Below, piece after piece: positions 1 to 64,000 of a stretch of DNA of 64,000 nt. The position numbers and the translations under genes are program-made. This stretch comes from Lepidodermella squamata (lineage: Eukaryota > Animalia > Gastrotricha): NCBI GenBank assembly GCA_047495785.1, contig JBLDXI010000020.1, positions 1,116,001 through 1,180,000 on the forward strand. Direction: 5' to 3'. How positions within the stretch are numbered: position 1 is the stretch's first letter; each line of letters starts with the position of its first letter. The notes under the pieces are model-generated. The model ran no database searches. It was not told the origin of the DNA and worked only from the letters and a program-made list of their open reading frames with translations.

Positions 1-30
1 GATGATTTACCGGCGTAAAGTCTCCAAGAT

Positions 31-2011
31 TTACCGGCCAAGCGCGAATAGCTCATGGGCTGTACTACGCCGCACTCTACCAGCCGACATTTCGCGCCTC
101 TCGACCCTGCCCTGGCACATGTGATAGAAAACCATCGCAAGAGAAATCGCAATGAAAACAGCAGAGCTCAAAATTGAAACGACCATAGCAACGTAACGTC
201 GAGTTTGGCTCTCGCTCGAAATGTAGTAATAGCTATTGGCGAAATAAATCAGCTCTTCAGAATCGCCACTCTCCTCGAGTCGGCAATGCGAATGGGCGCG
301 ACCAAAGAAAAAATGACCGGAAATTTTATCACTGCATTCGAAGTTGAGGAAATTCGTAGCTGATGAATATTCAGCAAAAGCCTCTTTAAAAGCTTCCCGA
401 GGTTCAGACGATTGACGGTAGAGAGTTAACTGAAGTTCAGAAGGCGCCTCCCCAGCCGAGTCGAAGCCGAACTTGCAATTCGAGGTAACATTTGGAAGGC
501 TGACTTTGAACGATGTCCGCCGGATGTAGTTGTACAACATCGAGCCATTGCGGATCATTGATCTACACGTAGCGATTGCACAATTTGATTTAAGCACTTT
601 TTTGATAGCATTAGTTCCGGCTAATAGGGCTCTCGTCAATGATTCCAGGCTGTTTGGAACATCAATTGTTAACATTGAGGTGTTTGAAACCATTTTCCGC
701 CAAGAAAATGGATCTTTACAGCTGTTCATTTCGTTTGCACTGACGAGTCCAACTTCTGCATTGACAAGGCGGGTTGAATTCCTAATCATAGCGCTAAATA
801 ATAAAAAATAACGATTATCATTGAATATTTCAAATCCAAGGCCTACCTGGTGAAAACGGTGTATTTCTGGTAATTTCTTGCTATTTTTGCCAATTTTATA
901 GCTCTGAGAAGAGTTGCCGTACCCTCCTCGCCGCAAATGCAAATCACGCCAGGAACTTTTGCATATTGTGAAAGACTTTTCCCAATGAAAACCACATCCA
1001 TAGAACTGCCGGTGAGGATCAAATCAGCCGCGATGGTAACGCCAACTTTAGCTAGTTCGGCCCTCATAACGCGAGCGCCAACTTCAGACTCGTATGAATT
1101 GCTGGAATGCACGAGGTCGACATATCGCCATTTGATAACTTTTCCGATGAGAGCGGCAAAAACTTGAATTTTAACCTTGTCAGATGGCACTGTCCTTGCC
1201 AGAAGGGGGAAGCGATTTCGATCACTGAGCTCAGCTGACTTGGAAGTGTATTCAATCTAGTTGAAAAAAATTATGAAACAAATAAGAAAAAGTATAAATT
1301 AAAAAAAGCGATTAAAAAATCCGCCTTAAAATTTCTGGGTCATATTTTTGTATTTTTTTGAATTTTTGAATTGTGTTATCATTTGAGCGTTCCAATTTTT
1401 TCTCCGTTCAAAATGCACGATTTTTTTTTAAAACACTCAAAATCACGAGATGTGTCTTGGAACCCGGTACCAGCCCGGTACCAGTGCCGGAACCAGCCAA
1501 TGTTACTTTGATGACCACGATGGAAAAGTTTCAAAATCGCCCACCGTTCAAAGTGGATGAATAATATGTCTTTTATTTGTTTACTTACCAAAGGAATATT
1601 GAGCTTATGAAGTTTTGAAGCGACGCTAGCTGTTACACCGCCTCTTCCATCGCAAATGACGAAAGCAACAGTTCGATTATTAGCAACCCTAGCGTTGCTC
1701 CATTTTTCTATTTTCGACGATGCTAATTTCGGCGAGGAACACGAATCGATAACTTCAAAGTCGAGCTTGAACAATTTGTTATTGAAGTATTCATCATTCA
1801 GCTCCCATATCATTCGCCTGGCGTAGCGTACGATTTGCGTGCTACCTGGTACCGAAGAGTTACAAGTGTTATTTCGCCCCTGATTGAGAGGTAGGATAAA
1901 TCCGACTGTCACTACATTGTACTGTGATCGGCTATCAAAACTTGCTGAGTCGAAAAATATTAGAGACAAGTAGGCAATAAGGGCAATATAGTTGTCAATA
2001 CGTCGAAGCAT
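31..2011 (-). CDS. mGluR-like Venus-flytrap (ANF-receptor family) ectodomain protein with a single TM helix; 3 exons (about 2011-1589, 1256-848, ~793-31); may continue beyond the window edge
   Basis: Signal peptide, then VTVGFILP and DSCSSP. Splicing GTAAGT(1588) to AG(1257) gives NIPL|IEYTSKSAELSDRNRFPLLARTVPSD..KWRYVDLVHSSNSY, matching the mGluR lobe-I motif ISYASTSPELSDK.RYP.F.RTVPSD..WxYV. One hydrophobic helix (YVAMVVSILSSAVFIAISLAMVFY) is followed by a basic tail. Confidence 0.75.
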
Positions 2012-2517
2012 AATGACAATAATGTTATTTTTATGACCGCCATTCAAGGCCGTGGTCGATAAAATTGCACACTTATGAATATTGGCGAGACCAGGCTGAT
2101 GTTTGTCCAAGACTTTGCATAAAAATACAGCGCACTTTTATCATTATTGCGCTCGTATTGTAACCGCCAAAAATCAATTACATTCATGACGCACAATGTG
2201 TTGACTCATTAACTGCGATAAAAAACGACTTTTCGTGAATTTTGTCATTTTTATTTCTTATTTTAAAAGAGCCACACCTTGAAATGGACAGCAATAATTA
2301 ACATGATCACGAGATTTTTTATACGACAACGCCCCTTCGAGACTAATGAGATAAGACGACCTCCGGCTGGCATTTCCAAGCACCTAAGTTCGAATTATTA
2401 TATCGTGGACTTTAATTTTCGTCGAGTGCTGCTCATCATTTGGAGACAGAAAACAAGTTTAAATTTGTAAGAAAAAGGAGCACGCGAGTAATCGATATGA
2501 CGAGACGTTGTTTACTC

Positions 2518-4974
2518 TCAATGTTTTGAACTTGATTTGCCGTGAGCTGATTTTGAGGTCGAATCAAGGTTAAGAGTTTGACCGTGTGGATTTGGGGTCC
2601 CCGAAGTTACAGCAAGATCTTCTATGCTCGGTTTCACGATTTCCCGCCGCGTTAACCTTGCTATTATCAAAGGGTAAAAAGCCGCAATAGAAGCTGCCAA
2701 AGTGAAAAATAGGAGACCGAATGCCCAAATGATATTCTTCGCGATATTTCCACCGATCGCTTGAACCGCGATTAAAACGAGCCCATAAATTGTAGCGGCA
2801 ATGATTGCGCCGAATCTAATTGAAATGACCTCATGCTTCAAATACGGCGGAACACAGGCGTGGCGTAGATTGTATGACACTAAAACGGATCCTATAATAG
2901 GAATGGCGTTGAAAGCAGCGAACGCAACATCCCAGTAGAAATTGAACCGCGAGAAGCAAATTCTTGTTGTAACATCAAAGTAATAGTCCTCCGACTCGTC
3001 GAAAGCCGGCGGCGTAACTACGTCAATCCGGCGAAGGAAGCCGAAAGTTCCGAATCTAATGACAAGAACAGCCACGTTCACCAGGGCAATGACAGTCAAA
3101 ATAGCGTTAGAGTATATTTTGAAGGTAGAGAAATGATCGTGAATCATCGCGGCGTCCTCTGGGCTTATAATCCCTGGCAAAGTCCGCCGCCTAAGCTGCT
3201 TTCGCTCTGAAGCATTGAACGTGAAACGGCGCTCCGGAACGCTGAGCCGATGTCTGTTTTTCTTGAAAAATTTCGCCGCGAACGATATTTTATCGAAAAT
3301 TGACCCATTTACAAGACTTATTCCAAGAACTGTTAGGATTGATTTCAAGTTGCAGGTGGGAATAGAAACAGGAGATACAAAGATTACTGCAGAGCCCAAT
3401 AGGAAAACTGACCCTAATACCAGTAAAATATTGCCGGATTTGAGGTCCGTGATTCCATAAATTCCTCTCCTCTTCGATAGGACAAGACAAACAAATGCCT
3501 GACCAGCAAAACTTAAAGATGATAGGATTAAGACTATCAAAAATATTTCCGGTGTCATAGTCTCACGTTTATGAACTATTAAGGATAAATCCGGGGTCGG
3601 TTGGCCATTTTTAGTGTTCCATTTCAGGGCTGAATACCAGTCGATGGTATGATAACTCAAATTTTTAAGCGTGTAGCTAAAATTGCCGTTATGCCACATT
3701 CGTAGGACTATCCTCAGATTGTTCAGCTTCTTGTCGTACTGAGCTATCGATTGAAATCTGCTATCAGCTTCTAGCCGGTCCTGGGAGTAAAACAGCCGGT
3801 GTTGGAGACCCTCATATTTCGTTGTCGAAGCACTGTAATTAACAGCGCTCATGACTTGGTCTGAATTAGTCGAAAAATCTCTCAGTGTTAAATTTTGGAA
3901 ACGGCTCAGATTTTGCTCAGTTTGGTCCAAAGTTACCAGGGTTTGAAGCATGGCATCGTGGCAAGTGTACCGCCTGCCGTAGTCACTGGAGCGTGACGAG
4001 TTCGTCAACGTGTCCAACCGCTTTTCGAACTCGAAAATGTCGTAGCCGAGAGTTGTATTTTTGTTAAGACTTGCGACCAGTCCTTCGAAATTTCCAACGA
4101 AAATCGTTGCATCCAGCATGGTTAGAATCATCCCATTGTCGCAGTCCTTCGGCCAGGTCATATTTTGGATAAATGGGTCAAAATAAGCGTTAGCATAGGC
4201 GATGAATTGATACCGAGGACCTCTGAGTCCTTCTCGGTAAGCCAGGCACATAAACGCCATTAACCTGGGAGATTCATAGAACCCAAGAAAAACCACCCTG
4301 GCATTACTTGCCGTTAAAGATTGAATGATTTCAGCATCTTCGAAGGATATAACCGAGGCAAACCACACAACTGAGATCGATTCAGATTCGAATAGTTCGT
4401 AAAGGAATTTGGCGACTAAAAATTCCGAAATGTTGCCTGGAAAATAGACTATTCCAACTTGTTTCCATTTAGCGATGTTTTTAGCTAAATAGAGTTGCGG
4501 GACAAAGTTTGACTCCTGGGGAGTTACTCTTCGATATAAATTCGGGAATCGAATCCGATCTCCGGTGAAGATGGTCCCAGCGCACCAGGTAGCAAATTGA
4601 ACCATATTAAAATGGCGAACAATTCCTGTAATTGTTTGGCAAATGTAGTAGCTACCGACGATTGCTGGGGCGATGTACCCATCGGAAATACTGCCATCAA
4701 ATTTTGATAGGAATGACATGAGATTGACAGGGGAATTAGTTCCGAGAGATCCTTCATCTTGATAGGTGACTTTAATTTGATAACCGGGTAACAATTTCCC
4801 GTTTTTGTTAACTTCATCGACTGCAACTTGCATGGCAGCCTGGCAAATTTTGCCATCGGCTGGTTCACTGCCAGTGAAAGGAATTAAGGCCAAAAGGTTG
4901 AGAGTTTTGTTCTCCTGGTATGACTCAACAATAATGAACCCTGCGACAGCCAAGTACGATGTTAGCAGGTGCAT
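2518..4974 (-). CDS. Intronless GABA-B-like class C GPCR (Venus flytrap + 7TM), 818 aa
   Basis: Signal peptide, AVDEVNKNGKLLPGYQIK, RFPNLYRR and KWKQVGIV; no cysteine-rich linker; seven hydrophobic helices in the C-terminal ~330 aa, with TM3 and ECL2 Cys. Confidence 0.85.
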   Translation of the reverse strand: MHLLTSYLAVAGFIIVESYQENKTLNLLALIPFTGSEPADGKICQAAMQVAVDEVNKNGKLLPGYQIKVTYQDEGSLGTNSPVNLMSFLSKFDGSISDGYIAPAIVGSYYICQTITGIVRHFNMVQFATWCAGTIFTGDRIRFPNLYRRVTPQESNFVPQLYLAKNIAKWKQVGIVYFPGNISEFLVAKFLYELFESESISVVWFASVISFEDAEIIQSLTASNARVVFLGFYESPRLMAFMCLAYREGLRGPRYQFIAYANAYFDPFIQNMTWPKDCDNGMILTMLDATIFVGNFEGLVASLNKNTTLGYDIFEFEKRLDTLTNSSRSSDYGRRYTCHDAMLQTLVTLDQTEQNLSRFQNLTLRDFSTNSDQVMSAVNYSASTTKYEGLQHRLFYSQDRLEADSRFQSIAQYDKKLNNLRIVLRMWHNGNFSYTLKNLSYHTIDWYSALKWNTKNGQPTPDLSLIVHKRETMTPEIFLIVLILSSLSFAGQAFVCLVLSKRRGIYGITDLKSGNILLVLGSVFLLGSAVIFVSPVSIPTCNLKSILTVLGISLVNGSIFDKISFAAKFFKKNRHRLSVPERRFTFNASERKQLRRRTLPGIISPEDAAMIHDHFSTFKIYSNAILTVIALVNVAVLVIRFGTFGFLRRIDVVTPPAFDESEDYYFDVTTRICFSRFNFYWDVAFAAFNAIPIIGSVLVSYNLRHACVPPYLKHEVISIRFGAIIAATIYGLVLIAVQAIGGNIAKNIIWAFGLLFFTLAASIAAFYPLIIARLTRREIVKPSIEDLAVTSGTPNPHGQTLNLDSTSKSAHGKSSSKH

Positions 4975-5380
4975 GATAAATATTTTATCTAAGAACGAAT
5001 TTCAGCTAGATGACGATCTCGTGTTCAATATTTGTTATAATGAACATAATTGGCGGCTAATTAAGATCTTTCTAGCCAGCAAAAATTTAACACCCGCGTC
5101 AATGAAAAGTGTAGGCAAGGCGCGGATTTTTTTATAGCTTGATCGATTTTAATACACCAAAAAATAAGTCATTTGAGTGCTAGGTCAAACTGCTTGGAAA
5201 ATAGTTAACAAATTTTATTGACATCAGATTTCAACTTTGAGTAGCCTAAAAAACAAATCTAGCCGAAAAAAATTGCGCTGCAATTCAAAGTAAAAATTTG
5301 CTATGATTTTTTCTCATTATTGAAAATTCTGTGAGAAAGGCCACTAGAAATATACTCTCGAGACGTAATAAATATAGGCG

Positions 5381-5733
5381 TTATTTCTTGATATACTCGG
5401 CCTGAATGTTGTAGATACACTCCAGGTATAGCTTGTAGCGGACGAGAAAGGCTTGGGCGAATCCTGGCGCTTTGCTGTCAACTTCTTCTACCAAAGGCGC
5501 AAAGTCGCCTCGCTCTAAAGTTCAAAATTTCAAAATTCAAATGATGAAAACTGACCTGAAAACAAACCTATCAGCTCTTTGTTGCTACTAACTTTCCGGA
5601 CGATTGTTTTCAAGGTGTCCATAGGACTTTCGCCACATTGACCTTTCGAGCGGTGCGCTGCAGCTAATTCGATGGCCAAAATTAGGACAAAAGCGACGGA
5701 ACAGAACTTTGCAAGGTGATCATTACGCGCCAT
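5381..5733 (-). CDS. Small secreted protein, unrecognised 2-Cys family, paralogue A (99 aa, intron 5515-5567)
   Basis: Signal peptide; spliced product ...QCGESPMDTLKTIVRKVSSNKELIERGDFAPLVEEVDSKAPGFAQAFLVRYKLYLECIYNIQAEYIKK*; clear similarity to paralogues B and C. Confidence 0.8.
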
Positions 5734-6906
5734 TTTTTTAGCTAATTCTCCGGATTCAGCAAAATATAATCTATAAATAAAATAGAAAACAACTAATGTC
5801 TGCTGGGATAAGAGATTCGGCTCTTTTTCGCGATGTGAAATGAGAGTACGGAATGGCTGGAAACATATTATATTTAATCGGAGTGCATTACAGTATCATA
5901 TTCCAAAAAATGAGTCTCGTATTAATGAATCAATAACGGGGTATCAATAACCGACTGGCAGTGCCACTGCTCGCCAAATCAGCCTATTTATAGTTTATAC
6001 CAACAGAATTTGGTGTGGAATGCAAATATCTACTTCGCATTTCGCTGAGTGGGAGGCTTGCGCGGCAGTTTTTCAGAAGTTCCAAGCAACAAAAAATTTA
6101 CCTCAAGCAAATAGGAAAAGAAAGTTAAATTCCTCAAGGGACCGCGGCCAAAATAAACCGCCTGGCGTCTAGAAAATTATACGCAGCCCCTGCAATTTTT
6201 TTCTCGACGTCCGATGTTGACTTTATTATACGTCTTCCGGTGTGAGTAATAAAACGCGGGGACACGTAATTGATTTCCACCGTATAGCTAGACTTTCGCC
6301 GGTTTCCTGTAAACATACTTGTTCAGTTTTAGAAGAATTGTGACGATAAAAAAAAGAAGTGCGGAAACCTTTTGGCATACTCTTGATCGATCTGTTTCAA
6401 ACTACGAGTTCAGTTGAACTTGTTACCAAAAAAATATCTAAAATTCAAACCTTGACATTAATTATCTATAATTATTATACGCGTTGAAAGAGGTGTGTGC
6501 ACATTTTCGAACTTTTTTATTATCATTGCGTTTTTTGAATCTCCGATCAATAACGTAAACCAAGATTGCAACAAAACAAAACTTCCTCTTCTTTCCGCGC
6601 TCGCAGTTCCTCTTGCTATATAAGCTAATGGACCTCGATCGAACTTCCGAGGGTGTTGCACCACGATAGCTATCAGCATTCACATTCAGATACGAAAAGT
6701 ATAATAGTTAGCCTATAGAGGTGGGTCAAAAACTCTTGGAAACGGCGGTTGTTAAAGATTTCAGCGGGCATTATGATGTAAGTGATGTCGATGAATGAAA
6801 CTAAGTGAAAAAAAGATAGGGACGCTGAATCGAAACCGCTCATCATAGATTAATAGCTTTTGATTTGGGCTGATTGCTGAGAGATGAATATGGGCTGATA
6901 CTACGA

Positions 6907-7341
6907 CTAGATATAATCCGCCTCTTGCTTGTAAATGCAGTCGATGTAAGCCTTGTATCTGTTGTTAAATGTGACCGTAAAGCCAGGGTATTTCATTTCG
7001 AGCTTCTTCAGTAAATTCACAGCGTTCGCTAAAAATGAGGAAAAAATCCGGAAACAATTAAGGCGGAGTTTTTTGAATTGTCTTTCACCTGGGCTTTCGC
7101 CTAGAAGTTGAGTGCCACCTCCGATGAAAATCTGCAAGCGATGTAGGGGATTCACTCCACATGAAGATTCCACCCGACTTTGGCCTTGATTTCGGACTTT
7201 TTTGCCTGGTTTCGCGCCGACGGCATCTGCGCTTAGAGACATTAGGGCGATAAGTAGTACGGTGAGGAGGATAATTGGAAGACGGCTATTCAGCTCCCGA
7301 CACCGCCGTCGGCTCCGCGTTGATAAAAAACTCTCAATCAT
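6907..7341 (-). CDS. Small secreted protein, unrecognised 2-Cys family, paralogue B (~124 aa, in-frame 60-nt intron 7029-7088)
   Basis: Hydrophobic signal LPIILLTVLLIALMSLSADA; SCGVNP...KYPGFTVTFNNRYKAYIDCIYKQEADYI*; phase-1 GT-AG intron at the same relative position as in A and C. Confidence 0.78.
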   Translation of the reverse strand: MIESFLSTRSRRRCRELNSRLPIILLTVLLIALMSLSADAVGAKPGKKVRNQGQSRVESSCGVNPLHRLQIFIGGGTQLLGESPGERQFKKLRLNCFRIFSSFLANAVNLLKKLEMKYPGFTVTFNNRYKAYIDCIYKQEADYI

Positions 7342-8639
7342 AATCAACTCGCCAGTTTTTATGATGGCGAATTCACTATAGATGACAAACAAAAAAATAT
7401 TGAGATATATTATCTGTAATTTTACGAACGTCTCGAACATTCGACTTCCGCTGCGGAACTCAGTCTGATCTAGCTATTGATACCTCGGAAGTAGGAGTGT
7501 ATTAAAAATTCAAGGGCGTTGGCGGCAGATGGCTGGCTGAGGCCTGTGGAAATCACTCAGTTGCGTCTTTCCGCATTGTCTATATCCGGGGGCAGCCCGC
7601 GCGTGCGCAGCCATGGGAGGCCGACACGTTTTAGCTAATTTTTTAACGCGATTCATCTCGGCCTCGGTCGCGTGGAGACGCAGAGTGTAAATTGATTGTT
7701 TTTTTCCACTTCTTGGCAAATATAAGGAATACCTACATAAATCAGAGGCTATATTCAAGTTGCTAGACAACGCTTGTTTCTAGTGCTGGCATTAAATGGG
7801 ACCCACGCGTCGAAAAAAAGCACAATAGTAGGGTCTAATTGATGCTTCAAGTGACTGGTTCATTTTAGGGTTCTAATTAGCGGCGAGGCTATAGACGCTT
7901 GCCTTCGGCCAAAAGCGTGTGACGGCTTAGCTTTGTCTTCATTTAATGAAGATTTACCTGTGCTAGTTTGGGCAATAATTATCCTCGAAAATCGCGACAT
8001 GTATGATTATAGACGGCTGATCGTGTTCATTCATGAAAACCAGGCTTATCGGTATTTACTTGTGTGATTTCCTGTGAGAAATTCTCGCTATGGGAAATTG
8101 AAGTTTATAGTAAATTTTTCTCGTTCGGAAATTATAGCATGTCGAGCCTGGTAATAAATATTCAAGCGGCTGAATTCAATCATTAGTCGCTTCCTCAATC
8201 GAGTGTTTTTTTTCTTGTTGGGCTGAAAAAATGGGGACGCACGGCAAAAGCCCACGTTTTTTGCCAACTCCAAGCTCAGGAATTTTATGGGAGAAACGAG
8301 TCTCGGAATTTATTCACAGAATATCCTTTAGCGGAAAAAATTTCGCCGAAAAAAATTGCGGAACCTAATTTTCGATGAGCAAAGGGTCGATTTTTGGATA
8401 TTTCTACGAAATTAAGGCAATGAATGAATTCTACAGGGAAGAATGCGTCTTATACAGAATTTTTCGCTGTATTTAATGATGATATATTACCAATTATGTT
8501 GATCAATCAGGACATCCTTGAAAGTTTCGAAAAGTGGCTTTAGGCCCATTTAAAATTCCGAAATTTGGTTCCGCTACAAGTAGGACCCATTTATTTATTG
8601 CGTCATGTATCAAATTTTATTTAATTTCAGCAAAAATGA

Positions 8640-9213
8640 TCATCTAACCATGTCTGATCTCAGGTAAAGACAACGAATAAAAACTAGATAGCGTTCTAAT
8701 AGAACTTTATTCGAGCCAGGAAACCATCGTTCCATCAGGGTGAACAAAACGCTAGGCGGCAATTGATTGCTTGGATTATTCAAATCTAAATTTGGAAAAT
8801 GAACAAATTAATGAAATAAATTCTAATATTTTAAGGAGGCTGTTATTACCTTGCCCGCGAAATAGCATTTTTGCAAAGTTGTCCTTCGCCTTAATCAAAG
8901 GATTAGTACCGCAGTCTTGCTGCGAGTCCAAAGTTGTAACACCGCTGCTGATGGATGAAAGAGATCCTAACATTTGGGCCAGGTGAATGTCATTCATAGG
9001 ACCAAGGGTACTTAGTCGTTTGCCATCTGTCACCAGAGGCAGCTGCTTATTAGTTGCTAGATCAACCAACACCGATGTTAGTATTGTCTTCGCTGTTGTA
9101 GTTGTCTGGTCTGCTCTGGCAGATGATTGCTGACCGGCGAGAAGCCACGTTAAAAACAAACTCATAGTGCAGCACATGGGTGATTTTCGGCTTACAAAAA
9201 ATGGGAATGCCAT
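8640..9213 (-). CDS. Small secreted protein, unrecognised 2-Cys family, paralogue C (169 aa, intron 8786-8849), with an N-terminal pro-region containing GKR
   Basis: DCGTNP...FRGQ|DLNNPSNQLPPSVLFTLMERWFPGSNKVLLERYLVFIRCLYLRSDMVR*; same motif order and intron phase as A and B. Confidence 0.72.
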
Positions 9214-9871
9214 GATTTAGCTGGACACAGCGCTTTTTTCGCAAAATATATAGGTTTATTTCAACTGCCGGACCTGATTGATGAACTTTGTCGAAATTGA
9301 AAGGTGTGTTTGACGTAAGAGCGGTGCGAAACGACTCGTCGCCTGCATGTTTACGTCACGACAAGTCGGGCGAAATTATTTTCAAATTTCAATCAACGCT
9401 AAAATAAACGTGGGCTAATTAATATTGCGCTTCACTTTTTAATTATATTTTAAATATCATCACAGTATAGCGAAGAACGCGATCGCCTTATGGCGTGTCC
9501 CCACAGAAAGCAAACTTATGTCGCTGGGTTTGTTTTGCTGTTCGACGTGGGCTGGTCAATTTGCTATAAGTAAGGTGACGATGCGACTGTTTCTCACATT
9601 TCTCGCACAGCGTAGGAATACCAATCTTACGAAATTGTGTGAAATTATTATCATTGATTACTTATTACTATGCCGGAAGAAGCGACGAGGCCTTAATATG
9701 GGCGAAAATCAAAATAAAATGACGGGAAAATTGAATTTAAACGGCGCTTTTAGCTCCAGTTATTTTCACGGTTCAGCGAGGACTCGGTTGATTGAATTGC
9801 GGGAAAAAAGATGAGCGAGTGCTTTAGGTTCCGTAGAATAAATTGCAATTTTTTTCGAGTCTTGACTGGAT

Positions 9872-11313
9872 ATGGCGTTATCAGCACTAATGACGAATGG
9901 CCTATTCGGCATCAATCATAATGCGACGTCAAGTCCGGCATCAGAAAACGATACTCTGGCGCTGGCTTATGAGCGCTTTTTCGCCGAGCTATCGCGCAAT
10001 CTTAGCCTCACTACAACCGAAGCGCCGGAAATGACGATACCAATCGCCGTAATCATCAGCAATTTATCAGTAATTCTAACAAACATCTCCCACGCTCCAC
10101 CTTGCACGAAAGTTAAAGAGCTACATGTTGTCGAGAAGACATTCTACGGCGTATTAGTGCCGTTCATTTGCCTGCTTGGCATCGGGCTGAACATCCTGCT
10201 TTTAGTCACCCTTGGCAGTCACGGCAGATTCAAGTCGTCAACGCATGTCTACTACCGATTCATCGCAATTTGCCACATATTTTCATTGGCGAGCTATGTT
10301 GCCGATTATGTTGACGCGGTTTTCATCCGAAATAGCCTGATCAGCAGTATATTAGTCGCGTATATCGACTGGCCGATTTCGTCGTTCACGGGGACGCTGT
10401 CCTTACTCTACATAGTCGCAGCGGCTATAGATCGATTTTTCTACCTCTACAAGCCGGTGATTGACGACCGGGCGATGAACAACCGAACAACACTGGCTGT
10501 TGTTGTAGGCGTGAGCCTAGCTGGTTTCGTGGCTCTGTTCAACTCGCCGAGAATGTTCGCCTATACAGTCGATTTTAAAACGGGCTGTAAAAGCACGAGG
10601 TGGGGCCATAGCGTTGAAACGGAATGGTTTATCACGTATTCGTACGTTCGCATCATTTTCTACCACGCTGGTTCGATATTTTTGCTACTCATGTTCAACG
10701 CAATGTTAATCGATCGATTAAAAAGGTGAGCACAAAAAATAATAATTTTTTCTCAAAATTTAATGTTTTTATTGACAGGTTAAATAAATTTCACATTAAT
10801 TATGTCATTGCTGCGTTGTGTGATCGTCGGGCCAAATTGCGTCGTTATCAGGAGCGATCGTTGACCTTGACATTATTGGTGTCAATTTTTGTGACCTTAC
10901 TTGGAGAACGTAATTATCCTCATTAATTATCATGTGAAATTTTTTATAACTTATCTAATGATTTAGTGCCGGCTTTATTTCTCAATCCTCTCAGTGCCGT
11001 TTTGCTGTGGAAAATCAATTCGAACAGCGAAAAATTTCTAGAAATGCGCCGCGTCGGTAAAGTTCTGCTAATCCTCGAGTACGCCGGCAATTTCTTCATC
11101 TGCTTCTTTTTCGATAAAACATTTCGAACGGCGTTTTCGGCGCTGCTCAACAAATGGCGAATGCCGTGTTGCCGTTCGGTTGACAAAATGGCAACGCTGC
11201 GTGGCATGCGGGGTAGTGTTTCCTTACCTCCGGAATTCTACGAAAATCCAGCCTTGGCTGAGCGGAGGGTACGCAGAACCACGCTGGTTCGAAGAACTAC
11301 GACACCGTTCTAA
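9872..11313 (+). CDS. Rhodopsin-class GPCR, FMRFamide/peptide-receptor-like; introns 10726-10778 and 10910-10966
   Basis: TM1 GIGLN, FKSSTHVY, IDRF (DRY equivalent), FNSPRMF, TM7 NFFICFFFDKTFR; splicing keeps the frame. Confidence 0.85.
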
Positions 11314-11366
11314 AACTCACCTTAATTTCAACAAAAATAAACTAAAATGAAGCAAATGATAAGAAA

Positions 11367-14300
11367 CTAAAATGCAAATAAAACTGAAGCAAACGAATTT
11401 TTTAGTCCTATATGGTCCTATATTGCCCTATATAGATACCCCTGTACTTACCGTCACACTCGAATGCTGGTATGAACCATCGACTCGCGAGGCCACAAGT
11501 TATTTCAAAGAAATGTTGCTGAGTGAAAGGGATGACCTATAAAAAAAATGACTAAATTATTCACAAGTTTAGAGCAAAATTTCCTATAGCAAACCGTGTT
11601 GTTTGGGCAGAAGAAGTAAGCAACAGCTTGATAAGGCCAATAAGGCTTAGTCTCGTTGACGTAAGCCAATAAATTATGCCATGATTTTCCGATAAAAACA
11701 GGAACTAGGCGATCTGGTTTGTAGCAACCAACGCTGGTCAGATAGACCGAGGACGTTATCATATCCCCAACGGTTTGTTTACTGCCACAGAATTGTCTTC
11801 CCTCAGGGTGAGCAGTTCCAGACTGATCAACACAGTCGTCCGAACACGATGAATCATCAAGTTTAACATCAGCTGTTGGCAGTTTATTCAGGCAGAAACA
11901 GTATTTGTCAGCCAGAGCGCAATAGACATATTCCAACTCCATGCAAGCCTCGCGGCAAAGTCTCAACGGATCATAGGCCATTTTCGATATGTCAACGGTT
12001 GAATAAGGATTAAGGGGGTAAGATCCGTTCTGGTACATCCCAACCAGCGTCTTTATCTGGTAAGTTAGCGCAATGTCCTTTGCAGGATCTACTTTGAAGC
12101 AGCCCTTGTAGTAAAGGCTCAGAGTGCAGTCAACTGGTGGCGTTTTGTCCAGCGGATTGGCACTAGCTGCCGGTATCCATAAGGCTTCAGAACTGCATTT
12201 CAAACTCTGTTCATATCCTAGCCAAGCTTCATCCGTGTTCAGTTCGTAACCGATCTGGCAACGGTAGCCGACGTAAGATCTATAAGTTTTGATAGTTCCG
12301 TTATGGGTAGCTTGCGTGACATTAGGAAATGCACCACAGCTTTTCACTGAAATGCACAAACAATGTTTTAGGAGAAATTGGCGATTATCAGCAAAACTTA
12401 CCACTGCAGAAGAAAGGACCAGGCCTCCAAATACTGAGCTTTGATGCCGGATTTGCTACGCAGAATCTAACTGTATCCCTGTCCTCTAGGCCGTTTACTA
12501 CCTCGTAGCCGGGAGCTGAAAAGCCAACCATTAATAACAGAAAAAAATTCGACGAATAATATCAAACCGCAAGCCATATTCATAGCGCTCAGGTAATAGG
12601 GATACCGGGGAACGCTTGAATCATTGACCGGAGCGGTATCTTTTGTGATATTGTATACAATAGCTGAAAAAGTTGCACATGGTTTTCCTGAAAAAAACGA
12701 GATCAAGTTAATTTTATGTCTAACGCAATTTCTAACTTCTGCACTGCGGTAAAGGTTGGGACCATTCGCCAACTGAGTTGCATTTAGAGCCTGAGTAGGA
12801 AGAGTTCCTGATAAGCCAAGAATTACACGCTGCATTGAAATCTGATCCTGGATTATTGTATCTAGTTGGATAGTTGGCTAGTTTCTGATCAGCAATCGGG
12901 CATGTGGATTCACGCCAGCCCTGATCTGAGCAAGTCATCGAAACTTGAAATTCAACTACTTGATCAGGATAATTGGCCGACTGAGCTTCACAAGTGAATG
13001 AAGCTTGCTCGTCTTTACTGTATTGCGGCTTTAATGGAGATGCCCCTGAAGAAGCTGCACGAGGGCATGGTGCTGGTGGTACCCGGCAGGATGCGGCAGA
13101 GCACGGTCTCAAGCAATTGTTCTTGGTTTTGCACACGAATCGATTGTAGCCGTAAGTTTGATCAGTTCCGCTGCTTAGAGATCCAGGCACCGAATTTGCC
13201 GGACTAGAAAATTGGGTGGTCACATTTTCGAGCCGAAGAAGTGCGCTATCGTTGCTCCAAAGACCCGGTGGAAGATTGTAAGGTACCGAGTTTGACCCTT
13301 TCGTCAGCCACCCCCAGTCGCCCCAAACCACTGAAATAGGCAACGAAGTGAAGAATTTCTTGCCGATGTCTGAGTAAACTTACATTGAGCTCGAGATGTA
13401 GCGACCTTCCGGCAGGCTGTTTGCAAGGGCCCGATATCTTGCGACGTCAACACTGTGGTATACAACGCAACACAGGTCAAATATCCTTTGAATTGACCGA
13501 TATCGACTCGACTGAAATCAGCAGAGACAGGCGTCAAATTTGAAGAACCACAGATTGTTCCGTTAAGATAAACTGTCAATTGGTTAGATTCGCCGTCGTA
13601 GGTAACGACGAAGTGTGACCAGACAAAATTCGGAAATCGGCATTTCGTCAGGTTGGCTACGGAGCTATCTACGATTTGCACACCAAGCATATTTGAAGGA
13701 AAAGTCCTCAGTGAAAAAGAATCGGTCCTGAAGATAGCATTTGAGCCAACCAGTGGCGAGTCCCGGTAAATGAAATAAGAAATGCTGAAACGGGTCATGG
13801 CACTTGAGACTCTAGTCGCGTACTGAAGTCCAGTATAACCACTGAAGCTGTACGAGGATGGTTTCGTGATGGAGCTGAGGAAAGGCCCATGATCCACAAG
13901 AGTGGCTGCCGATATATTTCTTGTCCCTGCGCCAATGTAGTTATCCGTCAAATCATCAGCGCGATAAATGCTAGTCAACGGCCAGAAACCCAGGGTGAAA
14001 CTTGGCAAATAAACATCTTCGTGGGCTGAAATATATTCAGGGAAAAAAGCGCCTTTGGATAGGAGTAATCAGCGTACTTCGAAATTTGCAATTTGCCAAG
14101 CAGCCCGATCCTTTTCCATCGCAGCTCTCGCCCAAATCAAGTCTATTGTCTCCACATTTAGGTCGAGCTATAGGAAGTGGATTTGTTTAAAAACACCAAG
14201 TTTAACAGGTTATAATCGTTTTCCCTACCATAAGCACCCGTTTCACAGAATGACGTTGACCCCATAATTTCCAAATCAAGCTCTGCGAGAACCCAAGTGA

Positions 14301-17300
14301 AGTTGCGGCCAGAACCGTATGTGGTTGCTAACAAAAAGTATTGATCCTTCGTTTTCACAGTACCAGTGTCGAAAAACTGCGGCGGATTCGGTTTGGCCAG
14401 GTATTCATACAACCCAGAAAAATTGTTCGCTGAATACAGCTTATCCCAGCCAATCCAGTATTGCTGATTCACTTGAATCAAATGAACTAATAGTTTCAAA
14501 ATCATATCAGTGCAAGAAGGCTCACGTCTGAAGTATATCAACCCCAAGGCGAAGTGCCACGGCTGCTGAACCATGTTTGCGTAATTATAGAAAAATGAAT
14601 TTTGAGCTCGGTCCCTCGGAAAGGCGAGAGAGCCGCCCCTCCTTCGACAATGGCGCCATACGCTCGGCGCGGTTCTGCTGAATAGAACCTGCGGCTCGTA
14701 GAAATAACAGTAGTTACCATATGGCCAAAAATCGACAGGGCAAGCTGGTAAGAATAGAATATCAATAACTTAGTGAATCTATCTTGACCTAAAAACCAAC
14801 AGCTAAAGCGACGGCAGTAAGAAGCTAACGATCCCATATTGGACCAGACGATTGGGCGATCAAATAGCATGAAACAGCCCATGTTGCCGATTATGCCGGG
14901 TTGGTTCCAATCCGTTCTTTTCCAGCCGAGCAAAACTGGATCAGATGGCAATCCATGCGACTGATAGTTGGCAAGGCCAATCGCAGTCCGATTCAGGGTC
15001 ACGTTGAATATAGATTTGAATTTACTAAGAAAGCTGGCCAGTCCGGTGGTAGCGTCGTAGGAGTAGAAATAAAACCGAGAACTTGAGATGATAACACATT
15101 TTTGCTACGAAAAATACTGAAGAAATTTCTTACTTCATCATAAAGCCTGAGTTGCCTGTTGCTGACTCTGTCGCTACGGAAATGTCGCTTTCTGACCCAT
15201 CAGGATGTTTCATGTAGAGCCTCATCTCGCGTTGCGATAGTGTCCCCGATGGCGTTGTGGTTGATGAAGTTACAGGTGGGTTCAAGAGATCTATCGTGGT
15301 ATTAATCGTATTGCTAATCAAGTCTCGCTTCTTCCTTCCCGCTGGGCTTGAATAGGTCAACACGAAGTAATAACCGACTTCGACGAATCCTCCAACACAA
15401 GCTCTGAAGTCATAATAAATCATGAAAATAGATAACCAGGGAGGTGTAATTTTACAGAGTCCGTCTGACTGAATCTGTGACGTTCGGGGTGGCCCAATAG
15501 AATCCGAAAGTAAACGATCGATTTGGAGAAATGTCGTAAGCTGGCCATTGAGACGGCGGAACGAGTCTCAAGCTACAATGAGTTGTAAGAATCTCGAAAA
15601 CAACTACTAAAATTTCACCTCGAATATCCTGAAAATGCCGCGGTTTCGGCATTGAGCAATTCCCGATTTGCCGTTTTCGCTGCATTTACTAGCCCCAAGA
15701 AGCTGTAAGATATTGATCCGTAAGCAATTTCGCCAACTGCACGCTGATAGCCGACATCTTCGAGCCCGTACTGCGCTGTTAGAGGCCAAAGTCCGATCAA
15801 GTTGGGCGCGAAAGGTAGTTTCAACATCGATTGACCCTCAAGTTGACATCTGCCTGAACATCCGTCGCCAGAGACCATATTGCCATCGTCACACTCTTCA
15901 AAGCCATCAATCTCGCCATTGCCACAATTCGAGTCTAACCCAGCGACGATGAGATATTCGCACGAAGTTTTGAACGATGATAGAGCAGACTGCCGTGATG
16001 ATGAGTTCTGGAGAAAATCCGAATACATGGCGGCGCAAGCTATCGGGCCGTAAACTCCGCGCCCTATCTTAAGGGAGAAGTTTGAAGTAGGATTGCCCGA
16101 TGTTGACGCAAAGGTGAAGTTCGCTAAGGTAGTGTCGTTCGAGACAACGAAAACATGAGTAGCATTGCAGGTCAACCCTAAAGCCATCCATTTATTCAAA
16201 AATGTTGAGTTCATAGGACTTGACGTAGGGAATCGCCACAATACTGAATCTAAGCTGCTACCATACTGCATCCAAAGAGTGTTGTTGATTCGGCTGCTAC
16301 TTCTCTGGAAATAAAATCCTCCATTCGTAGCATCGTAGCAGAACATGTGGCCTTGGTAATATGTCGATCCGGCAGGATTATTGTTCGTGGTGAAGAGTGA
16401 TACTTCGAAGAAACATGACGATTCTGGCAGATAGTTCGACTGGAATGTGTTAGTATTTTGACTGAATCTGCCGTAGATGAAAAACGTCATCGGGCAAGTG
16501 ATGGAGTCTGAGAAGTAGTTCGACAGGTCGTGATAGTCTGAATTGTATCAACTTGAAGCTCTCAGCAAAGTTAAGCTAATTTTCTTACTGTAGGGGGTGA
16601 AAATTGGGACCCTAGCCGTCATTGACCACGGAACTGAAGTCATTTCGGGAAGACCCCCGACAAATGATCCGTGCCTCTCGTTGCCGCTAAGATCAGATTC
16701 AAGTAGTCGGCTTTCTGAATAAGCCCAGAATCCCATCATCGAAGAAACGGAGAAATTGCCAGCAATACCTATCGCAAGAAATCAAACTTCGAAGTTAATG
16801 AAATTAATCTTTAGTTACTTGGCCGAAGACGCTGTAACAATCCGACTGTATATTGCCTATCTGCGCTTAGAAGTCCATTAATCTCCTCGTATTCCGCCAA
16901 AGATTCAATATAGAGCGGAGAGGTTGGCTCGCCTAGGACTCCGTTTGTGCAAACATTATTAGCCACTGTCAAAGATTCAGCAAAGCTTGTGAAACAAACA
17001 TTTTGACATCAGTTGTAACTGAGTTTTTAGTTCACGTACTATTCGGCAATAAAATAGCAATTACCACGCCAGAGAATGAACCCGGCGGGGCAGCAATTTT
17101 GCTCCTCAACTAAGCACGTATCACTGCAGCCATCCATTGACTCGCGATTTCCGTCATCACAAGTCTCGCCCAACTCCACAACTTTATTGCCGCAAACGCC
17201 TTGGAAGCCTAAGGCAGTCACATCTAATTGGATGAAAACTTGAATGAGCGAAATTATTCTTCCATGGTGAACATACTTTTCGAGTAGTCTTGGCAGACAG

Positions 17301-20300
17301 CACGCAATTGGTTTATCTCAATTTCAGTCAATAGGCAATCGTAAATTGCCAAGCATTTGATTGAAACGGCACTTAGGAATGGAGTATTTACTATCACTTC
17401 GATTGGGAAGCTGATGTAAGGCGGCATCTGAATAGCTTCGAAGAACGTGTAGTTAGCAAGCCTGGCATTTATGTATGCCTTAGCCATCAGGCTATCGAGG
17501 TCCAATGAGAATGTGACAGTAAACGGGAATGAAAAACTACCGCTGACAGCCAAAACCTGTGGTTCGTACCAATAGTAATGTTGGACGATGATAATAACGG
17601 TTTTGTAGCCAATTTTAACGGTTAGGGTTGAGTTGGGACCAAAAGCCATAGCTGTAACAGGTAAATCACCCGATGCGAGATTAATGCTTGTAACCAAGAA
17701 AGAAACGCTTATTTCCGAAGAGAAATTGAAGTTTTCAACAGGCAAGGATTCAGTAATATAGGTTGAGTTTGAAGCTGGTGTGCTATTCCAAGCCAAGCTT
17801 AAAGGTCCTCTGTCGACATCATTGAATCTGCCTTGCCCAAATGGCCAAAACGAAATCAAGTGATCGTAAACCGGGAATTTACCTAAGAAATCAGAGCATT
17901 AGCTGTTCATATGAATCGTTAAGCCTTACTGTATCGAGCTGATGAGCTGAATTGATAAAGCGGTCTGGCTAATGTCTTCGAGCAATCGACTGTTCTCAAA
18001 CCAGGATTTACCTCTGAGATATCCATGACAACACACCAAGTTGGCGAATTCTGTGAAGGCTGCCCTTGGAGCCACATCGAACTATCAATCGATTTATTGG
18101 ATGATAGCCAAAGGTATTCCGAACGACTCGGATCAAAGAATGCTCCAACCCAAAATAGCTTTGCTGAAGTTGAGTTAGCGAGAGATGTAAACTCAATGGC
18201 ATCACTGACCGCATTGAACGTATCTTCTTCAGTAAAATCTGCCACATTTCCACCCTTGGGGACAAATGCCATAGCGTAGGAGAAGTTCATCCCGTTAGTG
18301 AAAGAAGAGTTTTCACGGTAGGAGTAACAGAAACCATTCAGCTCAACTGCCCACTCTCCGCAGTTGCTTGTGTTAATAATTGAATTGAGTGTGCAAGCTT
18401 CGACGCATCGATCCATCCCAACCCATGTTCCATCAGATTGGCAAGTTATTGCCTTGTTGTTATCCCCAGTGCTTAGGAAAACTGCCGTATCAGATTCACA
18501 CTCGATTGTGGCGGTATTGCCTGATAATATAAGGGTAAAAGCTATCTTTTGAATTTATCAAAAAACCTGAGTAAAATGTAGATATTTCGTTGCAGAGGAA
18601 CACCATACTCAGAGCTGATTGCACGCTTTTTGATGGCAAGGGACACAATGGTACTGAAAAAGAAGACTGGTAACTTGCATCTATGAAACGCTCATCACGT
18701 ACTGAATGTCATTGGCTTTGGAGCATTGGAGACGTTCGCCGATGTGAAAAGTGACGATGAAACCGGGGCGCGGCAAAAGCTCTGATAAGTTTCTCCAGTG
18801 CTAGCATTGCATGTATCCAGCTGGAATAGGTTCGATTCATCGAGATATGGGCATAGAGCTGGGTATCAAAATAGCTGGAAAAATTGAAGCTATAGTGGCT
18901 TAATGTTTTACCTTCGACACAAGGTGGAAGGTCACTCCAGCCCGTAGATTGCTGACAGGTGATATTTTTTGTAACGTCAAGATCGCGAAACCGGAAATTA
19001 GCGATGCAGCGAATTATCACTGATGAATTAACTGAAAATCAAATCCTGAAATATTGGCATGTTCGGCAGATATTTCGCCATATACTTGGATATGAATTAT
19101 TCGGCAATGTGACTGTTGCCCAGCTGCCACCAAGGGACATGACCTCGTAATTACTATAAAAAAGGGGCAACGCCGAACATCTTGTGACCGCCATTGCTGT
19201 TGCATTGTCAGTAGCGACTCGGCCACAGCCTGGGCTCAGTGGACGCTCGCAGATGAAATACTGCGCTTTAGAGCAGGCATCTGGATACCACATCCCATCC
19301 CTCGATTCCATTGCGTAGCACGTATTTGTTGTTAGAACAGTCGATTGAACTTTTGTTCCCTTGGCTAGATTACTGTACACTGAACCCTTTGTCGCGTCTT
19401 GGTCTGTGTAAAACCAATGCGGTTTCGTCAGCCGAGCTTCGACTGCGAGAGATCATCACTAGATTACATTGCGTATTTACTTAAAACTTACTGTCGGGGA
19501 TACTTTCCCCACTCTGCGAGCAAACTACATTGAATGGATAAGCTAGAGCATTATAGCACATCGGGTGATATGTGAAAATAAACCAGCTCGATCGATCAAT
19601 TCGATACCATAAAGCAACTCTCAAAGAATCGTCGGGCGGTATCTCCGGGCAACTAATGAATGTAAGGCCTGCATTTATTATTGTGCCGAAGAAGGAATCA
19701 GCGGTTGGGGAGGAACCATCATCCTCCCATACGAAATTATCTGAAATATCGGTCATCATTGGGGAAATAAGGATTCGAATCATACCAAGGGCGAATTTTG
19801 CCATGTAGTTGCCCGTATCAAAGCTCAGGTTGACAGCATTACTAGGCCATTGCTTTGAGGCCTTCAGGTTGGCAGATAACACCAAATTGGTCCACAAGCC
19901 GAAACGGTACTTGGAATTACTCCCTTGTGCTGACATTCTGGGACTCCTAATCATAAATCCCAAAACTGCATCGGCTTGAGCATCGTTATCAATGCGCAAC
20001 AAATTCGGCCAATTCGAGCCGCCGCAAAAGCTGACCACACTATTATAAGGCAGCAGAGTTGTCAGCATTTTGAAGCACCGGCCCTGTAGTGGCACATAAT
20101 CGATCGGACAGGATATGTCTAAAAGGCATATTATAAAGCTCATATTTACATTATTGTAAAGCGATCAGAATTTACATGAGCTGATCGCAGATTTCCAAGC
20201 TGACCGATCAGGCTCAATCACGAGGGCAGCTTCACAGAAAAAAGTCCGGTAATCATAGTACCCACGGGGAAACATGGTCCACGATCCATTCACAGAGCCA

Positions 20301-23300
20301 ACGACAAACCCGTCCGTCACTATTCCGGAAACATTTGTCCACTTGTCTTTCGCAGCCGAAGGGTCAAAAGGTACGCCATCGTACCATTGAACGAATTGCG
20401 ATGCATTAGCTCCTGAATTCAAACTTGTTAGTGAATTGCAATTACTAAAAAGGACGAAGGGGACAAACCCTTCACGTTGATTGGCGTTTGGAGCGGCGTC
20501 ATCAAGCCTAGATAGATGATGTTCGCAGGGCTGAACATTCTGCTAATATTGCCGAGGAAAGCTGCGTCATCAGGAGTCTGCTCAACAGGCTTGTAACCAC
20601 CCCCATTTGCCATGCACAATATTTCATCGTCATGGGGCCATGCAAACGGGGAACTTGCAATCCAGTAGCACCTGTTGACGGCTGCGACGTAGAAATAGTT
20701 GTCAGGACAGCGCAGCATTCTAGCTGTCATTGCGATCCAATAACGACCGCCACTTTCTTCTATAATCTCAGCATACATCTGGTTTTCCCGTGCTGTTTCG
20801 ATGTGAGCCAAGTATCCCCCCTGGGAGTAGCAATAGTCCAAAGCGTTTTGCCACGACCCAGCATCTTCCATCGATGACAATGTCATGCACTCTTCGTTTA
20901 AAATCACCCAGCCTTCAGGGCAGGCTTGTGAGCAGGAAGCGAAAGGCTGGCTTTCACACAAAAGAGAACCCATTGCCAACGAAATGTTAGAGCTAGTTCC
21001 CTGATAAGACGTCAACATTCCGTCTGGTCCGATGGCGAGAAATTTCTCGGAAGCGTTTCTCATCGAATTTGCATATTGCCCAACTGAGAACACCGGTGAC
21101 AAAGCCGTGCCATGAAGTGGCCAAGTTCTAGAGTCTACAGGTTTGAAAAGCAGTAAAACTCATAACTTTAATAGAGATAAAATACTGTAATCGTTCGCCA
21201 TTGCGAATGGATTTGATAAATAGTTGTTAGTTGGCAAAACAGCCCAGTTCCTTCCTTCTCGCCAGATATGAGAAGAACTACGGCATGGTGTGGCCCAATG
21301 GCATGCCTCTTCCCAAAACGGGAAAGTAGAACTCTGACCCACTTTAGCTCTGTAATTACGAGCATACAACATCTCCTCCTCAGACTCGATGCTGATAGGC
21401 CAGACGCTACCGGTTTTCCACAGTGAAAACCCATCACGGTGGCATTTATACACCGCAGCGTAGAAATTTAGTGGCGTCACTGTGAGCAATAATGTTATAT
21501 AATCGATAGCTTTAAGAAGTTTGTTTCACCTCTTGAGGCATAGGGCAGCGTTGTACGGTAACAGCTATCTCTGAAGTAGGCCCAGCCCTCTGGACATGAT
21601 CTAGCGCTGTTTTTCAGGCCGAGGACTGAGATTTCTCTGATGCCACCTGTGTTAGTCGAGCACCTAATATAATCCCATTTCAGATTGGTACCGTTGATAA
21701 CGATGCAGTTATTCCCTGCATCGGGTGTGAATTTGTCTGACTGCATTTTGAAATTGTGAACTCCAGTTGATTTTAAAGGCAGCTGAAATTGTGTCTCGCG
21801 CCAATCGATCCTCCATTTGAAGTCAGCTGCTCAACAATAAATATTGAATAAACCTATAGCATTCGAGCATAATTAAAGGCCCACCGAATTGTCCGTTTAT
21901 CAGCAAATTATTTGGTTCCAAACCGATGTACATAATGGCAGACTGGTACCTCTTGTGTTGCGATATAATTGCATTTAAAAACTCAAGTTCCATCCAATTT
22001 TCAATTCCAGCAAGGTGCGCGTTTCCCGATGCGAGATAATTTGTCGTCCAATCGCCTCCGAAAGTTCCATAGGCTGCATGTTGAACTGTTTAATTTTAAT
22101 CATTAAGCAGGAAACCATGTAATTGAAGAAACTTACTATCGTAAGTTTTCCCGCCAAAGTAATAGAATACACTATTGTCCGTCCGCACGAAAGGTTTTGC
22201 CAACGCACTCGCCCCTAAAATTATGTTTCGGATGGGTCCATGTATGGTCATTTTAAAATCTCACCCATGTAAACCGGTGTGCTACTGGGAATTCGGTAAT
22301 CGCATATGAAGGGAAGCATAGTAGCTTGATCCTCGGAGTAAAAAAATCCATAGTAGTGAATGGTCATGTACTGGTTCTTCTGAAACTTCGAAGAGAGAGC
22401 AGCGTCACTCAGTGCTGAGTATGGCGGTGGGTAGAATGTCGTCGCGTATATATCAATCTTGTCCGGATTTTCGAACCTGATAAATTTAACAAACTTGAAA
22501 CTGCAATTTCTTTTATGCGAGATTCTTCTACCAAAATGGGGTACCCACACCGTCCGTAAAGCCGCCGACCCAAGCTCTGATAATGTTAATCCCGTTACTC
22601 TGCATAAGCTGGCTCAAAATCATTCCCTACGAATAAAATCAATTGCAAACGATATGCACATGAGACATGGAAACAAACCTGTTCATAGACGAAAAACTGA
22701 GCCAGTCTTGCGCCGAAATTCTCTTTGCAGTAATTATCGGCATTCCCCCACGTCATAGCAGTAGTCACGATTCGATAGCAGCGCCCGTACAGCTCCAACC
22801 AACCGCTCATGCACTTATGCATTCTAACCCACAGGCGCTTGAGCTGTGTAGCGGGGAACAACCGTCGGTAGTTCGCGATGAATCTGTAGTCATCTTCGTT
22901 ATCAATCGATGCCGGTGCTGACTGTTGGCAAAAACTCGTCAAAAAGCTGTTGTAATCAGCAGTTGCGTTAACAGTCACGGGTGGAATGTACCACGCTTTT
23001 GATCCACGGCGAATCCAATTTAAAGCAAAGCTCGCGGGATAAGTCAAATTCGGTCCAAAACGGTCTGGAGCAAATGACATTCCAACTGAAGGTATGGTCA
23101 GGTTTGGCGCAAGTAATCCTGTGTAGCTGACAGAACCTCGGTTGGCCATGAGAATGTAGCCATTCGTGCTACCAACACTTAAGCTGATATTAGGCAGAAA
23201 AGGAGTTCCGTCTGACCAGAAGGCGTGACCGTGAACGATCATCAAAACGGGTCCGTACATGACATTTTGAATAACTTGATTTGCAACTAATCCCGACAAG

Positions 23301-24857
23301 CTGCTGTCACGGCTTTCCAATTGAACGCTTTGAAACTCCATCGGCCAATTTGCCAGAGGAAAAGAGTTGGAATATCGAAGGCAAGCAGCTTCTCCGTTCA
23401 CTTTTACTTCTTTGGATCCCCGCAAGCACCCAGCTCAAATGATAAATCGTATACGAGATTCTCTCATGAAAATGTAGTTCATTAACTTACATGGTCTGAA
23501 TTCACAAACAAATCCGCCTATAAGAGACGTGCAATTATCTAGGGTCATGACCCTCGAAGAATTCATCGAAACGCACAGCTGGTTTCCAGTTCCTGATGTT
23601 GTAGGCGAGCTTACCGTGACGTTGACCAAGGAAGGAGTAATGATTCGACCTCTCATGTCAACAACTGAAGGAGAGAGCTCAAACCTTGTTGTATAAATTC
23701 GAAAAATCTTACGAGGTCCAAAGTTGATGTTTGATGTTCCGCCATTAGCCGCACTTGTAATCGCTGGGTTGTAGTATCCAAGCCAAAACTTAGTGGAATT
23801 CGTAGCGTTTACTCGTTGTATTGAAACGCGAATCAAATCAAAGTTGATACTGATGGGGTTCAGATTAGTCGGTGCAGCTAAAGTGCCTCCATTTTGCTGA
23901 CATCTGCTTTGGGCGCTCAGAAAGTTGACTTGCTGTCTGTATGTAACGTAGATAGCTCTTGGCTCAGCTATTTCATCGCAATCAGTCACTTTTATAAGAC
24001 AAAATAGAGATAGTAAGGTAACATGTGATCAGAATTACTTCCGCTTAGGGTGTGCTTCCTAGCCAGGAGTCGAATTCGTTGAATCGTGGCCTGGCGATCA
24101 GAGTAATTAGCAATTCGGAGATCAGTCCCGACGAATGAGCTACAAATGCCATCCCACCAGCCAGTAGCCATTGAGCCGCAATTAGGTAGAGGGCTGTCCG
24201 ATGTTGCAAAAGATCCGCAAGTTGTCCCTGTACCTTGGCTACATCTCAACAGCGAAGGAGCTGTGGCGAGAGAGATTTATTTACTATCTAATTGTAGTAG
24301 CATGGTAACTTGCCTCTCATTGGATTGCACGTTAAATTCAACCCGCTGGTGCCAGATTGTGAAATAGCATACCGATCTCCGGAGCCAGCAATCTTGAATC
24401 CGTCATAGGCCTGCCAAAAATACCGGCCGTAGTTGTCCCAAACTTCAGCAACAATTGCATAGGCTCCATCGTAAGTTAACGCGAAAATCTGGTCGTTTCC
24501 CAGCCAAAAACTATCGGCTAGATTACCAAAGCCGTCTTTGTAGTCCTGCCATGGCCTGGCGAAATCGACGGGCCCTGACAGGTTACGATTGAAAATAACC
24601 GTCCAGCCCCCGCCAAAGTCGTTCATCTCGCAATAGGCATCGAACGATGAGCTTAGTTTTGTTGGTTGTATGCGGTAGATTCCGCTAGCTGCTGAGCCAT
24701 TGCTCAACAGAATTTGTTCGCAGTCACCTGAAGCTGTAGTCGAACACTGACCATTTGCTAAAAAGAAGAAAATTCGATGCTAGAAAACCTTTCAAGGCAA
24801 ATAGGTACCTTTGTTGTATAGAAGCAACAATATTATTATTCTTTCAAAAATCTTCAT
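11367..24857 (-). CDS. Giant secreted mosaic protein (~3,800 aa, ~38 short introns): fibrinogen-related domain, many C-type lectin domains, sushi/CCP, LamG/pentraxin-like domains, CDDGN-type Cys repeats, WSC domain
   Basis: ATG 24857 with signal peptide. Every ORF fragment from 24707 to 11505 joins in frame through 45-62 nt GT(GC)-AG introns. Motifs: FReD (YCEMNDFGGGWTV..WQDYKDGFG..FWLGN), CTL (CPEGW..CY..W..A..C..WIG), CGNGEIDGFEECDDGNMVSGDGCS, WSC (YKGCF..CREAC..YCFC). Last confident exon ends at 11452; the 17-nt terminal exon 11367-11383 is tentative. Confidence 0.8.
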
Positions 24858-25115
24858 TTTATTCGTCTGTGTCTAGTTTGCGAATAAACGCTGCATGCTG
24901 GGCTTAACTTGCCTACTCCCATCGCTGTTTTGGTTTGTTGAGAAGTAGCCACGCAACCAGCTGCTTGTTTATGAGTAAAGTGAAGAAATCGAAGCTTAAA
25001 TTTTCGCACAGGACTTTTATTCTTCCCACAAAATGCGTTTTATTTTCTCAGTCACATCGATAATCGCGGCATACACCCACCTGTCTGTCATACAAATTTT
25101 GCATAATAAATCCTT

Positions 25116-25545
25116 TCAGTAGTTATAAGCAAAAGCAATGATTCCGATGGTTGCCAAGAGAAGAATACTGGGCGAAGCCACGAAATTTCCAGCATTGCAA
25201 AGATCCGTATTACAGCACGATACCCCTACAGTGGAACCACTGATTGTTATCGTGGATGGGCAAACTGATGTACAATCTCGTGTGTAAAGTGTAGTTGTGA
25301 TGCTACGCGGGAAAATTAAATGTTTTTATTATTTGATACACCCGCATCAGATTGAATTTTACTTACCCAGCCGTCAGAGTAAGAGTCGCCTTGCCGTAGT
25401 AGCAATAACTGACACCAGAGTCGCAAGTTTTCGCATCACCCTGTGCCACACAAGCTGAACAGCTGTAGCATTTCAACGCCGATACATTCGACGCAGATGC
25501 AATGATAAGGCCCAGAAACAAGGTGATTCGCGCAATATTTTGCAT
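25116..25545 (-). CDS. Ly6/uPAR (three-finger) GPI-anchored protein 1; 2 exons
   Basis: Signal peptide; LKCYSCSAC..CDSGVSYCY..TRDCTSVCP..SCCNTDLCN followed by a hydrophobic tail. Confidence 0.88.
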
Positions 25546-25976
25546 TTCAGCAGTGTGATTTGAATAGTGGGTACGTCAATGATGCTCGAGAGCCTCTTAT
25601 CTGGTCGTGAGAGGGCGTCATTCGAATGCTTTTTTTAGTTCCGGCATGTTGAGAACTACAAAAGAGGCGTCGACGTAGGAACACGATTATTTACCTGCTT
25701 GATGCATTTACCATTCAGCATGACCGTCTTTACCAACTAGCGATTCTTCATATTACCTATAAAAAATGTCACGTAAGGCTTGCCAAGATAAAAAACACAG
25801 CTCCGTCATTTTTAAGGCATACTTCGATTATCTAAAATCAAAGTCTATAAGAGTAAATTTAATCATGTGCCAAATTTAGAAAATTCTCTGAATTATTTAA
25901 TGGATTGAATGGCCAAGTAGAGAAAGTATTTTCCTCAACTTTTGAAGATCATTTTCGCCGACGAAAATAGAAAAAT

Positions 25977-26440
25977 CCGGTTTTACGACTTTTTAGCGGT
26001 GACATTTCAGCAAATGAGGGTCATATCATCAGTAGCTTTTCATCTGTGACCAATGAGCAGTGACATTTGAGCAGCGGTCGTTTGTGCGGTGGCGAATCAC
26101 CAGTGTCAAGTCAGCAGTGATTTTATCCCAAATTGATCCCAATTTTTTCAAATTGATTATTTGTATGTCAGTGACATCTCAGCGGAGACAATTCATCAGT
26201 AGAATTAAAAAAAAACATGAAGTGATGAAGTGACACTTGCTCATTTGCCACTGGTGAAAATTCACTGCTATTCTGTCGCCGCTGAAATGTCACTGCTCAC
26301 TTGATTTCAAGGCTTATTCAGATTACTAATAAAAGTATATTATCATGAATTTTCTACTGACAATGTGTCACTGATGAAAAGTCGCGGCCAATTTGAACCT
26401 AATTTGCTGAAGTGTCGCTGCTGAAAAGTCTGACCACGGG
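25977..26440. mobile_element. Degenerate foldback/MITE-like element with internal CAGCAGTGAC-type repeats
   Basis: Left arm cgactttttagcggtgacatttcagcaaatgagggtcatat matches the reverse complement of atttgaacctaatttgctgaagtgtcgctgctgaaaagtct; repeated cagtga/tcactg motifs switch orientation mid-element. Confidence 0.6.
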
Positions 26441-27335
26441 AAAATCATTCGATGGCTTTCATAGTTTTCCTTGTTGGAGCAACACTCAAGGATGACTTGA
26501 ATTCTGGAAACATGGATCCTGCCCAGAGTATCATTTCAGTCGAAAATTCATCAACTTTAATGACCTTTTCATTGAAGTGATTATTTTGAATGTTTTCTAG
26601 GTCATATTGGAAAAATTAGATTGGATGGAAATTTTATGGGAAATGTAAAATAGCTTTATTCTGCTCCAGAACCACGGTTAAGGAGCCATGCCCGCAGCGT
26701 AAGTCACCTAGATCCACAAGGGTTCCATTATTTGTTGTTTGACATTGGGGCTGAAGGATCTTTTTTGAGAGCGCAACGACTAACGCGCAAGTGTGCACAG
26801 CGTTTCTTCCTCCTGATACGTCTATACCTCGCGTTCTCATCCAGTGCCACTTGTCTCGGTTCAGCCTGCTCATCCGCGTACAGAGGTGAATAATTATTTT
26901 TCTTATTTATTTACACGACGACGAAAAGACATCTCAGCTTTGTTGACGTTGTTAGACAAGAAACACAAAATCATTGTTTATTGTTTGCTCAGAGCGCCTC
27001 TTGCAAGACATTCCTATATACGTGTGTGTACAGCCGGCGCACAGCTTTTCGCTCAGTTCACCTGGCGTAACAAAAACTACTGATTTTTCAGTAGTCACTT
27101 ATTAAGCGGCTTGTTTACAATAAAAACAATAAATAGCAAGGCGTGCAAATTCCTTGCGTTTTTTGACAGTTTTTACAAGAGAGAAGAGCAGTCAAGTGTG
27201 ATGGCGAGACGAAGATGGGCCGACGGCAGCGGATGAAGTGATGTTGATAGAAACAGGCCAGCATTTCAAGGTAAGAAGATTACAAGACACGAGCAGAAAG
27301 GTAATACGGGATTGGCAGGGGTAGGAGGCCGTTAA

Positions 27336-28769
27336 TCATAGCCATAATCTGCAGGAGACAATGAAAGCTGCGGCTAGAATAACTGGCTGAAATGATGTCG
27401 ATTGAGAAGAATTGCACGCATCGCTCTGTTGTTAAATTTAGTACCGTTTGATAGAAAAAAAAATAATGGCAAAAATAGAATAAAACTAACCTGACAACAG
27501 TGGATCGACTTGACGCTGAAAAAAAACAAATCATATTTAAAACGGCAGCTCAACGGAAATGATATTCCCATTTTTTAGGCTCAAACGACCATCTTCAGGA
27601 CTTCTATTCAAAACTTCGAAGATATTTATCGTTGCCATCGCTTTATCATTAGCAATGGCAGTACTCTCTATTCAGCCTAAAAATTATGTTCCAGACGGCA
27701 TGCTTATAGCGTCAAGTATACTAAAATGCTAATATTCGGAAAAATTCATTCCGGTAAACCATGCTTCCTATTAGCTCCCTTGCGCTATTGCCATTTTTTA
27801 ACTGTATACCAAACTTGGTCTAGATGAATACATACAAGAAGCATCCGGAGAGAAAGAGCTATTTCCAAATTCGAAACATTTAACCTGATTTAGGTTCGGA
27901 AAAATTATGGATAGATTCGAAGTTAACTCCAAGTATGCAGGATGGTTTAAGTATGTATAGGACGACCGCTTGAGAATAAGATTGACTCAATTTACAAGTT
28001 CAATCCCTAGAATCTTTAAACCGCCTTAATTTTTGCCTGAAAATCATCGAATTGCCCAACGATTTCTGAGTCGGCTAGAAGCCGTCCAGCTCATCCAACA
28101 GCCGTCCTAAGAGCCAACAAGGGTTCATCAAGCCACCCCCAAGCCACCCCCAAATGTTGAGCTTTTGCGGTCCATTTTGCCCCATTTCGCAGCTACTCAC
28201 CCCTCGAGAGCCAATATAACCGATTCTGCTTCGACAAAACGTCTTAAAATGTTTCGAAAAAGAAGGCATGTCATTTTCTTCTCCGAGCATGAATTCCAGA
28301 GACAATCGGAGCGGACAAATCAAGCAAAGGTAAAAGATAGGTCGCTTATTTCCGCTATAACCAAACCCTTCTACTATTCGGACTTGAAATGCGAAATCAA
28401 TTATGGAATATAAACACGAAAAATGACGAAATTTTCTTTGACGATTAACAATTGAAATCGATAAATATACCTGCTGGTGTAGGTCGGGCACTGCCCTGCG
28501 CAGTACTTATTGATACCAATAGTCGTTACGCCTTGTGTTACAATCGTCACGCATTGCCTTGAGGATGAAATAAAACATTAAAAATCGAGAATCTCAAGCT
28601 GCAAGTGGTGTATGTACCAATAATCGTTGCCGCATGTTGTGAGTGTTCCCGATGTCAAGCTGTCGCAGCCGTTACAAGTAAAGCATCTGAGTGCGTCCGA
28701 ACTTTGGGCCAAAATCAGCAAGCTAGTGCATACTGCTAAGACGGAATTCCACGGGACGAAAGCTGACAT
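27336..28769 (-). CDS. Ly6/uPAR GPI-anchored protein 2; 4 exons, including a 25-nt micro-exon (~27491-27515) and a ~950-nt intron
   Basis: LRCFTCNGC..TCGNDYW|QCVT..KYCAGQCPTYTS|SVKSIHCCQ|SDACN followed by a hydrophobic tail. Confidence 0.82.
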
Positions 28770-29736
28770 CTTGATATAATCAAAGTGGCAATCTATAAAA
28801 CTCCTCTAAAAGAAATTCCAAAAGATACAAGTGGCTTATCGCATCGATGAGAGGAGGTTTTTAACAGCTTGTTATCCAAAGGCGCAGAAAACAAATATGT
28901 AAGTGATACCGCGAGCGAAAAAATATTTACTCAGAATATATGCAAAAAATATCTTGAATCAATGGCTCCGGTAGAATTTGCGGTTTTAATACGACGATAA
29001 CACCCGCATGTAACAAGTGACTCAGGGTAGGCGGAAGTAAAAAAACACGTAAATGGATGGCGGTGATATCACTGTGGTTACTAGTACACGCGGATCTGAT
29101 CATATGTCTCATTGTTTACACCGCATTTTGTACATCCAGGTAGCGTCGCTACCTACTACTGCGGCATCTAAGGCGCGTGCCTCGCGGTTTTTGGCAGCGC
29201 GGCGTTTTGCGCTTCAGATGTGCGCCCAAGTGGCGTAAAAGCGGCGAGTCAACGAGCGCGCGCAAATACATTACCGCGCGTGATGCTTCGCGTCAACAGG
29301 CGCACACGTATATGGTAACAAACTTGCTAAATAGCCCATCATAATCGACGATTGTTACACAGCAGCAGCAACAATGTATATAAGTGTATCAACGGCCAGG
29401 TATTATCGCATCCGTTCAATTTTATTAACTATTATTTTTCAATTAAGATACTGCATAAATCAAACATCAAGCGCGATAAGGACAAAAAATTGATTCCCTA
29501 TTGTCACAAAAATAAATCTAACATCTCTGTTATTGATTTGATTGAGTAAGTTTTTTTGCATAAAATATCAGTATTTTACAACATATACTTTCATCGGCTG
29601 AATTCAGATAGATGACGACTTTATGCAAAGGTCGCTAACAACTAGACATAAAACGGGGATATTTCCGAGTAGAAATGGCGTGTGCAAAAATTTTAAGGGT
29701 GACGAAGGAGTGACGGTGTAGGATTGCATATTGAAG

Positions 29737-30201
29737 TTAGAATCGAGCAACGAGGGGGACGAGGGCGGCGATGAGGCCGACCATCGAGGCGACTTGAGTT
29801 GACGCCGAGTTGCACAGATCCGAAGCGCAGCACTAAGAACAAAAATTTCAATATTAAAATCATAAAACTCTTCAATCAACTAACCTTGACAGAGACAGTC
29901 CTGAGAAGTTGGGAAAATAGAAAAAAATTAGTCAATCGTTACTTTTGGGACGCAACTTTGAAACTTACGAGCTTCCGTAGCTTGGGCACTGGCCGGCGCA
30001 GTAGCGGCTGGTCTGGACGCCCGACAGGTATTGCACCTTCATCTCAGCGCACTGGGTGTATTCGTTGCCGCATTGGGTCTGGGAGCCGACGGTGTTCTGG
30101 CAGTTGGTGCAGGTGTAGCACTTGAGGGCGTCGATCGGGGCGAAGAAAACAGCGGCAGCGACGAGGGCGGCTGCGATAATGAGAACAGTTGATGAGGCCA
30201 T
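29737..30201 (-). CDS. Ly6/uPAR GPI-anchored protein 3; includes a 16-nt micro-exon (~29885-29900)
   Basis: LKCYTCTNC..QCGNEYTQCAE..RYCAGQCPSYGS|STVSVK|CCASDLCN followed by a hydrophobic tail. Confidence 0.88.
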
Positions 30202-31869
30202 GGCGTTCCGCTTTCCAATATTATTCACAAAATCGGCAATTAAAGCTGATTAAGCTCTAAAACGATTGCAACGAAATTCAGATGAATGATGAAAAATGAA
30301 ACATTTGACATAAAGGCAGAGAAACATTCTAAGAGCTTCAACACAAGAGGGGATTGCTCTCAAATGCTGCGCTGTAAAAATTCCACCTTAATGCAATTTT
30401 AAAACAAAACTCAAAACTCACATTTAATTTGGCAACCTTAATAGTAATGGCTACCACAGGAAAAATTGAGAGAAGCTAGGATATGACTTCAAAAGCGCGA
30501 AGGGAACTCGGAAACTTGAATTAGTCGGAAATTGCTCCTCACACTAGGCTGCAAAAACTGATTCTGACGGGAAAAGCTTTGCGTTGGGGGATCCAGTAAT
30601 AAACAGGCTGGAAATTTTTTTGAAGTGCCTGGGTGAGGACGAAGCTCTTCAAAGGTGTGTATATATATTAAAAAATAACTTGCTCGCGGAAGAGATAATC
30701 GGAGTAAATGGGTACAGGCGTATGAAAGCACGTGGTTCTTATAAGGCGAGAGTAGGCGGGCTCTCAATTGAAGAAAGCCGGGTAGGAGAAAAAATGAAGG
30801 GCCGCGCTTGAAATGCGCGTGATGTCAGGGGTGGTGCAAGGGCCACTAATACAAATGACAATTGTCATGGCGGATTAATACTTATTAAAAATGTCGCCAA
30901 GTCGGCGCCGAATTATTACGACTTTATGCTGCTTTGGATGCGCTATTTGCCGACTGCGTGTCCGCGTGCGCGCGCGTACAACGCGCCTCGAGGGCCATTC
31001 GTTTTCGTTTCGAGTAGATAACTGCGGGTCGCACTCTCTCTGCGGCTCGCTTTTTACAGCGCCGCGTGCCTCGTCGCTAATGTGCGCGCGCGAGTCGATG
31101 GACGGAGGCGTAGCAGCGCGCGCCAGCGTTAATTGTTCGCCGTGTTTTTGTTATATCGCCGTCTTTGTTTCGCCGCGCCCGCCTATAATATGCGCCTCCT
31201 ATTATAACATTCAAATAACAATATTTATCGTATCGCCCCTTTTTGTTTGTGCACCTGCTCGTCTTTTATACCCACTATTTATACTATTATATTTTAGATC
31301 TCATTACCGAAACTGCCGGGCCAAGCCCAGTTGCGCCCGTGCGTGCCCGAAAAGGTCCGAAATGTTATATGCCAAGTGGCTATTTCCTGCTGCTACTACT
31401 ACGACGAACTACATTCGCCAGCGTTCAGCCGCAACGGCCTGTCACCGGCCAGACCCGGGCGCTTATTTGACCAGTATCGTTATCGGCAAACCATGGCGGG
31501 TCGAAAAAAAACCGCCGTTTTTTCCAAGCAAAGGCCAGTGCTGTCCACTTTTTACGTAACACAACAATAGGACGCGCCGGCTTTGTTCTCCGCTTGACTG
31601 AGCAAAGAGCAGCGGAATTAGGCGAAAAAAACCCAAGCTCAGTCCGTTATTTTTTTCGAGATTAATCATGCGAATAGATCTCTCCAGAACAAATACAAGA
31701 TGTGACGAGGACAATTGACGTTATGCTAATTGCTGCTATAACGCGTCTTGATGGCCGGTAAAACGAAAGCACTTGACCGCTCTTACTCCAAACACTCGTA
31801 TTGTCCGGTTTAGGATAGTGCAAAAAAGTTGATCGGGGGTGGAATTTTCATTATAATAACCTGATTTAT

Positions 31870-33047
31870 TCAAATATCATCGCTATTCCTATCTGGAAAT
31901 ATTTCAAAATAGCGAGTCACGTGATACGTCGCAGTTATTATACCAACTTGTTCCGCGACGTAGAGAATCCTGTAAACTGCAATCATAGGTGGTAGAATAA
32001 TCGGAATCCCACTTAATTGGATCGCATTTTCAACCAAATCTTTGTCCTCAGCTGTTGGGTCAAAATCTACAGCGATTCTTATGTAGAACTCGTTCAAGTT
32101 GTGCAGCAATCGATGGAAAGACGCCAGTAAAATGGCAATCAGGCTCCAGCTAACCATACTCTTGAAACACCTCCGACGCTGTAAATTCTCCTCCTTTTCA
32201 GTGTAAAACGTTGTTGTTCGACGAAAATGAGCCAAATGCAAACAGGATGCGAAAAGAAGCAAAACTGAAATTAAAAGTCGAAGCAACGATTCGAAGCAAT
32301 TTTTTTAACCTTACAATTTGTGATGCCGATGAATAGAATTTGAAACCAGTGCAGCCAGTGAAGGGCCTTGCCAATGTAATCGTCGGTGTTATAGTAAGAA
32401 ATTGAAGTTTTAACTAAGTTCGTGACGCCATTTTCTACACACCACTCGCAGGTGTAATTCGAAACAGAAAGGAAGGCCAACAGTGTCGAGATTAGGCAGA
32501 GCAAACCCCGCAAAAATGGGTTCGTTATCATTGCCAGATCATTACCTTAATTTAATGGGAAATCTAGGATTTTTCAGCTCAATTCATCAAAATTACCTGA
32601 TTTTACATCAGATCCTGTTAATCGGTTTGTTGAAAGTGATTCCCATAGTGAGCAGCACAAGTAGATTTCAATGAAAACTTCAGCAATTTTCCGCAATATA
32701 TGGTAGGTAAAAAGACTGAAAAAGCACATGGCCATTCCCATTTCGCCTTCGAATCGAATAATGCTTGCATCTTGGCGTAGAAATTCAAACGATTCGCAAA
32801 TGTAGAACATGATCAACGCTCGATAGATGCTTTGAACTGAGGATATGTAGTAGATCGATTTCTTACTTTGACGGGTCCACTGAAATTCCAGAGCTTTCCG
32901 GACGCGACTCAGCAGCCGAAGACAACAGGCAATGGCGACTAGACCAATGGCTGTATGATTAACACCCTCAAGCATCAGCCTAAGCGGCCAATCTCTGCAT
33001 GAGTCAGCGAAACAATCGCACGTCCTATTATTTTCGAAATCCATCAT
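31870..33047 (-). CDS. Divergent multi-pass (probably 7TM) membrane protein, unrecognised family, paralogue 1 (358 aa; introns 32546-32596 and 32265-32314)
   Basis: Three ORF pieces splice in frame; alternating hydrophobic helices; shares CxCFxxxCxxW and FLR[QE]DA..[FY]xGxxG...CF with 40541-41713. Confidence 0.72.
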
Positions 33048-33159
33048 AAGGAATGATGAAAAAACTCAAAATCAGCAATCATCTCAGCAATAAGAAATAA
33101 CCGGCGATAAGCACGAACCAAATTTTTATATTAGCTCATTTTTATCACAGCCCATTTTA

Positions 33160-34146
33160 TTAATTGATTAGAGTTACGTTCTCATCTAATGAAACTGTGG
33201 CAATTTTCGGTGACGTCGGCTGCTCACTATCCGAACTGCGCCGTCTGAAAACCCTACTCAACACCACAAAGAAGAAAATATTGAGAGCATTTCCAACAAT
33301 ATGGCAGATAATGTCTATCTCCTTAGCGTCTATCCATTCTAGGATGAATTTCCTTAGTAAAGTGTCTGAGATTGAGCTCAGGCATAGGATAGGAATTTCG
33401 CTTATCGACGAGAACAGCATTAGGACAGCGATTGAAAGGGACATGTTCCTTAAACCAGTGTCTATCGATTTGATTTTCGCGATGAAAGTTGTGCTGAGGA
33501 AAGTTAGAACGACAATAGCTGATAGGTTGAAGAATACCAATCGCATAAACGAGTAGATGACGAACCAGTTGAATTTCGACGACTGGTCCCATCTTACAAT
33601 AGGACATCCGGAGTTGTTATCGATTGAAAGCGCGAACATTCTTGGGATGTTCAGGAACAGGCCTCCGATGCAGATTGTTGCCGAGATCGCTCGAGCTTTT
33701 TCGACACGAAGCTTCTGGGAGGTGACACCCTGCCTGAGACATGGCGTAACTCGCAGCTGGTACCACCAGTCGATGCCAATAGCTACTGTGAAACAAAGAC
33801 ACATCGTGGCTAGATAACTGTGAAGTGGCCAGAGAATATAAATCCGAAGTAGGACTACATCGAAATAGGTCGAAAGCTGATCTGAAAATGCGAAAATGAC
33901 CGATTGCAGACCGCAAACCAATAGCTGATTAGCTTGGAAAAACGAGAGAAATCTGAACAATGTGAAGGTTGAAGTTTTGAAGTTTTTGTAAATTTCGAGG
34001 CGTCGACATGAAATTGCAATCAAGATAGCCAAGTTGAGCAAGAAGCCAGCCGTGCATAATGAAGGGTAGAAAATCGCGTAGAGTAGATATGATCTGTGCT
34101 CTGTCGGCCTTTGATGGCAATCTGATACCATGCCTGCGAGGCGCAT
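33160..34146 (-). CDS. Rhodopsin-class GPCR, paralogue of 9872-11313 (true start or upstream exon uncertain)
   Basis: GFLLN, FKTSTFT, ILWP, IDWW (DRY position), LNIPRMFA, GC..RW..WF..YS..R, NIFFFVVLSRVFR, all collinear with the 9872 receptor. Confidence 0.82.
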   Translation of the reverse strand: MRLAGMVSDCHQRPTEHRSYLLYAIFYPSLCTAGFLLNLAILIAISCRRLEIYKNFKTSTFTLFRFLSFFQANQLLVCGLQSVIFAFSDQLSTYFDVVLLRIYILWPLHSYLATMCLCFTVAIGIDWWYQLRVTPCLRQGVTSQKLRVEKARAISATICIGGLFLNIPRMFALSIDNNSGCPIVRWDQSSKFNWFVIYSFMRLVFFNLSAIVVLTFLSTTFIAKIKSIDTGLRNMSLSIAVLMLFSSISEIPILCLSSISDTLLRKFILEWIDAKEIDIICHIVGNALNIFFFVVLSRVFRRRSSDSEQPTSPKIATVSLDENVTLIN

Positions 34147-34975
34147 CGTTTTTCGTGAAAGCTGTGTCAAAAAACTGCTATGTCATTTAGTCTTGAAATT
34201 ATGTGAATTGCACGAAGCCTATTACGAGAGAATTCAACACGCGGTATCGATTTTTCTATATGAATTCTAATTAGCTCGGCTAATGCTGGATCAATGGTTT
34301 GATCTCCGCCTGGATTAAGTGACTGTGACGATATTCGCTGCCCTGAAAGGAAAGCTGGAAAGGATTTCAGCTGTCAGCTTTCATCCTCAAACCATGTCCC
34401 TAATATTTGAAGGTGTACAAAAACGAATGAATTTGGATTTTATTATTTTCCTGTTTTCAAAGATTAATTTTTCTGAAAATCCAGGTTAAGGTGGATGTTT
34501 AGTGCGATTTAGTGCACTGATGCACTCCAATGCTATATTCGATTGATTTCCAGTCGGTTTAGATGCGGCATGAGAGTCGCCATCTCTACAGGTAAACAAC
34601 CCTAAGCTTAGAAAACAATCGCGCGTACCGAAACACCGCAAAACAAGGCCTGCATTTTTACGTCAGTTCGATTCCATTTCCCTAATACTTACTATATAGA
34701 TTATATAACTTGGCCGAAAACACGCGCATTGCCAGAATTCGTAATGATAGGCGCAAGTTTTATTTATCATTTGCGACTTGATCGCGCGTGAATAAAGGGC
34801 GCATCTTTAATTATGCATGCGACAAAGAGCGCCGCATGCGGCGGCGACGAATTTTTACCTGGCGCGCGGCAATATTCACTCCGCCTATATACCGCAGCAG
34901 GCGATAAACAAAAACACAGACTGCCGCTTTCCGCCTTTTGCCACCGAAGAGTTCCGTTATATTCAACATCGGAGG

Positions 34976-37361
34976 ATGAATTCTCGGTTTTTGCTCGGCA
35001 TAATTTTTCTGTTGACCATCTTCGGAAAAATTCAGGCGAAAGATGACGAAAAATCGACCACTCCTGTAGAGCCTGTCGGAACCAGTGGTTTACGTGAGTT
35101 AATATTTTATTTATTTTTCAATTTTATTAAAAATGTAAATTTTAGCCTGTTTATCCAATGCTACTTGCACTGGTCCCAACGAGCATTGTAAAATTGCCGA
35201 CGATTTTGTAGGTTTTGAAATTGTGAATAATCCCGATTTTACGATTTTATTTAGGATAGCCCGTGTAAACAAGGACTCTGCGAATGTCTGCCATGCTACG
35301 CCCTTGATAGAAACGGAATTTGCTCGCCTCGTAATTTCTACAAAATTAGTTTAAATTATTTCAATTTATTTCTGAATTTAATAGTAAATAAGTTGGAACT
35401 GGGACATGCATGCTTTGGTGAAAGGAATGAAGTCATAGTCGTCGAGCATGCCTCGTGTTATCTCGGCGTCGTTTCTTGCAAAAGCGGCTTCACTCAAAGC
35501 GGATCCTACTGCGGAGATGACGGCGGTTACCCGTACGGCGCGAAATGCGATTCAAGTTACTTCTGCGCCGGCGACATGAAATGCTTGAACGGCTCATGCG
35601 GCTGCATAGGGGGCGGAGCTTACAAATTCGACGCAGCCAAGAATTCGTGCGTTTTCAAAGAGCTAGGCGATTTCTGCCAGTCTGACGACGATTGCCAGAT
35701 CGGCGGGACGTTGTGGATAGGTTTCACCGCCGATCGAGCTGCTTGCTTGAAAAATCGTTGTTCGTGCGGTTATGCCAGCCGGGAAACTACAGTTGCCTTC
35801 ATTGACCCATCAAACGGTCGTATTAGGACGAAGCGAATTTGCGTACACCATAACGGGTCGCTTGAGGGTGACTACGGCGCAACTTGTGACATCGACCCTG
35901 TTATAGGCGGAAATTTACCTGACGTTCAGGTTTGTAAGGACGATTTTGTCTGCTTGAGATGCCCGGAAGATGAAGTTTCTGGCCACAAAGGAAGATGCAG
36001 TAAGTAATGAAATAATGTCAAAATTTCTCGCATAATTTCTTAACTTAAAGGGAGCCCATTAACACCAACCCCTCCTCCTGTTTGCTACGAAATGATTAAG
36101 CAGCCTGAGAATGAAGAGGTAGTCCCAGCAGCGTCTCCTGGGAACGACGTGCCTTCCGATCAGCTAGTCGTTATCACCCTGACATCAGCTGTTTCCTTGA
36201 CTCAAGACCCCGACCCTGAGACCTGGACTTGGACAGATCGAGTTATGGCGGCTGTTGCGAATAAGACCTGGTACAACAACGGCTGGCCTTATCGCCAATG
36301 CTCGACGGCTTCAAATTGCTACCAAAACGAACAGTGTTTGATCCCGAGCTTCTGCAGAAGGGGTGTCTGCGTCTGCACCCCGCCCAGTTACCAGGACGGG
36401 TTCGAAAACTGCTTGCTACCCTTGGCTAACCCAACCCCTGATTCTCTGAAGAATTCATCTGCTTCTAATTCGAGCGAGATTTCATACACCAGTAGTTCTA
36501 AAGCTGATACTGAGCGATTTTTTAGCTCAGAATTGGGAAATAGCTTCTACTATGGCATGGCGTGTTCTGATGTGACAGATTGCGGCAAAATCGGCATGAA
36601 TGGTTTGAATGGTTTGGCCCAGAACGGACTTCATTGCATTTCGAACAGCTCTAGCGAAACTTCGAACCAAACATACTGTTTATGCCCGACTTTGAAATAC
36701 AAATGGGACGAAACATCATTCCGGTGCAAACCAAGTATTATTACTTTAAAGATCTAAATTTGCTCTAAAATTCTTTGATTTTGCAGAGGAGTTTGGAGAT
36801 GGGTGTACGTCTGATGCCGAGTGTGATACAGGGGCTTATACGAAGCAATCAACTGGTGGTTTCAAATGCTTGGTTGAATCTGGCACTTGCGGCTGCAATG
36901 AGCCTGACTTCACCCCAGTGACTGTATCTGTCATTCAAGCTGCCTGGGGAGCAGCGATGCCTCGAAACATGCCGATTATTATCACTAAGAGGACGTATTG
37001 CGTTCTATCAAGCGCCCACAAGCCCGATGTGAAGGCTGATGCGAACTGCACTATCCAGCTGGCGGAGGATAGCGACAAGGCGACTTATACGTGTGCTTCT
37101 GGACTGATTTGCCTCTACTGCCCTGCAGATACTACTTACGGCATGTGCACAAGTTTAAGTAAGCTTTTTATTGCCAAAACAGCCCTAAAAATGACTTTGT
37201 TTCAAACAGCCGCTATCCTTGACGCCGCAAATGTTTCTGGAACAAAAATGTTTATGGCTGATCCCAGCAAAGCATCGGCGATTATTCGTGATAGTACAAA
37301 AACGTTTCTGAATGCTTTCATTGCTATCTTAGCACTAATTATTAGCGTGACCTTGTGTTGA
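34976..37361 (+). CDS. Cysteine-rich surface protein with EB-module-like repeats, probably GPI-anchored; at least 7 exons
   Basis: Signal peptide MNSRFLLGIIFLLTIFG; repeated units such as YGAKCDSSYFC..C..GSCGC and LGDFCQSDDDC; C-terminal hydrophobic tail; short GT-AG introns join the ORF pieces. Confidence 0.75.
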
Positions 37362-38094
37362 TGATAGCGTTTGAGGTCGCGCCATCGTGTCATAAAACAT
37401 CTAAAAAGCATCTATTTTGCGGAATTCAGGTTAACCAAATAAAAACAGGATGCATTTTACTCAAGTTTAAAGTTCAACGGAAATTCGATTATGGTCAGCT
37501 GCGTCTGCATTCGAAACATTTGCACTTCCTGTTGCGACTTCATACCGCAGTGCTTGGAACCGAACTCTGAGACACTTGGAAAATCACGCTCAAGAACAGA
37601 AAACACCATTTCAATCTGATCACAAGCCTTTAATTTAGCATTTATTTTAGAGGCATTCATTAGACTAAGTAAAACGAAAAAACTTGGTTACGCTGGGAAG
37701 TCCGTGAATTACGCTGCCCGGAGATATTTTGAAGCTAATTATATGCTAATCAAACGTATTCTCAGCTAAATTATGACATTTCTTTGCTGTCTTAGAGCAC
37801 GCTTCTCGCGCCCACGTTTTGCTAACGGATCTGGAGCTTGGTTAGAAAGACAATAAATTCACAATTAGTCAAAACCAGACTCGCGCAAGGCATCATTATT
37901 TCACCTTTTGATTACAAGTAATTTGATAGTAAGCTGAGAGTTTCATAACTTCTAGAAATTTTTAATGAGATCGGAGCTCGCATGACTCAAATGTGGTGGA
38001 AGGGGGTTGAAATTAGCCGCCTACCTTTATAAAATTCGGAAAAAAATCAGTAATCAGCATTCCTTCATTTTTGTCTAAAATAGAAATTGAAAAA

Positions 38095-40488
38095 ATGAAT
38101 TCGAATTGTCTCTGCGCCATAATCATGTTATTGGCCTCAATAACGCAGTGCGAGAAGCCTAAAAAACTTCAAATGCTATCCTTCATGCCAGTCGATCCCG
38201 TCAAGGGAGTTGGTTATCCAGCTTGCTTCGCTTCTATGAACTATGTTATCGATCAGGCCAACTCTAGAAGCGACATCTTGCCAGACTATGAGATCGAGTT
38301 GAAACCTCTAGACGAAGGCCCTGGAGCTACGATGGCACCCCGCAACTTTGTTCGCTTCATGGAATCAGCCGGTAACGCTACCTTATCGCCAATAGTTCTC
38401 GGACCGTCTGTGGCTTGTCAAACCGTCCTCACGTCTCTCAAGGTGCATAGCTTCATCGCTTTTTCCCAGTTATGTAACGGCCCATATTTGGTGGCAAGGA
38501 AGCAGCTTTTCTCAAATCTTTACCGCTTCATTCTACCCGGCGAGAACAACGCTATAGCCGCGGCTTTGTTTCTAACCAAAGTCGGCGGTTGGAAGCAGAC
38601 GGCAATTCTAACAACTTCGTCGAATCCGAATGACTACCAGGGCGGTTTGATCATTCAGAAGGAACTGGTAAAAGCTGGCGTAGATGTCGTTTACTTCGGT
38701 CTAGACAGCGGTGAGATATCTGATGAAACTTTGACGCAAATGAAGACGAGTGGTGCTCGAGTTATCACGATTTCGGTCTCAACTGTTTCGATGTGTTTGA
38801 ATTTTCTGTGCCGAAGCCATGCAGCCGGCATGCGAGCTCCTCAGTACCTTTTCGCGTTTCAGGTCACTTGCTCCTTCGTCCCAACCAGCCAGAGCCTGGT
38901 TCTACCAAACGGTTGTAGCAGGCAGACGATTTTTGAGCAACTCAAAATCTCGATTTGGTTCGGTTTGTACCGAGGAACTACGCAAACACAGGAGAGGACC
39001 AGCCTGGGCTACACGTCATCGCAGTTCAATCAAGAGGTCGATAAAGCTTTGAAAATGAAAGCGCCTGATGAAGATTTGCGAACGATCTGCCACGATATAG
39101 CAATGGCAGCAGTTTTAGCCCTGAATCGCTCTGAAATTGCGTTGAAAAGTAACTTCAACAGCTCTTTGAAGGACTTCTCGTCAGATCCGAAACTCGTAGG
39201 ATCCGTGGTTAATGAATCAGCCGCCTCTATGGACGTTGTCGGGCTGAGAATTGGTCGAATCAAATACTCGGCAAGAATGGAAATCGACACAGATCAAATG
39301 TGGATTGGGCAGCTGATGGATAACGGCGCTTTAAGGATGTACTACAAGGTTCAAAGAAAGGACGATGGCTTCAGTCTTGACGCTAACGCCTACAGTTTGA
39401 CGCTGATAGAAAAACCGATTTGGCAGACAAAATCAGGGTTGCCTCCAAAAGATTTGACGCAAGTGATTATTGAGGAGGATTGGTTGCCCGAATCTGCTAT
39501 AGGAGTCCTCACTGCACTAGCGATTGCGGTAACAATCCTCCAGGTAGCGCAAGGTTGTTTGGCTTTGAAGTTCAGGAGGGACAGTGCCAGCCAATTTGGG
39601 CCGTTTTTCGATTCATTCTTCAAACTAGCCATCGTAATTGGTTGCTTCGTGCTGAACCTATCATGTATTATCCTAGTCATTGGGAACAACTTTTTCATTC
39701 AGGTGGAGTGCCAACTAAGATTTTTACTGACTTCACTTGGCTTGGGCTCGATTAACGGAGCGGTTTTTCTGCTGCTTCTCACCTATTCTTGGATACGTCA
39801 GCCAATATGTGAAACTAGGTCGAATATTGGCCGAAGCCGATCTACTTGGAGGACAAAGCTCAGAGGAGCAAAGTCCCGATCTTCGAATTCTGTATCCCTT
39901 TGCAGTACGGTTTCGCAACTTCAAACGACTTCGAGCTATTCAGCAAAATCTCATAAAAGGCTGAAAATCAGCTATTTGACTTACATCCTGGCAACGGTAT
40001 TTATCATCGCATTTTGGCAAGCTGGTTACGACCGTCTTTCGGTTGAAAATCGCTATTCGGAAGTGATCTACGCCGAAGAAATCGATGGCTATACGCAAAC
40101 CCGATCAACTTCTTGTTCTTCCGATTATCAACAAATTTTTCTGGCAATTCTTATCGCCCTAAATGGCGTTACAATTCTGGCTGGATGTTGTATCACCCTG
40201 CAGGTGCAAAACTTTAAAAAGCCAGCCGAAGTCAGGGTCGAATTTGAAGTTCTAAAAATTGCGGTTACCAATTCAATTTTCATCTTCGGAGCTGTTCTAT
40301 TGATAGTTATCATCCTAACTCAGGCAGAATACCCGCAGTGGGTTAGTTGTCTCGTAGTTGCGATTGGAGACTTAATCTTCTCACTATCGACGAGTTTGAT
40401 CATTTTCCGACCCTTTTGGAGGAATGTTAGACCAGATGCGACGGTCGAGACTGGCCTAGCCATCATAAGGGTTAAAACTCTAGAATGA
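38095..40488 (+). CDS. Intronless GABA-B-like class C GPCR
   Basis: ANSRSDILPDYEIEL, FSNLYRF, GGWKQTAI, WQTKSGLPPKD, 7TM region; collinear with 2518-4974. Confidence 0.85.
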   Translation: MNSNCLCAIIMLLASITQCEKPKKLQMLSFMPVDPVKGVGYPACFASMNYVIDQANSRSDILPDYEIELKPLDEGPGATMAPRNFVRFMESAGNATLSPIVLGPSVACQTVLTSLKVHSFIAFSQLCNGPYLVARKQLFSNLYRFILPGENNAIAAALFLTKVGGWKQTAILTTSSNPNDYQGGLIIQKELVKAGVDVVYFGLDSGEISDETLTQMKTSGARVITISVSTVSMCLNFLCRSHAAGMRAPQYLFAFQVTCSFVPTSQSLVLPNGCSRQTIFEQLKISIWFGLYRGTTQTQERTSLGYTSSQFNQEVDKALKMKAPDEDLRTICHDIAMAAVLALNRSEIALKSNFNSSLKDFSSDPKLVGSVVNESAASMDVVGLRIGRIKYSARMEIDTDQMWIGQLMDNGALRMYYKVQRKDDGFSLDANAYSLTLIEKPIWQTKSGLPPKDLTQVIIEEDWLPESAIGVLTALAIAVTILQVAQGCLALKFRRDSASQFGPFFDSFFKLAIVIGCFVLNLSCIILVIGNNFFIQVECQLRFLLTSLGLGSINGAVFLLLLTYSWIRQPICETRSNIGRSRSTWRTKLRGAKSRSSNSVSLCSTVSQLQTTSSYSAKSHKRLKISYLTYILATVFIIAFWQAGYDRLSVENRYSEVIYAEEIDGYTQTRSTSCSSDYQQIFLAILIALNGVTILAGCCITLQVQNFKKPAEVRVEFEVLKIAVTNSIFIFGAVLLIVIILTQAEYPQWVSCLVVAIGDLIFSLSTSLIIFRPFWRNVRPDATVETGLAIIRVKTLE

Positions 40489-40540
40489 GAAGGATATTTT
40501 ATTGATGTGAATTTTTTTGAGTAATACAACACGTGTCATA

Positions 40541-41713
40541 TTAGTTGTTGAGTACAAGCGACTTGATAGTACAAAGAGCGTCTGCATCGATGAGCTTTCC
40601 GGCAACAGACTGCTCCAATTTCAGGAACTTGGACACATAATACGCGGCTGTTATGATTGAAATCTGCCCGGACAGCACGGCGTAGTTGATGGCAATTCGA
40701 ACAGTGTCACCGGACAGAAAAGACGGGTAGTCAAAGTACCAACAATTACCGAATGACGGATCGTCAACGCAGATTCGCGAGAGAAGATGAACAGCATTGT
40801 CGAAAATTCCGAACGCCGAAGTCGATAAGACTGCGGCTAAAAGTGAAATCAGCATAGACCTAAGCGCCTGTCTAATCGATTGTTGCTCCTTCGAAGGAAG
40901 CGGCCATTCCTGCTGAACATTCGGGAAGCATTTAACAGCGATTAGACACCCTATTGAGCTCATGAAACTGATACTGCAAGCGAAAATTAGGAAGCCATAG
41001 CAGAAAAGATCTAAATTGTGCATGATATAGCCGTTTGAAGTTGATATGTCGAAGGGCGTTCTCATCAGTTGGAAAACGACGCGTTGCTCGCCATTTTCGG
41101 CCGAGTCGTTACAAGGACAGCAGCAATAGGACGCGATTGTCGAGCAGGCCATAACAGCGCCGAAAATAGCGACAATTCCGTTGAAAAACTGGCCGCTGAA
41201 AACGCGTTTTCGCAGCAAAATTTGACCATCAATCTTGCCATTTACAGCTCGAATTTTCGCGATAATTGCGAGGATCAACGACTCGAGGACAACAGCGGCT
41301 GTGAATGTGAACAGAAATGTATCAGCGACTCGGCGGACGAAACGGATGATGAAATGAATTGTAAAGCAGAAGAAATAGCCAAATGAGCCAGAATACTGGA
41401 GTAATTGCGCGTCCTCTCGAAGGAAGTCAATCATTTTACATGACCATAGAATTATGTTGGTTTTTACGAGAATTTCACCAAGTCGTTGAAATTCGTTCCG
41501 TTTTTCTTTATGAGCTGCTTTCGCCTTGGCAAGCAGGGTTAAGATGTAGCTTAAAGATGCGACCAAGATGAAAGAACAAGTTGGGTTAAGTATGACGCTG
41601 AATAAGAACGAAACCAGCCAATATTCACACTCTTCGCCGAAACAGCGACATTTACGCAGGGAAGTTATATTATTTTCGAGCGACGTGCCTGGTAGTACCT
41701 TTGGATAATCCAT
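40541..41713 (-). CDS. Divergent multi-pass (probably 7TM) membrane protein, unrecognised family, paralogue 2 (390 aa, intronless)
   Basis: CRCFGEECEYW...DFLREDAQLLQYSGSFGYFFCF...RRVADTF; about 7 hydrophobic segments. Confidence 0.75.
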   Translation of the reverse strand: MDYPKVLPGTSLENNITSLRKCRCFGEECEYWLVSFLFSVILNPTCSFILVASLSYILTLLAKAKAAHKEKRNEFQRLGEILVKTNIILWSCKMIDFLREDAQLLQYSGSFGYFFCFTIHFIIRFVRRVADTFLFTFTAAVVLESLILAIIAKIRAVNGKIDGQILLRKRVFSGQFFNGIVAIFGAVMACSTIASYCCCPCNDSAENGEQRVVFQLMRTPFDISTSNGYIMHNLDLFCYGFLIFACSISFMSSIGCLIAVKCFPNVQQEWPLPSKEQQSIRQALRSMLISLLAAVLSTSAFGIFDNAVHLLSRICVDDPSFGNCWYFDYPSFLSGDTVRIAINYAVLSGQISIITAAYYVSKFLKLEQSVAGKLIDADALCTIKSLVLNN

Positions 41714-42099
41714 ATATCAAATTCAAAAACTCAGAAACGAGACAAAAAAATTGACGAAAATAACCGACAGATGCCGCTGTGAAATGTCTAAATTCAGGTG
41801 ATTTTTTTATCGAAAATACAAAGCACGCACTGGTTTATTACCACCTTATTATTATCGCAAAAGAAAAATAATGAAAAATTCAAAATGATGATTACCGATA
41901 TTAGGCACGCGATAATGATTTGTTTACCGTTCGGTCAGCGATTCATTTAACTATAACATGTAACTTTCATTTTCGTTTCAATCATGTTGCAATAGGGACA
42001 GGTTCAGGTGTTTGCTATTAGGCTGGTTATGTCCATGACTTGGGAATATTAAAATTACAAAAAACAAATTAATTCGTCGAATATTCAATATTCAAGTTA

Positions 42100-42622
42100 C
42101 CGTATATTCCGTAATAGCTTCATATACCCGTTATTACCGCCCGTCCCGTTTACAACCCTCCTTTCAAGGCCTTTGAAAAAATAAAGCCTCATACTCGCAA
42201 TAGCTACCCGCGATCTAAATTAATCGATTTTAAAAATAATTGCGCATAATTTTTTGAAATTCCATTTCTGAGGCATTTGATGGGTATATTTGATAGAAAA
42301 TGGCGAAACATAGCTGAGTGAGAGAATTTAAGCAACGAAAATTGCCAAAGTAGCTATCGATTTCCAAAGCATCCATCATAAGAAAAAAACTAAAATTTCC
42401 AATTTTCAAAAAATTGCATAAAAATTGAAAAATCGCTATCGAACGATGAAGTTCTCGATTTTGATGAAAAGTTGTTGACCTCAGTTCAAATATTATCAAT
42501 TTATTTTAACACTTGAAACCATAAAGTAGCATGCTCGCGATTGTAACGCGTCCCGTTTACAACCTCCCTTTTTCGAAGCTTTGACATTACAATGCCCCTT
42601 GAAGCTATTTCGGAAAATACGG
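42100..42622. mobile_element. pogo/Tc1-mariner-type MITE
   Basis: TIRs CCGTATATTCCGTAATAGCTTCA and TGAAGCTATTTCGGAAAATACGG, flanked by TA on both sides; internal direct repeat gtcccgtttacaacc. Confidence 0.75.
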
Positions 42623-42866
42623 TAAGTGTCAAGTTTCAAAATTAGACCCTGCCAACAGGTAAATTTGTCCCCTTTTCGGTAAATTTGCTGGACCCGATGA
42701 ATCATCGCGTGTACCACGCGTCTACGACACTGAAACCAATGAATAATGATAAGGATACGATAAAAAATAAACGCGGCCAACTCCGTAGCCTTCTTATCTA
42801 GAATACACCGTTAAATTAGCTCTGTCATGAATAACTCAAATCTATGGTTATTCATTACCTCCATGG

Positions 42867-42874
42867 TATAAAAG
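42867..42874 (+). promoter_or_regulatory. Candidate TATA box of the LITAF-like gene
   Basis: TATAAAAG about 90 nt upstream of ATG 42960. Confidence 0.45.
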
Positions 42875-42959
42875 CCAATATTCTGAAGCGGGTGAGAAAA
42901 AACACTAGTGAACAAACAACAAATCTTGCAAGGTAGAAAAGTATTACTTATATTAAGCA

Positions 42960-43594
42960 ATGGTACATCACCACGGAGGTCATCACCACCATTTCGGAGG
43001 CCACCACCACCACCACCACATCGGCCACCATCACCATCACCACGCTATTACACACCATCCGCATCATTTCGCCCATCATCATCATCATCTTCACGTCGCC
43101 CCGCCTTTCATCCCCCCACGTTTTCGGATCGGAACTACTTACGTTCGATCAACGACCGCGGCTACGGTTGCCGTGAATGCTGCCCAGAATGCTCCTTGGA
43201 CTCAAGCCACTGAACCTGCGCCGGCGCCGCCGCCCTATGCTGAAGTTCAGCTAAACGTGTTGGCTCCGGTCGAAGAAACGTGCCCGAATTGCAAGCAAAC
43301 AATCACAACGATCGTCAAATACAAAACCGGTAAAAATACCTGGAAATGGGCTGCATTGGGCCTTTTGCTTTTTTGGTAAGAATTGCTTTCCAATCTTCCC
43401 GCAATTTCATCGATTTTAATTTATCAGCGCTGGAGCCTGTTTTGTTCCGTTTTGCATGAACTCAACAAAAGATGGTGAGTGTTTTAAATTCTCGTAATAT
43501 TTTTCAAATTAAGTACAATAATTTTACAGTTCACCACGTGTGCCCAAGCTGCAAGCATGTCATCAAAGTCTACGAACGAGTCAGCGACTCATAA
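42960..43594 (+). CDS. LITAF/SIMPLE-domain protein with His-rich N-terminus and PPxY motif; 3 exons
   Basis: PPPY; TCPNCKQTITT..hydrophobic..FVPFCMNSTKD|VHHVCPSCK, the CxxC...HxCxxC LITAF zinc motif. Confidence 0.9.
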
Positions 43595-43705
43595 AACAAT
43601 GATTAGTTTATTTTAGAAATTTACAGCCGCCTTAAATGATAATAGAGCAGCTTCTCATATTTTCTATCGAATTTAGCAGAAATAAATTGTTGAATTTCGA
43701 ATATT

Positions 43706-45591
43706 TTATATCAAGTCTTCGCTTTCGCTATCCACATCTTTAGGAGGGAGGGCCTTTTTAGGAGCTTCCTTGACGTAGATATCAGCGAAAAGGCGATGCT
43801 CCCTTAGTAATTCCGGCCGTTCGATAGTCATCCGCCTCATCGCCATATCAGAATTAACCGGTAGATTGCAGACTAGTAAGTCATAGATGCGACCAAACTG
43901 GGCGGCTCGGGGTTCAGGATGCTCATAGTTCATCGCCCAAATAGCTCTCAGAGCCATGTAAATCTGCCGATTGACTTCGACAACCAAATGAGGCTCGGCG
44001 AGATGTCGCAGCGATTCGACGTGGAAAAATACGAGGGCTTGAAGAATGGCGAATTCGATGAAGTTCGGCTGCCATTGTTGTAACAAGCCGGCGATTTCGT
44101 CGACGATGAGCGAAACGCCGCGGAAAAATGGGAAAATTTGCAAGAAACGCTCGGCTGCGGGTTCGGGCATGCCGAAAAAGCGGAAATAATTGTGGCTTGG
44201 CAGGCAAACCTGAGCAATGACAAGCGGCATGAGGGCGCGGGATAACAAGTTGCATTGATCAGCAACAGGCAATCGGGCTACTTCTGAAAATTGAAGGGCA
44301 AAGGTAGTGTAACGAAGGATATCGTACTTCCTCCTATGTTACTAAACTTTCAACCTCGAAATTTTGAAAAATTCGAAAATTGATAGTTTTGGTGAATTGT
44401 TGATTTTTTGCGTTTTCGAACCGATTTGACACCTCAACCTTGGGCTACTTTTGGAAAAAATACGGCAACTTCGGCAACCTGCTTCACAAAATTAAAAAAA
44501 TTAGCCAGCGCTCAAAGTTCTGAATATTGGCCGTGATTTATGATCTTGCAAACTTTGAGAATTTTTCTAATTTTACCTTTTGGCCATTTAAAACTCTGGG
44601 AATAATTTTGGTAACTTAGGAAACTCTGGAAAATAACTCGAAATTCAGTTACAAATGTTTATGCAAATACCCGATATTTCTAACCTTCAATCTTTAACAT
44701 TTAATGACCTGCAAAACCTGCAAAATGACTCACGTTCGAGGTGTTTCACGTAAGCCGTGCCGAAGCTTAGCATGACATTGAAATTCGCCATCGCGCTGTG
44801 CCACGTCTTAGCATCGTTTTCGAAGGGCTCGGGAGAAATTGTAAAAGGCATCTAGGAAAACATTATTTAATTGACCTGCCACTACGTAAAGTCAACTTGC
44901 CGAATCTAGAGCTGAAAGAATAGTCGCGCCCGGGACGATAATTCTGAGAAATCTCTCGGTTTGAATGCATTCAACATTAGCAGGGGCCGCAGATACCGTA
45001 ACCATCGACGTGCTGTTTCTATTATTGTTCGGCGATGAATTATTATCAAAAATTGCAACGGCTTGATTGCTCGGGATGACGCTCGTTTCCTCCTCAAATC
45101 TTTGTTCATTTTGAGGAGGTAGTTGTTCGACATAATTTCGGGCGCTTCTTGCGATGTTATTATTTGTAGGCTTATTTTTGGTCGATCCTTTCCCGGCTAT
45201 TCGCATTCCAATTTTGAGACACCTTGCCAGGCGGCATTTCGGACAGAACTGGCGGCGGCTGAATGGATTTGGAGCTTGAAATGTTACCACACGCGGCATG
45301 CAGTCTTCAAGGCCGGTGAGGCATTTCAGAGTTATTCGACTGTTCCGATTTCGAAGGAAAAATTTCTGGAAAAATTTGGAAAAATAATTTGACCTTTACT
45401 GCGTTGAATTGTAAATTCACTTTGCAGGCTTCACAGGCGTTAACCCCGCACCGGATGACCCCGTTCGTCGGCAAGCCACAAACCCCGCAGCCAGGATCGG
45501 ATGCCGCTGACAATCGGCCATTATTGCTCGCGAAATTCGGGGGCATGCTAACTTGATTGCGAGCGCAGCTTTCCCTTGCAGGGTAAATCAT
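43706..45591 (-). CDS. Divergent nuclear hormone receptor (C4 zinc-finger DBD + LBD), ~443 aa, 4 exons, one GC-AG intron
   Basis: CGVC..CEACK|KFFLR..C..C..CPKCRLARCLKIGM; LBD signature VARLPVADQCNLL and EFAILQALVFF. Exons 45591-45421, 45365-44901, 44851-44734 and 44283-43706 sum to a multiple of 3. Confidence 0.85.
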
Positions 45592-46078
45592 GTTGAAATA
45601 AGCGTTTTAGCATCGCTGGAAAGTCAAAACAAAAAATCTGATCGGCGTCTGTTTTTAGGCGAATTTTTAAAATTGACAACAGCTGCGGCAGCAAAAGTGA
45701 TTGTTACTTCCGACGCACACAGTCCCTGTTTGTCTATTTTTGTTTGTTCTTGTGTTTTCTCACCGGAATAAATTGATTATGCGTCATTTTTGTGATGTTG
45801 GATCAGCTGAAAGCGCCCTAATTTCGGCCATAATTTTGGCAGCAAGGCGATCTTTTAGTTTTAGTTAACGCCAAAACCCTGGTCTCTTTTGTAAAACTTA
45901 GAATCGAAAGATGAACCGATGCGAACTATTGAGCGATTGGACACAATTTTCGCGAAATAAAAAAATAAATGTTAAACTGAAATGAGTTTTTCCTACACGA
46001 AAAAAGCTAAAGCACCTTGAAGCGGGCAATTATGTTTGGACCCAAACAGCAAATCTTGAAAATAATCAATATCGAATA

Positions 46079-46354
46079 CAGGGTGGCCAAAAAATTCCGC
46101 AGAGCGGGAATTCGAAGCGCATCCATTTAATGAGAAGTTTTAAAAAGTTGAAGAATTTCAAGCATTCTTTTGCCAATGGAACTCCTCAATTTCTTGAAAC
46201 TCCTCATTAAAATGATATCATTTTAATGAGGAGTTTCAAGAAATTGAGGAGTTCCATTGGCAAAAGAATGCTTGAAATTCTTCAACTTTTTAAAACTTCT
46301 CATTAAATGGATGCGCATCGAATTCCCGCTCTGCGGAATTTTTTTGCCACCCTG
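46079..46354. mobile_element. Near-perfect 276-bp palindromic Tc1/mariner-type MITE
   Basis: TA|CAGGGTGG...CCACCCTG|TA; arms are reverse-complementary right up to a central GATATC, with very few mismatches. Confidence 0.9.
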
Positions 46355-46874
46355 TAGATTGGATGTCAAGAATGAGGAAAAGCTGATTTTTGAAATTTTT
46401 CAATATATTTGAAAAATCTTTTCTCCCTGTAATTTTAAATAGCATCATGTCTTTTGATCGTGATAAGAGTATTTTTCGAAGGTTTCTACTTCAGCTATAC
46501 CATATCTCTTCTGGTCGACCTCTTGTTAACACCTTTTGACATGTGAATGTCAAGTGGAACAACGATTTATTAAGTGGGACTGATTTTTTTATAAAATATT
46601 TTAACATATTATTCGAGGTTCGCATGCACCGAATTAAATAGATTTTATCGCTGATGATATTTTTTAGAAAGTGCGATCATCCATCCGACTGGAGAACCCT
46701 TGACGTGAAATAGCCCTTCTAAAGCATTAATTTTGTCCCCTACCTAGACTGCTCATCGATAATATGTCAATAGACGGATCGCGATATTCGATAAATGCTG
46801 AATGACAATTTTAATTTGAGACTGATTCTCTGAACTGCCGTGGTCTTATATTAGGTCAAACACTATTAGAAACA

Positions 46875-48200
46875 ATGTCCTGCGATGATCTGCTCACCGA
46901 CCCTAAACAACTCGAGTCGTTCTGCTCGACCGTCGCCAAGTTGTACGAACTCGTCGCCGAAAATCGAGGCGGCGAAATTCCGTCAAAATTAGCCAAATTA
47001 TCACGCTACAACGGTGACCAGTTCGGCGTCGCGGTTTGCACTGTAAACGGCGATCGCCACTCGATTGGCGACTGCAAGACACCATTCCCGGTCGACGCAA
47101 TGTGTAAAGCATTCAACTATACAATCGCAGTGACAGAAATGGGCGCCGATGCCGTACATTCCTACGTTGGCTACGAGCCAATTGGAAATGTCGTCAACAA
47201 TTTCGACCAGCATTGCTTGAATGCAAATGGCAAGCCGCATAATCCGATGGCGGATGCAGGTGGGCTGGTTACAGCGTCTCTTCTCAGCAATTATTTGCCG
47301 TTTTCGGAGAGATTCGAAAATGCTTTCAACGAATATCATAAAGTAGCCGGCGAGGATTCTATCAGATTTTCAACTAGCTTCTACCTTAGCGCGAAAACTG
47401 AAGTTTCCGACCGTCTCCTAGCAGTCGGTATGTTGAAAAATAACCGAGATTTTAGCTGTACATTTTAAAATATTCTCAGGTCATTTCCTTCAAGAGGCCC
47501 GAGCTTTTCCTGAGGGTACAAAATTGCATGAATCCTTGGATATATTCGAAAAATTCAGCTCAATCGAAGCAACGGCTGAAACTTATGCCACAATGGCGGC
47601 TACGTTGGCTAACAATGGAGTATGCCCGACAACGGGTGCTATCGTCCTAATCCCAGAGGCGGTCCGAAATTGCCTTTCGTTGATGCACACCTGTGGTATG
47701 GGCGAATTTTCCGGGAAATTCGCGTTCGACATTGGCCTCGCGGCAATATCAAGCGAAACCGGGGCTATTATTCTGGCGATTCCGGCTCTTTTCGGCATGT
47801 GCATATGGTCGCCGCCTGTTGATGCTTTTAAGAGTCAGTTTGATATCGAAATAGGAAAAATTAAAATTTGCTCATTTTTTATCACAGACAGCGTTCGAGG
47901 TCTCGAGTTCTGTCAGCGTTTGGTTGAAGCTTTTAATCTCCACAAATTCGACTACGTTCCGCCTGTTATCGCACAGGAAGTGAGAAGAACATCGGAAGCA
48001 CTGGATGAATTCACCTCAGCTAGCGGTTCGCCTTATGAATCGAGAAGGTGGGGAGAATCTGAATATTCAATTATTCAAATTTTATTTCACTTTTCTTTAG
48101 AGGAAGTCTTAGCGTAATGGAGGCAAGATTGAAGCAGGGACCGAAGTTGAGAACGCCACTGGAAGATTTGGAAGATCTCGACGACGAAGAATACACTTGA
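46875..48200 (+). CDS. Glutaminase-fold protein with a degenerate active site (probable pseudoenzyme), 388 aa, 4 exons
   Basis: FGVAVCTVNG, VHSYVGYEP, KPHNPM, ATLANNGVCP, LSLMHTCGM, WSPPVD..NSVRG. Introns 47428-47479, 47834-47887 and 48048-48100 give an intact 1167-nt CDS. Confidence 0.9.
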
Positions 48201-48572
48201 AAATCTCCTATAAAAACGAGCTCTTGATCTCTATCCGCTTTATAGATCAAGTATCATCACGTATTTTTTCAATAACCCACACCCTAGCACGATAAAAATA
48301 TGTTGTGAATATGTCAGTTTTCCTATGGCGATGTCGAAGTAAAATGCTTGAATTATTTTTTTACTATCCAGTCTTAGAAGCGCCGGAAGTTATATCTCGG
48401 CGCCGAGGTTGGCGAGGAAGCAGCGAAAAGATCCGGAATGTTCTCTCAAAAGCTTGACACAAACCTTTCCTGTTTTTTCGCATAATAATAGGTAGTAAAA
48501 ATCGATAACTTGCAGTTAACTGCTTATTATTTTTTCTTTTGCCAACATTTGTGAATGAATGTCTAGCGAGCA

Positions 48573-51143
48573 ATGATGTCTAACAGCTATGGCTTAATTT
48601 CATCGCTTTTGTTCTGTTTCATTTTCACTGCTCGGGGCCTGGACGAGAAACCGTTCAAGCTAGGAATTTTGGTCTCGGCTCCGATGCCTGATCCCAAAAT
48701 GGAGGCAGTTTTTCGACTAGTTTCCGATATCGCTAATTCTCGCCCGAATTACCTACCAGACTACAAGGTCGAATTCATCTTACGTAACGAAGAATCCGAA
48801 GCCAATGCTGTGTTAAATGTTTTAAACTTCGCCTTGGATGACTTCGAACCTGTTCGATTCAACGCCCCGGTCGTTATAGCCGGACGGAACGATGAGAATT
48901 GCGAGGCAGTGACACCGTTAATCAAACATCTCGGCTTCGTTCAAATTTCTCCGAGTTGCCCAGGAATGCAATTCACCGCTAATAGGGTCGACTACCCGAA
49001 TTTGTATCGAACTTATGGTCCAGCTGAATTTATCGTCTCAACCAAAGTAGCTTTCATCACTCAGGTTGGAAAATGGCGTCGGGTGGGCGTAGTCGCCTTG
49101 GGCCAGTCTAACACGGCTTCAGCTCGATTAATCCACGAATTACTCGTCCAAAACGGGATTTCAGTCGATTTAACTGAAACAGCGTTTTTGCAGGAAATTA
49201 ACGGACTAGATTCAGATTTGGACGAAACTGATCTTCAAGTTATTGTGATAGAATCGTTAGACTCATTCGAAACTGCGTTATACCTTTGCCAGCTTTACTA
49301 TCGGGAGATAACCGGACCAAGTTTCACACTCATCCTATCTTCGCCGTCATTTTTTAATCCGTCAAATTTCCAACTACTTCAAAAGCCGCAATGTAACCGG
49401 CAGATTTTGATGGCCCAACTTAAGAGCGCGATTTTTGCTGGGCCGTTATTCACCCCGACGGATACGCAGAAAACAATATCAAGTCTAGGCCAAAATGTTG
49501 AAGAATTTGAGCGGCAGTTTTCGAAATACGCAAATTTGAGTGGTGGAATTAAGCCAGATTTTCAAGCTAGATTTTCTTACTACGACGCGGCTGTTCAAGC
49601 CCTGGTAACCCTCGACTCGGCTGAAAAGAATCTATTGGCTTATGGCTTGTCCCTAAGGTCCTTTTCAACAAATCCTGAAGATGTTTCTTATTTTGTGAAT
49701 CAAAGCGCGGCTACAATCGAATACACTTCACTCAGAGCTGGAAGATTTCGCTACTCGAAACGCGGCGAATTCGACGAAGAAATGCAATACATTTTTCAAT
49801 GGTTACCTGGCGAAAATTTGAGAGTCGCCTATGAAGTCAGGCGGCGGCAAGATGATTCGAAACTAGACAATTTTTTCGCGAGACTCATCAGGCCGATTAA
49901 TTGGCAGACGATTGATGGGCTGCTGCCTGGTGATACTTGGAAGTACAAAGCTCCTGTTCTACGCATGCCGAGACCGGTGTTTTTTGTCGTTCTTGTACTA
50001 TCAATCGCTCTATCGGTTCAACAAATCGTTATTGGAGGTTACATTTGGTCGAAACGGCGGAATTTAGGTCATCTACAAAAGTTTCCCCTCGCAAAATTCG
50101 AACTTATGATCGGTTGTGTTATGGTCAATTTATCAGCGATTTTTATGACGTCCTACGTCGCACCTGTCAGCGATTTTATAGGTGTTCTTGTTATCGTTTT
50201 AACTGACTGTGGTCTGTGGATAATTTACAGCACGTTGTTCTTTCGCCTCGGAGCTTTCTTCGCAGAGGACATGCAGGACAGGACCTTATCAGCGCGATTT
50301 TCCGGCTGTGCGGCTAAATTAAGGCGGCGATCTTCCAGCATAATGGTCCCTCGCCAGAGCCATCAACCAGTTCGAAGAGCTGTTAGCTCACATGTCCCCA
50401 GGTCGTCGAAAGAGGGCGCGCCTCGAAAGTCTGTTGAGGGGCAAAATAACGCGTGCCCAAGCTCTTTACCCCGGCCGAAACGACGGAGGGTTTCAGTGGG
50501 AGGCATCTTGCTAAAACCTCGCCTTGACATACTAGCCGAGGAAACAGCTGAAGAGCCGTCGATAATTGCGACGAGGCGGCAGAGTACTTCTTTCAAAAAT
50601 CACACGCAAATGCAGCAAAAATTGGTAATTTTGCCGTCTTTACTTATGCTGTTGTGTCACGTTGCTTTCATTGTGATTTGGCTATCAATCGACTTGCCGC
50701 AAATTTCACCGCTAAATCCAGGTCAAAATTCGAGACAAATCGATGGGTATTACACGATTTTCAAATCCGAGTATTTCGGCTACGGCTGGCCTGTTGTGTT
50801 GTGTGGTGTCCAGTTTTTGCCGCTAATTGGCGGTCTACTTTTCACGCTTCAGTTGCGTCACGGTTTAGCGACTCGAAGAGTGCCGAATGAGGAGTTAAAA
50901 CTGGTACGAATAGCTGTTGTAGTAGAGGCATGCCTGTTTACAGTTGCGTTTATACTTGTTGCTATGCTGCCTGCTACACTGCTTTCGCCTCTGGCAAAGC
51001 AAGCCGTTATTGCGTTTGCCCTTCTCGCAACGTCCTGTTCGGCGAGCACGGTTTTTTTCTATCCGACGCTGAAACGCACCATATATGTGACACTTCTAAA
51101 GGCTATTCGTGATCGGCGATTGAGGCGCAATCTCAGCGCTTGA
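48573..51143 (+). CDS. Intronless GABA-B-like class C GPCR, 856 aa
   Basis: ANSRPNYLPDYKVEF, DYPNLYRT, GKWRRVGVV, WQTIDGLLPGD, 7TM region with a long basic intracellular loop. Confidence 0.85.
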   Translation: MMSNSYGLISSLLFCFIFTARGLDEKPFKLGILVSAPMPDPKMEAVFRLVSDIANSRPNYLPDYKVEFILRNEESEANAVLNVLNFALDDFEPVRFNAPVVIAGRNDENCEAVTPLIKHLGFVQISPSCPGMQFTANRVDYPNLYRTYGPAEFIVSTKVAFITQVGKWRRVGVVALGQSNTASARLIHELLVQNGISVDLTETAFLQEINGLDSDLDETDLQVIVIESLDSFETALYLCQLYYREITGPSFTLILSSPSFFNPSNFQLLQKPQCNRQILMAQLKSAIFAGPLFTPTDTQKTISSLGQNVEEFERQFSKYANLSGGIKPDFQARFSYYDAAVQALVTLDSAEKNLLAYGLSLRSFSTNPEDVSYFVNQSAATIEYTSLRAGRFRYSKRGEFDEEMQYIFQWLPGENLRVAYEVRRRQDDSKLDNFFARLIRPINWQTIDGLLPGDTWKYKAPVLRMPRPVFFVVLVLSIALSVQQIVIGGYIWSKRRNLGHLQKFPLAKFELMIGCVMVNLSAIFMTSYVAPVSDFIGVLVIVLTDCGLWIIYSTLFFRLGAFFAEDMQDRTLSARFSGCAAKLRRRSSSIMVPRQSHQPVRRAVSSHVPRSSKEGAPRKSVEGQNNACPSSLPRPKRRRVSVGGILLKPRLDILAEETAEEPSIIATRRQSTSFKNHTQMQQKLVILPSLLMLLCHVAFIVIWLSIDLPQISPLNPGQNSRQIDGYYTIFKSEYFGYGWPVVLCGVQFLPLIGGLLFTLQLRHGLATRRVPNEELKLVRIAVVVEACLFTVAFILVAMLPATLLSPLAKQAVIAFALLATSCSASTVFFYPTLKRTIYVTLLKAIRDRRLRRNLSA

Positions 51144-51409
51144 CAGAGTATTATTGATGAAAATTGAGAAGCAGCTAACTTTATAATTGACTTGAATGAT
51201 AAACTGATCCAGAAAAATCTTCAATTGTACGAAAATATTGTTATAAAAGGCTTATTTCGGTCTTGAATCTGGAGAAAATCGGATAATAATTTTGCTAAAA
51301 TATTCATACCGAAATACTGATAAACGCGAAAAAATCGCTTTTCATCGGGCTAAATTTTCCGATATATGAGATGGCGGTGATTCAAGTGGGAAATATCTAC
51401 ATGGATCGT

Positions 51410-51871
51410 TCAATTCCGATAAATTCTGAAGGTGTTGAACAGGATTGCCAAACTTGTGATTGAAATCAGGAGTAGGGCATTAGGAACGACGCTATTACTT
51501 TTTCCGATTGTATTGCAGCCGTCGGCTTCGCAGCATTGGTAATTGCTGTCTCCGTTTTTTACAGTTACCGAGACAATCGTAACATCCGGGCACGTGTCTT
51601 GAGCGTAATTTCTGGTTGCAACCTTAACACTGATGATATGAGCCTTGAATTTATAAACGGCAAACGGCTATAAGCATAGTCTTAAGTCTTACCCCCAAAC
51701 AGTTGTGTAAGCAGCGTAGCAGTATTTGAATGTGTTATCAGTTGGAACTTTTTGGTAATATCCAAGTCCACTGCCTGAGTATAAAACCCAGCAGTACGAA
51801 AAGGAGGCTGTGGCTGAGACAGGAATGCTCAGGCAAATCCAGGCGATCAGCGTTAAACTAGAGGAGCCCAT
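51410..51871 (-). CDS. Divergent Ly6/uPAR-like GPI-anchored protein 4 (reduced cysteine set); 2 exons
   Basis: Signal peptide; YCW..KYCY..W|GVKVATRNYAQDTCP..YQCCEADGCN followed by a hydrophobic tail. Confidence 0.75.
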
Positions 51872-52332
51872 TGCTTGAAACCATTTTTCGGATAACTACC
51901 TAATTGCTAATGCCCTATTTAGCCACATCATAATTATGCTCTAGCGCATTCGAGATCAAATTAATTAACCTCGTAGTTATGTAACGTGTAACGGTTCCGG
52001 CTGGTGGGAAAACATAATGAAAATAGCCTTTACGAGAGTATTTATTTTAGCCTAGTTAACAGTAGCTAGACGCGTAATATCAACTAGGCGCAGCAAGCTA
52101 ATGCCACAATGCTACGTATTTGTGCACTGATGATATGTAGAAAGTTGAAAATATCACCGAAAAATCGAAATTCAAAATAATTCGAGAAATTCAAAATAGG
52201 TAGTAATAAATAGCGTTACTACTTTTGGCACGCACTTTAGCTAAACAACTATACCTATTATTTCTTGGATACAGCTACCCAAACATGCATAAAAATGTCC
52301 ACTATATTGTGAACCCTCGGGTCAGAGTCGAT

Positions 52333-53053
52333 GAGGGGCGCATCCAGGCGGTTGTTTTGGTTGTTAAACAACTACCAAAATGAATATTGAAAAACCCCTC
52401 TCAACAACAACTTCTCGATTTTCGATCATTTAGCTGATGATTCGTTCTTGAAATGCCATTTTGAGGTTCAAATTATGCAAAAATGAATGCAAAACCCTAA
52501 TTTTTCTGCTCGCTACGCTCGCACGAATATGAACTATCTGTTGTAATTCGCTTCAAGCATCTGTGATATCATACTCAGCATTTCATGGTTGGTTTCACAC
52601 CACAGCTTCAACCCGAAAGTGATGTAGGAAACAACTATTTGGGAAACATATATCGCGAGACACAGGGTTGTAAATATTTTTGTAAATTCTGCCTATAGAT
52701 GGCGATTTCCTCGGTGAGAAAGGTTGTAAGATCTTCCTTCTGGTGCAATTTTAGACTATTTCCAGCACAAATGTTAGCAAAAAATCGAAAATTTAAGCTC
52801 GCTCTGCTCGCAAATTCTGAAATGATTGGTACCCATTTTCAATACCTAGGGAAAATTTATTTTCGGGTTCTTTTGCATTTTTCAAGGATTTGATACAGAA
52901 AAATTCAGCGACATGACATACGATGCGCGGTTGGGTTCAAATATTGAAATTTTCTATTAAAGTATGGAAATACCCTTAAAAATCGGACATTTTTGAGATC
53001 TAATCTGTCTTGGAAAAAACAACCACCAAACCGAAATCCTGGCTACGCCCCTG
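52333..53053. mobile_element. Degenerate hAT-type MITE
   Basis: Termini gaggggcgcatccagg and cctggctacgcccctg, with subterminal ggttgttttggttgtt / aacaaccaccaaacc; no clear 8-bp TSD. Confidence 0.55.
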
Positions 53054-53783
53054 TGAGGGATATACCGTATTTACCGAATTATATTAGGCCAGACCGAAAT
53101 AAACAGCTGAGGGTCAGATCCTTCGAATGAATTTAAGCACCATTTTAGCAGCGATCTAGGCCAGGCAAACAATTCGATTCGATTTAGTTCAAAGTTGGCA
53201 GAGGGAAAATTCAGTCGTCTCACTGCGTGCAACGGTTTTTATGCGTACACGGTAAAGTGACCCAATTTTCCAATAATTGAGCATTTCGCTGTTGAACACA
53301 AGCCAAAAAGGTTCATTTTAAACACTGCGTTCCGTCGTATCTTAGCTATTGCGTAGCTTCGAATAACATCAAATGCCCGATAAACCTTTTAAATTAAAAA
53401 CGGGCAATGGCGATGTCATTGTCGATGATTTGCACGATGCGGACAGTCGGCAAAAGAAGTATGTATAATTTTAGGCACGGGAAATATGTTGACTCCACTA
53501 TATCAAATAACGGCAAATCTCTAGTTTAATTTATTAAATAAATTTTTGCGCGATATCTATGAAATTTGCCGTATGGAATTTTTGCAATCAAAAAACATCA
53601 ATATATAGCTCAACTCTTATACATTTATGTTGGCTGACATACAGTTCGTGGATAGCATTAAATCGCCGTGTTCCCCGACGCGGGAAGGTCAACATCGGAA
53701 CAGCTTAGGTTACATGCAGCTAGCTTTCAATCAACGTGTGTTTAAATTTAGTGAAAAAGGGATGGGAGAAGAGCAAGATCGGT

Positions 53784-54241
53784 TCACAAAGATGCAAAGA
53801 CCACTGCGATGACAGAGAGAGCCATTCCGAGAGACGAAGCGACAATCGTCCGTTCGGCTCCGTTACAGCCGTCCGTTTGGCAGCACTTGATTTGAACAGC
53901 GCTTTAAGATGAAAAAAATTAGGAGGTAATTTGATGATGGGATGATGGCTCATACCTGCCACTGTAGCTTGGGCACTGGCCAACGCAGTAGCGGTCGTAC
54001 GAAGTGCTAAATAACTGCTGCGAACGGACCTCGGCGCATTGCGAGTACTCGTTGCTAGAAAATAGTGCACCATTTGAAGAGTGAATTTTTGAGCTCAGCT
54101 TATGACCTACCTGCACGTGATGAGAGTTCCAACGCTGCTGCCGCAAGATGAGCAGGAGTAACACTTGATCGCTTCGGTCGATCCGAGGAAGAGCGCAGCT
54201 ACAACGGCGACAAGCAGAGTTGCATATTGAATCGAGGCCAT
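53784..54241 (-). CDS. Ly6/uPAR GPI-anchored protein 5; 3 exons; closest to protein 3
   Basis: IKCYSCSSC..TC|SNEYSQCAE..RYCVGQCPSYSG|SAVQIKCCQTDGCN followed by a hydrophobic tail. Confidence 0.88.
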
Positions 54242-55431
54242 GGCGGAAGAATCAATTGCTGTCGGCTTAGCGAGAGAAAAATGCGGCGATGATGGCAACG
54301 AAAAGCGAACTGACTGAGCTGACGCGGAAACTGTATGACTGGCTCAATGACTGCTTTTAGCAGATATTATGGGATTATAATAGCAGGCTTCGTCTCTTTC
54401 GTACAGCGTCAGGTGGTTTTCCCTAAAACTTATTATTGTAAATGCTGGGCGCGCATGTGACGGCATCTATAGCGGCTAGATGCGCTTGCATTTAGCGAGG
54501 CCCTTGAGCCGCTCCGCCGTGCCATTGGACAGAGATGGACGCGCGTTGCGCCGCGAGGCGTGCGTCTACGATTACAGAGCAAACGTACTTTTTACAGTCG
54601 GCGTGCCGTCCCACCTCAAAACACGGTTGTTGTTGGGCACCAACTCGCATCTCATTACAAGACCATTTACCGTTTATAGCTTTGTTTGTATTAGGCGCGC
54701 ATGTTGGTCCGATGCGGATGAGAGCAACTATCACTGCGCATTAACGCACCACATCACCCTATCCCGCCAATGATGACAATTACAAGTGAGTATATGGGAT
54801 ATGAAGACACGCCGAGTCGAAGAAAACAAACCAGCAAACAAGAAGCCTCTGAAGTACGGGGCAGCTGAGTGGCTCCGCGGCGGCCGGCCGTTGCATTGCG
54901 TATACTACGGCGCAACCTGCAAAATCATTACAACAAATATTAGCAAGGTGGAAATCGCTATGGGAAGTAGCTATTTTGTTAGAGAATATCTCTTTTTCTT
55001 CTGCGGCTACTACAGCTTTGGTACTGTTGCAAGAGAAATAAGCCTTTCAGTCATTGAATCGAACACTAACTGTATACCTGTAAACTGTAAACTTTTGTAC
55101 CTCGTCAAAAAAGAACGACGAACCCAGACTCCGGACCAACTAATGGTAGAATTTCAAATCGGATTCAAATAAGGCTTTTTACAGTAATAATTTAGTATTT
55201 CAGTATTTCTGGTTAGCAGTAATTTCATCGCATAACCCTGATACATCGGTATTTCCGATAAAATAATTACGTATTTCTCCATGGCCTCAAGGCTAAGATG
55301 CTGGCTCTGTTGGCGAATACAAGAGGGTGCCCTGGTAGCACCCCGAGGGCGCGAGTGCGTTTGCATTAACAAAACCTTGCAAGGTTTAGTCCCAATAGTC
55401 CCAAAGGTCGCGAAAAATGGCACCTGCTTCG

Positions 55432-55483
55432 GTTGACCCCTATAGGGGTATACCTGAGTTAACCCCTATAGGGTATACCCTGA
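55432..55483. repeat. Two tandem 26-bp units, each containing the palindrome CCCTATAGGG
   Basis: gttgacccctataggggtatacctga / gttaacccctatagggtataccctga. Confidence 0.7.
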
Positions 55484-56558
55484 TGGCATAAACAAGAGAA
55501 AAAACTTCAAGGAAAATGAGTGACTCTGTTGGTTTCGTAATAATGCGTTATGGCTTCGCTTTTCTCCGTGTCATAATGGGTCATGCCTCTTCAAAATGAT
55601 CGGCTGTTCACTCGACCCGGAATTGTGAATGTTTGGAAACCGTCAGCAGGTAATTTTAAAATTACCGTATTCCATCGAATAGTATCCTACCTTTAATTAT
55701 AACCCCCTCAAATAATAGACCCAAAAATTCACTTTGATATTGGATCCAAAGGTTAGTAATATCCCGGCTCGAATATGTGATAGCCATGCGGCGGGAAAAC
55801 ACGTTGAAACCTGGAAAATCATCTGGCCTAAAATGACTAGGAATAGCTTTTCCGATTGCGGAATCACTATACTGCTTGAAAGCTTTAGATGGTTCAACCT
55901 GGGAAGCCTTTTGGAGACTGCTCATATCAACTTATGGGCTTTGTTTAAATGTTGATGTGACATTGCGGGTTTAATTGCCTCCCTCGATTAAAAGCCCCAA
56001 CAATTTTTTCACTATTTTTCGAGTTCGGAAAAAATGGTAGCCATGGCTATTATTTGATGTATATCCGATATACAGAGAACCGTGTTATTTTGTTCAAATT
56101 AAATCTGAATGTGGTCTAACTAGTTGAGCAGAAAACGTCTTCGCAATAGACACAAAGCCGAAGGTGGCGCGGGACGAGCGAGGACCAAGTAAACGGTAGC
56201 AAACAACCGAGTGGAGCATTGAACCAATGCGTGAAATACAGGCTACCCCAGCTTATCGAGAGGTAAAGGCATTAATCCCGAGAAAGAACACAGAGGGACC
56301 ATTTCCCGGATAGAAATTTTTGCTGCATTTCTGATGCGGGAACGTGATTTTCCTAGGCTCAACCTGCGCCGCACTGATTTGAGATGAAATCGCATGATTT
56401 CTTGCCATGAGCGCATCGCAGCGAGTGCGGCGCAGTGATAAAAGTGACAAGTCGTAATTTATTGCCCATCATTTCTGGCGAGAGTGGTTGCGTTTATCAT
56501 GCGCCGTAATGCGGCTCCCTCATGTCACAGGCGCGAGTTCCAAAATTTGAATATCTCA

Positions 56559-56898
56559 CATTGTGGAACCACTGGTAAGTTGGACTTTTGCGCGCACGCG
56601 CTGATTGGTCAATTGATCGTTGCTAATGACTCCGGGATGAACATTCCTGGCGTGCGATCCATTCATAAATTATTTTATATTTATGTAAAAAATGACCTTG
56701 CCACACCCTCTGCACGGTTTCCATTGACCACGAGCGTAAACTCCATACTAATCGTGGTAAATTGCTGCGGCAAAAAACACTTGTTGCAAACAATTTTATG
56801 GATCGCACGACCATCATGTTTCATCCGGGAGTCATAGCAACGATCGATTGACCAATCAGCGTGCGCATTGGATGGGACTTTTTAGTGGTCACACAATG
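56559..56898. mobile_element. Foldback/MITE-like inverted repeat (~110-bp arms)
   Basis: gctgattggtcaattgatcgttgctaatgactccgggatga versus tcatccgggagtcatagcaacgatcgattgaccaatcagc. Confidence 0.7.
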
Positions 56899-58197
56899 CA
56901 GTCGTCAGAGTCAACCGTTGTTTGTTGCAGCCATTTGGTTATGTCCGATTTCCTATTCCTCCAAAGTTACGTCGCTGTTACTGTTACAGCAATGCGGTCC
57001 AGTACGGCTCTAATCTCCTACGCGATTTTACGATAGCCGATTATGGTCAATTTATATAAAAATGATTTGCAATGCCGGCATTACCCGGGATGACGTTTAA
57101 TCCGCCACCAATTTGGACGTTTGTTGTGGTCTGCTACTGATGTTGGCGTTTGTTAGTCTCTGTTGTAAACCTGCATGGTAGCCCTCGTCAAATCCTTTTC
57201 CCTTTCCCGCCAATCGCGATAAAAGGAATGGGAATATATAGAATCGCGTAGAAACGCCCTCTTCTGTTCCTAATGCAGCAGCCGCTGAGGCTTCAAACAG
57301 ACAGTTGGTCAATCCTCCCATCTCCCATGGTCAACCAAGGTGAAGTTTTCGATAATGCGAGCCCGCTGGACGGTTTAATCAACTCATCTTCGCCCACTAC
57401 TACAAACTTGTCTCCGGTCTTTCGCATTACGGTTTTGAAAAAGCGGCGGTTATTTTGCCTTCCAGTAAAGGGCAATGTGAGTGATTCTAAGTGATTGAGG
57501 TTGATGCAGACAGGTGATCGTCATCAGGAATAAAAAGATCTCAAAATATCATGATTGCAAGTGAGAATTCAAAGCTACGGCGCATGCGCCGTTTTATGAC
57601 AATTTCTGATCGCAAGTGAGATCTCACTTTCAGCGCGCATGCGCGGTCATGATAAATTATTATATTGCTACGTGCGTTCGCATGATTTTATGGTAGCTCA
57701 AATCCCCATGCGCGCGCATCATCAGTGAGAATTTCAAATTTATTAGTGAGAATCACGAACAATTTCAATCCGGGTTGGTCCGATTAACTCGGAGCCGAAA
57801 TAAAATACCAAAAATTACACCCCCTCCTTGCTTCATAAACTGTCATGAAAGATTTCGCACAAAACGAATGAGCACGTGGTCCATGTGGGGCTTCTAGGTC
57901 AGCTCATCTCGAGCCATCAAGCGGCGACCCGAATCCATCTTCGCGTGAACGTGCCTCTCGGCCTCTGGGAACGAAGCTGATAATCGTTAAATCGTCGGCA
58001 TATGGGTGATTCCACCGTAACGGACAGAGGTTCCACATTTATTTCCAAGCTTTAAAGCTATTTATTTTCATAACAGTCACTCCTCACGACGAGATATTTT
58101 GTGGGCACCTTAGTATCGACCAACTGAACAATTTCGAAACATATCAGGACTTCGTCCGAGCCACACCCATTAGTGGGTTTGTGGAAGACTGCCTTCG

Positions 58198-58590
58198 TCA
58201 CGGAGTGGCCAGCGCATCCCAGTGATTTTTCTTGAAAACCGAATCTTGGTACTTGGCGTCGGTGTTTTTCCAGAGGCACGGTGTGTGCTTCACGTACTCG
58301 ATAATGGCCGCCTCGACCTCCGTTCGATGCTGGTTCTGCACTGGGTCGCCGGTCGGCACTGAGGCGCGAGAAGTTGAGGCGCTAGACCTTGAAGCTCGAG
58401 ACGTAGTAGCGCGTTTAGTCGAGGGGTGAGAAGTCGAAGCAGTTGGACGATTGATTGGCTGCGAATGCGGCACAGGCGTCGCAAAGGACGACGGCACTGG
58501 CGACGTAGACCAGGAATGGACTTGCGAGTAGCTGGGCGTGTGGTTGAGCGGCGGCTGGCTGTCGTCGATGTATTGCTGTGTCGTGTCGAT
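58198..58590 (-). pseudogene. Harbinger MADF/Myb-SANT DNA-binding protein remnant
   Basis: AIIEYVKHTPCLWKNTDAKYQDSVFKKNHWDALA is a MADF consensus; no in-frame ATG; premature stop. Confidence 0.75.
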
Positions 58591-58836
58591 GTGCTGTTTG
58601 AGAAGTTTCGAAAAAGCAACGTTTCAAACTAGAATTTCAGATGTTGATGCTATGTCCCTCAAAGAGACGCGATTTATACCGCAAGTTGGGCGCCAAAAGG
58701 CGACCCTGCGCCCAGGTCAAAAGGGCGCCGCTCAAGATGGCGCACATGGAGCAAATCTCACAGGCGCATCAGCGGCCACCGACTCAGGAGCGTTAATCCG
58801 CTCATTTTGCGTGAATTTTGCGAGTTCAATTATAAA

Positions 58837-60095
58837 ATGATTAGCATAAAGAAGCGAATAGCCATCATCGCGTTGGCTTATCACCTGCAGCGCAAGAAAC
58901 AACAGCACAAATTCGCCCGTCGCTTCGGCATCCATCCAATTAATCGGACCCGTTCGCATTTGGGCCACTTTCACTGTCTGCATCGTGAATTGCTGCTCGA
59001 CAACGAGCGGTTCCAAGCCTATTATAGGCTGGATATTGCTGCCTTTAATAAACTGGTCTGCCTCGTTCGCCCTTTGCTACCGAAACCGGCTGGTATCGGC
59101 CGTCGCGGCATTTCGATTGAAGAAAAAATGGCCGTAACGCTGCGTTGTTTGGCGACGGGCGAAAGTATGGCCAGCCTCGCCTTCACGTTTCGCATGGGTA
59201 AATCGACTGTTCACGCGATTTTGAAACGAACGCTACGTGCGATCAGCGAGGCACTGCTTCCAATCAACTCCGACGGCCGAAACCTGGCGGGCTAACGCGG
59301 CCGAGTTCGGCGCTTACTGGAATTTTCCGTTTTGTTGCGGCGCCATTGATGGCAAACACTGCTTGATCACCCGACCTGAACACTCCGGCAGTGAATTTTA
59401 CAATTATAAGGTAATCTATTTCATTTTTAAAAATTAAATAAAAAATATTAAAAATTGAAAAAAAATTAAAATTAAATTTAAATTTATAAAAAAATTTCAC
59501 AATTTTTCCGTGCGATTAAAATTTTTCAAATAAAATAAAAATAATAATAATTTTTTTTCCAATTTAGGGTACTTTCTCGATTGTGTTGATGACGATCGTC
59601 GATGCGAAGTACCGCTTCGTTCTCGTTGATGTTGGCGCACACGGGCGCTTCAGCGACGGCGGCATCTTCAAAACAGCGGTTTGCTTGATTTCTGCAACCG
59701 GACGACACCGACTGAAACTACGTCACTTCCGCCCGGTCATCTCAAGGCCAATCACTATCTTGTCGCCGACGCTGCATTTGGCCTGGATTGGAATATTTTA
59801 ACGCCATACCCTGGTCAAAGCTCCGGCAATCTGCCTGCGAATAAAATGACATTCAACTACCGGTTATCTCGCGGCCGCCGTGTTGTCGAAAATGCGTTCG
59901 GTATCGCGTCGTCTCGGTTCCGATTGCTGCGTAAGGTTATGGATCTCTCTCCGGAGATGGCCGAGGATGCGGTACTTGCAATTACGGCCCTTCACAATTT
60001 CGCCATGGCCGAGGTTTCCACGTACAAAATCAGTGAACGGGAAGCCTGGGACACATGGGCGGAAATGGAAAAAGATGGCGCCCTGTCTAGTTTTG
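58837..60095 (+). pseudogene. Harbinger DDE transposase (DDE_Tnp_4/HARBI1-like), frameshifted, with an AT-rich intron ~59411-59568
   Basis: ISIEEKMAVTLRCLATGES, GAIDGKH, FYNYK|[43 protein letters not shown]; frame breaks near 59265 and 59670. Confidence 0.9.
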
Positions 60096-60712
60096 TTCGC
60101 CTGAGTGTTCCGAAGTTTAAAGTTCGGCCTCCGAAGACACCCTCTCCGAAGTTAGTTTGTGGACGCACCATAACAAAAGCCAACAGAAATTAATGTCATA
60201 CGAGTCGCGGCCAACTCCCATTTCAATGGGCTGGGCGTATGCTCCGTCATGGAGATTTCTATTTCGTCACGGACAGAGGCATTTGACAGTGTCAAAATCG
60301 TCGGCAAAACTTCTTCAGATGACCAATATGAATAAAGATTCGGATTCTACAGGTCTTATTACCCTAGGCATGATCAATGACGGGGGAACGTAAAGTGTTC
60401 CACCGTTAGTGTTTCATTTTTTGTTTGTCCTGGTGTCCGCACCTGTTTTGCGCACGGTGGCCAACGTCGCGCTCCATCGTTACCTCCCGCAATTTTATTG
60501 CGCCGCGCAGTTTTATTACCTAGCGATAGTTAAATTTGCCATAAGTACTTCATACTCTAATTAAATTTCTAATTAAACTGCTCATGAATTTACCAATGCC
60601 CAAGTCGGAAATCAGCTGAAAATGCCATAGCTAATATACACTATGCGCCATAATGTTTTGCGTATTGGATAACACTTTATTTTTCATTTACGAACCACCA
60701 AAAATTGCGATT

Positions 60713-61539
60713 TAAGAGTTGTTTTCCGTTTATATCGTTGCTATTGGGGTTGAATTAAATCGGATAACGTGTAAAAGCTGTCCTATGTCAATTTTTCAGA
60801 TTTGGCCAGCTTGGATATGAGCGTTACCCAATTCAAAAAGTGCCCATTTTGAGCCATTTTTTAGAGTTTGCAACCCTCCCGCGACCAGAAGGAGGTTTAT
60901 TTCGGCCTAAAAGTAGTTGCAGAAGACGTAGTTGGGTTAGAGTTAATCGAAAATGTTTGGGCTTTGCTCCCCGACTGACTATTTTGGAAAGTAATGGGTT
61001 ATTGAGCGATGACTTGGCCTTCTGTCATAGAGACGTTCAGGACAGGCTCTGTATCGCCGCAGGATGGTCATGATAAACGCATTTGAGAACTTTTATCATG
61101 CGTTTCTTATATTGAGGGATTAATCGCAAATGCTTTCCGATAAAATCCAGACATATTTCGCGCCTTGATAGTCACCAGTGTCACGTAGAAGAGTAGTTTC
61201 TCGGGGCGTTTGCTAACCTTGAACTAATCCTGCAATTTGATTAATCAACCCTGACGTAATATAACCTGTCAACCTGCAGGGAGGCGAAATAGTGGTATAT
61301 TTTGACAAACACTTACTTGTCTACAACTTCTCTAATGATTTGCCGGCCGAAATAAACCTCCTTCTGGTCGCGGGAGGGTTGCAAACTCTAAAAAATGGCT
61401 CAAAATGGGCACTTTTTGAATTGGTTAACGCTCATATCCAAGCTGGCTAAATCTGAAAAATTGACATAGGACAGCTTTTAAACGTTCTCCGATATAATTC
61501 AACCCCATTAGCAATGATGAAAACGGAAAACAACTCTTA
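60713..61539. repeat. Nested foldback element with ~195-bp inverted arms
   Basis: 60713-60907 is the reverse complement of ~61346-61539 (e.g. caattcaaaaagtgcccattttgagccattttttagagtttgcaaccctcccgcgaccagaaggaggtttatttcggcc). Confidence 0.85.
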
Positions 61540-61540
61540 T

Positions 61541-62431
61541 GTTAAGCTAGATTCACAAATTACAAAATGTTCGCCGGGCAGAGTGTTCGCCGCGAACAAA
61601 CGCTTCAGTGCGGCGAACAGATCGCAATCAGGGCGAACATTTCGAAGTTGCGTAATCGCTGACCGAAGTTTGAGATTTTCGTTCACAAACGCGCGCACTT
61701 CGGACTGCGCGCCCGAAGTGAGAACAATGGGCGGCGCGCACGCACTAGACAAAGGACGCGCGCAAACTTCGGTTCGGAGAGGCCCACAACTACTCTCCGA
61801 AGCGCCTCCGAACCGAAGTTTGTGCGTGTCCGCAGTTACTACGTACGCACGCGCGCGCGGCCACTTGACCGCGCGAGGTAGGGCGACGACATAAATTAAC
61901 TGTTCCTGTGGCATCTTTAGTTCGTATTAATGACTATAACTGACGAAAATGACGTAACTTTCAAGTATATGGAACGCGCGCAGTAAATTCCTTGTTTTCA
62001 CAACAAAATTCAATATTATAGAAATTATTAGGTGCTTTTAAAAATAGCTTATTGCGCGCGTTGAAAAAAAATCAATTTAATTTTTTATTTATTCTGAAAA
62101 ATGGTGAATTTCGCGTCGAAATTTAGCTTTTTGTTATCGCCGTCGGATTTCGCGTCTTACTATTTAGGAATTTTGAGAATTCAAGTGAAATTGAAAAAAA
62201 TTCGTGTCTACCCTGCGGCCCCTTCTCTAGTTTTAGCGCGCTCGCACTCATGTGCGCGCTCTCGAAATCTTCGGCCTTCAAACAATAGAAACTTCGGACG
62301 ACTTATGCCGCGCGCGCGCGGAAATTGTCACTGATAACGTCACCGAAGTTTCGCTTGAGTGTTCCGAAGTTTCAAGTTCGGTCTCCGAAGTCACCCTCCG
62401 AAGTCACCGAAGTTAGTTTGTGGACGCACCA
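61541..62431. mobile_element. Harbinger-derived non-autonomous fragment sharing its right end with the 58-60 kb element
   Basis: 62350-62431 closely matches 60095-60170 and ends gtggacgcacca|TTA; many ccgaagtt/aacttcgg subterminal motifs; left boundary approximate. Confidence 0.6.
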
Positions 62432-62544
62432 TTAAATCGCAATTTTTCGAGTTTCACGTATTAAAAATGACGTTTTACCCAATACGCAAAACATTATGGC
62501 GCATAGTGTATTAACATTGAAAATCCTATTATTCATAATTAATT

Positions 62545-63330
62545 TCCCCCTGGCAACAAGTGGGTCCAGCAGAAGACGGGACTCTCGCTCGCCGAATGGC
62601 GGACGGGAATCAAAAAGCGACGACGAACGTGCTTCCCGTTCGAGCCTTGCCTGGTCGCAGCACTGATGGCGTCCTCTGTCGGCACTGCCACAGAGAGCCC
62701 GAAACTTTAGGACACGTCCTAGGTGCTTGCAGTCATGGTAATGACTTGATCATCGCCCGGCACGATAACGTCAAGCGTCTCATCGCGAACGAGCTTACTC
62801 ACCGAGGGTCGAAGGTGCAGGTTGAAAGGCGCGGTCTTGCGACGAACGGCGAATGGAGCGGAACGGCGGCCGGACATCATCGCCTGGAACCCTGAGACGA
62901 AGGAAGGGTGGATCCTCGACCCGACTGTCCATATCGAAACGAATGTACCAGATCAGTTCGATCAAGCCGACGCGGTCAAGCGTGGCAAGTACGAGCCATG
63001 CGTGCCCTACTACCTTGAGCTCTATAAATTGAATAGCCTAACTGTCTGCGGTATCTATATCGGAGCCCGCGGAACCATCACGCGAGGCGTTGTTGATCTT
63101 TTTTATAAACTAGGTTTGCCTAAATCCTTACTGTGTGACATTGCTCTGTCGGTAATTAGGGACAACAAAGTGATCGTCCAGCGGCACCTATACAGCTAGA
63201 TTTACCTACTCGTTGTTTTTTTCCTAATTCTGCTATTGTTGTATAAACAAAAACTAGATCCTCTTTCTGTGTCTACGGGCAACAGGGGCCTATGCGCTAC
63301 CTGCAGACCATCGCTTTTATAATATAAAAT
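62545..63330 (+). mobile_element. 5'-truncated, frameshifted non-LTR retrotransposon with a restriction-like endonuclease (R2/NeSL-type group)
   Basis: NKW..GLS.AEW..IK, PVRALPGRS, CRHC..ETLGHVLGAC (CCHC knuckle), RHD, RPDI..ILDPTV..KRGKYE (PD..D..K), GARGTI; frame breaks near 62612 and 62850; 3' boundary approximate. Confidence 0.85.
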
Positions 63331-63573
63331 GATCATTGTTGTTGTGTTTGCGATACTCACTAATTTTATATTGGCGAATGATATAACAAAGTCGAAGCGA
63401 ATGATATAACTAAGAGAATTCAAAGTCCTTATGAGAGTCCCCGCTCACCTGACTGCTTCGTTGCATTGTAAATCGACAAATCCCCAGGACCCAGGACTTG
63501 AGAAAAATCTCTATCTCTATAAAATTAGATATCGCAGTCGGTCCAACTGCGAGTGAGTGCGATGACTCTAAGA

Positions 63574-64000
63574 CTCTAAGCTTTAAGAGCTTTATGTGTG
63601 AGTACGATGACCCACGAGTGAGCACGATGACTCAATATATCTACGGCTATTTGAGTAACTGAAATTCAGAAACTAAGTTTTCTGAGGCTTTGGTGCCGTT
63701 ATATAGGCCTCTCTCGTGTAAGCTCCACCCCCGCGCGATGGCCACCGCCACGCTCTGACCGTTCACGGTCATGACCTCGCGCACTATAATAATGCGTAGT
63801 TTTATTGCACATACCTATAGCAATAATTTTATTTGCTTGGCCAATAAAAGTCGGCCCTCACCCCAGTGGGCGGAGCTTTTAGACGGTCTATATAAGGGAC
63901 CGAAAACCGCAGATTACTTAGTTTCTGAATTTCAGTAACTCAAATAGCCGTAGATATATTGAGTCATCGTGCTCACACATAAAGCTCTTGAAGCTTAGAG
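63574..64000. mobile_element. MITE-like inverted repeat, truncated by the window end
   Basis: gtgagcacgatgactcaatatatctacggctatttgagtaactgaaattcagaaactaag versus cttagtttctgaatttcagtaactcaaatagccgtagatatattgagtcatcgtgctcac. Confidence 0.8.

What the first reader, a model, noticed from the sequence alone, without database searches (positions are those of the whole stretch)
5381..9213. Tandem trio of an unrecognised small secreted protein family
Seen: three same-strand genes share a signal peptide, C-G-x-[SN]-P, a phase-1 intron at the equivalent position, and a C-terminal PG[FS]xxx[FL]xxRYxx[YF][LI]xC[IL]Y motif (A: PGFAQAFLVRYKLYLECIY; B: PGFTVTFNNRYKAYIDCIY; C: PGSNKVLLERYLVFIRCLY). The second exons of A and C are absent from the ORF track, so the family is easy to miss. 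I cannot match it to a known hormone, toxin or odorant-binding family. Inference: a ~65-aa helical domain closed by one disulfide; a candidate new hormone, pheromone or ligand-carrier family, located between an orphan class C GPCR and an orphan peptide-type GPCR.
Basis: partly seen in the sequence, partly recalled or inferred. Interest (0 to 1): 0.78.

Follow-up and report, generated by a model that had tools for sequence, protein, structure and literature searches.

The report
Orphan secreted two-cysteine helical protein trio
Three neighbouring genes in an invertebrate genome are spliced in a cDNA-like run, vary almost only at silent sites, and encode related small proteins with no match in the libraries searched; they are predicted to be secreted helical proteins closed by one disulfide that likely act as signalling molecules, but no receptor is shown and the receptor genes beside them may be coincidence.

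Summary
Three minus-strand, two-exon genes (99, 124 and 169 aa) share a core of about 65-70 aa with two invariant cysteines. A cDNA-like run skips all three GT-AG phase-1 introns, and a DNA-like run shows none of those joints. In genes A and B, 8 of 9 coding differences are silent (P about 6e-5), so these are constrained proteins.

No homolog turned up in Pfam, NCBIfam, PDB, the ESM Atlas or 1.84 billion representatives. Those searches were weak: they used exon pieces only, and the paralogs score each other at or below the cut-off. Exon 2 is predicted as a helix-PG-helix hairpin (pLDDT 88) with no telling fold match.

Best reading (0.4): a lineage-restricted family of secreted, folded protein ligands, more hormone-like than pheromone-like because of the purifying selection. 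The GPCR neighbours are weak evidence, since about 7 of 20 other genes in the window are receptor-like. The signal peptide of C is weak, and the disulfide and function are untested. The scan had not noted this family on other DNA; it did note another orphan tandem family in this genome.

The parts
5568..5733 (-). Gene A coding exon 1: predicted signal peptide, C-G-E-S-P motif (Cys33) and first predicted helix
   Evidence: covered by X1 contigs 5568-5763
5515..5567 (-). Gene A intron, 53 nt, GT-AG, phase 1
   Evidence: joint 5514/5568 in X1, absent in X2
5381..5514 (-). Gene A coding exon 2: helix, PG turn, long helix with the R-Y-x-x-Y-L-x-C-I-Y motif (Cys88); stop. X1 cover runs on to 5235
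7089..7341 (-). Gene B coding exon 1: Arg-rich n-region, hydrophobic stretch, basic pro-like segment, C-G-V-N-P (Cys61). X1 cover stops at 7279, so the ATG at 7341 is modelled, not seen in cDNA
7029..7088 (-). Gene B intron, 60 nt, GT-AG, phase 1, open in frame in the window; a second X2 allele has 6 substitutions and a 1-nt insertion here
6907..7028 (-). Gene B coding exon 2 with PG turn and the C-terminal motif (Cys115); stop
6498..6906 (-). Gene B 3' UTR; AATAAA at 6521-6516 and poly(A) at 6498
   Evidence: 19-nt T loose end before 6498 in X1; sequence
8850..9213 (-). Gene C coding exon 1: weak predicted signal peptide, extension of about 65 aa with a KR site (residues 65-66), C-G-T-N-P (Cys101)
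   Evidence: X1 contig 8897-9222
8786..8849 (-). Gene C intron, 64 nt, GT-AG, phase 1
   Evidence: joint 8785/8850 in X1
8640..8785 (-). Gene C coding exon 2 with PG turn and the C-terminal motif (Cys160); stop
2518..4974 (-). Neighbour: intronless class C-type GPCR, downstream of A; not shown to be linked
   Evidence: ANF_receptor E 2.3e-19, 7tm_3 E 0.0011
9872..11313 (+). Neighbour: rhodopsin-type GPCR, divergent from C; not shown to be linked
   Evidence: 7TM_GPCR_Srx E 0.0013 and 7tm_1 E 0.0031, both under the curated cut-off; sequence

Best explanation
Three spliced, related genes under purifying selection encode small proteins that are predicted to be secreted, to fold as a three-helix domain likely closed by one disulfide, and likely act as hormone-like protein ligands at an unidentified cell-surface receptor. 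Shown: gene structure, splicing, relatedness and constraint. Predicted: the signal peptide sends each protein into the secretory route, and the variable segment before C-G-x-[SN]-P is kept or trimmed (dibasic sites lie there in B and C). The N-terminal helix packs on the helix-PG-helix hairpin, and Cys1 bonds to the Cys near the end of the long C-terminal helix. Inferred: the invariant R-Y...C-x-Y stretch beside that bond is the receptor-facing or fold-critical patch, and the three paralogs carry different signals. The receptor may be one of the many GPCRs or Venus-flytrap receptors of this genome, but need not be a flanking gene.
For: Splicing of all three introns in X1 with no such joints in X2. 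8 of 9 coding differences in A and B are silent against 23% expected, P 5.8e-5, or 1.4e-3 at a lenient 35%; the one replacement is residue 6 of A, in the predicted signal peptide. Only two Cys in each core, both invariant, with 53-58 residues between them. AF2 on the exon-2 alignment gives helices 5-14 and 18-42, pLDDT 88. No second hydrophobic segment and no GPI-like tail; A and B cores are near neutral (+0.8, +0.9). The core is a folded domain without conserved internal dibasic sites or an amidation Gly, unlike short-neuropeptide precursors (sequence; general knowledge). Precedent for this mode of action: mouse ESP1, a 7-kDa three-helix protein with one disulfide that acts through a V2R (PMC7826187, abstract and passages).
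Against: Nothing here tests secretion, the disulfide, tissue or a receptor. The full spliced domain could not be folded or searched; the intron-retaining model of B is poor (pLDDT 58). C's signal peptide is weak and B's ATG is not covered by cDNA. Purifying selection fits carriers and structural proteins just as well, and it rests on 9 sites, 7 of them in B. GPCR adjacency is about a 1-in-10 chance event here. Only 1 of 9 segments tested was significantly amphipathic.
Confidence: 0.4

Rival explanations
1. Small carriers of lipids or odorants that work like secretoglobins: helical monomers with one Cys near each end, which would pair between chains into a dimer around a hydrophobic cavity.
For: One Cys near each end of a helical domain of about 65 aa, tandem paralogs and conserved hydrophobic positions. 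The secretoglobin layout is recalled, not from a call.
Against: No Pfam or PDB sequence match on the pieces. A three-helix monomer is small for a cavity. Long, variable N-terminal extensions are not typical of carriers (inference).
Confidence: 0.2
2. Structural or gland secretions (cuticle, eggshell, adhesive, seminal or feeding secretion) in which the two Cys cross-link chains.
For: Predicted secretion, tandem array and lineage restriction.
Against: No low-complexity or repeated sequence; compact conserved core; only two Cys.
Confidence: 0.18
3. Antimicrobial or membrane-active helical defence proteins, like reduced saposin-type proteins.
For: Small, helical, predicted secreted; the C core is cationic (+3.7, pI 9.5).
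Against: A and B cores are near neutral; 2 Cys rather than the 6 recalled for saposins; weak amphipathicity; purifying rather than diversifying pattern; no Pfam match on the pieces.
Confidence: 0.12
4. Not freely secreted: B (and perhaps A) keeps its hydrophobic segment as a type II anchor or organelle-targeting signal, and the domain acts at a membrane.
For: B has a 20-residue Arg-rich n-region before a strongly hydrophobic 19-mer (2.43); C lacks a strong hydrophobic core.
Against: A has a typical short n-region, hydrophobic core and small residues at a plausible cleavage site (sequence). One family with three different destinations is less economical.
Confidence: 0.1

Closest known systems
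Rodent exocrine gland-secreting peptides (ESP1 family; PMC7826187)
   Same: About 7 kDa, three helices, two conserved Cys forming one disulfide, clustered two-exon genes, lineage-restricted. ESP1 acts through a V2R (class C GPCR, recalled). A working analogy only.
   Different: ESPs occur only in murid and cricetid rodents, the mature part is intronless and resembles alpha-globin, and dN/dS is high with positive selection in 8 of 17 clades. Here the intron splits the core, variation is almost all silent, and no sequence match was found.
Secretoglobins (uteroglobin family; features recalled)
   Same: Small helical secreted domain of about 70 aa with a Cys near each end; tandem genes.
   Different: No Pfam or PDB sequence match on the pieces. 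They are vertebrate four-helix dimers; oligomer state here is untested.
Folded invertebrate peptide hormones: insulin-like, CHH/ITP, eclosion hormone (features recalled)
   Same: Signal peptide, optional pro-segment with dibasic site, helical disulfide-bonded domain of 50-75 aa; a C-G followed by a helix is loosely like an insulin B chain.
   Different: They have 4-8 Cys in fixed patterns; the core here has 2. No Pfam or PDB sequence match on the pieces.
Saposin-like proteins, arthropod OBP/CSP, nematode FAR/NPA (features recalled)
   Same: Small secreted helical proteins in tandem arrays.
   Different: Cys number or domain length differ; no Pfam match on the pieces.

Membership tests
ESP pheromones | Mature sequence encoded by one intronless exon, signal on a separate exon | tested here: not met
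   Feature from PMC7826187; here the intron lies 21-24 residues after Cys1, inside the core
ESP pheromones | Two conserved Cys in a helical domain of about 7 kDa | tested here: inconclusive
   Two invariant Cys and 7.5-8.4 kDa cores; helices predicted for exon 2 only; bond not shown
ESP pheromones | High dN/dS | tested here: not met
   8 of 9 coding differences silent in A and B, pN/pS about 0.04; polymorphism, few sites
ESP pheromones | Activation of a class C GPCR | not testable with these tools
   Needs a receptor assay
Secretoglobins | Profile match to the family | tested here: inconclusive
   No match in Pfam or PDB sequences, but only exon pieces and intron-retaining B were scanned
Secretoglobins | Disulfide-linked antiparallel dimer with a ligand cavity | not tested
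   The spliced domain could not be modelled as a dimer
Insulin-like, CHH/ITP and eclosion hormone families | 4-8 Cys in the family spacing (recalled) | tested here: not met
   Two Cys in each core; other Cys lie only in the first 15 residues
Saposin-like proteins | Six (rarely four) conserved Cys (recalled) | tested here: not met
   Two Cys in each core
Short-neuropeptide precursors (FLP/NLP/NPF type) | Peptides bounded by conserved dibasic sites, often with an amidation Gly (recalled) | tested here: not met
   Dibasic sites are not conserved among A, B and C and no C-terminal Gly-basic signal is present
Classical secreted proteins | Cleavable signal peptide | tested here: inconclusive
   Hydropathy supports A and B and is weak for C; no SignalP available

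The most novel reading that the evidence does not exclude
A new family of folded protein hormones or social signals that are the ligands of this lineage's expanded Venus-flytrap (class C) receptors: an invertebrate counterpart of the rodent ESP-V2R system, evolved independently, possibly with the single-pass ANF_receptor gene at 31-2137 as a decoy or co-receptor.
Probability: 0.12. Interest if true: 0.75.

Novelty: new variant of a known kind. Interest (0 to 1): 0.42.

Why it matters
It is a real, expressed, constrained protein family that none of the searched libraries holds, and ORF-based annotation would miss or mis-model it (B's intron is open in frame; the second exons of A and C are under 50 codons). 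If it is a ligand family, it offers three small, easily made candidates for deorphanising the many class C and rhodopsin-type receptors of this lineage. If it is a carrier or gland protein, it is one more orphan family from an under-sampled animal genome, which is common and of modest interest.

Tried and rejected
Homolog searches, all blank or spurious:
- Pfam on 5 trio pieces at E up to 10 and on 4 exon pieces at E up to 1: 0 families.
- NCBIfam on 6 pieces: one weak row, far under its cut-off.
- Word search with intron-retaining B: 0 of 25 candidates at E up to 1. Word search with exon-2 alignment A4 among longer proteins: 0 of 94 at E up to 10.
- HMMER of A4 against 1.84 billion representatives: 2 hits, both rejected as summed internal repeats, one a repeat protein and one a duplicated LytTR domain.
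- PDB sequences: 5 weak irrelevant rows for A4 and 0 for B.
- ESM Atlas: best 0.77, then no usable hit twice.
- Metagenome loci L001 and L002: the 15-residue match lies in a stop-ridden frame without the other motifs, so it is chance.

Sensitivity limit: leave-one-out exon-2 profiles score A 32.3, B 34.3 and C 8.6 bits, against about 34-35 bits for E 0.001 (extrapolated). Relatives as distant as these paralogs would be missed.

Folds: the intron-retaining B model is poor and has no Foldseek match. The exon-2 hairpin has no Foldseek match, and VIA-align's best Z is 4.8 (rmsd 2.3, 43 aligned) among generic helical pairs. The complex job with B's two exon products gave 'no answer' (0.03) and is no evidence either way.

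No fourth member was found in the window (next best E 2.7). There is no nucleotide similarity among the three genes and no shared upstream word of 9 or more letters in all three. Rfam: 0. No RNA holder is on record as RNA; X1 has no cover at the start of the class C GPCR (4900-5070), which shows nothing. No whole genome is held, so other copies could not be counted. The 41-nt intron model for A was rejected by the X1 joint.

Literature searches (listings only unless stated) surfaced no description of this family, but keyword searches cannot find a motif. Supplements were not read and could hold such sequences.

Full report
Setting. The window is a compact animal genome with short AT-rich introns. 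It holds class C and rhodopsin-type GPCRs, a giant lectin/sushi/WSC/fibrinogen gene, EB-module and Ly6-like genes, a nuclear receptor, glutaminase and transposons. A nematode is plausible from a weak Srx match, the EB modules and an earlier unchecked note (e1-10291658), but I did not establish the taxon. No whole genome is held. Three window GPCR ORFs are absent from the protein collection, and the best glutaminase hits are about 50% identical, so the lineage is poorly sampled.

Observation. Three minus-strand genes lie at 5381-5733 (A), 6907-7341 (B) and 8640-9213 (C). Run X1 is listed as RNA only by guess. It behaves as cDNA: it skips 5515-5567, 7029-7088 and 8786-8849, each GT-AG; it has a poly-T end at 6498, 18 nt from an AATAAA; it has loose ends that I recognise from memory as SMART adaptor; and it has no cover in the intergenic bins. 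Run X2 covers all 30 bins and has none of these three joints. This is one RNA-like run from one study. With these joints the proteins are 99, 124 and 169 aa and all introns are phase 1. A uses the upstream donor, not the one I first modelled. B's intron is open in frame in the window, but a second X2 allele carries 6 substitutions and a 1-nt insertion in it, as expected for an intron.

Relatedness. Local scores against 5000 shuffles are z 17.2 (A-B, 0 reach it), 6.1 (A-C, 3) and 6.3 (B-C, 2). Leave-one-out core profiles score A 35.1, B 36.9 and C 14.9 bits. A and B are clear paralogs; C is a more distant but supported member, given the shared motifs, intron phase and position. Core identity is 32, 21 and 31%, with 11 invariant columns: C, G, P, L, L, P, G, R, Y, C, Y. 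There is no nucleotide similarity among the genes, so the duplications are old. No further member lies in the window.

Constraint. In the complete table for A and B, 9 differences fall in coding sequence. Eight are silent; the other changes residue 6 of A, in the predicted signal peptide. With 23% silent sites, P is 5.8e-5, or 1.4e-3 at 35%; pN/pS is about 0.04. Seven of the 9 are in B. For C, one silent difference is listed, but that table was cut (40 of 102 rows shown), so C is left out of the count.

Anatomy. A has a typical signal-like start. B has a long Arg-rich n-region before a strong hydrophobic stretch, and X1 cover stops at 7279, short of its ATG. C's hydrophobic core is weak. Between the predicted signal and C-G-x-[SN]-P lie about 6, 20 and 65 residues, with KK in B and KR in C. 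Each core has just two Cys, with 54, 53 and 58 residues between them. AF2 on the three exon-2 pieces gives helix 5-14, a turn at PG and helix 18-42, pLDDT 88, pTM 0.51. The segment after C-G-x-x-P is amphipathic in A only, the 1 significant segment of 9 tested. A three-helix domain closed by Cys1-Cys2 is the simplest model, but the spliced domain could not be folded here, so the bond is inferred.

Homologs. None were found: Pfam, NCBIfam, word searches (0 of 25 and 0 of 94 candidates), PDB sequences, the Atlas and metagenome contigs (2 chance matches). HMMER over 1.84 billion representatives gave 2 hits, both summed-repeat artefacts. This is weak evidence of novelty. Only exon pieces or intron-retaining B could be used, and exon-2 leave-one-out scores (32.3, 34.3 and 8.6 bits) are at or below the roughly 34-35 bits needed for E 0.001.

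Neighbours. The flanks are a class C-type GPCR (ANF_receptor E 2.3e-19) and a rhodopsin-type GPCR (7tm_1 E 0.003, under the cut-off). By my hand count about 7 of 20 other host genes in the window are GPCR-like. Four have Pfam support for a receptor domain; three rest on hydropathy and inspection. Both flanks being receptors then has a chance of about 0.11, and Ly6-like genes sit beside receptors too. Adjacency is a lead at most.

Mechanism. I favour a folded, secreted, hormone-like protein ligand (0.4). The reasons are old paralogs, strong constraint, a compact core with a conserved aromatic and basic patch near the C-terminal Cys, variable pro-like segments, and near-neutral charge in A and B. 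Rivals are a secretoglobin-like carrier (0.2), a structural or gland secretion (0.18), a defence protein (0.12) and a membrane-tethered form (0.1). The nearest working analogy is mouse ESP1 (PMC7826187; I read the abstract and search passages): 7 kDa, three helices, one disulfide, clustered genes and a V2R receptor. Membership fails on gene structure and selection pattern. Features of the other families compared are recalled. PMC7668243 was searched for four terms and gave one reference line. All other papers were seen as search listings only.

Verdict. This is a real, expressed, constrained family with no detected relative, of a familiar general kind. Its function is untested and the receptor link is unsupported. 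Interest 0.42.

Noticed in passing
window 8258-8613: High-copy repeat: X2 depth 3455-4985 against about 100-150 nearby. It overlaps the 3' UTR region of gene C, whose tandem AATAAA lies at 8599-8590; no second copy in the window.
   Followed up: partly
window 5682-5763 (X1 loose ends): Two X1 loose ends at gene A carry the same 12-nt piece after an adaptor-like GGG. It has no match with fewer than 2 mismatches in the window. It may be a spliced leader or a library chimera; orientation is unclear and no SL paper surfaced.
   Followed up: partly
window 31-2137 (-): Multi-exon gene with an ANF_receptor (Venus-flytrap) domain (E 2e-12), one predicted TM and a short tail, next to the class C GPCR; NPR-C-like or decoy receptor layout.
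   Followed up: partly
window 25119-25575, 28581-28805, 29607-30249, 51413-51895, 53922-54343 (-): Five small Ly6/uPAR/CD59-like genes with signal-like starts, several with GPI-like tails. Four have weak to moderate Pfam support; one rests on inspection.
   Followed up: partly
window 2518-4974, 38017-40488, 48567-51143: Three intronless, divergent class C-type GPCRs in 64 kb, suggesting a lineage expansion.
   Followed up: partly
window 31870-33065, 33160-34182, 40541-41716 (-): Multi-pass membrane genes, GPCR-like by eye, with no receptor family in Pfam at E up to 1.
   Followed up: no
window 11505-24779 (-): Giant multi-exon gene with fibrinogen C, WSC, and by eye C-type lectin, sushi and laminin-G-like modules.
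   Followed up: no
window 34811-37361 (+): Two tandem EB-module, Cys-rich genes.
   Followed up: no
window 42957-48117: LITAF-like gene with a His-rich start, a divergent nuclear receptor and a divergent glutaminase (best hits about 50% identical).
   Followed up: partly
window 58198-60193 and 62539-63199: Harbinger-type transposon (MADF gene facing a DDE_Tnp_4 transposase) and a fragment that by eye resembles a non-LTR retroelement endonuclease.
   Followed up: no
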